In this document: one piece after another, positions 1 to 64,000 of the stretch
How positions within the stretch are numbered: the stretch's first letter is position 1
Layout: the number at the start of each line of letters is the position of its first letter
Assembly (NCBI GenBank): GCA_964642015.1
Contig: CAZXLF010000004.1
Location: 20,738 to 84,737, forward strand
Direction: 5' to 3'
DNA from: an uncultured Planctomycetia bacterium
GTDB lineage: Bacteria > Omnitrophota > Gorgyraeia > 2-02-FULL-51-18
Length of the DNA stretch: 64,000 nt
Position numbers and translations under genes: made by a program
The notes under the pieces: model-generated
Told to the model about the DNA's origin: nothing
Database searches by the model: none
What the model saw: the letters and a program-made list of their open reading frames with translations, nothing else

Positions 1-782
1 GTATTATCTGGAAAATCATTCATGGCCTCTATCAAGCTGCTGACAATCAGCTCATCTTCCGGAAGTCCTTGTAAAGTAAGAAGAAAATTTCCTTTGGATG
101 GCGATGACGCGCCAGCGTTGAATTTGGGTAAACCCGTGATCATAATCCGGTCAGGCGCAGCGCCTGCTTTTATGAGGCTATTCCTATACCATGAGCCCAA
201 CACCGCGGATCGATCCGCCGCAGAAGGTCCGAGAAAAAGATTTATTTTATCAGCCAATATAGATAGCTGATCCGTATAATGAGGGGCTGCTACCGTTGTT
301 ATCCCTCGAACGGATGCCAAAGCGCAACAGACCCTATCCCAGACCCACTGACCATTAGGTACTAGGACTGCATCCGGCTTGTCCGAGTCTAAAAGCCTCT
401 GGACGGATCGTTCATATTTTAAAATATTAGAAATACTATCGGATAAAAAATATTTTGAAACAGAAGACCTAAAAAAATCGTACAAAGGAATAGTTTTTGG
501 GTAAGAATCTCCTGACTTTGTGTTTTCAACCAACTGCAATAAAGTCTTTTCCATCTGTGCCGAATTTTCGTTCGAATCAAATTCGATCGGAGGTATGACT
601 TTATGAGGCAATTTCCTTTCATGCGCAAAACGGATCGCATTGGCGGTCTCTTGATGCAGTCCCTCGATAAAAATAAACCGACAACGTCCATCTGGACTAT
701 TCAACGCTTTGATGGCAGATTCAATCGGATCTATTTGTGTCCGATAATTGAACCCCATTGCGTATATTTTTTGGAAAGCCAT
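1..782 (-). CDS. hypothetical protein, possibly a GT-B-fold glycosyltransferase-like protein. The gene starts at ATG 780-782 and runs off the window edge, so only the N-terminal ~260 aa are visible (MAFQKIYAMGFNYRTQIDPIESAIKALNSPDGRCRFIFIEGLHQETANAIRFAHERK...)
   Basis: I translated the reverse strand by hand and found no stop in this frame from 782 to 1. The start ATG overlaps the stop of the upstream gene (cTAATGg). It is absent from the supplied ORF track because it has no in-window stop. The family assignment is weak. Confidence 0.45.
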   Translation of the reverse strand, partial: MAFQKIYAMGFNYRTQIDPIESAIKALNSPDGRCRFIFIEGLHQETANAIRFAHERKLPHKVIPPIEFDSNENSAQMEKTLLQLVENTKSGDSYPKTIPLYDFFRSSVSKYFLSDSISNILKYERSVQRLLDSDKPDAVLVPNGQWVWDRVCCALASVRGITTVAAPHYTDQLSILADKINLFLGPSAADRSAVLGSWYRNSLIKAGAAPDRIMITGLPKFNAGASSPSKGNFLLTLQGLPEDELIVSSLIEAMNDFPDN

Positions 783-1354
783 TAGCAGCGTAACGGACTT
801 AAAATATCAGTAATAACAGAAGGTCTATAAATTTGAACCGATAAATTGCGTGAGCGGATCAGCTGAACCACATCCTGCAAAACAAAAGGAGAAGGCTTTT
901 GATGGATAATCTTTACACTTTGGGGGTTTTCAATATTCAACGCCTGATCAATCGTCATGAGATAAGGCATATCATGTATAAGGCGGAAATAAAGGTCATA
1001 TTTTAATTCCTTTTGAATAGGGATATTCTCCTTGTCAGGCAATTCTGCCTTAACCAAGGTTTGGGCGAATCCGATCACCTTATCTATAGATTTTTCAATA
1101 AAATCAGTTGTCATATAATCCTTTAGCATTTTTCTTGGGATCCGGTGTTCACCGATCATAAATGCTTCAAAAAATACAAGATCAATGATAACAACTTCAC
1201 CCAAGTCCCTAAAACAGGGCCTTAAAAGACTGTTGATCTCTTTGATTTGATCAGAGAGGCTCAAATTAAAAACCAAGGTTTTCATGCGTACTTCCTCTAT
1301 GAGGCATTGAAATTTAGCGATCAATGGCTGAAATATCCCTATTATATCAATCAA
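782..1354 (-). CDS. hypothetical protein (190 aa ORF; an alternative start MKTLVFNL lies near 1285)
   Basis: Long ORF with coding-like composition. It is translationally coupled to the downstream gene through a TAATG overlap. No family recognized. Confidence 0.45.
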   Translation of the reverse strand: MIDIIGIFQPLIAKFQCLIEEVRMKTLVFNLSLSDQIKEINSLLRPCFRDLGEVVIIDLVFFEAFMIGEHRIPRKMLKDYMTTDFIEKSIDKVIGFAQTLVKAELPDKENIPIQKELKYDLYFRLIHDMPYLMTIDQALNIENPQSVKIIHQKPSPFVLQDVVQLIRSRNLSVQIYRPSVITDILSPLRC

Positions 1355-1388
1355 AAAGCATTTGAATAGACAATAAAAGGGGGTTTCG

Positions 1389-1417
1389 TTGACTTATGGT
1401 ATTCACATTGCTAGAAT
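1389..1417 (+). promoter_or_regulatory. sigma70-type promoter for tRNA-Pro: TTGACT (1389-1394), 17-nt spacer, TAGAAT (1412-1417)
   Basis: Near-consensus -35 and -10 hexamers with a 17-nt spacer, ending 10 nt before the mature tRNA 5' end. Confidence 0.55.
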
Positions 1418-1427
1418 CAACCCTTCT

Positions 1428-1502
1428 CGGGGTGTAGCTCAGCTTGGCTAGAGCGCTTGCTTTGGGAGCAAGAGGCCGCTGGTTCGAATCCAGTCGCCCC
1501 GA
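1428..1502 (+). tRNA. tRNA-Pro (anticodon UGG)
   Basis: Cloverleaf read by hand. The acceptor stem CGGGGTG pairs with CGCCCCG, followed by discriminator A. D-arm AGCTCAGCTTGGCTAGAGC. Anticodon stem CTTGC/GCAAG with loop TTTGGGA. T-arm GGTTCGAATCC. No encoded CCA. Confidence 0.85.
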
Positions 1503-1515
1503 TAATCTTTAGGGT

Positions 1516-2469
1516 TTATCTTGACTTCCGAGATAGGACTTTTTTGGCGGCTTTGACGATATCATCAGCCGTCAAACCGTATTTTTGAAATAACTCCTCA
1601 GGCGTTCCTGATTCGGCATAAGTATCTTTGACGCCGACAAATTCCACAGGGATAGGAAAGTTCTGCGATACCAGTTGCGATACCGCGCTGCCCAAGCCTC
1701 CGAAAATAAGGTGTTCTTCCGCAATAACGAATGCCTTGGTGTTGTGAGCTTCATTCAGAAGCAGCTCTTCATCTAAAGGTTTTAATGTATGGATATCCAC
1801 TACCGAAGCATCCATACCGTCTTTTTTTAATATTTCAGCGGCTTCCAAAGCCTCGAATACCATTAAGCCATTTGCGATCAAAGAAATATCCTTGCCCTTT
1901 CTAAGAGAGTTTCCCTTGCCGATCTTGAACTGCGATTGCTCATTATAGACCCAAGGGGCTTTTGATCTTCCTGTGCGCACATATACAGGCCCCTGATAAG
2001 AAGCGGCTTGCTTGATAAGCGATTTGGCAGAAAACTCATCTGAAGGTACGATGACCGTAAAATTGGGCAAGGTCAAAGCCAATGCAAAATCCTCGATAGA
2101 CTGTTGAGAAGCGCCGTCCTCACCAACACTGATGCCGCCGTGTGAAGTGACGACTTTGACATTGAGCTTAGGGAAAGCGACTCCCATACGAAGCTGCTCG
2201 TAACCTTTACACATCAGAAAACACGCAAAAGAGCTGATAAAAGGCACTTTTCCGCAGGAGGCAAGACCTGAAGCAATACCGACAAGATTGGATTCCTGAA
2301 TGCCGATATCGATGAAACGGTCCGGGAATGCTTTGCCGAACGTATCGGTGCGCGTCGACTTTGAAAGATCCGCGTCCAACACTAGAACTTGCGGATTTTC
2401 TTTTCCAAGCTCTACAAGTGCTTTGCCATATGCGTCGCGAGTGGCGGCGCCCATTTTTCTTTCGACCAT
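1516..2469 (-). CDS. transketolase, C-terminal subunit (pyrimidine-binding and C-terminal domains of a split transketolase)
   Basis: 317 aa. Motifs typical of the transketolase C-terminal half (…FISSFACFLMCKGYEQLRM…VVTSHGGISVGEDGASQQSIEDFALA…). Immediately downstream of the N-terminal subunit gene, with a start/stop overlap at 2469. Confidence 0.9.
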   Translation of the reverse strand: MVERKMGAATRDAYGKALVELGKENPQVLVLDADLSKSTRTDTFGKAFPDRFIDIGIQESNLVGIASGLASCGKVPFISSFACFLMCKGYEQLRMGVAFPKLNVKVVTSHGGISVGEDGASQQSIEDFALALTLPNFTVIVPSDEFSAKSLIKQAASYQGPVYVRTGRSKAPWVYNEQSQFKIGKGNSLRKGKDISLIANGLMVFEALEAAEILKKDGMDASVVDIHTLKPLDEELLLNEAHNTKAFVIAEEHLIFGGLGSAVSQLVSQNFPIPVEFVGVKDTYAESGTPEELFQKYGLTADDIVKAAKKVLSRKSR

Positions 2470-3362
2470 TAGCGGATCATTCCTAATATTTTTTGGATCT
2501 CAGATTCTTTTTCGCCTAATTCTTTCAAAGCCTTTGCTGTTTCATCTTTAGTCGGTGCGACGCCATGAAAATGGTTGTTATTTTCCATGAAAGACACGCC
2601 TTTGCCCTTTATCGTATGCGCGATGATAGCGCTAGGGCCCGATTCGCGAGCTTTAGCCCATTCGATAGCTTCATAAATTTCTTTGTGCGAGTGGCCATCG
2701 ATCTCTTTGACAGCCCATCCGAACGCGCGCCATTTGTCTGTAACAGGTTCCATATCCAAGATATCTTTGGTGGCGCCAGAAAGCTGATACTTGTTGTAAT
2801 CTAAGATCATGATGAGATTTGAAAGTTTATGGAATGAAGCAAAAGCAGCCGCTTCCCATGTTTGGCCTTCGTTCAGTTCGCCGTCACTCATGATCACATA
2901 GGTAAGAAAATCCTTTTTGTCAAAACGGGCCGCAAGCGCACAGCCGATGCCTATAGACAGGCCTTGCCCCAACGAACCTGTAGAGGCTTCGATCCCGGGG
3001 AGTTTCCGCATATCCGGATGGCCCTGCAACGGACTACCCAATTTTCTTAAAGTCAGCAATAACTCCTCTTTGAAATATCCGGATTGCGCCAAAGCGCTGT
3101 AAAGCGCAGGGCACCCATGTCCTTTGCTGAAGATCAAGCGATCTCGGTCGGGCCATTTGGGATTCTTAGGGTCATGCCTCAAGAAATGAAAATAAAGCAA
3201 TGTCAGAATGTCGGTTACCGACAAAGAACCGCCGGGGTGGCCGGATCCGGCGATACCAAGCATTTTGATGATATTTCGTCGGATCTGAAGTGCGATATCC
3301 GCTAAGTTATTCCAATCTATTTTTTCGTTCACTTTCTTTGCAATCTCGGTTTGGCTAGGCAT
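2469..3362 (-). CDS. transketolase, N-terminal (thiamine-diphosphate-binding) subunit
   Basis: 297 aa. Contains the GSGHPGGSLS TPP-binding motif and the GHG…LSNLIMILDYN region. Confidence 0.9.
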   Translation of the reverse strand: MPSQTEIAKKVNEKIDWNNLADIALQIRRNIIKMLGIAGSGHPGGSLSVTDILTLLYFHFLRHDPKNPKWPDRDRLIFSKGHGCPALYSALAQSGYFKEELLLTLRKLGSPLQGHPDMRKLPGIEASTGSLGQGLSIGIGCALAARFDKKDFLTYVIMSDGELNEGQTWEAAAFASFHKLSNLIMILDYNKYQLSGATKDILDMEPVTDKWRAFGWAVKEIDGHSHKEIYEAIEWAKARESGPSAIIAHTIKGKGVSFMENNNHFHGVAPTKDETAKALKELGEKESEIQKILGMIR

Positions 3363-3438
3363 AAGAACTTAAGAGTGTAGCTGTATTCTTTCCAAGCGTC
3401 AAACAATCTTTTCTGCTTTCAGCTTTGCAAGATGCTGA

Positions 3439-4101
3439 TTACCGATACTCCGAAACTCCTGTACGAAATCTTAAAAAATTCTCAAGCGAATCACACATCA
3501 AATAAGGATTTGTCTTTTTCTGCTCGCCCATCGTTGATGTGGGTTTGTCGGCATAATTATGACCCGGGCAAAGAATCGTTGAATCGTCAAATTTCATCAG
3601 GCGCTGGGTCAATGTCCTATACATTTCTTTGGCGTCACCCCCCGGAAGATCACATCGGCCGCAAGCACCGATAAAAAGCGTATCTCCCGAAACCAAACGA
3701 TCCTGCACGTGAAAACATTGAGACCCTGGGGTATGACCGGGTGTGTGGATTAAATTAATTTCGATGTTCCCAACTTCAATTTTTTGACCGTCATCCACAC
3801 TTTTAATGTTATCGTGACTGTATTCCATGTAAGGAACATCTTTTTTATTGACATAAATCGGGCAATTCACAGACTCCAAAAGCTCTTCTATTCCGTTCGT
3901 GTGATCAAAATGATAGTGACTGATCAAAGCGCCTTTGATCTTAAGATCTTCCTGCTGAACAACCTTTAAAATAGTATCCACCTGCCACGCTGGATCCACG
4001 ATCAGCACCTCACGTGTTTTCTTATCGCCGACGAGATAAACAAAATTCTCCATCGGGCCGATCTCCATCTGCTTTAAATAAAGAGGATTTTCTTCTGGCA
4101 T
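3439..4101 (-). CDS. MBL-fold metallo-hydrolase (hydroxyacylglutathione-hydrolase-like)
   Basis: 220 aa. Contains the HYHFDHTNG metal-binding motif (HxHxDH) and downstream His/Asp ligands (HTPGHTPGS). Confidence 0.8.
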   Translation of the reverse strand: MPEENPLYLKQMEIGPMENFVYLVGDKKTREVLIVDPAWQVDTILKVVQQEDLKIKGALISHYHFDHTNGIEELLESVNCPIYVNKKDVPYMEYSHDNIKSVDDGQKIEVGNIEINLIHTPGHTPGSQCFHVQDRLVSGDTLFIGACGRCDLPGGDAKEMYRTLTQRLMKFDDSTILCPGHNYADKPTSTMGEQKKTNPYLMCDSLENFLRFRTGVSEYR

Positions 4102-4147
4102 ATAAATGCAGGTTAAAAGCTAGGATTCAAAAATTTCTTCTCGATAC

Positions 4148-4621
4148 TCAATGCGATCCGTTAGATCGATCTTCTATATCGATCTTTTCAAGTTCTATTT
4201 TCAATTTTTTTGCTATTTGAAATATGCGGTCATCGCGGTAAAATTCACCGAAGCAAATACGCTTAATGCCCGAATTGGCGATCAATTTAAAACAAGGCCA
4301 ACAAGGACTAGCTGTAGTGTAAATCGTTCCCCCGTCGATACAGACGCCGTTCTTTGCCGCCTGGATAATCGCATTGGCCTCCGCATGGATCGTCGCTACA
4401 CAATGGTTATTCTCCATCATGTGACCGACTTCATTGCAATGCTCTAATTTGCGGATGCTCCCGTTATATCCAGTGGATAAAATAGTCTTATCGCGCACGA
4501 TCACCGCACCCACGTATTTTCTATCACATGTAGAGCGGCTTGAGATCACGCGCGCAATATTCATAAAATACGCATCCCAACCGAGACGCTTGAGAATCTT
4601 AGCGGGCCGAACCTTAACCAT
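4148..4621 (-). CDS. deoxycytidylate (dCMP) deaminase / CMP-dCMP-type deaminase
   Basis: 157 aa. Contains the zinc-binding motifs HAEANAI and PCWPC of the cytidine/deoxycytidylate deaminase family. Confidence 0.85.
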   Translation of the reverse strand: MVKVRPAKILKRLGWDAYFMNIARVISSRSTCDRKYVGAVIVRDKTILSTGYNGSIRKLEHCNEVGHMMENNHCVATIHAEANAIIQAAKNGVCIDGGTIYTTASPCWPCFKLIANSGIKRICFGEFYRDDRIFQIAKKLKIELEKIDIEDRSNGSH

Positions 4622-4683
4622 AGGGGATTATTTTAACCTGTTACACGCTATTTCTCAAGCTTGGAATCGCATGGCAAGAAATG

Positions 4684-4720
4684 AAAAAGCCCTCTGGATA
4701 AAGGATCCAAAGGGCTTTTA
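4684..4720 (-). terminator. intrinsic terminator hairpin downstream of the ElaB-like gene (AAAGCCCTCTGGAT…ATCCAAAGGGCTTT followed by a U-run on the minus strand)
   Basis: Perfect extended inverted repeat. It is flanked by A-run/T-run and sits between the stop at 4735 and the next gene. Confidence 0.55.
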
Positions 4721-4734
4721 TTTACTTTTGATGC

Positions 4735-5010
4735 TTATTTCTTCGTCAATCGACCAACAAAAAAGCCGGTAACCAATGCAGCGACCGCTGCGCCTCCAAT
4801 ATAGGCCCACGCGTTCTTATGCACCGATTTATCAACTTCCGTTGCCGCTTCGATGATGTTTTCTTTGGTGTCTTCTAAAGTCCTCTTAGCGGTTTTCTTC
4901 AACTGATCGAGATTATCTTCGATCTCATGCTTTTTATCCTGCACTGCTTTATTCAATAGATCGATCGCTTTACCCATCTTTTTAGTACCATTCATTGCAA
5001 CTATCGACAT
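4735..5010 (-). CDS. DUF883/ElaB/YqjD-family membrane-anchored protein
   Basis: 91 aa. Charged coiled-coil N-terminus plus a C-terminal TM segment (AYIGGAAVAALVTGFFVGRL), typical of ElaB/YqjD. Confidence 0.65.
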   Translation of the reverse strand: MSIVAMNGTKKMGKAIDLLNKAVQDKKHEIEDNLDQLKKTAKRTLEDTKENIIEAATEVDKSVHKNAWAYIGGAAVAALVTGFFVGRLTKK

Positions 5011-5147
5011 GACCTTTTCCTTTCCTTTTTTTATTACTGTCTTATGTAATTGTATTTATACTACTGCTTAGCTTAGTTAAAATTTACATAATATTATTAA
5101 TAATTACAAGTCTTTATTAAAATATTTTATCTATTAACATAAGAAAC

Positions 5148-5185
5148 AAAAAAACAGCCCTCATTTTTAATAAGGGCTGTTTTTA
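5148..5185 (-). terminator. bidirectional rho-independent terminator (stem ACAGCCCT/AGGGCTGT, 11-nt loop, flanked by A7 and T5)
   Basis: 8-bp perfect GC-rich stem with poly-T on both strands. It lies in an AT-rich 208-nt intergenic region downstream of the 5219..5506 gene. Confidence 0.6.
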
Positions 5186-5218
5186 TACTATTTCTTAACT
5201 AATTCAGCTAATCGATAA

Positions 5219-5506
5219 TTATTTCGCAGCTGGAGAAGAAGCCGGCGACGGAACTGCTGCAGGTGCAGCTACAGGCGCAGGTGGCGGTGGCGGTGGTGGA
5301 GCCACAGGCATCACAGGCGCTGCCGGTGCAGGTGTCGTAACCGAAACTGCCTTCTTACTTGTAGAAACTACGGTCGCTCCACCCTTTCTATTCTTCGGCA
5401 CGAAATTCGTCTTTGTAGGCTTTTTTCCCGTATCTGCCAATGCCACACCCTGGTGGAATAAGCAGGCAATCACTAAGAGAGAAAGAATTGCGCTCAACTT
5501 TTTCAT
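5219..5506 (-). CDS. small secreted Pro/Ala-rich protein (signal peptide, then a PAPAAPVMPVAPPPPPPPAPVAAPAAVP low-complexity tail)
   Basis: 95 aa. N-terminal signal peptide MKKLSAILSLLVIACLFHQGVALA. Confidence 0.55.
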   Translation of the reverse strand: MKKLSAILSLLVIACLFHQGVALADTGKKPTKTNFVPKNRKGGATVVSTSKKAVSVTTPAPAAPVMPVAPPPPPPPAPVAAPAAVPSPASSPAAK

Positions 5507-5609
5507 TTACGATAAGCTCCTTTCAAGAGAATTAAGACGTTTTCTAAAACTCATATAGCATACCACTTTTTAAAAATTCGTCAATTTTCTATTTTAAAGG
5601 CTCTGAGCG

Positions 5610-6029
5610 TTAGCGGCTGTTGAAATCGCTTACTTCCTTGGCCATTTTACTGTCAAATTCCCTTCGCTTCGCTCGAAGATCCGTATTTTCAGGAGGCAAA
5701 CTCCTCAACTTGTCGTTATGTTCCTTGAGCTGCGCTTGACGCTTGGCTATATAAGCATCAGTGGCGGCTTTCTTATCCGCAAAATTAAGATTAGCGGTAT
5801 CTTTTTCAAAGGCTATCTTCTCATCGGCAGTTTGCTTATTGAATCGCGCGATTTCTTCGGCATGTTTATTTGTTCTAGGAGAATGCAATTGACTCTCAAA
5901 ATCCTTTCTTTCCGCCAGCATTTTATCGCTGAACTCCTGCTTTTCTTGTTCGGTCGGTTTAGCATAAACCATAGGTGAAAAGATCAGAAATGCGCATACA
6001 AATAAAAAATATGCACGAAAGGATGCCAT
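5610..6029 (-). CDS. secreted hypothetical protein (signal peptide plus charged coiled-coil)
   Basis: 139 aa. Hydrophobic N-terminus FLFVCAFLIFSPMVYA followed by a K/E-rich helical sequence. Confidence 0.55.
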   Translation of the reverse strand: MASFRAYFLFVCAFLIFSPMVYAKPTEQEKQEFSDKMLAERKDFESQLHSPRTNKHAEEIARFNKQTADEKIAFEKDTANLNFADKKAATDAYIAKRQAQLKEHNDKLRSLPPENTDLRAKRREFDSKMAKEVSDFNSR

Positions 6030-6035
6030 TTTAAA

Positions 6036-6782
6036 TTATTTTTTCAAACCTTTCGATTCGGCGCTGGCTTGCTGGATCTTGCTGGAAAGCACGGATCGCA
6101 ATGCCGGATTCAAACGTACCGCATCTTCAAGGTCAACGAGTGCTCGATGATAATCCGTCTTCAGAAAATAGGATTCGCCTCGCAGCCTTAATGCATCGGC
6201 ATATTGGGGATCAAGCTGGATGGCCTTATCCGCATCCGCTATAGCAGGATCAAGATCGCTTTTCAACATTTCGGCCAAACCCCGCAAAAAATACAACGTA
6301 GGATCCTGCGGAGAAAGCTCGATCGCTTTTGAGCTATCATTGATAGCGCCGCTAAGATCATTTTTAATTATCAGGCAGTTGGCGCGGCTTGAATAATAGT
6401 CCGGCTGTTTGGAATATAGCTCGATCGCCTTTGAAAAATCGGCTACCGCTTCATCGATCTTTTTCAAATGCCTATAAGATAAGCCGCGGTTAAAATAAGC
6501 ATCCGGCGCTTTGGTCTCGCGCTTTATACACTCTGTCAGATCTTTAATGGCCTCGTCATAATCGCCTTTTCCATAATAAGCGGTGCCGCGGTTATAATAA
6601 GCCTTTGCATCGTCAGGGTTCTCTTTGAGAGCTTGGTTGGCCTCCGCAATGGATGCTGCCGGCCCGTTTTTTGGCGTGAAATTGCTTTTCGCGTGAACAC
6701 TGGAATTTAAAGAGAGTGTCAAAATAAACAATAAGGATACCGTGTTAACGATTCTTTTTTTCATCGAATGGTCCTCCGTCAA
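6036..6782 (-). CDS. TPR-repeat protein with signal peptide (possible lipoprotein). The likely start is MKKRIV, about 18 nt inside the ORF.
   Basis: 248 aa. Contains multiple tetratricopeptide repeats (AYYNRGTAYYGKGDYDEAIKDL…, AYFNRGLSYRHLKKIDEAVADF…). Confidence 0.7.
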   Translation of the reverse strand: MTEDHSMKKRIVNTVSLLFILTLSLNSSVHAKSNFTPKNGPAASIAEANQALKENPDDAKAYYNRGTAYYGKGDYDEAIKDLTECIKRETKAPDAYFNRGLSYRHLKKIDEAVADFSKAIELYSKQPDYYSSRANCLIIKNDLSGAINDSSKAIELSPQDPTLYFLRGLAEMLKSDLDPAIADADKAIQLDPQYADALRLRGESYFLKTDYHRALVDLEDAVRLNPALRSVLSSKIQQASAESKGLKK

Positions 6783-6991
6783 TCCCGCAAAATGAATAAT
6801 AAAGAAGTCAATACAGCTCCGATCACTACGATCGTCATTGTGTCGCTGAAAAAATAAGGGTAAACCATCAATCCGCTTCCGATCAGCATTGGTTTCACGA
6901 TCGCCTGCTTTTTTCCATAGATAAAAGCCGCAAACCCCACCGCGCTGAAAATACTGCCGGCGATGATGCTCGCAAAATTCACCCCGCTCAT
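6779..6991 (-). CDS. small integral membrane protein (two predicted TM helices)
   Basis: 70 aa and highly hydrophobic. There is a 4-nt overlap with the downstream TPR gene. Confidence 0.5.
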   Translation of the reverse strand: MSGVNFASIIAGSIFSAVGFAAFIYGKKQAIVKPMLIGSGLMVYPYFFSDTMTIVVIGAVLTSLLFILRD

Positions 6992-7028
6992 GAGAAACCC
7001 TCTAAAAAGAGTATTTCATGAGTGGAGT

Positions 7029-8519
7029 TCATCGAACCCAATCCCGGGAACGTTCCACCGCCATTTTCCAGCGTTCGTACAGTACAGCCGCTTGCGTACG
7101 CCTCATGCGGGGTTTAAAAACATGGTCTACTTGCCGTAACCGATTAAAATCATCCTTACTCTTCCAAAATCCTATAGCAATACCCGCCAGAGCCGCAGCA
7201 CCGAGAGCGGTCGTCTCCAATACCCTCGGACGCTCAACCGGAATGCCCAAGATATCCGCTTGAAATTGCATCAAAAAATCATTGGCGCTTGCGCCGCCGT
7301 CGGCTCTTAAAACCTTAAACGCCTTATGCGTATCTTTTTTCATGACTTCCAAGACATCGCGAGTCTGATAAGCGATCGATTCGAGCGCTGCGCGCACCAA
7401 ATGTTCGCGTTTAGTACCGCGCGTAATCCCCACAATGGTGCCTCTGGCATGCGGATCCCAGTAAGGAGCCCCGAGACCGACAAGCGCGGGTACGAAATAA
7501 ACGCCGTCATTCGACGGCGTGGCATTTGAGATCCTCTCAGTATCACCGGCCGACTTTATTATCTTCAACCCGTCTCTTAACCATTGTACCGCAGCCCCTC
7601 CGATGAAAACACTTCCTTCGACCGCGTATTCGGTATTTTTAACATTTCCTATGGACCAAGCAATTGTTGTCAGCAAATTTTTTGAAAATTTGGGAGTTTT
7701 TTCAGTATTCTCCAGCATAAAGAGTCCGGTACCGTAGGTATTTTTAATAACACCTGCTTTGAAACAGCCTTGGGCAAATGAGGCTGCTTGCTGGTCTCCG
7801 ACAATGCCGCTAATAGGTATCTTTGATGAAAAAATCTTTTTGTCGGTATAACCGATCTTAGCGCTCGAAGGAACAACATACGGCAAAATCTTCATAGGAA
7901 CTTGAAAAATATTGCAAAGTTTGCTATCCCACGCCTTTTGATGAATGTTAAAAAGCATCGTGCGCGAAGCATTCGATGTGTCTGTCACATGAAGCGCGCC
8001 GCCGGATAATTTCCACACGATCCAGCAATCGATCGTTCCGGCCAAAAGCTCGCCTTTTTGCGCGCGTGACATTGCACCTTTTATATTTTTCAAGAGCCAA
8101 TGAATCTTGCTCGCGCTGAAATACGCGTCCAAGAACAAACCTGTGCGTTCGTGGACCAATTTTTCCAGACCCTTTTTCTTTAACCCTTCGCAATATTCCG
8201 CCGTGCGCCGGCACTGCCATACGATCGCGTTATGAATCGGTTTGCCTGTTTTTTTGTCCCATACAAGAACCGTCTCGCGCTGATTCGTGATACCTATCGC
8301 TTTGATGCTCTCCTTCGGGATATTTTTCAGCGTCTTAAGAATGATCTTTTGTGTGCTTTCCCAGATCGCGATCGGATCATGTTCGACCCATCCGGGTTTG
8401 GGATAGATCTGCGGAAATTCCTCATACACTTTCGACAAAACACGCTGGCGCTTATCGAAAACTATCGCGCGATTGCCTGTTGTCCCCAGATCTAAAGCTA
8501 AGATCGCAGACTCTGGCAT
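7029..8519 (-). CDS. glpK: glycerol kinase
   Basis: 496 aa FGGY-family kinase. Contains LALDLGTTGNRAIVFD and the hallmark GWVEHDP motif, and is glycerol-kinase-like throughout. Confidence 0.9.
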   Translation of the reverse strand: MPESAILALDLGTTGNRAIVFDKRQRVLSKVYEEFPQIYPKPGWVEHDPIAIWESTQKIILKTLKNIPKESIKAIGITNQRETVLVWDKKTGKPIHNAIVWQCRRTAEYCEGLKKKGLEKLVHERTGLFLDAYFSASKIHWLLKNIKGAMSRAQKGELLAGTIDCWIVWKLSGGALHVTDTSNASRTMLFNIHQKAWDSKLCNIFQVPMKILPYVVPSSAKIGYTDKKIFSSKIPISGIVGDQQAASFAQGCFKAGVIKNTYGTGLFMLENTEKTPKFSKNLLTTIAWSIGNVKNTEYAVEGSVFIGGAAVQWLRDGLKIIKSAGDTERISNATPSNDGVYFVPALVGLGAPYWDPHARGTIVGITRGTKREHLVRAALESIAYQTRDVLEVMKKDTHKAFKVLRADGGASANDFLMQFQADILGIPVERPRVLETTALGAAALAGIAIGFWKSKDDFNRLRQVDHVFKPRMRRTQAAVLYERWKMAVERSRDWVR

Positions 8520-9070
8520 CAGTAATCGATCCCTTTCTGCGCTTGAACGCCTTTCTGGAAAGGATGTTTGATCTCTCTCATCTCCGTCACAAGGTCCGCA
8601 ATATCGATGATCTCTTTTTTTGCATCACGACCGGTTAAAATAAGATGTGTGTGTTTTGGTTTTTTCTTTATGATCTCTATCAGGTCTTTTAATTCCACAA
8701 GACGGATGTCCAAATAGTCGACCGCATAATTGACTTCATCAAGAACAACGAGGTCGTATTTTCCGGAGTATATCTTCTCCTTCGCAAAATTTATCGCCTC
8801 TGTAGCAGCCGTTTTATGTTCCTTGAACGGCTTTTTATCCCCCATGATCTTGACAAAGCCTTTGCCGAGCTGCAAGATCTCCAAATTAGAATGAAGCTTT
8901 GCACTTTCCATTTCGCCAAACACGACCGGCCAGTCACCTTTAAAAAATTGGATCACAAGCACTTTCCAGCCATGCCCTAAAGCACGGAACACATTGCCCA
9001 GCGCCGCTGACGTCTTACCTTTTCCGTTGCCCGTATAGACGATCACGAGCCCCTTTTTATTCTTGTCCAT
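8519..9070 (-). CDS. cobO: cob(I)yrinic acid a,c-diamide adenosyltransferase (CobO/BtuR family)
   Basis: 183 aa. Contains the P-loop-like GNGKGKTSAALG and is BtuR/CobO-like throughout. There is a 1-nt overlap with glpK at 8519. Confidence 0.8.
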   Translation of the reverse strand: MDKNKKGLVIVYTGNGKGKTSAALGNVFRALGHGWKVLVIQFFKGDWPVVFGEMESAKLHSNLEILQLGKGFVKIMGDKKPFKEHKTAATEAINFAKEKIYSGKYDLVVLDEVNYAVDYLDIRLVELKDLIEIIKKKPKHTHLILTGRDAKKEIIDIADLVTEMREIKHPFQKGVQAQKGIDY

Positions 9071-9470
9071 AATCCTTCAAGAGATTATCGATGACTTTTT
9101 CATTTGCGGGAGGAAAATTATAATTTTTAAGATCCGCTACATCCGTCCATAACACTTTCTGGCATTCGATCGGCTGCGGATCGCCTGAAATGTATGAGCA
9201 AAGGAAAAAATTCAGCCAAATGATCTTATCGTTGTACTCTTTGCGGATCTCCATGAACTTTTTTTCGATCGCAACATCAACGCCGAGCTCTTCTTTGGTC
9301 TCGCGGATCACGCAATCCTCGAAACTTTCTCCGGGATTCCTTTTACCGCCGGGGAATTCCCAAAAGGAACCGAACGTATCATCATCGTTCCTCTGCGCGA
9401 TCAAAAACTGCCTATCACGCCTGATCAAAGCAACACCGCATGGGATCACAGGCATCTTTTTATTCTTCAT
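9057..9470 (-). CDS. NUDIX hydrolase (MutT/NudG-like)
   Basis: 137 aa. Contains the Nudix box GGKRNPGESFEDCVIRETKEELGV. Confidence 0.8.
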   Translation of the reverse strand: MKNKKMPVIPCGVALIRRDRQFLIAQRNDDDTFGSFWEFPGGKRNPGESFEDCVIRETKEELGVDVAIEKKFMEIRKEYNDKIIWLNFFLCSYISGDPQPIECQKVLWTDVADLKNYNFPPANEKVIDNLLKDYGQE

Positions 9471-9838
9471 CCAACCGCCCTCAAACGCTTCTCAGCAACC
9501 TCTGCAAGACGGTCATCATAACCCAAATAGGGGCACAATCTGATCTCGGCTTGTTTGGCGTATCTTTTTTTCGCTCTAGATACAATGCGAGGAATATCGA
9601 TTTTCACATGATTACCCATCAAAAGGAAGTATGGGAGCACTAGCACTTCATCGGCTCCCTTTTTAATACAATGCTCTATCGCATCAACAATAGAAGGTGG
9701 TGTAATTTCAAGATATGCGCACAAAACGATCAAATATTGCTTGCGCTGACGAAGCCGCCGCGCCAATTGTTCCATAGGCCTCTGAAAACCTTTGAGTTTG
9801 CTTCCATGACCAACGATTAAAACCGCTTTTTTTTTCAA
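9467..9838 (-). CDS. cbiX: sirohydrochlorin cobaltochelatase, short form (CbiX-S)
   Basis: 123 aa. N-terminal LIVGHGSK motif and a CbiX-like fold signature. There is a 4-nt overlap with the downstream gene. Confidence 0.7.
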   Translation of the reverse strand: MKKKAVLIVGHGSKLKGFQRPMEQLARRLRQRKQYLIVLCAYLEITPPSIVDAIEHCIKKGADEVLVLPYFLLMGNHVKIDIPRIVSRAKKRYAKQAEIRLCPYLGYDDRLAEVAEKRLRAVG

Positions 9839-9848
9839 ATTAATTTCC

Positions 9849-10601
9849 TTAGACTACTTCGCAGGACTTCTTAGGAACCCACCCTGAGCTTTTATTTTCA
9901 AGCGATAGGTAGAACCAATCTCTGGACTCATCAATCACCCTAGCTTCTGCTCCTTCATGAAGAACGAATGCCTTGGTTTCTCGGTCCGAAGGGCCATAAC
10001 GGGCTTCGACCTCTTTATCAAGAATGATCACTTTGGGATCTTTCACATCGAGCCATTTGAAAATAAAAAGAACCGTGGTTACGACAAAAAAAATCGCGGC
10101 CAAAAAACTAAATCCGCGAGTAAAAGTTTTAACGGCAGGCGCCATAAAACCAATGAATGAAAATAACAGGAATAAAATCAAAAGCCCGCTCAATATCATC
10201 GCTACTTCGTTGACGGCTAATTTATCTGCGATCCTTCTGATAAACATGCGTGTAATATCTTCGTCGGCCGGTTCGATCTTGTCTGTGATCGCGCTTTTGA
10301 CAACATCAATATTCCATCGAACATCTTGGTCCCGCGGAGAAATCTTGAGAGCGCGCTCATAGAACACAATCGCTTTGCCTTTATGGCCTAGCTTAAAATA
10401 AGAATTCCCCAAATTATAATCAAGCGCAGCAGTTTCTTTCCCTGACTTGAAAATGTCTTCGTAAAATTCAATAGCCGATTTAAAAGAGCCTGACTGGTAT
10501 TTATTATTGGCATCTGACCAAGTCGATTGATCAGCGGCAACGGCTGGTTTCACTATCAAGGTCACGAAAAGCAATAAAATAGCGATATCTTGTATCTTCA
10601 T
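9849..10601 (-). CDS. batE: BatE-like protein (signal peptide, TPR repeats, TM segment, C-terminal SH3b-like domain)
   Basis: 250 aa. Last gene of the Bat-type operon. TPR (YNLGNSYFKLGHKGKAIVFYERALKI) plus a C-terminal SH3-like region (…GWVPKKSCEVV). Confidence 0.65.
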   Translation of the reverse strand: MKIQDIAILLLFVTLIVKPAVAADQSTWSDANNKYQSGSFKSAIEFYEDIFKSGKETAALDYNLGNSYFKLGHKGKAIVFYERALKISPRDQDVRWNIDVVKSAITDKIEPADEDITRMFIRRIADKLAVNEVAMILSGLLILFLLFSFIGFMAPAVKTFTRGFSFLAAIFFVVTTVLFIFKWLDVKDPKVIILDKEVEARYGPSDRETKAFVLHEGAEARVIDESRDWFYLSLENKSSGWVPKKSCEVV

Positions 10602-12565
10602 TTTAATTTCACCTTCTCAAAACCGGTGATCACATTATCCGCCATTTGATAAACATGTTTCATTTCTTCGCTGCCTTTCCGCACCGCGGCGAATCGACCC
10701 ATTGAAAGCTCGTCAAATAAAGCTTTGATCTGGTTCAGGATCTCAGGTGATGAGTCTTGAGGCATCTTCTGCTCGATCAATTCGATGTTCACCGCTTGGC
10801 TCGAAATGCCCAGTTTATCTGCAAAATAGCCGTATACCGCTTTGGAGATCTCGCCAAAAAACTCATCTTCTTTGTCTTGTTTCATGAGATTTGAGGCTTT
10901 CTTCAGCTTCGCTTTGGCTACGCGATGGGAGCCCCGCGAACGCGAAAGCAAGCTTTTTTGTGAATCAACACGGCGATTCGAGACGATCATGAGTGCTAAT
11001 GAGGCTAAAAATAATAGCGAGTTAAATAACCAGTATAGAGGCATCTTATAAAGCGGCCGCGTTGCAGTTAAATGAGGATCATTGATGGTTTTGATATAGC
11101 GAATATCCGTTCCGGTCACTGATACCTCTTCTTGCTCGACTGGCTGGACTCCTGCGCTATTATTAGAGGATGTTTCTTCAGGCTCTGCGCCCGGTTTCAC
11201 GGATATTGTATGAGCGCTAGTTTTAATGGTTCTGTAAGTTTTTGCTTTGTAATCGTAATAGGAAAATTCCAGCTCCGGGATCGTGAAGCTCCCTGCTTTC
11301 TTTGGCACAAGAACAGTTTCGGTCACTTTTTCACCTTCAACGATCAAGCGGTTCTTCGAAATGTTCACAGCACTGGAAGAATCATAGACTTTAAAATCAT
11401 CCATTTTAGGAAGCGCCGGAGTTTGAACCGTATTGAGATTACCCTCGCCTAAGATACGCACTTTGTAAGTAATAGGCGTGCCTACCTCTACTTGTCCTTT
11501 ATCTATTGAGCTTTCAATACGGTAATCGCCGACGGCTCCGGTAAAGCTTTTAGGCTTTCCGGATTCAGGAAGCGCTTTGGCTACAATGGTCACTTTATCC
11601 GTGGGGATTATTTTTGAGAAAACTTGGGAAAAAAACGGAGATGGAAAAGGATTTCGACGGCCAAAAATATTGGATGAGAAAAAACTATCAAAGTTCTGTT
11701 CATCGCGGACTTCGACCGTCGTTCCCACCGTTCCGGGATCAACAGTGAATACTCCCGGCTCCGTAGGAAACAGAGCCATCTTGCGGATATCCGCGACAAC
11801 ATACCGGGAACCATTGAATACTTGCTCGGTACGCTTGACCGTCTTATCCGGAGGGAAATCCTCAACCCAAAAACCAGTAGTCACCGGTTCTTTTTCAAAA
11901 CCTTTATAGGTTGCCGACAGCCTTGTGTAAATCGTATAGGTCAGCATCACCGGCTCATTAACATAGGCTTCGTCCTTATCAAGCCATGCTTTGACAAAAA
12001 TATCCTGATTGCTGATCTGATCTCCCGGCATTGCGCGCGGAGGCGGAGCCACAACCGGACCTTGTGTATACATAGTCGAAGACTGCTGTGCAAAAGGAGA
12101 TGGATTATCCGAAGTAACTTCAACTTGAACCGGAGCCACTTTGAAAACTTTATCACCGATCTTAATTTCGAACGGTCCGATCGTTTTTTTGCCGATAGAG
12201 TTAGCGATCAGCACATAGCTGAAGATACTTTGAGAAGAAGACCTGCCGTTAATAATGGATATTTCCTGGGAATGGCCTTGGGAATAGGATGAAAAACCGT
12301 CCATCGGCGGCAGCGTGGGTTGCGAAATTGAGCCAGTCGCATTAGAAACGATAATATCAAGCGTCAATTCCTCGCCAACAGCTAAACGTGAACGGCTTAC
12401 CGATGTCTCAATGGAAACTTCCGCAAAAGCAGGAAAAGATGTTGCGAGCACTAATACACCCACTACTAGCATACTAGCAAAAAACCTGCTTTTTGCCTTC
12501 GGTTTTACGTCTGGATAATCTGATATCCTGATGTTCTGGTACCCTGCCAATCTGACACTCTTCAT
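10598..12565 (-). CDS. batD: BatD-like protein (aerotolerance operon). The start was chosen at MKSVRLAG (12565), immediately after the batC stop. The ORF extends upstream to 12745.
   Basis: About 655 aa. Signal/TM sequence FFASMLVVGVLVLATSFPAFA, a large beta-rich ectodomain and a C-terminal TM. Its position between batC and batE is the basis for the call. Confidence 0.6.
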   Translation of the reverse strand: MKSVRLAGYQNIRISDYPDVKPKAKSRFFASMLVVGVLVLATSFPAFAEVSIETSVSRSRLAVGEELTLDIIVSNATGSISQPTLPPMDGFSSYSQGHSQEISIINGRSSSQSIFSYVLIANSIGKKTIGPFEIKIGDKVFKVAPVQVEVTSDNPSPFAQQSSTMYTQGPVVAPPPRAMPGDQISNQDIFVKAWLDKDEAYVNEPVMLTYTIYTRLSATYKGFEKEPVTTGFWVEDFPPDKTVKRTEQVFNGSRYVVADIRKMALFPTEPGVFTVDPGTVGTTVEVRDEQNFDSFFSSNIFGRRNPFPSPFFSQVFSKIIPTDKVTIVAKALPESGKPKSFTGAVGDYRIESSIDKGQVEVGTPITYKVRILGEGNLNTVQTPALPKMDDFKVYDSSSAVNISKNRLIVEGEKVTETVLVPKKAGSFTIPELEFSYYDYKAKTYRTIKTSAHTISVKPGAEPEETSSNNSAGVQPVEQEEVSVTGTDIRYIKTINDPHLTATRPLYKMPLYWLFNSLLFLASLALMIVSNRRVDSQKSLLSRSRGSHRVAKAKLKKASNLMKQDKEDEFFGEISKAVYGYFADKLGISSQAVNIELIEQKMPQDSSPEILNQIKALFDELSMGRFAAVRKGSEEMKHVYQMADNVITGFEKVKLK

Positions 12566-12572
12566 TATAAAT

Positions 12573-13694
12573 CTACCAATCTTTCTCAACGTATCTTCGA
12601 GCCCTAGAGAAAGCATTCTTGTTACCGCCCTCTTGAACTTTAAAGACTTGCTTTTCCTGGTCTTCCAACGCACCCAGGATCTGCTCGGCACGCATCTGTT
12701 CCGGAGTCTTAGGCTGTTCTTTATCTTCTTCGCCTTCCGCAGCACTCATACCTTGAGACTGCTGCGATTGCTGCTCTTTGTTTTCCTGACCAGATTGACC
12801 TTGTGATTGCTGCTGGCCTTGCTTTTCCTGATCCCCTTGCTGTTCCGAAGCGCTACCGTTCTCATCGCCCTTCTGTTCATCGGGCTTTTGTTCTTCTTTA
12901 TTCTGATCCTGGCCTTCCTCTTTTTGGCTCTGGCCGCCGGAGGGCTGCTTATCCTTATCTTTATCCTGGTTCTTGTCCTGCTGATCCTGTTTATTCTGCT
13001 GAGCTTCTTGCTTATCTTGCCCGCTTTGACCTTGCTGATCTTTTTTATCGCCTTGATTCGACTGACTTTGACCCTGCCCTTGACCCTGTTGATTATCTTT
13101 CTTATTCTGCTGGTCGTTCTGCTGCTGACCTTGTCCGCCTCCGCCGCCCTGATTCTGATCTTTTTGATTCTGGTTCTGGTTTTGTTTCTGGTCCTGTTTT
13201 TTATCCTGTTTTTGGTTGTCCTTTTTCTGCTCTTCCTGCTTTTTGGTCAAAAGCTCAAGATTATACTTTGCATCTTCATCCTTAGGATTCAAACGCAAAG
13301 CTTGTTTATAAAATTCAGCCGCTTTATCCAACTCCTGACGGCGGAACAAACTGTTACCTAAATTATAAAAAGCTTTTGACTGTAGTAAGGGCGAACTTTC
13401 ATCCTGTGCCGCTGCCTTATAGGAATTCAGAGAATCCCCAAATGATTCTTCTTTATAATAAGCGTTGCCAAGATTAAAAGCAATCTCCGGTGACTGAGGC
13501 TGGCCTTTTAGGGCGCTCAAGTAAGCTTCTTTTGCCTTGTTCACCTGCCCTTTTTTATAAAGTTTGTTCCCTTCTTCGTTCTGGACCGTGGAAAAGACAT
13601 TGAAGCCAAACATAAAAGGACACAGCGCCAATAAGATTAGCGTGATCAAATCGCTGCTTTTTATTTTCAAAATATCCGACTTGATCCGCATCAT
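12573..13694 (-). CDS. batC: BatC-like TPR protein with a ~180-aa Q/G/D/K-rich low-complexity region
   Basis: 373 aa. N-terminal TM, TPR repeats (AFNLGNAYYKEESFGDSLNSYKAA…) and a long QDKKQDQKQNQ…GGGGGQGQQQ tract. Confidence 0.6.
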   Translation of the reverse strand: MMRIKSDILKIKSSDLITLILLALCPFMFGFNVFSTVQNEEGNKLYKKGQVNKAKEAYLSALKGQPQSPEIAFNLGNAYYKEESFGDSLNSYKAAAQDESSPLLQSKAFYNLGNSLFRRQELDKAAEFYKQALRLNPKDEDAKYNLELLTKKQEEQKKDNQKQDKKQDQKQNQNQNQKDQNQGGGGGQGQQQNDQQNKKDNQQGQGQGQSQSNQGDKKDQQGQSGQDKQEAQQNKQDQQDKNQDKDKDKQPSGGQSQKEEGQDQNKEEQKPDEQKGDENGSASEQQGDQEKQGQQQSQGQSGQENKEQQSQQSQGMSAAEGEEDKEQPKTPEQMRAEQILGALEDQEKQVFKVQEGGNKNAFSRARRYVEKDW

Positions 13695-14686
13695 GATCTT
13701 TTTCTTTCTGACAAAATCATTTCAATGAATAAAAGAACAAGTGCTATGACCAAAAAATATTGGTAATTTTCATCGTATTCAAATATTTTCTCTTTCTTAA
13801 AACCTTTCTGAGACATATTTTGGATCTGACTTGATAAACTTTCCACTTCGATCTCACCGCTAGTGGACCGGTAATAGTTTCCTCCAGTCTCACCGGCGAT
13901 ATTTTTTAAGAGCTTTTCATCAAGTTTGGATATCACTATCTGCCCCTGGCGGTCTTTTTTTGCACCTTCACCCGCATATTCTCCAGGGATAGTGCTGCCA
14001 TCCGACGTGCCAATGCCTATTGTAAAGATCCGGACCCCCTGATCTTTGGCTTTTTTCACCGCTTGCATGGGGTTTGAACCTTGATCCTCACCATCCGTTA
14101 AAAGCACGATCGCTTTATACTCTTTTTCTTTTTCTGCGAAAGCCTGACTCGCCACATTGATCGCAGCTCCGATCATTGTACCCGGGGTTGGGATCAAATT
14201 GGGGTCCAATGTCGCTAAAAATAATTTAACGGCACTCCTGTCGAACGTCAGCGGGCACTGAATAAAAGCTTCTCCGGCAAACGCCACGATACCGATCCTG
14301 TCCTGTTTTAGACGATCGATCAAAGTGGTCAGCTCGAGCTTCGCCTTGTCTAAACGGCTTGGCTGAACGTCCTTTGCAAGCATACTTCTTGAAACATCCA
14401 CAGCGATCATCACATCGACGCCTTTTCGCTCGACTGTGATCTCTTTCGTCTTAAGATGCGGTTGAGCCAACGCAATGATCATGAATAAAACTGACAGCAA
14501 CAAAAGGATCCGTTTGATCCAACGCTTAGGAGCATCGAAAGAAGCGATCAGCCTTTGCACCAAAACGACGTCACCAAAACGCTGCATTTGATGTTTTTTA
14601 CGCCAGGATGAGAAATAAAAAATAACCGCGATTACCGGTAAGACCCAAAGCCAATAAAAATTGTGCGGGGAACCCCAGTCCGTCAT
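13691..14686 (-). CDS. batB: BatB-like von Willebrand factor A (vWA) domain membrane protein. The ORF extends to 14716; the start at 14686 gives ATGA coupling to batA.
   Basis: N-terminal TM helices. vWA domain with MIDAS-like DVSRSM and TDGED motifs. Confidence 0.75.
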   Translation of the reverse strand: MTDWGSPHNFYWLWVLPVIAVIFYFSSWRKKHQMQRFGDVVLVQRLIASFDAPKRWIKRILLLLSVLFMIIALAQPHLKTKEITVERKGVDVMIAVDVSRSMLAKDVQPSRLDKAKLELTTLIDRLKQDRIGIVAFAGEAFIQCPLTFDRSAVKLFLATLDPNLIPTPGTMIGAAINVASQAFAEKEKEYKAIVLLTDGEDQGSNPMQAVKKAKDQGVRIFTIGIGTSDGSTIPGEYAGEGAKKDRQGQIVISKLDEKLLKNIAGETGGNYYRSTSGEIEVESLSSQIQNMSQKGFKKEKIFEYDENYQYFLVIALVLLFIEMILSERKRS

Positions 14687-15672
14687 GGCAATTTTACCCG
14701 TATGAGATTGAGCCAAAATATCTCAAACAAAATTAAACCTAACGCGGGCCAAAGAAACCAAAAATATTTCTCTTCGTAGTGGGTATATTGTTCGACGGTA
14801 ATTTCCGTCTTCTCCAATCTATCAATCTGATCAAAAATATCTCGGAGAGTTTTGGGATCTTGAGCCCTAAAAAAACGGCCATTAGTCTTTGCGGCGATTT
14901 GCGCAAGAGATCTCTCATCAATTTCATCTTCTATCTTAATGAGCCGTGTCCCGAATTGCGGATCTTGAATCGGCAAAAGGGATTCGCCCTTTTTGCCGAT
15001 ACCAATGGTGTAAACACGTATTCCAAAAGTTTTTGCCAAGTCCGCTGCGGTCAATGGATCGATCACACCGGAATTGTTGATGCCGTCCGTCAACAAAATG
15101 ATCACTTTGCTTTTTGCCTCAGAATTTTTAAGACGACTTACCGCTGTAGCAATGCCTAAGCCGATAGCTGTACCATCTTCGATCATCCCTAAATGCACGC
15201 GGTCCAGCAGTGTCAACATTGCGCTTCGATCCACTGTAAGAGGACACTGCGTGATGCTCTGAGATGCGAACACTACAAGCCCGATCCGGTCGTGCGGGCG
15301 TCCCTCAACAAATCTTCTTGCTTCCTGTTTAGCCACTGTGATCCGGTTATCCGGATAAAAATCAAGAGCCGCCATGCTACCCGATAGATCCAGCGCGATC
15401 ATGATGTCCACGACATGCTCGGTCGTTTTCTCTTCACCGGTACCGGTCTGAGGCCTGGCGAGAGCCAAGATCAAAAAAATACAAACCAAAAATCTGATGA
15501 ACGCGGGCAATAAACGGCCAAGTACGACTCGTTTTGCTCCGGCTTTGCGGACAAGCTGGACGCTGGAAAATTTGAGAGCCGCTTCTTTTCCGATTTTATT
15601 CCACAAATAAAGCAGAAAAAGCAAAGCGGCAGGGATCAAAAATAAAAAATAGACGGGGTTCGCAAACTTCAT
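14683..15672 (-). CDS. batA: BatA-like vWA domain membrane protein
   Basis: 329 aa. vWA motifs (IALDLSGSM, LLTDGINN). Preceded by the DUF58 and MoxR genes. Confidence 0.75.
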   Translation of the reverse strand: MKFANPVYFLFLIPAALLFLLYLWNKIGKEAALKFSSVQLVRKAGAKRVVLGRLLPAFIRFLVCIFLILALARPQTGTGEEKTTEHVVDIMIALDLSGSMAALDFYPDNRITVAKQEARRFVEGRPHDRIGLVVFASQSITQCPLTVDRSAMLTLLDRVHLGMIEDGTAIGLGIATAVSRLKNSEAKSKVIILLTDGINNSGVIDPLTAADLAKTFGIRVYTIGIGKKGESLLPIQDPQFGTRLIKIEDEIDERSLAQIAAKTNGRFFRAQDPKTLRDIFDQIDRLEKTEITVEQYTHYEEKYFWFLWPALGLILFEIFWLNLIRVKLP

Positions 15673-16598
15673 TTTTTCGCTGCCTCTTCTTCCGCAGGCT
15701 TTGTCTTCTCCACAATATTGGACAAGATCCCAGTCAAACGTTCTTCCCAGGACCGTGGAGGAACATATTTTGCGAATTTGACCAAATCCGAACTTTCAAG
15801 CAATTCTTTGATTTTTTCGATCAGATCCGAAGAAAATTCCTTTTCCTTTAAAGTTTTGACAATCTCAAAAGTTGTCAACTCAAGTGTTTCTACTTGAAAT
15901 CTCCTTTCGAGATACCGCCTTAAAATGTCGGCCAGTTCGCTGTAAAACTCCTTCACTTTTCCGTCACTCAAGAGCGCTTTGCCCTGCAAACGGCCAAGCT
16001 CAAGCATTGCGCGCTCATGCGGAGGCTTGAGGCTTTCGAGATCGATCAATTTTTTATTCCGTCGACGTAAGACGATCTTAACAATAAGCCAAATGATCAA
16101 CATCAAATCCAATAAAGCCAAGATCAGCGTTCGCAACGCGGTTAAATCAAACGATATCGGGCCTTTGATCGGACGGATATCTGTTTTTTCTTTAGGATTT
16201 TTTATGACGCTGACGACCTTGATGCTTACAGGTTCAGTCCAAACCTGGCCTGAACGGCCTCCTGGGTCAGTAAAATAAACTGGGAAAGGAGGGATCTGCT
16301 GTTCTCCTAACTGAAAAACGGTCAATTTCAATACAAAAGTCTGCTCGACCATTTCTCCCACATCGCGGGAAGATGCCGCCGCAACGCTTTTTATTTCAAA
16401 TGAGGCAACAGAAGTTTTTGGCGACGGGGTAACAATAGAGAAATTTCTGGGATGGCTGATCTGTACGGATAGTTTGATCTCATCACCGATCGTGATCTTT
16501 GTCGGCCATGCGCGTGTCTTGACCTGAAAAAGACCATCCGCAATCGAAGACTGTTGCAGAGCAAAAATAAAAAATGTAAGTAGAAAAAACTTTTTCAT
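15669..16598 (-). CDS. Bat-operon-associated hypothetical membrane protein (signal peptide plus internal TM). The ORF extends to 16637; the likely start is MKKFFLL.
   Basis: Its position between the DUF58 gene and batA mirrors known Bat/MoxR operons. It has a 4-nt overlap with batA. Confidence 0.55.
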   Translation of the reverse strand: MKKFFLLTFFIFALQQSSIADGLFQVKTRAWPTKITIGDEIKLSVQISHPRNFSIVTPSPKTSVASFEIKSVAAASSRDVGEMVEQTFVLKLTVFQLGEQQIPPFPVYFTDPGGRSGQVWTEPVSIKVVSVIKNPKEKTDIRPIKGPISFDLTALRTLILALLDLMLIIWLIVKIVLRRRNKKLIDLESLKPPHERAMLELGRLQGKALLSDGKVKEFYSELADILRRYLERRFQVETLELTTFEIVKTLKEKEFSSDLIEKIKELLESSDLVKFAKYVPPRSWEERLTGILSNIVEKTKPAEEEAAKK

Positions 16599-16647
16599 GT
16601 TCATAACGCCTGCGTGGTCAATCGACGCGAAGATCAAAAAATTGGAA

Positions 16648-17526
16648 TCAGCGGAATCTTCTTTCGCGCATCTTAAAAAACCGGATCATCGAGTCGATGT
16701 AAGGTGTCCCCGTCTCAATCTCGATATGATCAAGTCCAACGGACGAGAAAACCTTGTCGCGATCTGCCCTGCGCTTCACCCATTCCTGTTTAAATTTATT
16801 CTTAAATCCTTTATTTGACTTTAATGTGAACATTTCTCCGGTCTCGGCATCCTGAAGCTCTACCGATCCTGTTAACGCAGGAAAATCTTTTTCGGTAGGA
16901 TCCTCGACGACCACTGCTATAAGGTCATGTTTTTTGAAAGCTATTTTCAAAAGTTTTTCATAATTCTCTGAGATAAAATCCGAGAACAGAAAAACTGTTG
17001 ATCGTTTTTTAACAGCGTCCGTCAATGTTCTCAAAGCGACGTTAATATCCGTGGCGCGATGCTTCGGTGTGAAATTCAGGATTTCACGGATCACGCGGAG
17101 TACATGAAGCTGACCCTTTTTCGGCGGTATGAATTTCTCCACTTGATCGCTAAAAACGATCAGTCCGACGCGGTCATGATTTTTGACTGCCGAAAATGCT
17201 AAAAGCGCGCAGATCTCGGCGATCAATTCCGATTTGGTCGTGCCGCGAGTGCCATATTGGCCCGAAGAGCTGGCATCGACAAGAAAAATAACGGTTAGCT
17301 CGCGCTCTTCAACGAATTTTTTCGTATAGGGATGGCCCATGCGCGCCGTAACATTCCAGTCGATGTCGCGCATGTCGTCCTGCGGGTCGTATTCGCGGAC
17401 CTCGTCGAATTCCATTCCGCGGCCTTTGAATACACTATGATATTCGCCGGCAAAGACCGTGTTAACTAGCCGCGAGGTCGTGATCTCGATAAAACGGATC
17501 TTTTTTAGAAGCTCTTTGGGAATCAT
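16648..17526 (-). CDS. DUF58 domain protein (MoxR-associated vWA-like)
   Basis: 292 aa. Characteristic DUF58 N-terminal region (…GEYHSVFKGRGMEFDEVREYDPQDDMRDIDWNVTAR…VIFLVDASSS). Confidence 0.8.
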   Translation of the reverse strand: MIPKELLKKIRFIEITTSRLVNTVFAGEYHSVFKGRGMEFDEVREYDPQDDMRDIDWNVTARMGHPYTKKFVEERELTVIFLVDASSSGQYGTRGTTKSELIAEICALLAFSAVKNHDRVGLIVFSDQVEKFIPPKKGQLHVLRVIREILNFTPKHRATDINVALRTLTDAVKKRSTVFLFSDFISENYEKLLKIAFKKHDLIAVVVEDPTEKDFPALTGSVELQDAETGEMFTLKSNKGFKNKFKQEWVKRRADRDKVFSSVGLDHIEIETGTPYIDSMIRFFKMRERRFR

Positions 17527-17629
17527 ATAGACAGCTCAAAACTTAAAAATAAAAAGTCAAAACAGAGATCAAAACAAAGACTATTGATCCGGCTTTTGTT
17601 CTGACTTTTAACTTTTCGGTTTTAACTTT

Positions 17630-18643
17630 TTATGGTACTTCAACCTCATCGAATATTCTTTTTACGATATCTTCGGAATTAAGCTGTTCAGCCTCTGCCT
17701 CATAACTCACGATCACGCGATGCCTCAAAACATCCGTACCAATGGCTTTTACATCGTCCGGGATCACATATCCGCGGCCTTTCATGAACGCATACGCCTT
17801 AGAAGCGATGTTGAGATAGATCGTCGCGCGCGGAGATGCGCCGTACATGATCAGCCCCTTCATGTTCTTGATCTTATATGTCTCGGGTTCACGCGTCGCG
17901 CATATGATGTTGACAATATAATTCCGTATCTTGTCATCAATATAAATATTCCTCACAACCGAACGCGCTCTCAATATATCGTCGGGATGGATCACTGGAT
18001 TGACCTTGATCGCCGCCGCACCGGCCATGCGGTTCATGATCTCGATCTCTTCATTTTTTTTAGGATAAGTGATCTTTAATTTCAGCATGAAGCGGTCCAC
18101 CTGCGCTTCGGGCAAAGGATACGTCCCTTCCTGCTCGATAGGATTCTGCGTCGCCATCACCATGAAAGGGTCTTCGAGCGGATACGTTTGACCGCCAAGC
18201 GTGATCTGTCTTTCCTGCATCGCTTCCAAAAGTGCACTCTGCACTTTAGCGGGAGCACGGTTTATTTCGTCCGCCAGCACGATATTCGAAAAAAGCGGAC
18301 CTTTTTTCGTTGTAAAATCCCCGGTCTTGGGGTTATAGATCAAAGTACCTAAAAGATCTGCCGGCAAAAGATCTGGTGTGAATTGAATGCGCTGAAATTG
18401 TGTATTGATCGCCTGCGCTAAGGTCTTTACGGAAAGAGTTTTTGCAAGACCCGGCACGCCTTCAAGAAGCACGTGTCCGTCCGCCAATAAACTGATCAAC
18501 AATCTCTCGACAAGATAATTCTGGCCTACGATCACTCGGGCGATCTCCGCCTGCAGTCCGCGTATCGACGAACTTTCTTTCGCTACCTGCTCCGATACCT
18601 GCTTCACGTCTACGTTCATCTGGACATTACCTCCCTGACTCAT
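17630..18643 (-). CDS. moxR: MoxR-family AAA+ ATPase. The ORF extends to 18688; the start was chosen at 18643, just after the upstream stop.
   Basis: Walker A motif LEGVPGLAKT. Conserved MoxR segments (IQFTPDLLPADLLGT, VMATQNPIEQEGTYPLPEAQVDRF). Confidence 0.85.
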   Translation of the reverse strand: MSQGGNVQMNVDVKQVSEQVAKESSSIRGLQAEIARVIVGQNYLVERLLISLLADGHVLLEGVPGLAKTLSVKTLAQAINTQFQRIQFTPDLLPADLLGTLIYNPKTGDFTTKKGPLFSNIVLADEINRAPAKVQSALLEAMQERQITLGGQTYPLEDPFMVMATQNPIEQEGTYPLPEAQVDRFMLKLKITYPKKNEEIEIMNRMAGAAAIKVNPVIHPDDILRARSVVRNIYIDDKIRNYIVNIICATREPETYKIKNMKGLIMYGASPRATIYLNIASKAYAFMKGRGYVIPDDVKAIGTDVLRHRVIVSYEAEAEQLNSEDIVKRIFDEVEVP

Positions 18644-18644
18644 G

Positions 18645-19031
18645 TTATTTGAGAACCTTAAACGATTTCTGGCCGAAAACATAATCATTCACATAGATCC
18701 GAAACTCATAATCTCCGGGATGATCAAACTTCACCGACATCAGATTAAAAACAAGCTCACAGTCGCGTGATTTATCCTGCACCCGGAAATCTTTAATCAC
18801 CGCGCGGTTCATTGATTTTTCCTCGGTTAGATCTACAAGCTCCAAAACAAAATCAAAGACCCCCTCGATCTCCCGGAATTGCACATAGACGCTCATGGCC
18901 GGGTGAGTGGTCGGAAAATTGGTGCCCTTGATCCGGTCGAACAATCCAATCAAAGTTCTCTTGTGCGTGCCATCCTCCACGATCGTCTGATCACAGAGGA
19001 GCATCGCTTTCAATATCGGTTTGATCTGCAT
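18645..19031 (-). CDS. hypothetical protein (128 aa)
   Basis: ORF with coding-like composition, directly abutting the downstream moxR and the upstream TPM gene. No family recognized. Confidence 0.45.
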   Translation of the reverse strand: MQIKPILKAMLLCDQTIVEDGTHKRTLIGLFDRIKGTNFPTTHPAMSVYVQFREIEGVFDFVLELVDLTEEKSMNRAVIKDFRVQDKSRDCELVFNLMSVKFDHPGDYEFRIYVNDYVFGQKSFKVLK

Positions 19032-19472
19032 TTAATCCTCCGTGACGTCATTGGAAAGCTGGTTATCATCATTTGTGTTCCTAGGAAAATGATGTTGCAA
19101 TTTCTGAGCCGCGTCCTGAATGCCTGTGATGATACCTTCTTTGAGCTGCCCTTTTGAAAAATAAGAAGCTATTTTATCACGAGTCTGGTTCCAAAATAAA
19201 TCCCCGACATGCCCATGAATACCGCTATCACCCAGGATCGCGAATTTCCTGCTTTCAAGGGCGACAAAGATAAGTACGGCATTTTTATGACGCGTTTTGT
19301 GCATCTTGAGCCGGTGAAAAATCTTTTTGGCTTCATGCATCACGTCTTCCTTGCATTTTTTCTGCAAGTGGACACGAATTTCTCCGCTGGTCATCTTCTC
19401 AGCTTGAACGATCGCCTGTACGATATCCTTTTTGTCCTGCTTCGTTAAATGTTTGTCGAGAAAACCTACCAT
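19032..19472 (-). CDS. TPM-domain protein (short, cytoplasmic-type partner of a YgcG-like protein)
   Basis: 146 aa. TPM-like core (…SGEIRVHL…AVLIFVALESRKFAILGDSGI…). Part of the LemA-TPM-TPM arrangement. Confidence 0.55.
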   Translation of the reverse strand: MVGFLDKHLTKQDKKDIVQAIVQAEKMTSGEIRVHLQKKCKEDVMHEAKKIFHRLKMHKTRHKNAVLIFVALESRKFAILGDSGIHGHVGDLFWNQTRDKIASYFSKGQLKEGIITGIQDAAQKLQHHFPRNTNDDNQLSNDVTED

Positions 19473-20359
19473 CCGCCGCTTGCTCCTCCGCCGCCAAAAC
19501 TTCCGCCGCCCCCACCTCCAAATCCACCGCTAAAACCTCCACCACCAAAACCCCCCGAAGAGAATCCGCCTCCCCAATAGCCTCTGCCTCGGCTCGATAA
19601 AGTCGCGGCAGGTCCCATAACATTCATGATCTGTCTTAATAAGATGAGAAAAATGACGGCAATGACGCCGATGCCGATGCCCGCGGGTACACCAAAAACA
19701 GCAAGACAAAAAAAGAAAACCGCGATGTAACATAATATCGGCAACACAATGAACAAGATCAAAAATACGTAAAAGAATTTGCTGAATTTTGCTATTGGAT
19801 CGACAGTATTGTGACTCTCAGCTTTATACTCTCCCTGCGTTGCCTGAATGATCGCTTGCACGGCGCTGATCACTCCTTGATCATAATTACCCTGCCGAAA
19901 TGCTGGCGCGATCTCATTTCGAATGATCTGATCGGCAAGAATGTCAGGCAAAGCGCCTTCCAAACCGTAACCGACCTCTATCCTGACCTTCCGGTCATTT
20001 TTAAATATCAGTAAAATGACGCCGTTGTTGTTTTTCTTTGAACCGATCTTCCATTTTTCGGCCAGACGTATCGAGAAATCCTCGAGTGATCCGCCATCAA
20101 GGCTTGGGAAAATAGCGACAACCACTTGGTTAGAGGTATTTTTCTCAAAATCCGCCAAAATGCTTTCGATCTGATCGCGAGCGGGCCCAGAAAGAAGGTC
20201 CGCGTAATCATTCACGTAGGACTGAGGTTTTTCAGGGATTTGAAGACAAAAAGCCGAGCTTATGAATAGAAGATTAAGAAAAAATAAAACCGTCGAGAAC
20301 TTTAAATAATCGAAAGAGATCCCGCGACGACGTTTTGCGCTGAACAAAACGGATTTCAT
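19466..20359 (-). CDS. TPM-domain protein (YgcG-like): signal peptide, TPM domain, TM helix and a Gly-rich C-terminal tail
   Basis: 297 aa. TPM hallmark NGVILLIFKNDRKVRIEVGYGLEG. C-terminal GGGFSSGGFGGGGFSGGFGGGGGGSFGGGG. Confidence 0.7.
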   Translation of the reverse strand: MKSVLFSAKRRRGISFDYLKFSTVLFFLNLLFISSAFCLQIPEKPQSYVNDYADLLSGPARDQIESILADFEKNTSNQVVVAIFPSLDGGSLEDFSIRLAEKWKIGSKKNNNGVILLIFKNDRKVRIEVGYGLEGALPDILADQIIRNEIAPAFRQGNYDQGVISAVQAIIQATQGEYKAESHNTVDPIAKFSKFFYVFLILFIVLPILCYIAVFFFCLAVFGVPAGIGIGVIAVIFLILLRQIMNVMGPAATLSSRGRGYWGGGFSSGGFGGGGFSGGFGGGGGGSFGGGGASGGW

Positions 20360-20364
20360 TTAGA

Positions 20365-20955
20365 TCAAAACGTCACTTTGGGAGCTTTATTTGCTTCGGC
20401 TTCAGCTTTAAAATATTCCTTCGTCTTGAATCCGAACATTCCGCCGACCATATTCGTCGGAAATTGGCGAAACATCGTGTTGAATGCCTGCGCCGCTTCG
20501 TTGAAACGCCCTCTTTCGACGGAAATACGATTTTCAGTCCCTTCAAGCTGTGCCTGAAGCGACAGGAAATTTTGATTCGCCTTGAGATCAGGATATTTCT
20601 CGACGACCACCATCAACCGGCTAAGGGCGGAACTCAAAGCGCCCTGCGATTCCTGAAATTGCGCAAATTTCTGCGGATCATTGATCAGTCCCGGGCTGAT
20701 GGATCCGGCGGCTTTTGAGCGGGCCTCCGTCACTTCTACAAAAGTAGACTTTTCATGAGCGGCATAGCCTTTGACCGTTTCCACAAGATTGGGTATCAGA
20801 TCCAATCTCCTTTGATAGACATTCTCGACCTGTGCCCACGCTTGGTTCACCTGCTCGTCAGCTTTGACAAGACCATTGTAAGTCCCGCCGAACATCGCGA
20901 AACCCAGGACAACGACACCCAGAATCACTAAAAGTACGATCAAACCTTTTTTCAC
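20365..20955 (-). CDS. lemA: LemA family protein
   Basis: 196 aa. N-terminal TM plus the conserved LemA sequence (NGLVKADEQVNQAWAQVENVYQRRLDLIPNLVETVKGYAAHEK). Confidence 0.8.
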   Translation of the reverse strand: MKKGLIVLLVILGVVVLGFAMFGGTYNGLVKADEQVNQAWAQVENVYQRRLDLIPNLVETVKGYAAHEKSTFVEVTEARSKAAGSISPGLINDPQKFAQFQESQGALSSALSRLMVVVEKYPDLKANQNFLSLQAQLEGTENRISVERGRFNEAAQAFNTMFRQFPTNMVGGMFGFKTKEYFKAEAEANKAPKVTF

Positions 20956-20982
20956 GACCGATGCCCTCCGTATTTAAAAATC

Positions 20983-21216
20983 TTACATTTCTTTTATGGC
21001 TTCTTGGATAAAAGGCAGAATAGCTTCGGCCTCATCCTTGGTCAATCTGCCAAGCTTTGAAAACCTCGGTTCGCCTTCCGGCCCGACATTTTCTCTGGAG
21101 ATCTGAAGTTTTTTCTGTCCGTTATTATATGAGTAAACGCTCACCGAAATCTTCGTGCCCTCGCCTTCCCAAGATTTCGTGAACAACTGCTTATCCAAAC
21201 TGCTATCGTATGGCAT
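20983..21216 (-). CDS. small PC4/YdbC-like putative ssDNA-binding protein
   Basis: 77 aa. The pattern SWEGEGTKISVSVYSYNNGQKKLQISRE…RFSKLGRLTKDEA resembles bacterial PC4-like proteins. Weak call. Confidence 0.35.
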   Translation of the reverse strand: MPYDSSLDKQLFTKSWEGEGTKISVSVYSYNNGQKKLQISRENVGPEGEPRFSKLGRLTKDEAEAILPFIQEAIKEM

Positions 21217-21225
21217 GCGCCTCTC

Positions 21226-21696
21226 CTATCGTTTTTTCAAGAACATCCGAGCGGCTTCGCGTCTTTTCCGCCCATCTTCATAACGCCGCTTCTCCTCATC
21301 GGTCTGCGGAATAAGCCGTGGAACTTCTTTGGGCTTACCCCTGTCATCCAGACAGACCATCGTAAAATAACAAGAATTGGTATGCACTTTTTGTCCTGTC
21401 CTTAGATCTTCGGCCAACATCTTGATGCCGACCTCCATCGAGCTGCGACCGACAAAATTGACCGACGCCATGAACGTCACAAGCTCCCCGATCCTTATCG
21501 GCTCATGAAAATCCACGCGGTCTACCGAAACGGTGACGCAATTGGGCCCGGCGTGACGCGCAGCACAAACATAGGCGACACTGTCAGCGATCGACAAGAT
21601 CGTGCCTCCATAAACAACACCCGCAAAATTCGCGTGCTGAGGCATCATAAGCTGACTGATTTCGGTCTTGGAATCACTGACTTTCTTTTCGGCCAT
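21226..21696 (-). CDS. acyl-CoA thioesterase (hotdog fold, YciA-like)
   Basis: 156 aa. MPQHANFAGVVYGGTILSIAD…VTVSVDRVDFHEPIRIGELV is typical of YciA/4HBT thioesterases. Confidence 0.75.
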   Translation of the reverse strand: MAEKKVSDSKTEISQLMMPQHANFAGVVYGGTILSIADSVAYVCAARHAGPNCVTVSVDRVDFHEPIRIGELVTFMASVNFVGRSSMEVGIKMLAEDLRTGQKVHTNSCYFTMVCLDDRGKPKEVPRLIPQTDEEKRRYEDGRKRREAARMFLKKR

Positions 21697-21740
21697 TTTC
21701 TAAATCCTTAAAGTAGAGCTTATTATAATACACTAACTGC

Positions 21741-22682
21741 TTAAAATTTACTGATAAAAGAAATGATCCTTCCGGCTTCTTCTTTTTCCTTACGGAACGA
21801 ATAAAAATCATGGTTCTCGGATACAGTGCAAATGTGCAGATTCAAGATACGGTCCTTTGAAGCGCCGGCTTCAATAAGCTGTTTTTTATTTTCTCCGGCA
21901 AGATCGAAATAGAGTTTGCCGTTCTTACGCCGCAATGAAGAGCGACGCCCAGATCCTGATAAGCCGAAATAATTCACGAATTCCTCACCTACTTCATAGT
22001 GATCGGTGCCTATGCGCGGGCCGAAGATCGCGCGTACATCTGACGCGCTGCAGCCTGATCGTTGCCGGATAAGATCAAAGGCTTTCTTAACGATCATTTT
22101 TTGAGTGCCTCTCCAACCCGCATGCACGATACCTATCCATTGATTGTCGCCTCTTCCCCCTGACAAAAATATAGAAAGACAATCCGCTGTAAAAACAAGC
22201 AGGGTAACATTTTGTAGGTTCGTAACCACGCCATCCGCGTTTGGAATATGGACGAAATTCCCTCCGCTAAATTGGTTTTCGTCTAAAACAGCTACATAAT
22301 CTCCGTGAATCTGATTTAAAAAAACGAACTTATCTGAAAAGATCTTAAAACGTTCGTTCACAGAGGACTCATGAACAAGCTTTACGAATTGATCTTGAGC
22401 GGAATTACCCAAAAGCTCGTCTGTCTTATGCAATACCATTGGGAAGTGTCTTGTGGTGAATCCGATGTGTATACCAGACCTTTTCCAGTCATCAAGATAA
22501 ACAATATCTTTTTTTGAGAACTTCCTCAAAAGTTTTAATTTTAAACGTGCTGAAAATTCAGGAGCGATAAATGAAAGTCCCAGTAAGACGAATGGCCATC
22601 CGGGCATCACCGGCAGGATCCATCCGATAATACCGATAATTATAAGAACGACGCCCGAAAAAGTTAGAACGATCTTTTTCAC
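21741..22682 (-). CDS. fusion protein: N-terminal DUF454/YbaN-like membrane domain plus a PgeF/YfiH (DUF152, 'laccase-domain') purine nucleoside phosphorylase-like enzyme
   Basis: 313 aa. N-terminus IGIIGWILPVMPGWPFVLLGLSF is DUF454-like. C-terminal half carries the YfiH motifs (NQIHGDYVAV, FTADCLSIFL, HAGWRGT). Confidence 0.7.
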   Translation of the reverse strand: MKKIVLTFSGVVLIIIGIIGWILPVMPGWPFVLLGLSFIAPEFSARLKLKLLRKFSKKDIVYLDDWKRSGIHIGFTTRHFPMVLHKTDELLGNSAQDQFVKLVHESSVNERFKIFSDKFVFLNQIHGDYVAVLDENQFSGGNFVHIPNADGVVTNLQNVTLLVFTADCLSIFLSGGRGDNQWIGIVHAGWRGTQKMIVKKAFDLIRQRSGCSASDVRAIFGPRIGTDHYEVGEEFVNYFGLSGSGRRSSLRRKNGKLYFDLAGENKKQLIEAGASKDRILNLHICTVSENHDFYSFRKEKEEAGRIISFISKF

Positions 22683-22685
22683 TTT

Positions 22686-23321
22686 TTATTTATTTTCAAC
22701 GGATGAAAACGGCAGATCAAGCACGGGATGGGACTTGGCATCTTTGTAGTCAAAATGCCACCATTCGGTCGTAAGTCCATGAAAACCTTCCTTTACCATT
22801 TCATCTTCGAGCGTTTGCCTGTTCTTTTTCTCTTCTTCGGTGCCTCCGGCATAGTCGCGGTGAGCACGCTCGGAAAATTCATCATAAGCCGACGGCATAG
22901 GCAGTTCTTTGCCGGCAGAATCAACAAGCGTCAGATCCACAGCTGCGCCGCGATTGTGATTCGAGCCTTTAGCGGGATTGGCCACATAACCCTCCACAGG
23001 AAACTTTGCCCACATTTTCTTTTGGGCCGACAATGGCCGATAACCATCAAATATCTTCAAACCCAATCCTTTCTTCTCCAGCCTCTCTTGGATTTTGGAA
23101 AGTTTTTCCGCAACTTCCTTCAGCAAAAGGCACCGCGCTTCGGGATACAACGTTTCATGCGTAAAATTATTTGATGTTGCGTAGCGTATATCGATACGGA
23201 TACGCGGATTGACCTTCTGTATATCGACCAACGGATTATCTCCGGAAATACAAAACCCTTGCGGGACTAGAACAAATATCGCCGCAAGGGTGATGAGTTT
23301 AAAATATTTTCGCAATACCAC
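22686..23321 (-). CDS. D-alanyl-D-alanine dipeptidase (VanX/DdpX-like, peptidase M15D) with signal peptide
   Basis: 211 aa. Contains the zinc-ligand motifs SNHNRGAAVDLTL and EWWHFDY. Confidence 0.8.
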   Translation of the reverse strand: MVLRKYFKLITLAAIFVLVPQGFCISGDNPLVDIQKVNPRIRIDIRYATSNNFTHETLYPEARCLLLKEVAEKLSKIQERLEKKGLGLKIFDGYRPLSAQKKMWAKFPVEGYVANPAKGSNHNRGAAVDLTLVDSAGKELPMPSAYDEFSERAHRDYAGGTEEEKKNRQTLEDEMVKEGFHGLTTEWWHFDYKDAKSHPVLDLPFSSVENK

Positions 23322-23330
23322 AAATCACTA

Positions 23331-23660
23331 TTATTTGATCGTACCTGCCTTCCGCGCATCGTAGCGTTCCTGCTGTTCTTTAAAGAAAGGTACCGGATTT
23401 AAATTCTTGAAAAAATTGCCCATGCGGGAACTCGTTCCACCGAGACCCGAGCGCTCCCCTTCCTTTTCCCAAAAACCCGGGACATTGCTTTTCGGAGATG
23501 GATTCTTCTTTTCGATAGCCCGCTCTTGACGTTGTTTGTCTTTGATCTCTTTCATTTCTTTAAAATGAGCTTCTCTGGCTTCTTCCGGGGTTAAAGCAAA
23601 CGACGTTCCATAAAACACAAAACACATTAAAAATAAGATCCCAGCTACTATTTTCTTCAT
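23331..23660 (-). CDS. secreted hypothetical protein (signal peptide, charged)
   Basis: 109 aa. Signal peptide MKKIVAGILFLMCFVFYGTSFA. Confidence 0.5.
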   Translation of the reverse strand: MKKIVAGILFLMCFVFYGTSFALTPEEAREAHFKEMKEIKDKQRQERAIEKKNPSPKSNVPGFWEKEGERSGLGGTSSRMGNFFKNLNPVPFFKEQQERYDARKAGTIK

Positions 23661-23707
23661 ATTGCATCCTTTCGGTTAATTATGATGACTTTAATAGATA
23701 AGCTACT

Positions 23708-24022
23708 TTATTTGAAAAAATCCCGGGCATTCTGCTTGCCGGTAATCTCCTTATAATCTTCGTAATCAATGAACGTCAGGTCCGGCCTCCTGTCTTTGAT
23801 CCTTTTTACTGTCGCTCCACGGCCTTTATCGAGCTTGCCAGTACTCCTTGAGGCAATAAAACGAAAATCAGTACCGCATTTAGGACAGTTACGCACTTGA
23901 GTGTAATCAATGCCAAGCTCGCGGCAATTCGCACAATCCGCCGTCACATCCCCCACGATCATCAAGTGCTTGGTGATACCCTCGACATCGCAGTTTTGCC
24001 AAACACGGATGTAGAATGACAT
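23708..24022 (-). CDS. hypothetical protein with a Cys4 zinc-ribbon (CANCRELGIDYTQVRNCPKCG)
   Basis: 104 aa ORF. Its stop overlaps the start of the downstream exonuclease gene. Confidence 0.5.
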   Translation of the reverse strand: MSFYIRVWQNCDVEGITKHLMIVGDVTADCANCRELGIDYTQVRNCPKCGTDFRFIASRSTGKLDKGRGATVKRIKDRRPDLTFIDYEDYKEITGKQNARDFFK

Positions 24023-24633
24023 CAGAATAGGCTCGTCGGAAAAGAGCTCTCTTCTTTTTTCTGTTGTTTTAATTCTTTGACCGCATTACCCCAATTCACA
24101 GACACATCGTGGGTCTGATAATCGCGGTTTGAAATAAAGCGGATATTACCGTGTTTCAGACCATATTCATAAATATCTTTCGTGATCCGGACATCATCCA
24201 TGCAATACTTTTTCAATTCCTCTATCTTACCGTCTTTGTAAAGTTGGATCGCATCCCAGCCAGTGCCCGATTTTGATGTCTGAAGCGTCGCTTGGGCCAA
24301 ACTTTGAAGACTGATCCGGTGGCCGCGTACTTTTTCAAACTCAACTAATAAGTCAAGAACGGGGAAATTTTTTATCGGCGTCATGAAATAAGGTGCCAGC
24401 ACTTCCATGTCAAAATCACGAATATTGAAACCCACGATCAGATCCGCCTGTTTCATGATCTCTTCGAGCTTCAGGATCTCTTTTTCTTCAAATGCTGTAT
24501 AAGAATCCGTTTTAGAATCATAGATGCAAGCAACTGAAACTTTCAAAAGATGAAGCTTTTTGCGGTCTATCTCGTTAAAACCTTTTTGAGTTTCGATATC
24601 AAGAACAATATATCGGTCTTTGTGTTCAACCAT
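24022..24633 (-). CDS. 3'-5' exonuclease, DEDD (DnaQ-like) superfamily
   Basis: 203 aa. Exo I motif LDIETQ near the N-terminus and an RNase-H-like fold pattern. There is an 8-nt overlap with ilvD. Confidence 0.55.
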
Positions 24634-26326
24634 GATTCACCAATTCCACTGAAGTGACTGCGCCATGAGCCGCTGAAGCCACGAGTTTTGAATATTTGGC
24701 CAGAATTCCGGTATCGATCTTGGGTTTATAGGCTTTTAGTTTTTTGAGACGCGATTTGATCTCTTTTGCGCTAAGCTCAACGTTCAAATGTTTTTTGTCA
24801 GCATCGATGGAAATAATATCGCCATTTCTAAGCGCGGCGAGCGGACCGCGCGCAGCCGCCTCAGGTGCCACGTGACCAACCATAAAACCATGAGAACCGC
24901 CAGAAAATCTTCCGTCAGTAATCAGCGCCACCGAATCGCCCAATCCCTCGCCGATCAAAGCCGCCGTCACCGAAAGCATCTCGCGCATACCGGGACCGCC
25001 TTTTGGTCCCTCATAACGGATGATGATCACATCGTTCTTCCTGATCTTTTTGCTGATGATGGCGTGGAATGCCTCTTCTTCGGAATTGAACACCTTTGCC
25101 GGACCGCGATGATAAAAAACTTTGAGTCCGCTTATTTTTGCCACAGCACCCTCGGGCGCAAGATTGCCTTTCAATATTACCATTGGCGCGCTTGGATAAA
25201 GTGGCCTCGAGATCGGACGGATAATATCTTCGTTCGAGCAAGGTGCTACATTTTTAAGATTTTCGCCGACTGTTTTTCCTGTAACCGTCAAGGACTCAGG
25301 ATGGATCAAGCCGGCATTCAGCAAGATTTTCATCACACTAGGAATTCCGCCGGCTTTATTCAAATCCGACATCACATATTTGCCGCTTGGCTTTAGATTT
25401 GCCAAGTGCGGCACTCTTTTCCCTATCCGGTTAAAATCATCGATCGTGAGATTCACACGGGCTTCTTTGGCGATCGCAATAAGATGAAGCACCGCATTCG
25501 TTGATCCGCCGAGCGCCATCACAAGCGTAATCGCATTTTCAAAAGCTTTTTTGGTCAAAATATCACGCGGGCGGATATTTTTTTCAATAAGATGAACGAC
25601 TGTTTCCCCGGCTTTTCTCGTATCGTCTTTTTTCTCGATACTCTCAGCGTCTCTTGAAGAGCTATAAGGCAAGCTCATCCCAAGCGCTTCTATCGCCGAA
25701 GCCATTGTATTCGCGGTATACATTCCTCCGCAGGAACCGGCACCCGGACAAGCGTTGCATTCAATGCCTTTGAATTGCTCGGCGTTTATCTTATTGGCAT
25801 CGTACTGGCCCACCGCTTCAAAGATACTGACAATATCGATATCTTTTCCCTCAAAGTTTCCGGGCTTGATCGTACCGCCGTACACAAAAACGGCTGGGAT
25901 ATTCATTCTCGCCATGGCCATCAGACATCCGGGCATATTTTTGTCGCAGCCGCCGATGCCGACCACTCCGTCAAAACGCTGTCCATTGCAAACTGTTTCA
26001 ATCGAATCAGCAATAACTTCACGGCTAACCAAAGAATATTTCATCCCTTCGGTGCCCATGGAAATCCCGTCCGCCACTGTGATCGTGCCAAAAGTCAAAG
26101 GAACGCCGTTTGAAGCTCTGACGCCTTTATCGGCTTGACGAGCAAGCTCATCGATATGCATATTGCAAGGCGTAAGATTGCTCCAAGTGCTTGCAATGCC
26201 AATGATAGGCTTCTCAAAATCTTCGTCCTTGAAACCCACGGCACGCAACATAGCCCTATTTGGAGCGCGTCTGTCGCCTTCTGTAATAATGGAGCTGCGT
26301 TTATTTAATTTGCCATTATCTAACAT
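24626..26326 (-). CDS. ilvD: dihydroxy-acid dehydratase
   Basis: 566 aa. IlvD/EDD family throughout (Fe-S ligands in the CNMHIDE…CDKNMPGC region, SGGSHG…). Confidence 0.92.
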
Positions 26327-26412
26327 GATAACCCTATTTTATATAAGAGTTTATAAACTTGAAATTATAGCACGGCTTGATGGTAAATAGAAAGAAAAGC
26401 GTTTGGGAAAAA

Positions 26413-29400
26413 TTAAGCGGCTTGTTCGATCATTTTCTTCATAAGCCGGAAGAATTTGACCGTCTGATCGATGGGGGCTTTTGTGATGGCTTTTAAAGCA
26501 AAATGTAAAACTGTCTCTATAGTTGCTTTTCCTTCCAATATCTGTTTCAACGTTTGCGTATCGGGCCTTTCGCCAGCCAACGTGGCATAAGCGTCATGGA
26601 ACCCTTCAGGAATATTCGCGAGGTCTATTCTTCCAGAATAGATCGAGACTTTCAGCAAGGCCCTGAAAGCAGGCACTTCGCCTTCTGCCAATAAATTCAC
26701 CGGCATATTGACGAAACCCTGCGTCAAACCTTTCTGAGCTACATCGATCTTGACATACGCCGCGTCTTTTAAGTTTTCCGGTATTTCAGTTATGAAAAGC
26801 TCCTTGGCTCCGGGGTAATTTAACGCCTGTTGGACCAAATGATCCTTACCACTCACCTTGAAGAAAACATTCTTGCCGTAATTTGATGTTTGAGCTTTCT
26901 TGATCTCGACGATCAGATTATCCAGATAAAACTGGAATGAAGGATTGTCCATCAGATCAAGATCGATTTCAGCGATTACGGCTTTATCGATCGAATTGGC
27001 CACGCCTTCCAGATCGGCATCCACTTTATTGTTCACAGCATCGACCATCGAACGAAGATCCTGAATGGTCAGTGCGGAATTAAATTTATCTGACTGTGGA
27101 ATTTGCGTATTTACCGCTTTCTTTGAAAGTTCAAGTTCGATCGGACTGATTCCTTTCGCTTCGGCGATCAATTTTGCACCGCTCCGTGACAACGTAAATA
27201 TATATGGCTCGTTTGTTTCCTCATTGAGCTGGAGAGATAATTTCCTACCGTCCACTTGCGGGAATGCGAATGCCACGCCCGAGAAAAATCCTTCAAGCTG
27301 AGAATGAATGTCCTGCTTCAAACCTGGTTTGAAATCCACGGTCGGCGTGCTGGCCAAGGGGATCGCATGAACAGTTGCCGGTTTTTGTTCCGCGAGCCTG
27401 GCCCCGCTGGTCGCATCTATATAATCCCTTTCTATCTCATAAAAAGCGGTGGAGTTTCTTTCGACCAAACTCCTGTAATCATCGATGATTTGATGACCAA
27501 AAGCTATTAATTCCCCTGTTTTACGGTAAAGCGATCTTCTGAGATAAAACCGAATAAGCCCGTTCAATCCGCTTAGACTGAAATCCGCCTCTTCTTCAGC
27601 GCGATCTCGCATGATCACAAATGTTCCGCGCAAGATCCTTTCGGCTGCGACAGGTTTTTCCGCCCAAACAGCGACATGCACAAAATCATTACGGCGTACG
27701 ATCAAATGGTGCAGATCTTCGCCAATACGCGGGTAAAGTCGGTCAACTTTAGCCGATCCGTCCAAAGCCTTCTCTGCGCTGACAAGAAGACTTCCCGCCT
27801 CAATAAAAAGATCCGGTGAAGTTGATGCTGATTTGCCTCTCACGATCACCCGCGCGCGATCGGCATATCCCTTAGCCACAAGATTATTTCCCTTGATCAT
27901 AAGAGAGGCTATTTGATCTTTATGAATTTCGCTGACTACATTTCTATCCAAAAATTCCATACCAAAACCTAAAAGCTCCTCAGCGTGCATTAAGTCATGA
28001 GTACCCTCAGATACGGGAATATCGATGCCGACATGCGCAGCCGCGACCGCTTGTGCGGCAAACTTAATGATCACCTGTTCAGATTCAGCTTTGACACCAT
28101 TTAAAGAATGATGCTCCTGTTCTAGCTGTAACAAATGTGAGAAAGTTTCTTCGGCTAAATGTAAACGATCATGAGCAACAAGATCAATGACCAAGTCACG
28201 TTGCCCGATGATCTGACGGCGCAATTCGTCTTCAGAAATTACCGGAGCTGCGGGCAGAGCTGAGACAACTGAGACAGGTTCAAGCGAAACCGTTTTTTCT
28301 ACTCGCGGTTTTTGCACAGCAGCTCTCTGACGAGGCGCGCCCGCTCTCAACTCCGCAAATTCTTGGCGCAATCGCTCGACCGTTGCGCTGACTTGAGCAG
28401 CGCGCTCATTACCTTTGGTGCCTAAAACTTTCCATACCTGATCGGGAGACAATGCCTTATCAGCCATCTCTTGTTTCATGATCCTGCTGATCACAGGATG
28501 ACTAACTTCTACACGGGGTCCGGAAAGAATTTCCCGGATCTTTGGATAAACAGGCGGCTGCTGATTTTTTATTGCTTGGATTTCCTGCTCTATTTTAGAA
28601 AGTGCTTCTTCAATAGCATCCAAACGATTCGCGATGATCTCAGATTGCCGCTCTTTCGAAATGCGGCCTGTTGATCCTTCCGTAATACCGGCTGCTTTGC
28701 GTGCCGTCTGGCCCATGCGCCAAAGTACTGCTTCCGTAAGCGTACCGCCCTGCGCAGCGGAACGGTCCGCGACGTTGATAATCGTCGGTTCGCCGCCTTC
28801 CGCCAAAATTTCTCTCACTAAACGTTCGGTTTCCAAACGATATTCTTCTTTTTTGGATATCGCAAGTCTTGCGCCCTTCACAGGCAATACTTCCTGTATT
28901 TTACTTACCGTCTTATTCGCATCGTTAATGGCTTGTTGATTGATAGATCTCAACACAGAAAAATTACGCAAGAAAACACGGCGTGACTCACGAAGTGCAA
29001 CCGACTCAGGTGATAACTCGAAAGAAGGGCTGAAAACCAGTCCTTCTTCGGAAAGCTGCCAGGAACCGGAAATATCGGAAACCGGGAATAGCACCTGAGA
29101 AACAAGCTCCGAAAGAAATTCAAAAGTCCCAAAATTCAGCTCATAAACATGCAGTAATTGATTGACCAAAATACGGAACGCTTCGGCAGTGATCTTAGAT
29201 GCGGTAAAATGCTCGATGGACCTTTTTTCGTCGTTCGGTAAAATATCAAATGTTCTTTGAAAATATTCATGCGCGATCACAAGCCGAAGAGCGTTGGGCA
29301 AGCTTCTCAGCACGTCCGAAGCGATATTTCTATCTATGACAATATTGGGTTCACGGAATATGCCCGGCAACAGCGCTTCTATCGAAGCAACGTGCGCTTT

Positions 29401-32400
29401 CACAAAATCTGTTATCGGGAAGACATTATTTCTCATAAGATTAAACAAAACATTCAAGCTGTCTTGAACTTCATCACTACTGACAGTGACCGCTTGAGTA
29501 CGAGGTACCTGACGCTCAAGCCAAAGCCGGTAATAGCTTTCAATCCTTTGATTAAGGGTCTCTGCGGGGAACTTTGTCAGATCGATCACGCTGGCTGCAA
29601 ATTCCATCAAAGCGATCATCCACATCAAGCCTTGATCGATCAGATAAACATCCTGCCAGATCAGATTTCCTATATCCGGCGGGATGGAAGGATTTTCCGA
29701 TAACCTGGCACCCGCAGGCATCTGCTCGGAAGATGGGCGTAAACGGTCCGTGTTCGCGTAAGGGAAGAAATCCGGTATCACGCCATTTTTAAGGTCTTCT
29801 TTGATGCCGTTCCAATAAGTATCTTTCAATAAATCCGCATGAACTTGTTTAAACGCTTCGACCAAATAAGGCGGAACGAATTTCATGGTTTCCGTCTCAA
29901 GAAAATCAGGCACAAACCAGTCGCTATCAGGAACATAGAACCAATCATCCAAATTCATCAGCTGGTCCGGATCATAAGAAGGCCACGGCGGTATGGACTT
30001 GAAGTTCATTTCAGGCAGGTCTTTCAGATGATCAAAATCATACAGCACAACTATCCCGGAAGGTGTGATGCCGAAATTCTTAAAATCAAATTCGCCTGTC
30101 CAAACACCGGCCGCCGCCAAATCCTTCAACGCATATCCAAAATCAATAAGGGCTTTTTTTCTGTCCTCATCTGTTCTGCCCGGAGCCTCCCAAAACACAT
30201 CGAACGGCGTGACCTGCCTTTGAACATAAACACGCTTCAATAAGACAACATCGCCGTTGACTATGACCATTCTAGGAGCCTTGCGGACCAAGTAGTCCAA
30301 TAGATCCGGCGGGAAGTTGGTTCGCGGGATCGAGAGATTTTGAAAAGACATCGCGTCAAGCATCCTTCCTACCCGATCCATATCATGGACTTTTTGATAC
30401 TGCTGCATAGTGAATGTGTGATCCTGGCGGAATGGATCTATCTTTTCTGATTCGTCTTTCATGATCTTGAAAACATAGGGAAAATGATCAATAGCCAGCA
30501 CTTCCATGACTCTGCCTCGAGTTCCGGGAGCAAATTTGAATTGCGTGCCGGGCACCTCTAAACGTTCATTCAAAGCCTTCCTGAATTCTGTTTTAGCCAG
30601 AGTCTCAAAACCTATGGATGAATAAATATCAGAAAGCGACCGCTTGGGAAGGATGGATTCCAAGAATTTGGCAAGCTCGCGGTGATGTTCCGCTTCCACA
30701 TGGAAATTGGAACGCACGTAGCTGAACAAACGGCCGACTTCCCCTTCTCCAACAAGCACCGTATCCGCTTCAACGCCGGTCTCTGTATTCAAGAAAGGAA
30801 TTGCCAATGCAATATAACCGTTTTGTGTCACGATCCTCCCGACAAGATACGCGCCTTTGTTTCTGTAGAAAATATTCGGAAAAAATTCTACCTTATATTC
30901 TCCGGGAATATTGTAACTCTGTAATTTCGATTCCAATTTGCGCGAAGCCAGCTGAACGTCTGAATTAAGATCGAAAAATAGGCCTTTGAATGGCAAGCCA
31001 TTGAAAATATCATGAAACAATTGATCAGTGGTTCCGCCAGCGGTTTTTTCATACGTGCGGTAAAAACCTGCCGGCTCGATAACATCGGGAAGTTCACCGT
31101 TACTCAAATATTCAATAGGTATATTTTCTTCAGAAAATACGCGCCTCATAACAGAATACAAGAAAATAAGTGCCAAATCGCTGTCGTAGCGACCTTTTAT
31201 CAGTGATGAATAAGATTTTTTAACGTCCTGCCACGAATCGTAATCCTTCACACGATCTGACAACAAGGTTCGCACCTCCCCTTCAACCCGATTCAAAGTT
31301 TCCCGATAAAACCGAAGTCTTTCATTGGCATCGCTTAACACTCCGTTCCATTCACGTTTTTCAAAACGTAATGCTGAACGGCCAGTGATCCACTTGAATC
31401 GCGAATAATAAGCTTCATAATCTTCGAGTAGTTTTTTAGCGACTTCATCGGAGTTTGCGGCGAGTCTGGCTCCATAAAACTTTTGTCGGAGATCCTTCCA
31501 ATACTGAGGATTAAGCAATGTAGTGCGGAATGTCTCACTGAAAACTGGTTTATACTTATCGGGGGCTAGCGCCAAGATGATATGTTCGGGAACAAAATCA
31601 TTCGGAGACGCTGATATCCAATCTTGATCCGGCACATAAAGGTCTGCGCCCTGACGCACAGGAATAGAAACAATTTCTTTGGGTAAAGATTCAACACCGT
31701 CCTCATGGTCATAATAGACCACTCGTCCGCTCGGAAGGATTCCGTAATTGAACAATTCAAGACCTCTTGGAAGATAACCGCTCTGCGCCAATTCCTCCAA
31801 TGCCCGGCCCAAATCAATAACAGCTTGCTGTTGTTTTTCTTCTGAAATTTGGGAATCATAAAGATAAAGATTTAATGGCGTCGCATACGGCTGAACGAAC
31901 ACATCCTTTAAGATCACCTTGTCACCGCTGACAAATACACTATTCGGCGCAAATTGTTCCAGTTCATTCAACAATTGCTCGGAAAAATGATCCCGTTCGA
32001 GCGGCAGTTGGGTAATGTGGAGCGTAGGCAAAAAACGAGGGTGATTGATCTTTTCGGCTTCCGTATATCTTGCGAGCACGCCATTGCGGCCGATAAAATA
32101 TTTTTTATCTGACAGATCTCTCGGCACTTTAAAAACATATGGCAATGAAGGCAACACGAAATCTATCATTGCCTTACCACGCACACCAGGAGCAGGCAAA
32201 AATCGTTCGGATAGATTAGACAATAAATGATCATACAAAGCCGGTATAAATATATTTTCTTTCAACTGACCAGGCTCTAACTTCACAAACCCCGGTTCGG
32301 CAAGCCTTGCGCCGCTCCGCCCCTGCTCTGCGATGATATGTTCAACGATATCATTTCTTGTCTCATGGATCTGATCGACCAGCAATTTGCCGTACGCGAT

Positions 32401-35400
32401 CGATAACCGTATCTCAAAACCTCCATCGATCAGCCCTGTAAAAATATTTGAAAGAATATTCAAATTTAAGCGAAGCTGATTCCCCCGCAATTCGGTCAAA
32501 GTTAACTGGTTCAGAACCTGAACAAGTCTATAAATATCCCTTGGGTTGACCGCTAAGTTAATAAGCCAGCTACGCGCTTTGTCCAATTCTAAACTGAGAT
32601 TTGTTAACACCTGAGCAGTTTCATTTGGAATAAAAGGATGCTGTAACAATATTCGTATCGTTCTAAAGTAATTTGAAGCCAAACTCAAACGCTGTCTTGG
32701 GCCGCTTAGAGGTTCTTCAGCCAGTCTTGCGCCTACAGATAAAGTACCTGCCAGCACCGGTAAACGATAAAAATCGTCGTCACTACGCAAGTTTAGACGC
32801 GACGATGCGATCTTTTCAGCGAGAATATTTCCAGTCTCAACGGTTGGTTCCGAGCTAGCCCGCACGATCTGTGTTTTTACCCTGCGCCCGCTGTCTGTTT
32901 TATTAAAAATGATCGTAATAATTACCTGCTCAGAATTACCCGGGATCCTTTCCCTGATAAGCTCCACTGTAATCGGAGAATTAGGTATCTTTTTGTCTAT
33001 CGCTAACCGAGCACCTTTAGAAGACGCTTCAAGTCTTACCTGTTTATATGCTCTCTCAAATACATCCGCCAGACCACTTCCAAGCGCAGAGCGGACTTTT
33101 TGAAATTCTTCCTCATATTTCCCTTCAGCGTGCGCAATACTCGAATGTTCAAAATCGATGAAGCTTACAACCGGCATTGTATTAGCATCGCGATGTACAA
33201 AGATATGATCTTTTTTGAGCTCAAAAATATCGCGTTTCGCTTTTCTGATCAGGTCCTGGTGTACTACACCATAATTGTGTAGTCTGCCCAATGCCAGACC
33301 AAGCGCTTCAACTTCATCAGCTGTGATCTGCACCGTACCTATACTAAAACCATCAACCTGATCTAGAATGATGGCTTCTTGATCACCGGGCAACCTAATC
33401 CGATCGACTCTTGGGCCTATGCTTTCAATACCCTGATGATAAGCGCGGTGAGAAGCTAGAAATTCGGTCTTTAATTTTTCTTCGAGACCCGTCCCGTAGG
33501 TTTTTATGTAAAAGACAATCTGGCCTTCGCGTCCTTCTATTCGGATCCTGTATTCCCAAACGGCATCATCGATGCGCCGTTCGGACAATTCCGTAATATT
33601 TTCCAGATCCGTCAAACCCAAAAATTCAAACACTCTTTGATTTCCGGCTCCGAACCGGAGTTTGAATAGATCCTTCGCTTCTTCCCCTTTAAGTAACGCC
33701 AAGCGCGCACCTGAGGTCATTTCGTCTAAAGATTGAAGCTGTGCCAAAGCGTTATACAGCAATCCATTTTCCTGAAGCAAAACCCTGGCATTAGGGTTTA
33801 CCAATCCGATGGTTGCGTCACTGGCAATATTCCCGATCAATTCGTTCAATTGCTGAATCCATTCACCGAGGCGCATGGATCTCTTCAATGTTGAACGGTA
33901 ATTTACGGCAAACTGTTTATAAGAGCGTCCTATATCACCGGCCAAAACATCGATCTGGTTCTCCGTCTTGACCAATTGAGGCTTCCCCTGGAGTCTAGTA
34001 AAAAGATATTTAGCTTCCTTCAGCCAATACGAGGCAACATCCAAGCGGACAGTATAAGCAAACTTGTTATTAGATTTTGATGCCACATCGGACCAAGCGG
34101 TAAAGACACCTGCGAAATCGGAAACAACATCAGCTTCAGAAGTTTTGGAGATGGATGAAACCCGCGTTCTCAGCAAATCCCATGAAGTTTTTAAATAGTC
34201 ATAGGCTTTTTGTTGGTCATTTTCATCGATAGCGTCTGCGGCTAAAATAATGTTTTGCCGGGCCGATCGCAGATCGCGGATGATCTCCTGATTATCGGTC
34301 TGTTTTATCAGTATCTGCGTAATCGCTGAATCGATCCTGGGCGAGATCCAAACAACGAGTCCGTACTTTACCTGATCAAATTCGTGTTCGCTTGAAAGCC
34401 GCGCGCCGACAGTGTCGTTAAATAGTTGGCCGGAAAAACCCGGAACAAAATCCGAAGGAATCCTGTAATTATGAATCGTCGGCGTCTGGAAAGGATTATG
34501 AGTTTCATTCATGATCGCAAGATTAGCCTGCCGGCGTAATATTGAGGCGACATCCGCCTCAAGTTTGGTGCGGACATCTAAATACTGCCTGGACCATTTA
34601 AAAGCGTGTAAAAATGTAAAATCTTCGACTCTTTTCCGATCGAACGAATCCACGAACGAGATGTGCGTGCCGCCTCTGAGATATTTCCAATAATTGGATA
34701 CATATCTTCTTGATTCCGCGGTCAAAGAAGCGAGCGCCTCTTTTTGATGTCTGGCCTCCGGAGATTCGCCGTTCGGGCCGGCTTCCTGTATTTTTTCTTG
34801 CAGTTCCGTAAGGCGGCCCATGATTTCATCCCGCGACAAAACATCAGGCCCTTTTCCGATCTGCGAAAGCCTCCACAGTACACGGTAGTAATTCACGACC
34901 ACGAGCGCCTTTAAATCCAAAGACGCCGCCAACCCATAAAGATCTAAAAAGATATCCAGATCGCTTGAGACACTACTGATATCACCAAAAAAAGCGATCA
35001 GTTTGTATTGCACAAGCATGTCTAGCTCTTTCCAATACAACGCGGAAGTCACCTGATCACGGTCCTTATGCGAACTGATACTTTCAAGGTCTCTAATGAA
35101 CTCTGCCAGGTCCTGTCGGTCATACGGTGTCGTGAACCGTGCGTCAGGAGCTCCGACAAGACGAACCAATTTTCTTTTGAAATCGTCAAAACGCTTTTGA
35201 TACCAGCTGACGATAAAAAGTCTTCCGGCCACTTCCGTATAAAGCAGATCTTCAGATGCCTGGATGATCTGCCTTTTAACATCGGAAGGTACAGAATCGC
35301 TAAATTGACGGGATTTTAGATATTGGTTCAATCTTGGTTTGATGAATTCATCAAGAGATTTGCGCACGGTTTCTTCTGTGTCCCAATTCCTAGCGTCCAT

Positions 35401-38400
35401 GGCAACAATAAGAACCGGCAATTCAAGCTTCAGAAATCCAATGAACGGTGAATCCGTCTGACTGATGCCCAAAATTAAATACAAACGAAGCCTTCCCAAT
35501 TGGGACGCCAAACGAGGTTCAGTGTCTTTAAAATACTCTTTTGCCTGCTGGATTTGCTGTTCGGTCGCAAAAAGTTGATTGTATGCAGGAATATTCCGAA
35601 GACGAGCCGGATCAACCTTTCTGACTCCCAGATAAACTTTGGCATCAGATTCTATCTTCCTGGCTTTCTGTGCTTTAAACGCATCAAAATGGTCCACGGC
35701 GTCCGCCCACTGACGGTAATAAGCCTCAAATTCTTGTAACCATGCCTCGACTTCCGTCAGCGCAGAACCATTATTTTGAAAGCGGATAAGCCGTCCTTTA
35801 AGCTCAGCGATATCGGGAACATTGCCGGCATCATATCCGGCTGTGATAAGAGCTATTCTGACGCGCTTTTCATTGGCTTCGATCTTTTCCATCTTCTGCA
35901 TCGTCTGCTCGAGGGACAAGCGCAACCATTCAGGGTATAGAGCACTTTCAGAAAAATGTTCAGTCGTTGATAGCCGCGCGCCTGACGCTGGAACATTTGC
36001 GCTCTTGCTGATCTTCAAACCTTTCTCTTCTAAAAATCTCCTTAATTCTTCCGGCTTTGATGTATTAAAGAAAAGAAAGAAATGATTTCGTCCCACTTCT
36101 TCCATGTTCTCAAGGCCGACGCGATCCATACTCACCGCACCGATCAGACCTTTTAACTGCATTTCAGGGATATTTCTTCTAAGGAATGACCGAAAAGCCC
36201 TGAATCTCATATGGGCATCGGTCACTTCAAAAGCAACATTCTCATTCTTGAAATAATGCAGCGCATCTTCCAGTTCATAATCAAGCTTCGCAAGATCCGA
36301 TTCTTTAAAACCGCCGGCGAATTGTCCCTGTCCGGATAGCTCGACATATTTTCTCGACGCATTCACAAGCCTTCTCCAATAATCGCCTTTGTTGATCCTT
36401 TCAAATATATTCTTTCCGTTTTCGGGATCATAAATCTTCCAAACAGCAACTTGCAGTTGCTCTGAAGCAACTAAACCTGAAACAGTTTTATAAGAGATGA
36501 CCTGTTTCCTATTCGGGTCATAACCTATCCGATAGATCAAACGCATCGCAGAATCGAATGAGCCGACTCCGTGAAGTTTTCTTCCGTTCTCTTCGACGGA
36601 ATTCTGATCGTCAACAATGATCGATTGCAACACCAATTGTTCGGCACCTACTCCGGTAAGGCCGGTGTAACGTTTTTTGTAGGGATCGATTCGTTGTAAA
36701 ACTTTTTTCAGCAGAACAATATCATCGGTGATCTGATGAGGACTCCCGCCCAATTTCCTGATCTGGCTCATCTGATCCTTAAATAAATCGGAATACAACG
36801 TCCGGTTCTTGCCTATGGTCAACTGGATTTTAAGCGGCTTCTGAGCAGAATTCTTAAGCTTGATCGTGACCATCCGACCCAACGCATTAGCTTCTTCATT
36901 TTTTTGGATCATATCCACGTGATAACCTAAATTTCCGAATGACTCTGTCAATTTTAGAATGAAAAGAGGCAGATTATGCTCATAAACAGACCAGAACCTC
37001 TCGATATCCTGATCATGATCAAAAAGCAACGCAAAATCAAAATCCGCGTTATCATCGATGAACGTGCTACGTCCCCTGGATCCTGTCTGAATAAAGCGAT
37101 GACTGCCTGCCACGATCGATCTTAATGACTGATCTAGCGCCCGAACAACGTGCCTATTCTTTTGGCGATAATCCGCTGCAAGTCGAGCTCCGGAAGCGAC
37201 CAAAGTAACTGCGCCTTCAAAATCCTTACCCAATCCTCTTAAAGGCACTTGAATGCCATTATCCAGAATGATCACACCATATTTTTCTGAACCGATTGCT
37301 CTGACTTCATATCTAAAGAAAACACCTTCTGTTTCGAATGTTTTGCTGTCATTTTTAAAAGATATCTCGATCTTTATCCGTTGACCTTTTTCCAACAAAC
37401 CGGAATTTTGGACAACAGCGGAAAGATTGAGCGTCGGATTCGTTTCTGCTAAACGTGCGCCGTTAGCTTGAGGGCCGGTTTCAACAATGTGCTTCATTTC
37501 TGCTAAAAACCATTCTAATTCGTCGAGCTGCTGGTAGTTTGACGCGATAACAACCGTGTTTTCTCTGGCGTCTAAAACCAGATCATGCGCTCTATACAAA
37601 TAAGCCTTGGCCTCTATGATCAGTTGGTCAGCTTTTTTGACATCTTGAACTTCAATAGCTTCTCTTAAAACGGGAATGATCGACTGGAATGCTTTTAACG
37701 GTTCAAGATAGTCTTGCGATGAAACACTAGCAGAAGCTGGTTCATCCAAATTTTTTTCTTCCTCTGGCTTTGGTAAATACCCTAAACTCCTGAGTTCCTT
37801 CTCGTATTTTGTTTTTTGCGAAGGAGTTAATTCTGCCAAAGACGTAGAACCGACCCACTCAAAATTTCCTTCAGCAGTTTCATAACCGCGGCGAAGGATC
37901 GCTTGGGGCATAAAAGAATTGTCGAGAACAACTATTTCAAGTCCTGGCCGTGGTATAGAATCATGTTCGACGTTCACAAACCGAATCAGCAATGGTTTTT
38001 CATGATAAGACAAAGGTGTGCCCACATGAACTCTTTGTCCGTTACGGTCATTCAGAACGTGCGTCGGCACGCTATCTTGTCTGCGGCTGCGACTCGAGAC
38101 CTCAAGAACAGACTGTTGTTTTGCCTTGGATACAGCAAAACTTCTAAAACGTCTGGTCGCTTCTTCCCAAGGGCGCTCAAGCTCATGGGTTTCGGGATTG
38201 TAATATTTGCTTGAGATGAATGCCCTATTCTCTTTTTCTTTGGATGTAAACTTGCCGCGATTGGCGTCGTCATCTTTGGTCCGATAAATATCAATGCGGG
38301 ACACTTCGGCCTGAGAGTTGACAATGATCACTTCCGAGGGTATCTCATCCAGTTTTGCGCGAAATTCATCTCCCAATCGCAGTGCGATACCTCGCGTCAA

Positions 38401-41400
38401 AAGCGCTTCACCTTTATCATCCAATTTGACTTTGTGAAAATATGGCTGCGCGGCTTTACCATCGACAAGATTTTTGTAAAACCAAATCATTGTGCCCGGA
38501 ACTAAAAAGTAGATCGGGTCATAACGCTTGGTTCTGGTGTTCCATTTCCATTTTCCTACCGCTTGTTTCACATCGGTCTCATCGGGACTTAAAAATCCGT
38601 AAGCATAGATCTCCTTTTTGATACCTTCTTCTCTTTGACGGATATAGATAAAAGCCGTGTCGGCGCCTTTGGTGACTTCTTCGGATCGCAATTCCATAGG
38701 GCGATGAAAATTAACTGTCCTGTCTCCGATCCGGAACGCATAAAAGTTCGCCGTTTGGTTTTGTTGCCGCTCGACCTTCACCGCTCCGTCAAGAACAGGT
38801 ACGTCCTGTATTTTGAGGGTAGCCAATTTCAAGTGAACATGGCTGTTGCCTATAATAAAGCCCTTATCTTTTGAATAATAAAATGCTTTATATGCCATTG
38901 ATTGAGTGCTTGAATCAAAAATATGAACCCATAAGAAGCCTTTCGCATCTTGGCTGAATCGAAGAATAACCGGTCCTTGACCGGGTAGGCCGGGCTTAGG
39001 AACAATGATTCTGCGTTTGTCAGCTTTATTAGTTTCAAGCCGGAACAAAATCACAGTGCCTCGGACGTTTAACGCTTTTGAATATCCCGGCTGATCGAGG
39101 CCAAAATTTTTAACCAAATACGCGGCCGCTTCCTGATCCTTGTCGACAAAAGCTTTTTTCATTTTTTCTGTCAAAACGCGCCATTGAGAATCAGATATGC
39201 CTTCAGCTTCTTCACTTAATCTTGCGCCCGAAGTAGATTCGCTCAACATGACGACCAATTCATTTTGCAGATCACTTAATCTTTTATAGTGGGAAGCGAT
39301 ATAAGCCAGATCCCTTTTCTCGTTCTGGGCGATCTGCGATGCCTCATCGAGAAGTCTTTCGGCCTCGATCGAAATACTTAAAGCTTGATCTAATTTTCCG
39401 CGGTTAACCAATTCTTCCGCTTTTTCTATTGCTAGATCAAATTCCGACAGGAATCTATCGTGAGAACTTATGCCCTCAACATTTAAAGTTTCCAGCGGAA
39501 CAGTCTGGTTTAATGATTGTTTGATCCTTTCGAGCCGTATCCTGAACTCGGCGGATTCAGAAACCGGCTTGGAAGCAGCGGGCAATTGATTTTGAAGGCG
39601 AAGTGCCGCGTCTTTTCTCAAGTGTCTAACTGTATCAATAGTGACCGCACCGAATCTGCCTAAAATTTTTCGATGTTCAAGCTCATAAGCGATCGTCGCA
39701 TCATCGGCCTGTTTGGACCCGCCAATACCGTAAGTCATGAACATCACTTCCGCTTCAAGGAATGATAGTTTGCCAAAGCGTTCGATCACTCTGTCTTTTC
39801 TCACACCGATCTCCTTGGATAACCAATCAATGCCGCTGGGATAGAGATGGATCTTCTGACGTGCTTGCGCAACCAGACGTTTGAGATTGCCCGGCGAGAC
39901 AGGTCCTTTAGACCTGGCGTCTTTATAACCCAGGTCCCAAAGTTGACGGGCGATCTGAACCAGTGAAAGCTTTTCATCACCAAGAACATAAAAAAGCTCT
40001 ACGGCTTTTCTTTCCCGCAAGGTCAAGATATTCATACGGGTTTCCGTCAACTGCTCTCTTTTTAATTTGATATCATGGGCCAATACGTACCAGCCATCCC
40101 TTAAGGGAGGCCTGTTCTTTGTCAAACGCAGAGGCAATCTCAAATAATCGGCGCCAACACCTCCTGCGAGAAGATAATTGCGGAGCGTTTGGAGTGAGAT
40201 CCTATGAAGATGGGACAAAGAATTATCGTTGAATTCTTTGTCGCGATATTCTCTTACTTTCTTTTTTACTTCCTGGCCGATAGAACTAGCCAATAATCTG
40301 AAAACGACCCGGTGAGTGCCGATCCCATAGTAATTCTTAAGCAAGATCTGTACTCTTTCGGGCAATTGAGACAGCACCTGATCCGTGATCTTTTCAGATT
40401 CTACGCCGATCTTCGTAGCCAAAACCTCGCGGCCTGTTTTAACATCTTTAAGCTGCTTGACGGTTAAATAGCGTCGAAGTTGAAGTTGGGCTGGCGAAGT
40501 ATAATAACGATTACCCTCACCTTTGATGGCTTCGAACATCTTTTTGTAATCCCTGATAACCGGTCTGCTTATTCCATAATAATAAGAAAGAACCTGCCAT
40601 TGCTCGACAGGTATGGCGTAGATCAATTCTGAAGTGAGCTTCTCAACTGAGATTTTGGCATCAGCGGCCAAACGATTTAGAGCAACGGCATTTTCCTGGA
40701 AAAACCTGTCATCATACTTAGAAAGCCGTGCACCTAAGATGGATTCCATGCCTGATCCATAAGTCCGTGCAAATCCGGCCTTTATTTGATCATCGTTCAG
40801 GCTCGGCACTCTCCCCAAGAAAGCTGCCTGTATCAGATCGTATTCGGACCTTAATACAGATCGATCAGCATCTGCTTTGGCATATTCGAAATCGATGAAC
40901 GAAACTTGATTACTCTGCTCGTCCCAAAATATATTTTCGTTCGTGAGCTCGATCCTTCCCTTCATCTTGTTCTCAAAGCAGAGATCTCTATGTGTGATGC
41001 CTAAAGCATGTAAACGTCCCAAAGCAAACGCAACGGCGCCCATCAAATCCCGGCTTTTTTGTTTCATATCAGAATCTGTCAGTCGGCGGCCTTTGCTTAA
41101 CGTCGTTAAAAGCATGCCTGAAGCCGGTAGAAAATAGATCGGAGGCGCTAAATGATACCGGCCTGCCGACCGCGTTGTCTCATATTCATTAAAACGCTTG
41201 GCAGAATATTCCGGCGAATACAACTTCGTGTAAAAAACGATCTCGCCTTTATCGCGCAACGTCAGCTGGTGACGATAAACTGTTCTGCCGCTGACTGTTT
41301 TCAATTGAGTGAAATCATAATTTACGATATCAACCGGATCTGAAACGCGCGCGACGTGCATCAACGCCTCAGGTTCATCGTTGCCAAAAAATGCTTTGAA

Positions 41401-44400
41401 TTTTTCCTGCGCCAGCCGCGCGCCCGGCGGGTTACGTAAAACTAATTTCCATTTCTGTCCCTCTTCTTTACGAAAACCAAGAGTCTGCGCGATCTTGGAA
41501 GTTTGACCGTCCAAAGAAAGATCTTCCACTATAATATAGGCGACGTTGGGAGATTTCTTTAACGATTCCAGTGCTGCTTCGAATAATTTCCTTCCCAGGC
41601 CTCTTTGCCGATAATTGCGGTCTACCGCGATCTGAGTAATCTCACCCTCTTCGTTCCCCATATCAATGAATGTTCTGGCAAATCCCACGACTTTTCGTTC
41701 TTCATTGCGGACAACAAAAACCTCTCCCTCCACTTCTTCGTTCTCCTGCAAAATACCCTGCATGAAAAGCCACAACCGGCGCCTGTATTCTTTAACATCA
41801 CCGATCAATGGCCGATTCAGGAACGGCATATATTCGTTCTTCCACAGTTCTGCGATCTCATCAACGTCGTCCAATCTCGCCCGTTCAACGCGAGATCGCG
41901 AATCCGCTAGCCGGGCGCCAGACGAGACTGAGATGCCTGTCACAAAGTTTTCCGCCACTAGCCTCAATGGGTCTTGACGATAACTTTCCAAGAGCGGTGC
42001 AGCGGCCGGATTCATCCGTTCCAATAAATGCCATGTGACCTCAACAAAAAGTTTGACCATGGCTCCGTCCAAATAATAATGGCCTTGTGTATCATCTTTT
42101 ATCAGTTTGGCGTTCTTTGTACGAGCCAAACGAATGGATAAATTTGTATCAGACGTGGCAATAAGCGGGTCTTTTCCGCCTATTACAATGAGCGCGTTCT
42201 CCAGGCTTTTCAATCGATTGATATCTCTCCGCGGGATCGCAAGCAAAGGCATTTTTCTGACTATTTGCCAGAATGTTCCATTAAAAATATCTTGGAGCTC
42301 TCTGCGCATGACAATGATATTCATAGGATTCCAAAATGTACCGATAAGCGGAGTGTGCATGATTACTTGGGCAGCGGTTTTGATATTGCTATTCAGTAAA
42401 TGCAGGAAAATCGTATAACCGCCAAAACTAAAACCGGCCATTCCTATGCGTTTTGCATCTATACGCTGATCTTGGGCAAGAAATCTCAGAGAAGCATCGA
42501 CCGTCTCAGTGAGGTCCTGCGACGAATTCATTGGCGCCCCATTTTCGCCATGATGAGGCAGGTCGATACGCAACACGGCAAAACCCGTCCAAACCAAAAG
42601 TTTTTCCAATAAATTGAGATAAGGCTGCTCTTTGCTGTGCGTTAAGCCATGCAATAGAATGACCGCAGGCACCGGATGATCTTTCGATGCGTTTTCAGGC
42701 AGCACATAAAAACCGGGAATATCAGGTTTTTCGGGAAGCGGGATCCGCTGGTCAGGCAGGATCACGGGATTCATTCCGCTGCGGCGGTAATCCTCTTGCC
42801 GGCCGCTGACAAATAGCTCTCTCAATTCTCTCATTAAGCGCCGGCTGCGATTGGGCGAAAGAAGGTAGGTTGAAGCGATATACGCCATATTGGCTTTGAC
42901 CAAAGGATTTTGTTCGACCATCGCATGATAAGCCCATTCGCGTTTCCAAGCGTCATACCAGCCAAATCCGCTGCGGTTCAGGATCTCGATCAAAACCCTC
43001 CGTGCAGTAGCTCCATCAATACCATTGGCATGCGCCATTACATATTCATGTTTCGAGAACGCCAATTTCAGGCGCAATATAAAGCTTTCTTTTTCTGTTC
43101 TATAGTTGCCGGGTCTGACAACTTTTCGGGACTTTTCGGTAGTCACAAAGAAACCATCTTCTTCCAAGCTCTTGAACATGCGCTCGGAAAGAAGTGTGCG
43201 ACCCAAACTCGAACGAAATTCCTTGATCGTGCCGGAATCGAACAGTAACTTGACGGCACGCCGCATGAAACCTTCTTTTCCGACCCCGATCTTCATATAA
43301 TCCACTTGCATGGTACGACGGAAAAAACCTTTCAGGTCTGCTTTTGCCCACGCGACAACAACCGGATTCTTCGGATCAGTGATGTCAAAAACCAGCAACA
43401 GATCATGCCTTTTCTTCTCGCGCCTGAAATCGATCCCTTTTAAGATCACAACTTGAATATTGCTACCCAAATCCCTAAGGTCCCGAGCAACACGGTAATG
43501 TTTTGAAGAGGTAAGGCTTTTTATCTTGGCAAAATAAGGCCTGACATCCATCCTTTCTTTTCTTGGTGTTTTGTAGATGTTGGCCAGCCGCGCGCCTTCT
43601 GTTATAAGTCCGCCTTTGACACCGATAATGCTGTCTTGGATATACCGGAACGATCCCCGCAAGGATCGGTCTTCTATAAGATGCACTGTATTCAAAGAAT
43701 AAACTGCGCCGGCCGCTTTGATCAGTTCTTTTTGCACAGCTTCGGTCATTTCGCGATTCTCTTGCCCTTTATAACCGGCAAGTCTGGCTCCGCCTACGAG
43801 AGAATTTATACTGCCGTCTAGGTAACCTCCTTCAAAAACTTCCTCTACTTGAGACCGGGCCAGTTCAGGTGCAGCTTCTTTTACCACTAGCAGCAGATCA
43901 CGATATTCATCTTCCCTTCTAAGATTCGTCAATCTTTTTGCGCCGCCAAAATCAATGAACTTAATATTTCTTCCGTCCCAATAAAAATGATCCCTCCGGA
44001 GAAAAAGCCTAGGTACAAATGCAAAAGCGCCCTTGTTCAATGCATCGCTATAATCAGCACCGATCAAATCGTTATGCACAAATCCGGCTTCATAATGCAA
44101 GCGGCCTAGCGCAAAACCGATCGCTCTCACGATCGGGAGCGTGATCTGAACCAAAGGAGCTGATGGGGGCAAAGTCTGCGTTTCATCCGGACCCAATAAA
44201 ACTCCGTCGGATTCCTCTTGGGACAGAAAAACAATTTTGTTTTCGGTATCGATCAACAGGCTTTTTGGAGCAAGCCCATATTGATGGATCACGTTTGTAA
44301 TCTCGGCTTCGCGTTTCAAAGAGAATTCAGACCAGGTCTTTGCCAGCCATCCTATGACAGGTATGTCGTATAAAAGACCGTAATATTCTTTCGAATAAAA

Positions 44401-47400
44401 TTTGAATGTTCTTATTGCTCCGCTCTGATCGCGGACCGCCAATTGGTGCTCATTGACCGATCTAACAGCAAGCCATGCTCTTCTTTTGGATTGAGCTGCG
44501 ATGCCGTAATCAACAACGGATAACATCTGATCCGAATCTGTTAAAAATCGAAGCACATCCGATGAACGCTCACCAAATATCCTATAGAATCTGATATCAG
44601 ATACTTGTTCGTTATACATAGCAAGCCGTGCGCCACTGTCTTTTTCAAAATCAAAAACTTGCTGAACTGATTTTTGTTCAGGCATTTGAGTTGAGCGATT
44701 AAGATCAGCGATAATCTGAATAATATCGATCAGTTCTTGCCGAAGATCTCTCAAAGCACGTCTCTGATTCCAGCGAATATTCCAACGAAGCACCGTCTCC
44801 ACCGCACGGCCTAAATTTTGCAGATCACTAATGCGGATTTGTTGACCTGATCTGATTCTTTGACGGAGTGCTCCGGCGGCATTTCTCAGTTTGTAGGAAT
44901 TCAAAGTGAAATTAGATGCTCTTCTGACTACTGCTCTGATCCGTGATTCAATTTCCGTTTGACCCGCTAGGCGAGCGCCCTGCTGTTCTTTGCGGGCTCG
45001 AATCCGTTCATTCACAGTTTTCATAAAAACAGGCAGTTTGGATTTTGCGATGACTCCAATTTCGCGTTTTATCGCTTCTCCGATACCAAGCTGCTCTGCA
45101 TCGGCTGTAAGTGATCGCGCGCGGTCCATGAATTCAGCTCTATCGTCAATCCGGCGCAGGGCATTAACATTTTGCCGTAAGATCTTGGCGGGGTCAGGAA
45201 CTGCAACCGGCTCCAGTTTCTTTGGACGTTTTTCTGTCAAAGCGGCAGATGGCTGGGGCGACACTTCCTTAGCGGTGTGGGGCTTCGCTCTTTCCTCGGC
45301 AACAAACTGCGCAAGATCAAATTGATGTTTGCTCTTCCAACTGAAATAACGAGCCCGGGACTGTTTAGAGTCAGCAAGCCCAAGGCCTTTTAAGACCATT
45401 TCTTCCGTGACTTGCTGATCGGCTGGTACACTTGTAATGATCGCGCGGATGCGATTGTAACGCTGCGTTTTTTCAATCATTACCATCATGTCCCGCACTT
45501 CGGGACGGTCCTTATGAACTTCAAACCATCTCCACAATTCTGTCTGAGAAACTTTATCCGAGGCCTGAATAGTAATGGTTCGTGCAAGATTTCCCATGTT
45601 GATCTCTTCTGTCGGCTGTGTAGTCAGCAAATAAATGATCGCACTCCGCGCAGCTTCAAGTCTCATCTGATAACCGCTACTATGTTTCTTCTCCAAACTT
45701 TTCCGCATGATATCAATAGGCTGAGTCCACTGAATACCCAACGCTTCAAGAGAAGCCGGCTTCAAACTATAGACCTGGCTCATCGTAAGACCTGATCTTT
45801 CGGACAAAGATTTTGGATCAATAGGAATAGATGCTGCCTTCATTTCGGCAACAATAGGTGTTAATATTCGAAGTTTCTGTTCGTCTTTCAGTCTTTCGGA
45901 AGCGAGCCGTGCGCCAGACTTGTCTTCAGCATTTCCGTTGGACACTTGAGAGGCTTGATCTCTGGCAAAAAGGACCGATTTCAATGCCAAAATATCCGCA
46001 GCCGTTCTCCAGTCCGTGTCGTATTGTTTTCGTACATCGTCGACGTTGTTCACAGCGTTCGTCAAACTATCTTTGAGCTTTTCGATAACGATCTCTCTCG
46101 GCCACCTTTCGTTAAAAAGATTCTGCTGCCATTCATAAAATGATACGGTAACACCTCCGGCATTAGCGATAGAATCAGGAATCACGATGCTACCGGCCTG
46201 AAGTAATTTTTCATAAGCCTCATTTGAAATAGCCCCATTAGCGCCTTCGATCACAATATCCGCGTTCAACTTTTGAACATTTTCTTTGGTAATGGAATTT
46301 TCTTTAGCGTTGGCATACATGATAAATGTCTTAAGGTCTAAGAACTCATCTCTAGAATTTAAAAGGCGCGCGTTGTGTATTGTATATTCCGGCTTTGAAT
46401 TCAAGCTCGCAAATCCATTCGGGGCTGCCTTTAGACGAAGTAACGTTTCGATGTCTTTCTGATTGAAACCAGATTCCAAATAAATAATGCCTGACATTTC
46501 GGCGATCGCCTGAAGCTTGATCCCGTCTTTGATGGCTTCAAGCGCGGCAGGGATGCCCACTCCGCCAAGGCCTTCCATCTTTGCCGTCATTCCTTCCAGA
46601 CGATTCCATCCCAATTCCAGACCAACGATCGTTTTTAATACATGTTCAACGCCAAATCCCGTTGATTCAGGACGAAAATGCGATCCCGCATGATCAACAT
46701 CAATGACCTCGGCGCCTGTGACATCCTTTTTAACCAACAATGTTTTTGATGTAAATGTGGCCAGGCTGATCGCTAATTGACCCAAAACCGAATTTTCCTG
46801 AACAGGGTACCCTGTTTGTCTCAGAGACGTAAAATATTTAGCGACAACAGTCAGATAGGGGGTCTGCGTCATTGCCTGCATTCTTTTGCTACGATAATCG
46901 CTTTCGACCTGGTCCAAAAGTTGCTGTAGATCTCTGGGATACGCTTGAAATTCTGTTCTCTTCCCATCGGGCATCGGCGTTTCTCTGGCTTTTTGGATAT
47001 GCAGTTTAAGGTATTCATCCGTCATGATATCCATATCCGCCGCCGTGCTTCCCATGTCGGGCGCCGGAATATCGGTGCGCGGTCCTACTCTGCCGGCCTC
47101 AAAGAGGGCTTGTATGAATCGCCTGATGAAATCTGCTCTCAACCGACCGCTTGTCTCCCTGTCTAATCCCTGACTATAATCTCTGATCACAAAAGATCCG
47201 TTTTCTTGCTCAACATCGGCAAATAAAATAACTCCTTTAGCTCCTCCATAGGGTAATTTAGCAGCAGCCGACTTGATCGTCATGCCTACTGCAAGCGCTT
47301 GGGTTTCTTCTCTGACCCATTTGCGCAAAAAATACCTCAATTCGTAAATATTCATTCTCGCGCGGAATTGATTGAATAATTCCATGAACCCCTCATCGGA

Positions 47401-50400
47401 TCCTAACATCCATGCGTATATAAAACGGATCCCGCCCTTGCCGGGCCCGCGTGCAATATTATGAACATCGCGAATGAAAAGAGGGTGGACATCAGTCCCT
47501 AAAATGTTGATCTTTATCTCAGGCTGGAAGTGATTGTAGAAACTTCTAATATAAGCATCGTCATCTTTCGAAAAGTTCCCGACATCGATCGCTTTTTCAA
47601 TACGGCTTTGGGCCGGGGTCGCACCTCTGGTAACACTGGACTCTCCGAGAAAAGTATGCAGGAACGGGTTTTGGTACCTGGGATCCAACTTTAAAGCTGC
47701 AAAATTTTCTTCACGGATCCCAAGTTCATTGAGCTTCCCACGGGCCTCATTGATCAGAAGGATTGTTTCTTGTGTATCGCGAACGGATAAAAACCCTCGG
47801 CCCTGTTGATTTGGAACGACGCGCTTTCTATAACCGGGAGGGAAAAGATGAGTAAGATCGTTCTTTTTTAATTGAATATCAGACAATAGGTCCAGAAGGC
47901 CCCGTTCTATGCGGACATGATGCATCTCCTGCTCGACCCCTTGTCTGTCATTAATACTTATATAAAATACGTCGCCGCCATAGAGCGCGCTCAAAAGCGC
48001 GTCGATCAGCACATATTGATCCGAACCTTTTTCAGGAAAATGTCTAACAATCTTGTCGATACGTTGGACCTCAAAATGCGGACTCTTCCTAGCCGCCAGA
48101 CGTGCGCCGTTGCTGGGCGCTTGAAAAATCCTGGGCGGATTAACTGATCTGTCCAATTCATCATAGATCCTAAGCGCTTCAGATCTGACTTGGCGGATGA
48201 CCTTTTTGTTTTCCAAGTGATCTGTACTGATCTCGTGCAGTTCAAGCATTTCTTCCATCCAATCACGGAAATGGTCCCCACGGGCGAGACCATTTACAAA
48301 AAGCGCCTGCTCATCAGCGGAAAGCAGTACCTTTCTGCCTTTTGCCAGCGGAAGCATGCCGTGTCTCAGATCATAAAGCGCTTTGATAAACTCGTTGTAA
48401 CGTGTCTCACGCAAAAGCGTTTTCAAAAAAACCAAGTAGCGGTGTGTAATGATCATGCCTGAATCGACGCCGCGCAGCTCGGACAATAATTTATTGATAT
48501 CCCGATTGATCCTGATCGCCAGCATAAAATCGCCGAAAGCAAGCGCGCGGTTCACCAAAGCGCTGGCTTGCTTGTCAAGATCAACGATCCTGACGCGGTC
48601 TGTACGGAGCGTTTCGTCGCTGGCGATATCTTTTTCCAGCTTTTTGAAATCCCGACGGAGTTCCGATCTTAATTTAAATAATTTCCATTCCTCGGATATG
48701 AGAAGAGGGATCTGTTTCTTCCAGAAGAGCCATCGGAAATACGGCACCTTCAATTCATCAGGTTTTTTGGCTTCCCAATTCCGGTCAAAATCATCCAAAC
48801 GCTTCTGGATCTCATTTGGTTGAAGACCTTGACGCATCAGCAAATCATGGTAGTTGTGCCACTCTAGAGAATAACGCAGTACAGACCCGGCAATCTTCGC
48901 TTCCACCTCATTTTCCATGTTGAGTTTTGCAAAGTAAGGTACGGGTATATAAGTCAAACGACGAAGCTGGCTGTTCCTGACAATGCCGGCCTGATAAGCC
49001 GTCGAAAGTGTCGGACCCAAAAGATCGGTCTGTGTGAAAACACCCATGATCATCAATGTCTTGCGCGCGTCCGGCGGAAAATATCTTTCGATCAGATAAT
49101 CCACATTGCGTTTGGCTCTGAGGTATAAAGCTTCTTCTTCGGCTGTTAAACGGGTGAGGGGCTCATTTTCATTGAAACGAATGCTGTATTGATTCAGATC
49201 ATCAACGATCAGGGCTTTATCAAGACGCCGTATGATACTTTCGATCTGACGGTAAGTCTGGAGATTCCATTCAAAATAAAGATTCGGATAAAGATAACTG
49301 ATAAAATCAAAACCTGCCTCAAAACGCGCCGTGAGAGATCTTGTCGATTCATTTGCAGGCTTAATGGCCGGCAGCGAAATGATCTCGTATTCTTTCCAGT
49401 CATCATTTTCAGTCAATTGGCGAATGCCTACCGCATAACGGCGCCGTGCTAACCCAAAACTTCCAAAAAATAAAACAGCGTTGATCACGTTGTTATTGTA
49501 TGGGGACATTCCGTTGGTCTTGAACCGGATCTTCTCGTACGGAGTTGAGGTCAATCCAAACATGAGCAATCTGCTATACATTCTAAGTTTGGAAAAATAT
49601 TGGACCATCCATGACTCTTGAGACCGGCCATTAGGATTTGGTTGATTAGGCGCCGATCCGGAAGCCAACCGTGCACCAGCCGAGGAACTGATTTCTCCTT
49701 CAAATATTTTAGCGAATTCTCGTCCTTCAAGTGTCAATACATAAAGATTAGAAGACCTGTCGGCTTTTTTTCGGTCTCTTGCCTGCTCAATCCGCACAAA
49801 AAGTTCCGCGCGGGCCCGTTTCAGCAAACTTTCTATTCCACGCTCGCCAACCCCCGCCAAAAAGGGAGCGGTATTTAAATCCTGTAAAGTGAATACGCCC
49901 TCTCCATGCTGTTGTCTCATCCACACCAGCAGCCGTTTAAAATTTTCGCTAAAAGTCGGTGGTACATTGACAGCGCGAGGAAATGAAGCTGCGATTCGCT
50001 TGCCTTCCTCTGTCAGCACATATCGATCTTCGCCTGTTAAGGGATCCGATTGAACCGCGGCGGTCAGATTTTGTTTTCCGGTCCTCTCGAACCATCTGAA
50101 GCTCGGACTGATCCCTTGTTCATACAAAGCTCGTCGTGTGAATGGTAAATCCGAAAAACGGTTTGCGACCGCATGAAGCCAGTGATCAAATCTTCCTACA
50201 TATTGCTTCTCGACGGATACCCTTTGTTTTCTAACACCCAAATCTTCATAGTCAAAATTCGAGTTCGCCAGAAGATCATAAAGCGCGGTTACTGTAAATG
50301 TTCCTTGCGAAGCATCGGCTACTTCCTGCAACGTCGGTTTATATTCCGCTTCGCCGTGCGCGGTAGCGATATTCTCTGAGATCGCTTTGACTTGTTTAGC

Positions 50401-53400
50401 CATCGCATCATATCTTCTGGGATCTCGAATACCTAAAACAGCATAAGTAACAGAATGGGCCCGCCCATACGGCCCATTAACAAGCGTATAAATATTTTTT
50501 ACCGTGATGCGTCCACTAGATGCTTCGGCAACTTCGCGCACCGAAGGCAAATAACCGGGATCATTTTTTTCTGAAACAAGCTGCGCAGTGATCCTTTGAA
50601 TATCGACGACCCATTGCTCGGGAGCTTTCGCCATTCTAATTCCCAAATCTTCTTCAGGATCGATATGAACGCCTTTTGCGCGGTAACGGTACAGCAAAGT
50701 ACTGAGACTGCCCGTCGTGATTTCTCCTTCTGATGCTTCTTCGATTTCGACCGGCGTCGGGCGGTAATTGGGGTCACCTTTTTCCACGGCTATTTTCCTG
50801 GCTATTTCCCTGACACGCTCAACGATCTCGGCTGCCTGGACTCCTCGCATGCCGACAGAACTATAGGTGATCCCTGCTGGTTTAAGGCGATTGAAGAGCC
50901 TCCAGATGAATTTTGTATTCACTTTATTATCGGATGCTTGCACGATCTCATCGATAGTAGGCCGATAATCAGGTTTGGATCTCTCATGTCGGATCTGATC
51001 AACCAGCGTTTTCAAATAGTCGATCCATTCAACATCATCATGCATAATCCCAGAGGGCCCCGTATTTGGAGCGTAACCGTAAGGAATTTTGTTATCCGAC
51101 ATCGCCAGGATTATCCGCCGTTCCGTAAGAGGATGAGCATAACGCTTGGAAACCTCTACAACACGGCCGGGCGTAGCGTTTACACCTTGCGGCACTTGAG
51201 ATGCAAGCGCATTGAACAATCTGATCCACTCTTCACGGCTTTTATTCGCTTGAGCCAATACCGCATCGACGGCTTGATCATCGCTGTTGAATTTATACTC
51301 CAATTTCTGCGCTTCTTTTCTGAATTCACCGCGCGCCGCATCAAAACCCTCTCTGTCAACCTTCGCAATAGCTTTCGAACCCAGGTCAATATACTTTCTC
51401 AAAGAAGCATTTTCTTGCGTAGCACCCCCGACATTATGCTCCGAAGCCCAATGAAGAATATCGGCGAGCCTTAATTCGTCCTCGATCATGGTGTCATACA
51501 TGATCTTTCGGGATTCATATTCGGACACGATGAACTGAAAATTCCTCAATTGGGCAAGATCAAACAAGAGATCAATGACTTCCGTTTCTTGCGCATTGAA
51601 TGATGCATCAGGGCCCGTCTGACGTTCATGCCGCACTGAAAGGAATTCGGCCAATTCATCAGGAACAAAGCGCTCCAAAAAGGTATTTCCTTCCAAATGA
51701 TCCATGCCCTGGAAAACGCCGGGAAAACTTCTCCTTGCCGTGCGTGCCTTGACTTGCTCTTCTACGGCGCTAAGCCTGTTGCGATAGGTGCTCAAGATGA
51801 CCAAGCCCGCGACGCTCTTATTTTCATTGAAAACCTGAACCTCCTTTTGGGCAGCAAGAGATTCATCCAATTTGATATCGTACCCGCGGGTTCCTACTTG
51901 CGCGACTATGGTGATCGTGAACGGTTCGCCGGTCCTGTGTAAGTTTTGCTGATCAGCTTTATTATTGAGACCTGTCACAGTTCTGACGGACGCTTTAGTT
52001 TTTAAAAACGGTTTCTGTTCGTCCAGCTGCAGCAATAAACCCACGATTTCTTTGGCTTCTTTCGGTGTTTGGCAATTCACGATGATCGGTTGCCCTGTTC
52101 CATAGATCGCCGAAACAGCCGATACAAGATCGTTGATCTTTTTATCCCGCGTAAGATAATACCGATTCGGCCAATTTTGGCGGTTATCCTCGTGTATACG
52201 CTTGAAGTCTATGAGCTTAAGTCCGTAATATTGGATCAGGAAACCTCTCGTGAGATCATCAGCAACTCCCGTCACTCCGCTTACGAAACCAAAACGGTTA
52301 TAGGCATAAGCCATTGTGATCAAAGATAGTGGCCGGCTTTCTAAGCGGACGCGGACCGCTTCATTTCTCTTTAAGCTTTCTTTGGCCTCGATAAAACTCT
52401 GAATGCCCAGCTGAAGACGCACTTCATTCTCCAGTTCTCCGGTAATTCGATTACGCAGTATGACTAAACCGTCCTTGACGACATAATTCACGTCATCGTT
52501 GTAAATTGCATAAGCAACCATGGCCGCTTGAAGCAGTTCCGCCACATTGGCATGACTCAGAAAATCATTCGCTTTTCCATTTCCCATGTGAGACTTGAGC
52601 GCAGGTTCGGAAGTCCGAAGCAGATTTTCGAAAGCGGCCATAAGTTCGGTATTCTTACGAGGAGTCAACACAACGCTTTCGCCTTTGATAACGTAATCTT
52701 TCGGCGTAATATTTGCTTCGAGAAGTTGATAAGCTGTTTTATAGAATTTTTCAATTTCAGGATGTGCCGGCCCCCAATATTCGGATGAGATCTGCGGTTG
52801 ATTTAGAACGCCGAAAAGAGGTGTATCCGCCTCTTCTATGAATATCGCCGGCTGAGAAGGATGGATCTTGTTTTTCCGGGCCTCGAACCAATCCTCTCTC
52901 CAATAGTGAGTAAGCTCCGAAAAAGGCCCGCATACGATATCTCCGTCATGGAATGCCTTTGAAATCGATTCAAATCTATCGGTAGTTGCATCGCCGTTTT
53001 TTACACTTTCTAAATGCGGATAATGAAGTGTCCCATTCTTCTTGGCCACAGTCCCTTCAAAAGGACGCTTATTCAGGATCGCGAAAACCCGCAAACCAAG
53101 CGGAACCATAATCACGGACATTAGCTGAGAATCTCTGGCGGTAAGACCGTTGTCCCAATCATGTACTTCTACTTTCGTGTCGTTCAAAGCTTTAAGATAA
53201 GAAGCGAGCGCTACGGTAAGAGTTTTACCTTCGGATGTCGGCATGATCACCAATTGATGGTTCTTCAGCAAAAGGATCGCGGCCGCTATCTGATTCTCAG
53301 TCGGCGAACCCCCAATATGGGCGGCGATCAATGAATTAACGTTCGGATCATGCGAAAAAGATTCTTTTTTGGAATCAAATTTTACTTCGTTCATATCAGG

Positions 53401-56400
53401 GCCTCGCAGATCTAATGATTCGCCCCCATTCTGAACAGTCACAGAATAATTCTTAGGAAGATCCGAGTAGACTATTTTTCCTTCTTTAAGGATCACGGTG
53501 GCGCTGATCTTTTCCGGCAACTTCAGCAAAAATCGGGTGTGAGGAGAAGTGATCCTGGACGTCCGTTCACTGAATAAAGCAATGGCCTCGGCCAACCCGT
53601 CCTCATCCGGTTCTTTGCCTCTCCAAATTGCCCTCAAAGCGACTCCTTTATCCAGCAACGCTTTGTCTGTTTGCCCATGTAGGGCTTTCTCATAGGTCTT
53701 CGCTTTTTGAATGATACGCTGTACATCTTCTTTCTCCGCCGGAGCTAAAAAAACTTTTTCGGGAGCAGCATGGCCAGTCTTCATTTCTCTTGCTATGTCC
53801 GCTTTCAATTTTTTAGATAAAACTGAAATGCCGTCTTGTGTCAAATGCTCTTCGGATATCTTTCTTGGTGCATTTTTTGCTAGTCTTGCACCCTCATTTT
53901 TAGCGACCAGCCGGTCGAGTTGATTTTGAATAGACTGGATATCATTAAGGAGGCGCTGTTTCAATTTTTCCTTGGACGTCGGCGAGTTAAATAACCGCCC
54001 GGCTTTGACCATTAACTCCAGCCGGGAAACAAGAAGAGGGTTTCCGGAAGAATAAACTTTCGTGTTCGTTTCATTAGGCAGATCAACATTGAATAAGCCT
54101 AATTTAACGGTGCTTTCGGTCACTTCGTTCGTCTGATCATCGAAACGATAAAGATAATAAACATCAGAGTCTGGTCTGCGTTTGACAACAACAGCAATCC
54201 CTTGAGGAAGCCTGCCGAACGCCACAAACTCGGCCTGATTCATATCTTCCACATCTTTTTTCAGAAATGCATAATTTTCTCCGATATTGATCGAGCCCTT
54301 TTGCTCTATTTCCGACCGTTTATTGACATGAGAGATCAGGAATTGAGCCGCTTTCTTTTGATGGGCCAATTGCTTTTCAAATGTATCGAATGGATTGAAT
54401 GGAGAAGCATTTTCTTCCTCATGAGCTATTGTCGCAGTAGCTCTCCAGATGATAAGCTGTTCGAAACCGCCATGCGAAAGCCACCAATACGCTCCGCCGG
54501 CGGCTAATACAAAAACACTGATCGATATCAAAAAAACGCGCTTAACAGTATTCCTAGCCAACCGAGCGCCGAGATATCTTTCAAATTTTATTACCAAATC
54601 GAGTGTCAAAGATTTCCCCTGCAATTGAAATAAGTGATCCTGGGCTTGATTCAGTTGTTGATCCGCGTGACCGATCCATGCTTTGACTAGAGCAAACGTA
54701 TCCAATCCTTGAATATCGGGAAAGATCTCGATTAACGTTTTAAAAAGATTGGGCAAGAGAATGGTCATTAGCTGGATCGAGTGAATATCATGGGATAAAT
54801 TCATCAGAGATCGGCTGAATACATCGAACGCTACTGTCGCAGGCAGTTCGGTCTTCTTCTCACTCAGTGTTTTCAGAACGGACTGAATGTCGTTGTTGAT
54901 GCGATCGATGCTTTCAAAATAATGATGAACCAGTCCTCGCGAGCTAAGTTTATAAACTAAATCCATGAAACTAAATGCGCTACCCACATGCAACGTGAGA
55001 TTCCCTTGCAACATGTCACGCATTTCTTTTTCATTTAAGAAAGATCTGGCCTGGCTCAAATATACAGCAGCAGAATCCACAGAAATTCTTATATTGTCGA
55101 TAAGCTTACCGGCTTGGCTTAGTAATTGTTCTTTATTGAATTCTCCGCCCGCTAAACGCGCGCCGGAGGAAAAATCATTGTTCTTAACTATAATGTTGTA
55201 CCCCAGCCATGCGGGCTCTGAGCCGCCGGCCTGCGCGTTGACTGTGTACTCATTAACACCTTTAGGAAGTCGGTATTTAAATCGGATGCTGGGATGATCT
55301 TCATAGGCTTCCACAAACGTAGCGGGATATGACCCCCATTCACCGGGCAATTGATTGCCGGTATTATCAACTCTTGGATGATAAAACGTAAAAGCGACTT
55401 TATGCGCATCCATCTTTCTATCAAGATTGACGGTCCAATAAACTTCTCCGTTCTGATCGGGAGTTTGCGCACCATTTTCCAGTTCGGGCCAAGGGTTTCC
55501 AAAACTTCTGATCTCAGCGACGTCCACGACCCCGCGCAAGTTGGTCAAAGCCCTCGCCAAACGCGACAGCGGTCCATGCAACCTGAGCAATAGATTCCGA
55601 TCGTCCATGGAAAGAGAAGCGTCTTTGTTGATTTGCTCTACCACCTGGTCAATCATGGTCCTAGAGTCATGAATAAGATAGGCGTATTTGTCCCTGAAGT
55701 ATTTGTCCGTGAATTTGGCATCCTGCGGTTGGGCCTCAATATCTTTGGCCAAGTCATCCAATTGGTCCCAGGTCTTCAAAATGGGCATTGTGATATAAGG
55801 GACGTCGAAAATTTCGGCGGTCGCATTTTTTCTGGTTTTTAATATGGATTCTATTTCTTCATAAGCGCCCTTCAATATTTCTCTGGCATAAGAAGCCTTC
55901 TGCTGCAGCGATCTCGGCTGCTTGAAAAAACGCCGGATATCCAGGCCTTTTCCAGGAAAGGTCACTTGGATAAAAATAAACCGCTCGGTATCCTTTTTGT
56001 AAAAGACAAGCCACGATCGGCGGGTCATATTCAGCGGCGCTTCTTTGGATAAAGAGAATCTCGAAGCGACTGATTCCGGGATCTCGAATATCAAACCAGG
56101 CCTGTTGCGATAGTTTGTCGCGTCATGGTGAACCAACGCATCAGACAACGGCCTCCAAACAGAACTTTCCGCTGAAAGAACACGGTGATTTTGGAGAATG
56201 CTGTTCAAATTTTTTGATTCGCGATCAAGAGAGATCCCCATGTATAGATTTTCGGACCGATTGGAGGGATCTAGATATTCTGAATGTTCATATTCTTCGT
56301 AATGACGGATCAGATTGTTCACTGATTCCTGTGAATCGATCACGGGAGGAGGAGCAAGCTCCTCGTCACTTTCTGCTGCTGCCAAACGCGCACCGGACAA

Positions 56401-59400
56401 AACCGGCAGGATTTGATGAGAACGGCGAATAATGATTTGTTTTAAAAATTCTTCATCGCCGGGCTTGATCCGGTCTTCCAATCGTCGCTCTACAGTTTTT
56501 AATTCAGCCTCGTTCTCGAAATAAAATGGCTCATAGCCATTCCGAATCAGAAGGAAATTCGCCAACAACCAAGCCAAACGATGATGTCCGCTCGCCGCGT
56601 TGCTGAGCGTGTCATTTCCGCTGGATTCTATGATCTGATTAAATCCGGGCCTTCTGAAAAAAATCTGATACGCGGCGATATAAGCATATAGTTCTGCCGC
56701 CATATTTGGCGCACGATCAGGCTCTTTAGAAGTTTCGTTGACCAGATAAACGAGTGAATTATAGGGCCAAGCCATCCTGAGCTGTCTTTGATTGCTCTGA
56801 AGATAATCAGGGTTGGTGTCATCACCGCGAAGCTTTTCATACAATGTCACTATCTCCGGCCAGGTTATGTCTTGGATCTTTTGATCCGCATTGGTTCTAA
56901 CTAAAAGAGAGTTTAAATAGTTCACGGCTTCCAGAAAATGCGGATTGCGGTTGTAAATTTTCTCGGCATCGACCGTAACCTGCCCGTTTGCCAAACGAGT
57001 GCCTTGTGCAATGATCCGGTTTGATGCGAATTCAAAACCTTTTTGAGTCAAAGCATATGTGCGGATCGGTACCGTTTTCATATGCTGATCCACTGAAGGA
57101 ACAGCCCTGATCGCTTTATGCGTGACATCCACGAGATCGATCCATTCGTTTTTCAGTGCTTGCGATAATGCCTCCTCAAAACTCAAAGTAATCAAAATAA
57201 GGTTAGGCTGGAACAGCGTCCCTACGACAGCACTTTGCCGCACTAAACTGATCACAAGTTTTTCGGCGGTCCACTGTGTTTCTGTCAACCTAGCGCCTGA
57301 CTGACCAGCCGATGCACCGTTTTCGGATTGGCTCCTGTCCTGTGTCGTTTCCGCAAGTGTCAGAAGGTCACGAAGCTGCTGTTCACTGAAAGGCGTGATC
57401 TGTATGTCCCTATTTTCCAAGAGGCGTTTTATATCTTGGAAAGCCGCGCGATTCAAATCTTCTTGCCTGGGTAAAAGATAGAAATGCACATTGAAATCTT
57501 TTTGCAGCTTGTGCAAACGAGACAGCGCTTCTTCATTTGCGAAAAAATTCCTCAAATCGTTCAAATCTCGGTAAACCAGTTCCACAAAACCGGCTTTTTC
57601 CGGGATTTGAGCTGTGGACCATTCATGTATATACACGCGTGTGCGTAATTCGTGTGTTGGTTCCAATTCTTTGACCGGAGACAATCGGTCAGGAGTGATC
57701 GAATGCAATACAGCCAGATCAAGCGGATTTGCGCGATGGATATCGTCCAATAACTGCAGGATATGTCTGTAATTTAAATTTTCTTTTAGTTGTTCGGCAT
57801 TATAGTAAATATAGTGGCCGTTATTTGAGCCTGTGTTCGGTCCTCGGATAATTAAAAACGGTTTTTCTTGAGAGCCGATCTCGAAGGTCTCGCCCAAATC
57901 GCCAAATTTATAGGTAACGGAATTATCGGATACAGCTATAGCTCTCACCTCTCCTGTTGCCTTCGCTCGTTCAAGATGAGCAACCAAATTTTCGATTGGT
58001 TCCGCCGATTCCGCCAGCCGAGCGCCATTCCTTTGCAAGAATGAATTCAGTTGATCAAGCGCTTTTCTCAGATAACCATCGTCACCGATCAAAACTAGAT
58101 GTTCTTTTTTTAGAGCATGCGCATACTCATCTGTCATCAGACGTTCGACAATGAAGTTAACCTGATAGTGAATACCTTGCGCCATATCGTCATACATAGA
58201 TTCGGTGGCTCTGTGTTCTTCGTAGTCATCGATCAACTCCTGAAGCTGATGGCGCAATGTTTCCAATTCAGCCGCGATGGGCGCCGTCACCTGAACGCCG
58301 GACCGTTTAAACGCCACAAGAGCCGCGGATAATTGATCTTCTGCCGATTCCAAATTCGACAAGGGAGGATTTTCTGCAAACCGCGCTCCGGTCGGTTTTA
58401 AGTTCAACGCGCCAAATTCATTTTTAAGCATCTCCACAACATTTAATCTCACGCCATCTACCAAGGCTGTCGCTTCGGCGGCCGGCAGAACACCCCATTG
58501 ATCACGAGGATGCTCTGTGGAGGCCGATTTTGTACTGTCTGGCTGATTTAACAAAATATCTTCGTACTTCTTTATGTTAGTTTCCTGAAGAACTTGCGGG
58601 ACAATCGAAACATATGAGACGTTCCGTTCTTTAAGCAACGATTTCAGATGCTCGGTATGATAGCCGCCGGCGACTAGGACGGCTTTCTCGATTTTTTCCT
58701 CATCCATTTTTTTAAAAAGATTTTTCAGGAATGCTTCGTCTCTTTGCCTTGTGAGAGCATAAAATTCGGTGGCTTTTTGGAACGCCTCATCGTAGCCGGC
58801 ATCCAGGAAAAGAGCGTCTTCATAATGAGATGCCAGATCCATGATCTTTTTATTCAAGAAACCGCTGATTTGAATGATATTAAAGCTCTGCGGATCTTGG
58901 TCCAGTGCTCCGAAGTCCTGTGTGGTGAGGTTTAGATTAAATAGGCGCTTTAAAATTTCACAGCAGCCGTCAACCTGATGAAGTCTTTTTTCATCCGCGG
59001 TCCTCGCCAATGATTCATAAATCAATGATTCTAGGTTTTCTTTCTCTATGATGACTTTCTCGGGATTTACTTTTTCAGCTTCTTTCAGATAATCGAAATA
59101 TTTAAAGAGTTCGGGATATTCGTGAGCATTCTTGAGCTTCTCTTCCAAAAGCGCATAGAACGCCTTGGCTTCTTTGTGCTGGAACGCATCGATCGCAAAC
59201 GGATTATTGAGACCCTTCAGGTTTTGTTCGGTGAGTTCGACTTGATCTGTCTGAGAAAGTGATGAAAACGCTTTGATCTGTTCTTCGTTGGCTTTGCTAA
59301 AATCGATCGCAGCTTCTTTTTCTTTGATCTTCTTAAGCGCCGCCAAATAAGGGAAAGATTCAACAACATTCAGACCCATCTTCCTTGCTTCGTCGTTCAG

Positions 59401-64000: not shown

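What the first reader, a model, noticed from the sequence alone, without database searches (positions are those of the whole stretch)
51660..53330. SecA-like DEAD motor domain embedded in the giant protein
The region aligns by eye with SecA NBD1 (GEGKTL…, the DEAD-like IEEADTPL region), the pre-protein cross-linking-like segment and NBD2 (the GLVILSTYRNRL…ARTARRSFPG region matching [30 protein letters not shown]). A SecA motor inside a giant non-Sec protein is unusual. It could power translocation or unfolding of the protein's own segments, or of the released modules.
Basis: partly seen in the sequence, partly recalled or inferred. Interest (0 to 1): 0.75.

Follow-up and report, generated by a model that had tools for sequence, protein, structure and literature searches.

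The report
SecA-like motor in giant polyprotein
The region really encodes a stripped-down copy of the bacterial protein-export motor SecA inside an 11,236-residue protein, a feature already reported for giant Omnitrophota proteins; here the giant is cut into 31 units by a repeated five-residue motif, which gives testable cleavage points.

Summary
Window 51424-53736 (- strand, giant-protein residues 2130-2900) encodes a divergent SecA-family ATPase. It has NBD1, the preprotein cross-linking domain (PPXD), NBD2 and one long helix. All three SecA Pfam models pass their curated cut-offs. The 36 best fold matches are all SecA or SecA2. Walker A Lys, the Walker B acidic pair, the R509-equivalent arginine finger and the R574/R577 equivalents are all kept. 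The wing, two-helix finger and C-terminal tail are absent.

This is not unusual. West-Roberts et al. 2023 reported divergent SecA_DEAD/PP-binding domains without scaffold/wing in most giant Omnitrophota proteins. The closest relatives (33-37% identity) all sit in multi-thousand-residue proteins.

What I did not find in the literature I could search:
- The 11,236-aa ORF carries 30 G-A-R-[L/F]-[A/S/T] separators (0.5 expected), with varied codons.
- Relatives use other separators ([AS]SLG, RSE[LV]R).
- Only two parts are shared with close relatives: the SecA-like unit and an N-terminal Tiki/TraB/ChaN-fold module. Everything else is variable enzyme cargo.

Best reading: an active polypeptide-clamping ATPase that belongs to the conserved core of a processed polyprotein. 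Its function is inferred, not shown.

The parts
26413..60123 (-). Giant ORF, 11,236 aa, TTG start. It holds 31 units separated by 30 G-A-R-[L/F]-[A/S/T] motifs.
49669..53883 (-). Unit 8 (aa 2081-3485), the separator-bounded unit that contains the SecA-like motor.
51424..53736 (-). SecA-like core (aa 2130-2900): N-terminal helices, NBD1, PPXD, NBD2 and one long helix.
52207..53736 (-). NBD1 with the inserted PPXD (aa 2130-2639). It matches a profile of E. coli SecA residues 1-420 with E=5e-48.
52387..52749 (-). Preprotein cross-linking domain (aa 2459-2579), matched by Pfam SecA_PP_bind.
51640..52173 (-). NBD2 (aa 2651-2828).
53218..53244 (-). Walker A, MPTSEGKTL. K2300 corresponds to E. coli K108.
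52816..52845 (-). Walker B region, IFIEEADTPL. E2430/E2431/D2433 correspond to E. coli D209/E210/D212.
53005..53025 (-). Clade-specific insertion in NBD1 with an invariant P-H-L (aa 2369-2371). It is absent from canonical SecA.
51868..51906 (-). Motif V, VAQVGTRGYDIKL. R2746 corresponds to the E. coli R509 arginine finger.
51718..51762 (-). Motif VI, EEQVKARTARRSFPG. R2794 and R2797 correspond to E. coli R574 and R577; R572 is replaced by K.
51439..51594 (-). Long helix after NBD2 (aa 2844-2895). It sits where the first scaffold helix of SecA would be, but a scaffold-helix profile does not detect it.
53878..53892 (-). Separator GARLA (aa 2078-2082), immediately upstream of the SecA-like unit.
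49663..49677 (-). Separator GARLA (aa 3483-3487), immediately downstream of the SecA-like unit.
50224..51156 (-). Tail of unit 8. By eye it contains four repeats of about 75 aa (P.Y.PT..E[IV]..AS.G..T) that look like helix-turn-helix. Pfam gives only sub-threshold hints. The tail is absent from relatives' SecA-like units.
58381..60123 (-). Unit 1 (aa 1-581): a signal-peptide-like N-terminus followed by a Tiki/TraB/ChaN/EreA-fold domain with invariant H92, E120, R461, G486, G487 and H489. It is the only other part shared with close relatives.
54478..54537 (-). The only strong internal hydrophobic segment (aa 1863-1882). It begins 8 residues after the start of unit 7 and is preceded by RNTVKR.

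Best explanation
The region is a genuine but strongly diverged SecA-family ATPase. It keeps the N-terminal two-thirds of SecA (NBD1 with inserted preprotein-binding domain, then NBD2) plus one long helix. It lacks the wing domain, the two-helix finger and the C-terminal tail. It belongs to the class of SecA-like domains already described in giant Omnitrophota proteins.

It occupies one separator-bounded unit of an 11,236-aa multi-enzyme polyprotein. Its catalytic residues are conserved across a clade with only about 33% identity, so it is most likely an active ATP-driven clamp that binds and moves unfolded polypeptide.

Among close relatives, only this unit and the N-terminal Tiki/TraB-fold hydrolase-like unit are shared. 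Every other unit differs. I therefore infer that the motor is part of the conserved core that handles the polyprotein's own chain. It would hold or ratchet unfolded stretches for membrane passage, and/or present the separators for cutting. I do not think it is one of the cargo enzymes, nor a second canonical SecA docked on SecYEG.

Shown here: domain identity, motif conservation, the missing C-domain, the separators, and the pattern of co-conservation.
Inferred: ATPase activity, cleavage at the separators, which protease cuts, and the motor's substrate.
For: Identity:
- Pfam, PDB and fold matches are SecA-specific.
- Custom profiles from 90 canonical SecA sequences (89 plus E. coli) give 5e-48 for NBD1+PPXD and 1.5e-23 for NBD2.

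Activity:
- K108, E210, D212, R509, R574 and R577 equivalents are present in the window and invariant in seven clade members at 32-34% identity to the window's copy.
- R509 is the arginine finger according to bioRxiv 10.1101/2021.08.31.458331.

Clade:
- An exhaustive HMMER search gives 243-313 bits to eight proteins of 1.8-6.6 kaa.
- Full-length canonical SecA proteins score at most 104.5 bits.

Core role:
- BLASTP of the whole giant against the relatives finds only unit 1 and the SecA-like unit in common, apart from one unit-18 match to the more distant P0046.
- All 9 close relatives in which unit 1 could be looked for carry it at their start (P0017 lacks its start codon); the tenth, P0007, is cut at its N-terminus.
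- In many relatives the order is unit 1, then the SecA-like unit at about residues 750-1300, then cargo.

Separators delimit whole proteins:
- 30 observed against 0.5 expected, encoded with varied synonymous codons.
- Unit 28 is a complete AceK of 587 aa, and unit 16 is a complete GNAT of 165 aa.
- SecA homology starts 49 aa after a separator.
- Both hydrophobic targeting-like segments sit at unit starts.
- In P0013 a lipoprotein-type signal follows a separator.

Other points:
- Relatives carry their own separators.
- The literature gives the same general picture for Omnitrophota giants.
Against: - No experiment or proteomic data were available, so neither cleavage nor ATPase activity is demonstrated.
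- Among more distant giants that carry unit 1, SecA-like sequence was found in only 3 of 6 within the 2.9-3.9 kaa of ORF available. Co-occurrence is therefore not universal, or the motor lies further downstream.
- A membrane segment between unit 1 and the motor is present in some relatives but not all. Its flanking charges in the window predict the opposite orientation from a simple 'protease outside, motor inside' model.
- If the N-terminal signal peptide exports the uncleaved chain, the ATPase would end up where there is no ATP.
- In the window's copy the D217 and R566 equivalents are both replaced (G2438, A2786), while relatives keep D and R. From memory, these form the Gate1 regulatory pair. 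Regulation may therefore differ in this copy.
Confidence: 0.55

Rival explanations
1. It is an extra, built-in SecA that docks on the cell's SecYEG channel and pushes the giant protein (or its exported loops) across the cytoplasmic membrane. This is the role proposed by West-Roberts et al.
For: - This role is proposed in the literature.
- The giant starts with a signal-peptide-like segment: basic n-region, an h-region of about 11 residues, then SYA|NP.
- A hydrophobic segment lies upstream of the motor in the window and in about 9 of 12 relatives.
- The PPXD clamp and both NBDs are retained.
Against: - The elements canonical SecA uses to engage SecY and lipid are not detectable: the scaffold/two-helix finger, the wing and the C-tail. 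The E. coli control scores strongly with the same profiles.
- The free N-terminal amphipathic helix cannot exist while the unit is embedded in the chain.
- The motor is synthesised after the 2,100 residues it would have to help export.
- This giant has only one internal membrane segment, so there are few loops to translocate.
- Three relatives have no membrane segment between the signal peptide and the motor.
Confidence: 0.2
2. It is cargo like the other units. After release it acts on something other than the polyprotein, for example the Sec machinery, other proteins or nucleic acids of a prey or host cell. The helix-turn-helix-like repeats behind it would guide it.
For: - The unit is flanked by separators like every cargo unit.
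- SecA belongs to the SF2 helicase superfamily; Foldseek also aligns the model to DinG and XPD at about 1e-9.
- The window's unit carries about 580 extra residues with HTH-like repeats.
- The other units are enzymes typical of effector arrays: AceK, GDH, GNAT, kinase-like and alpha/beta hydrolase.
Against: - Cargo units are not conserved between relatives, but this one is.
- The HTH-like tail is specific to the window. In relatives the unit ends 4-90 aa after the long helix.
- The Pfam support for HTH is below threshold.
- The SecA-specific PPXD polypeptide clamp is retained.
Confidence: 0.15
3. It is a catalytically dead relic that serves only as a structural spacer.
For: - It is strongly diverged (about 20-28% identity to SecA).
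- The first Walker B acidic residue is E instead of D.
- R572 is replaced by K.
- The D217 and R566 equivalents are lost in the window's copy.
Against: - The ATP-binding and hydrolysis residues are invariant across clade members that share only about a third of their residues. This indicates purifying selection on catalysis.
Confidence: 0.05

Closest known systems
SecA-like domains of giant Omnitrophota (and some actinobacterial) proteins (West-Roberts et al. 2023, bioRxiv 10.1101/2023.11.21.568195; PF07517 architecture cluster in bioRxiv 10.64898/2026.06.07.730766)
   Same: - SecA_DEAD plus the preprotein-binding domain, without scaffold/wing.
- Embedded in a very long ORF.
- Far from canonical SecA in sequence.
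- Named relatives are annotated as Omnitrophota/Omnitrophica.
   Different: - This ORF (11.2 kaa) is of the 'multi-enzyme' type, with a signal peptide and one membrane segment, not the Archaeovorin/dockerin type with many membrane helices.
- Here the motor sits in the first quarter of the protein, not near the C-terminus.
- Neither preprint mentions the separators or the conserved Tiki/TraB-fold head.
Canonical SecA (for example E. coli, B. subtilis)
   Same: - NBD1-PPXD-NBD2 order, fold and catalytic motifs.
- Best structural matches have TM about 0.6.
   Different: - No HSD/two-helix finger, wing or C-terminal Zn tail.
- Not free-standing.
- Extra insertions: about 78 aa before the Q-like region and an invariant P-H-L loop in NBD1.
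- Walker B reads EEAD.
SecA-N68 (C-terminally truncated E. coli SecA; PDB 5k9t, 3bxz)
   Same: It has the same domain content as the window's core (motor plus PPXD). Both entries are among the fold hits.
   Different: N68 is a laboratory truncation. The window's version is a natural, conserved form with its own insertions and a following long helix.
SecA2 accessory ATPases (Mycobacterium, Clostridioides)
   Same: It is a second, diverged SecA paralogue presumably dedicated to particular substrates. SecA2 structures are among the top hits.
   Different: SecA2 is a separate gene that keeps the scaffold and two-helix finger.
MARTX multifunctional autoprocessing toxins (architectural analogy only)
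   Same: - A conserved delivery/processing part plus a variable string of enzyme domains released by cutting at short inter-domain sites. From memory, the MARTX protease cuts after Leu.
- The MARTX effector RRSP shares the fold of unit 1.
   Different: - No C80 cysteine protease domain or RTX repeats were found.
- The separators here are a strict pentapeptide.
- A SecA-like ATPase is present.

Membership tests
SecA (canonical preprotein translocase ATPase) | NBD1 with Walker A and Walker B (PF07517) | tested here: met
   PF07517 scores 71.8 bits against a cut-off of 24.6. K2300, E2431 and D2433 align to K108, E210 and D212.
SecA (canonical preprotein translocase ATPase) | Preprotein cross-linking domain inserted in NBD1 (PF01043) | tested here: met
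   30.2 bits against a cut-off of 23.5. The domain is also covered by the custom NBD1+PPXD profile.
SecA (canonical preprotein translocase ATPase) | NBD2 with the arginine finger (PF21090) | tested here: met
   35.3 bits against a cut-off of 27. R2746 corresponds to R509, and R2794 and R2797 to R574 and R577.
SecA (canonical preprotein translocase ATPase) | Helical scaffold, wing and two-helix finger (PF07516) | tested here: not met
   There is no Pfam hit at E<=1. Custom HSD1, HWD, IRA1 and C-domain profiles give no hit, while the E. coli control scores 1e-74. The model shows only a single long helix.
SecA (canonical preprotein translocase ATPase) | C-terminal zinc-binding tail (PF02810; not universal in SecA) | tested here: not met
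   There is no Pfam hit, and no CxCxSG motif anywhere in the giant.
SecA (canonical preprotein translocase ATPase) | Works with SecYEG to export preproteins | not testable with these tools
   This needs biochemistry or genetics. The rest of the genome is not in the window.
Giant-protein SecA-like clade (West-Roberts et al. 2023) | SecA_DEAD plus PP-binding without scaffold/wing, inside a very long ORF | tested here: met
   description of the class
Giant-protein SecA-like clade (West-Roberts et al. 2023) | Clusters apart from canonical SecA | tested here: met
   Scores are 243-313 bits to eight proteins of 1.8-6.6 kaa, against at most 104.5 bits to full-length canonical SecA proteins. No tree that includes the published set was built.
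Giant-protein SecA-like clade (West-Roberts et al. 2023) | Omnitrophota origin | tested here: inconclusive
   Relatives with a source name are annotated Candidatus Omnitrophota/Omnitrophica, and one as Planctomycetota. The window's own taxon was not determined.
   The PPXD is present. The 36 best fold hits are SecA/SecA2, and other helicases are about 16 orders of magnitude weaker in E-value.
Tiki/TraB/ChaN/erythromycin-esterase superfamily (unit 1) | Shared alpha/beta core fold | tested here: met
Tiki/TraB/ChaN/erythromycin-esterase superfamily (unit 1) | Conserved His/Glu/Arg/GxxH catalytic set, and hydrolase (protease) activity | tested here: inconclusive
   H92, E120, R461 and G486-G487-x-H489 are invariant in 9 sequences. 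Their equivalence to the catalytic residues of the family rests on my memory of that family and was not superposed. Activity cannot be tested here.
MARTX toxins | C80 cysteine protease domain and RTX-type repeats | tested here: not met
   No such Pfam hits were found in any unit at E<=0.01.

The most novel reading that the evidence does not exclude
The giant is a self-processing, self-translocating effector polyprotein. In this reading it has a conserved head: a signal peptide, a Tiki/TraB-fold endopeptidase and a SecA-derived ATP ratchet. The head would move about 30 freely exchangeable enzyme units across a membrane, possibly into a prey cell, where ATP is available. It would cut the units free at a lineage-specific short separator: GARLA here, [AS]SLG or RSE[LV]R in relatives. 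That would be a new kind of bacterial protein-delivery and polyprotein-processing system. It would also supply the cleavage points that the giant-protein literature says are unknown.
Probability: 0.2. Interest if true: 0.9.

Novelty: new member of a known kind. Interest (0 to 1): 0.5.

Why it matters
The SecA-like domain itself adds one more, well-characterised example to a feature already noted in giant Omnitrophota proteins. It comes with a residue-level account of what is kept (the ATPase and the clamp) and what is lost (everything that couples SecA to SecY).

The context matters more. West-Roberts et al. stated that lack of information on cleavage points prevented splitting giants into functional pieces. 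The strict, protein-level separators found here and in relatives give explicit, testable cut sites.

The finding that only the SecA-like unit and a Tiki/TraB-fold unit are conserved also narrows the search for the machinery that handles these proteins. If cleavage is confirmed, these 'giant proteins' would be bacterial polyproteins with exchangeable cargo.

Tried and rejected
- Word-indexed homologue searches with the SecA-like region and with its clade alignment returned only four ordinary SecA proteins. The exhaustive search was needed to find the relatives.
- Full-text searches for the separator strings and for 'polyprotein' with Omnitrophota found nothing relevant.
- A profile of unit 1 against PDB sequences gave only chance hits. 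Only the fold comparison identified it.
- I looked for a conventional protease in the giant and in the neighbouring genes. Pfam at E<=0.01 on all units, and PDB sequence searches of units 2-7 and 11-26, found none. The neighbours are housekeeping genes: IlvD, transketolase, the Bat/MoxR operon, PanE and an oxoacid:ferredoxin oxidoreductase.
- I tested the idea that a membrane segment always separates unit 1 (outside) from the motor (inside). It fails in three relatives, and the flanking charges in the window point the other way.
- The Logan contig L001 is 100% identical to the window and probably comes from the same data, so it is not independent support.
- I could not verify from held papers my recollection that Tiki cuts Wnt3a between Leu and Ala.
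Full report
**What is there.** The finding lies on the minus strand inside a single uninterrupted ORF, window 26413..60123, 11,236 aa. The stated coordinates correspond to residues 2265-2822. G+C content is about 45% throughout, the same as in the flanks. The neighbouring genes are ordinary chromosomal genes: IlvD, a 3'-5' exonuclease-like gene, an M15 dipeptidase, LemA/TPM, the MoxR-DUF58-BatA/B-BatD operon, transketolase, glycerol kinase, PanE and an oxoacid:ferredoxin oxidoreductase.

**Check of the observation.** Pfam was run on the unit that contains the region (aa 2081-3485). All three hits are above the curated cut-offs:
- SecA_DEAD, 7.7e-20.
- P-loop_SecA (NBD2), 1.2e-8.
- SecA_PP_bind, 7.1e-7.

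A sequence search (phmmer) of PDB sequences finds only SecA and SecA2 (plus one MBP-SecA fusion construct), with a best E-value of 6.8e-24. An AlphaFold2 model built with six relatives has pLDDT 73. Foldseek with this model gives SecA/SecA2 as its 36 best matches (E down to 3.6e-26, TM about 0.6). Other SF2 helicases (DinG, XPD) appear only at about 1e-9.

I built profiles from 89 canonical SecA sequences plus E. coli SecA. They place NBD1+PPXD at unit residues 50-559 (E=5e-48) and NBD2 at 571-748 (E=1.5e-23). SecA homology begins 49 residues after the preceding separator. The core is therefore aa 2130-2900, window 51424-53736, which is somewhat larger than the coordinates given.

**Catalytic residues.** Alignment with E. 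coli SecA (coordinates) shows:
- Walker A is MPTSEGKTL, with K2300 corresponding to K108.
- Walker B is IEEAD. E2430, E2431 and D2433 correspond to D209, E210 and D212.
- Motif III is TGV in place of TGT.
- Motif V is TRGYD. R2746 corresponds to R509, the arginine finger according to bioRxiv 10.1101/2021.08.31.458331.
- Motif VI is QVKARTARR. R2794 and R2797 correspond to R574 and R577, and R572 is replaced by K.

These residues are invariant in an alignment of seven clade members that are 32-34% identical to the window's copy. That argues for a working ATPase.

The D217 and R566 equivalents are G and A in the window but D and R in the relatives. From memory, these two residues form the 'Gate1' salt bridge of SecA. 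I could not confirm the residue numbers from a held paper.

**What is missing.** Profiles for the first scaffold helix, the wing domain, the two-helix-finger region and the whole C-domain give no hit in the window or its close relatives. E. coli SecA scores up to 1e-74 with the same profiles. Pfam finds neither SecA_SW nor the SecA C-terminal tail. No CxCxSG zinc motif exists anywhere in the giant. The model ends in one long helix, aa 2844-2895. The module therefore resembles the laboratory truncation SecA-N68 with clade-specific insertions. These include an insert of about 78 aa before the first conserved Gln and a loop in NBD1 with an invariant P-H-L.

**Relatives.**
- An exhaustive HMMER search of 1.84 billion representatives gives 10 hits below 1e-30.
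- The best eight (243-313 bits, 33-36% identity over about 570-640 residues) lie inside proteins of 1,795-6,608 aa; a ninth, P0013 (188 bits, 37%), matches over about 330 residues.
- Full-length canonical SecA proteins start at 104.5 bits.
- One more distant relative is annotated Candidatus Omnitrophota.
- Homologues of the N-terminal unit are annotated Candidatus Omnitrophica, and one as Planctomycetota.
- The window's own taxon was not determined.

**Known or new.** West-Roberts et al. [quoted passage not shown] They report that these domains form a separate long-branch clade, that similar domains occur in actinobacterial giants, and that they may export the giant protein itself. A 2026 preprint reports a 20-protein PF07517 architecture cluster and a 'multi-enzyme metabolic cluster' class of long Omnitrophota proteins. 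The SecA-like domain in this window is therefore a new member of a known kind.

**Separators.** The giant contains 30 copies of G-A-R-[L/F]-[A/S/T], against about 0.5 expected from its composition. They are encoded with many different synonymous codons, so the constraint acts on the peptide and not on the DNA. They divide the protein into 31 units of 65-1,405 aa. Units with recognisable content:
- Unit 10: glutamate dehydrogenase.
- Unit 15: alpha/beta hydrolase.
- Unit 16: a GNAT acetyltransferase, complete at 165 aa.
- Unit 17: a Kdo/choline-kinase-like fold (weak hits). Units 13 and 24 share its motifs by eye.
- Unit 27: an AceK kinase domain.
- Unit 28: a complete AceK, 587 aa, with both Pfam models covered end to end.

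Only two hydrophobic segments exist, and both sit at the start of a unit. One is the signal-peptide-like N-terminus of unit 1. The other is aa 1863-1882, eight residues after the start of unit 7.

Relatives carry their own recurrent motifs:
- GARL, 12 copies in P0013.
- [AS]SLG, 5-6 copies each in P0005, P0006 and P0008.
- RSE[LV]R, 8 copies in P0046 and 4 in P0100.

Each is 15- to 400-fold above expectation. GARLA also follows the N-terminal unit in five further proteins. In P0013 a lipoprotein-type signal (…LLLAAC) starts four residues after a separator. All of this fits cleavage sites in a polyprotein. Cleavage itself is inferred, not shown. I found no mention of such motifs in either preprint or elsewhere.

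**Conserved head.** BLASTP of the whole giant against the relatives finds only two shared parts, unit 1 and the SecA-like core (one further match, to unit 18, occurs in the more distant P0046). All other units differ. Unit 1 is at the N-terminus of every close relative in which it could be looked for. It is also at the N-terminus of eight open-ended giant ORFs recovered from metagenomes.

**Limits.**
- In six more distant giants that carry unit 1, SecA-like sequence was detected in only three within the available 2.9-3.9 kaa.
- A membrane segment between unit 1 and the motor is not universal. The charge distribution around the window's segment does not fit a simple 'protease outside, motor inside' topology.
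- No conventional protease was found in the giant or nearby.

**Mechanism, with confidence.**
- Very likely: this is an active SecA-derived ATPase with a polypeptide clamp that cannot engage SecYEG in the canonical way.
- More likely than not (about 0.55): it is part of the conserved handling apparatus of the polyprotein. It would hold or ratchet unfolded chain for membrane passage and/or for cutting at the separators.
- Rival, about 0.2: a canonical-style extra SecA working on SecYEG.
- Rival, about 0.15: a released cargo enzyme acting on other targets.
- Rival, about 0.05: an inactive relic.
- The most novel reading not excluded is a self-translocating, self-processing effector polyprotein (about 0.2).

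Noticed in passing
window 26413-60123 (-); separators at giant aa 579, 700, 943, 1244, 1654, 1852, 2078, 3483, 4006, 4737, 5049, 5164, 5445, 5510, 6069, 6234, 6464, 6966, 7555, 7645, 8048, 8573, 8805, 9037, 9131, 9271, 9551, 10138, 10417, 10907: There are 30 copies of G-A-R-[L/F]-[A/S/T], often preceded by Ser, against about 0.5 expected. Their codons vary synonymously. They divide the giant into 31 units. Candidate scissile bonds are GA|R, R|L (which would leave an N-terminal Leu or Phe) and L|A.
   Followed up: partly
window 58381-60123 (-), giant aa 1-581: The N-terminal unit has a signal-peptide-like start and a Tiki/TraB/ChaN/EreA-type fold with invariant H92, E120, R461 and GGxH489. Apart from the SecA-like unit it is the only part conserved in relatives. 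It is a candidate processing hydrolase.
   Followed up: partly
P0005, P0006, P0008, P0009, P0013, P0046, P0100 (relatives): Related giants carry different recurrent short motifs: [AS]SLG, GARL and RSE[LV]R. All contain a Leu or Val at the fourth position. This suggests lineage-specific separators.
   Followed up: partly
window 54478-54537 (-), giant aa 1863-1882; also P0013 aa 618-643: Hydrophobic targeting-like segments sit directly after separators. In the window it is a membrane anchor preceded by RNTVKR. In P0013 it is a lipoprotein-type signal ending LLLAAC. This is what would be expected if the units become separate proteins.
   Followed up: partly
window 29704-32304 (-), giant aa 9274-10140: Two adjacent units are AceK-related. 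One is an AceK kinase domain alone (unit 27). The other is a complete isocitrate dehydrogenase kinase/phosphatase of 587 aa (unit 28).
   Followed up: no
window 45907-48099 (-), 41911-43587 (-), 41416-41910 (-): Other recognisable cargo units are a glutamate dehydrogenase with an N-terminal extension of about 200 aa (unit 10), an alpha/beta hydrolase (unit 15) and a GNAT acetyltransferase (unit 16).
   Followed up: no
giant aa 5167-5447, 6237-6466, 8808-9039 (units 13, 17, 24): Three small paralogous units share ALGRLH..G..H.DL and FIDF[GE] motifs. Only unit 17 gives hits, weak ones to Kdo/choline-kinase/protein kinase models. They look like a repeated small kinase fold.
   Followed up: no
window 50224-51156 (-), giant aa about 2990-3300; also unit 18 (aa 6467-6968): By eye there are four repeats of about 75 aa behind the SecA-like core that look like helix-turn-helix. 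Unit 18 has four sigma-70-region-4-like repeats, and P0046 shares similarity to unit 18. Pfam support is only sub-threshold.
   Followed up: partly
giant aa 2438 and 2786 (window about 52810-52812 and 51766-51768): The equivalents of E. coli SecA D217 and R566 are both replaced (G and A) in the window, while six relatives keep D and R. This looks like a paired loss.
   Followed up: no
giant aa 2194-2271 and 2369-2371: There are clade-specific insertions in NBD1: about 78 aa before the conserved GxPxxxQ, and a loop with an invariant P-H-L. Further invariant His, Trp and Asp residues (EVHDW, W..DW…H) have no counterpart in canonical SecA. Their function is unknown.
   Followed up: no
L094 3-7427 and 8619-20303: Two long ORFs lie next to each other in one metagenome contig. 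The upstream one has RSEVR/RSEMR repeats. The downstream one starts with a unit-1 homologue and carries a SecA-like domain at aa 918-1450.
   Followed up: no
P0014 (4,930 aa; named in its source 'helix-turn-helix domain-containing protein, Candidatus Omnitrophota bacterium'): It carries two SecA-like copies (aa about 1317-1898 and 2975-3557). They are closer to canonical SecA and retain a detectable first scaffold helix. It has no unit-1 homologue.
   Followed up: no
context of P0158: A unit-1 homologue fused to a protein kinase (885 aa, with GARLA at aa 599) is followed by a separate gene of at least 6,417 aa with sugar-metabolism domains. In some genomes the head and the cargo may be split into two genes.
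   Followed up: no
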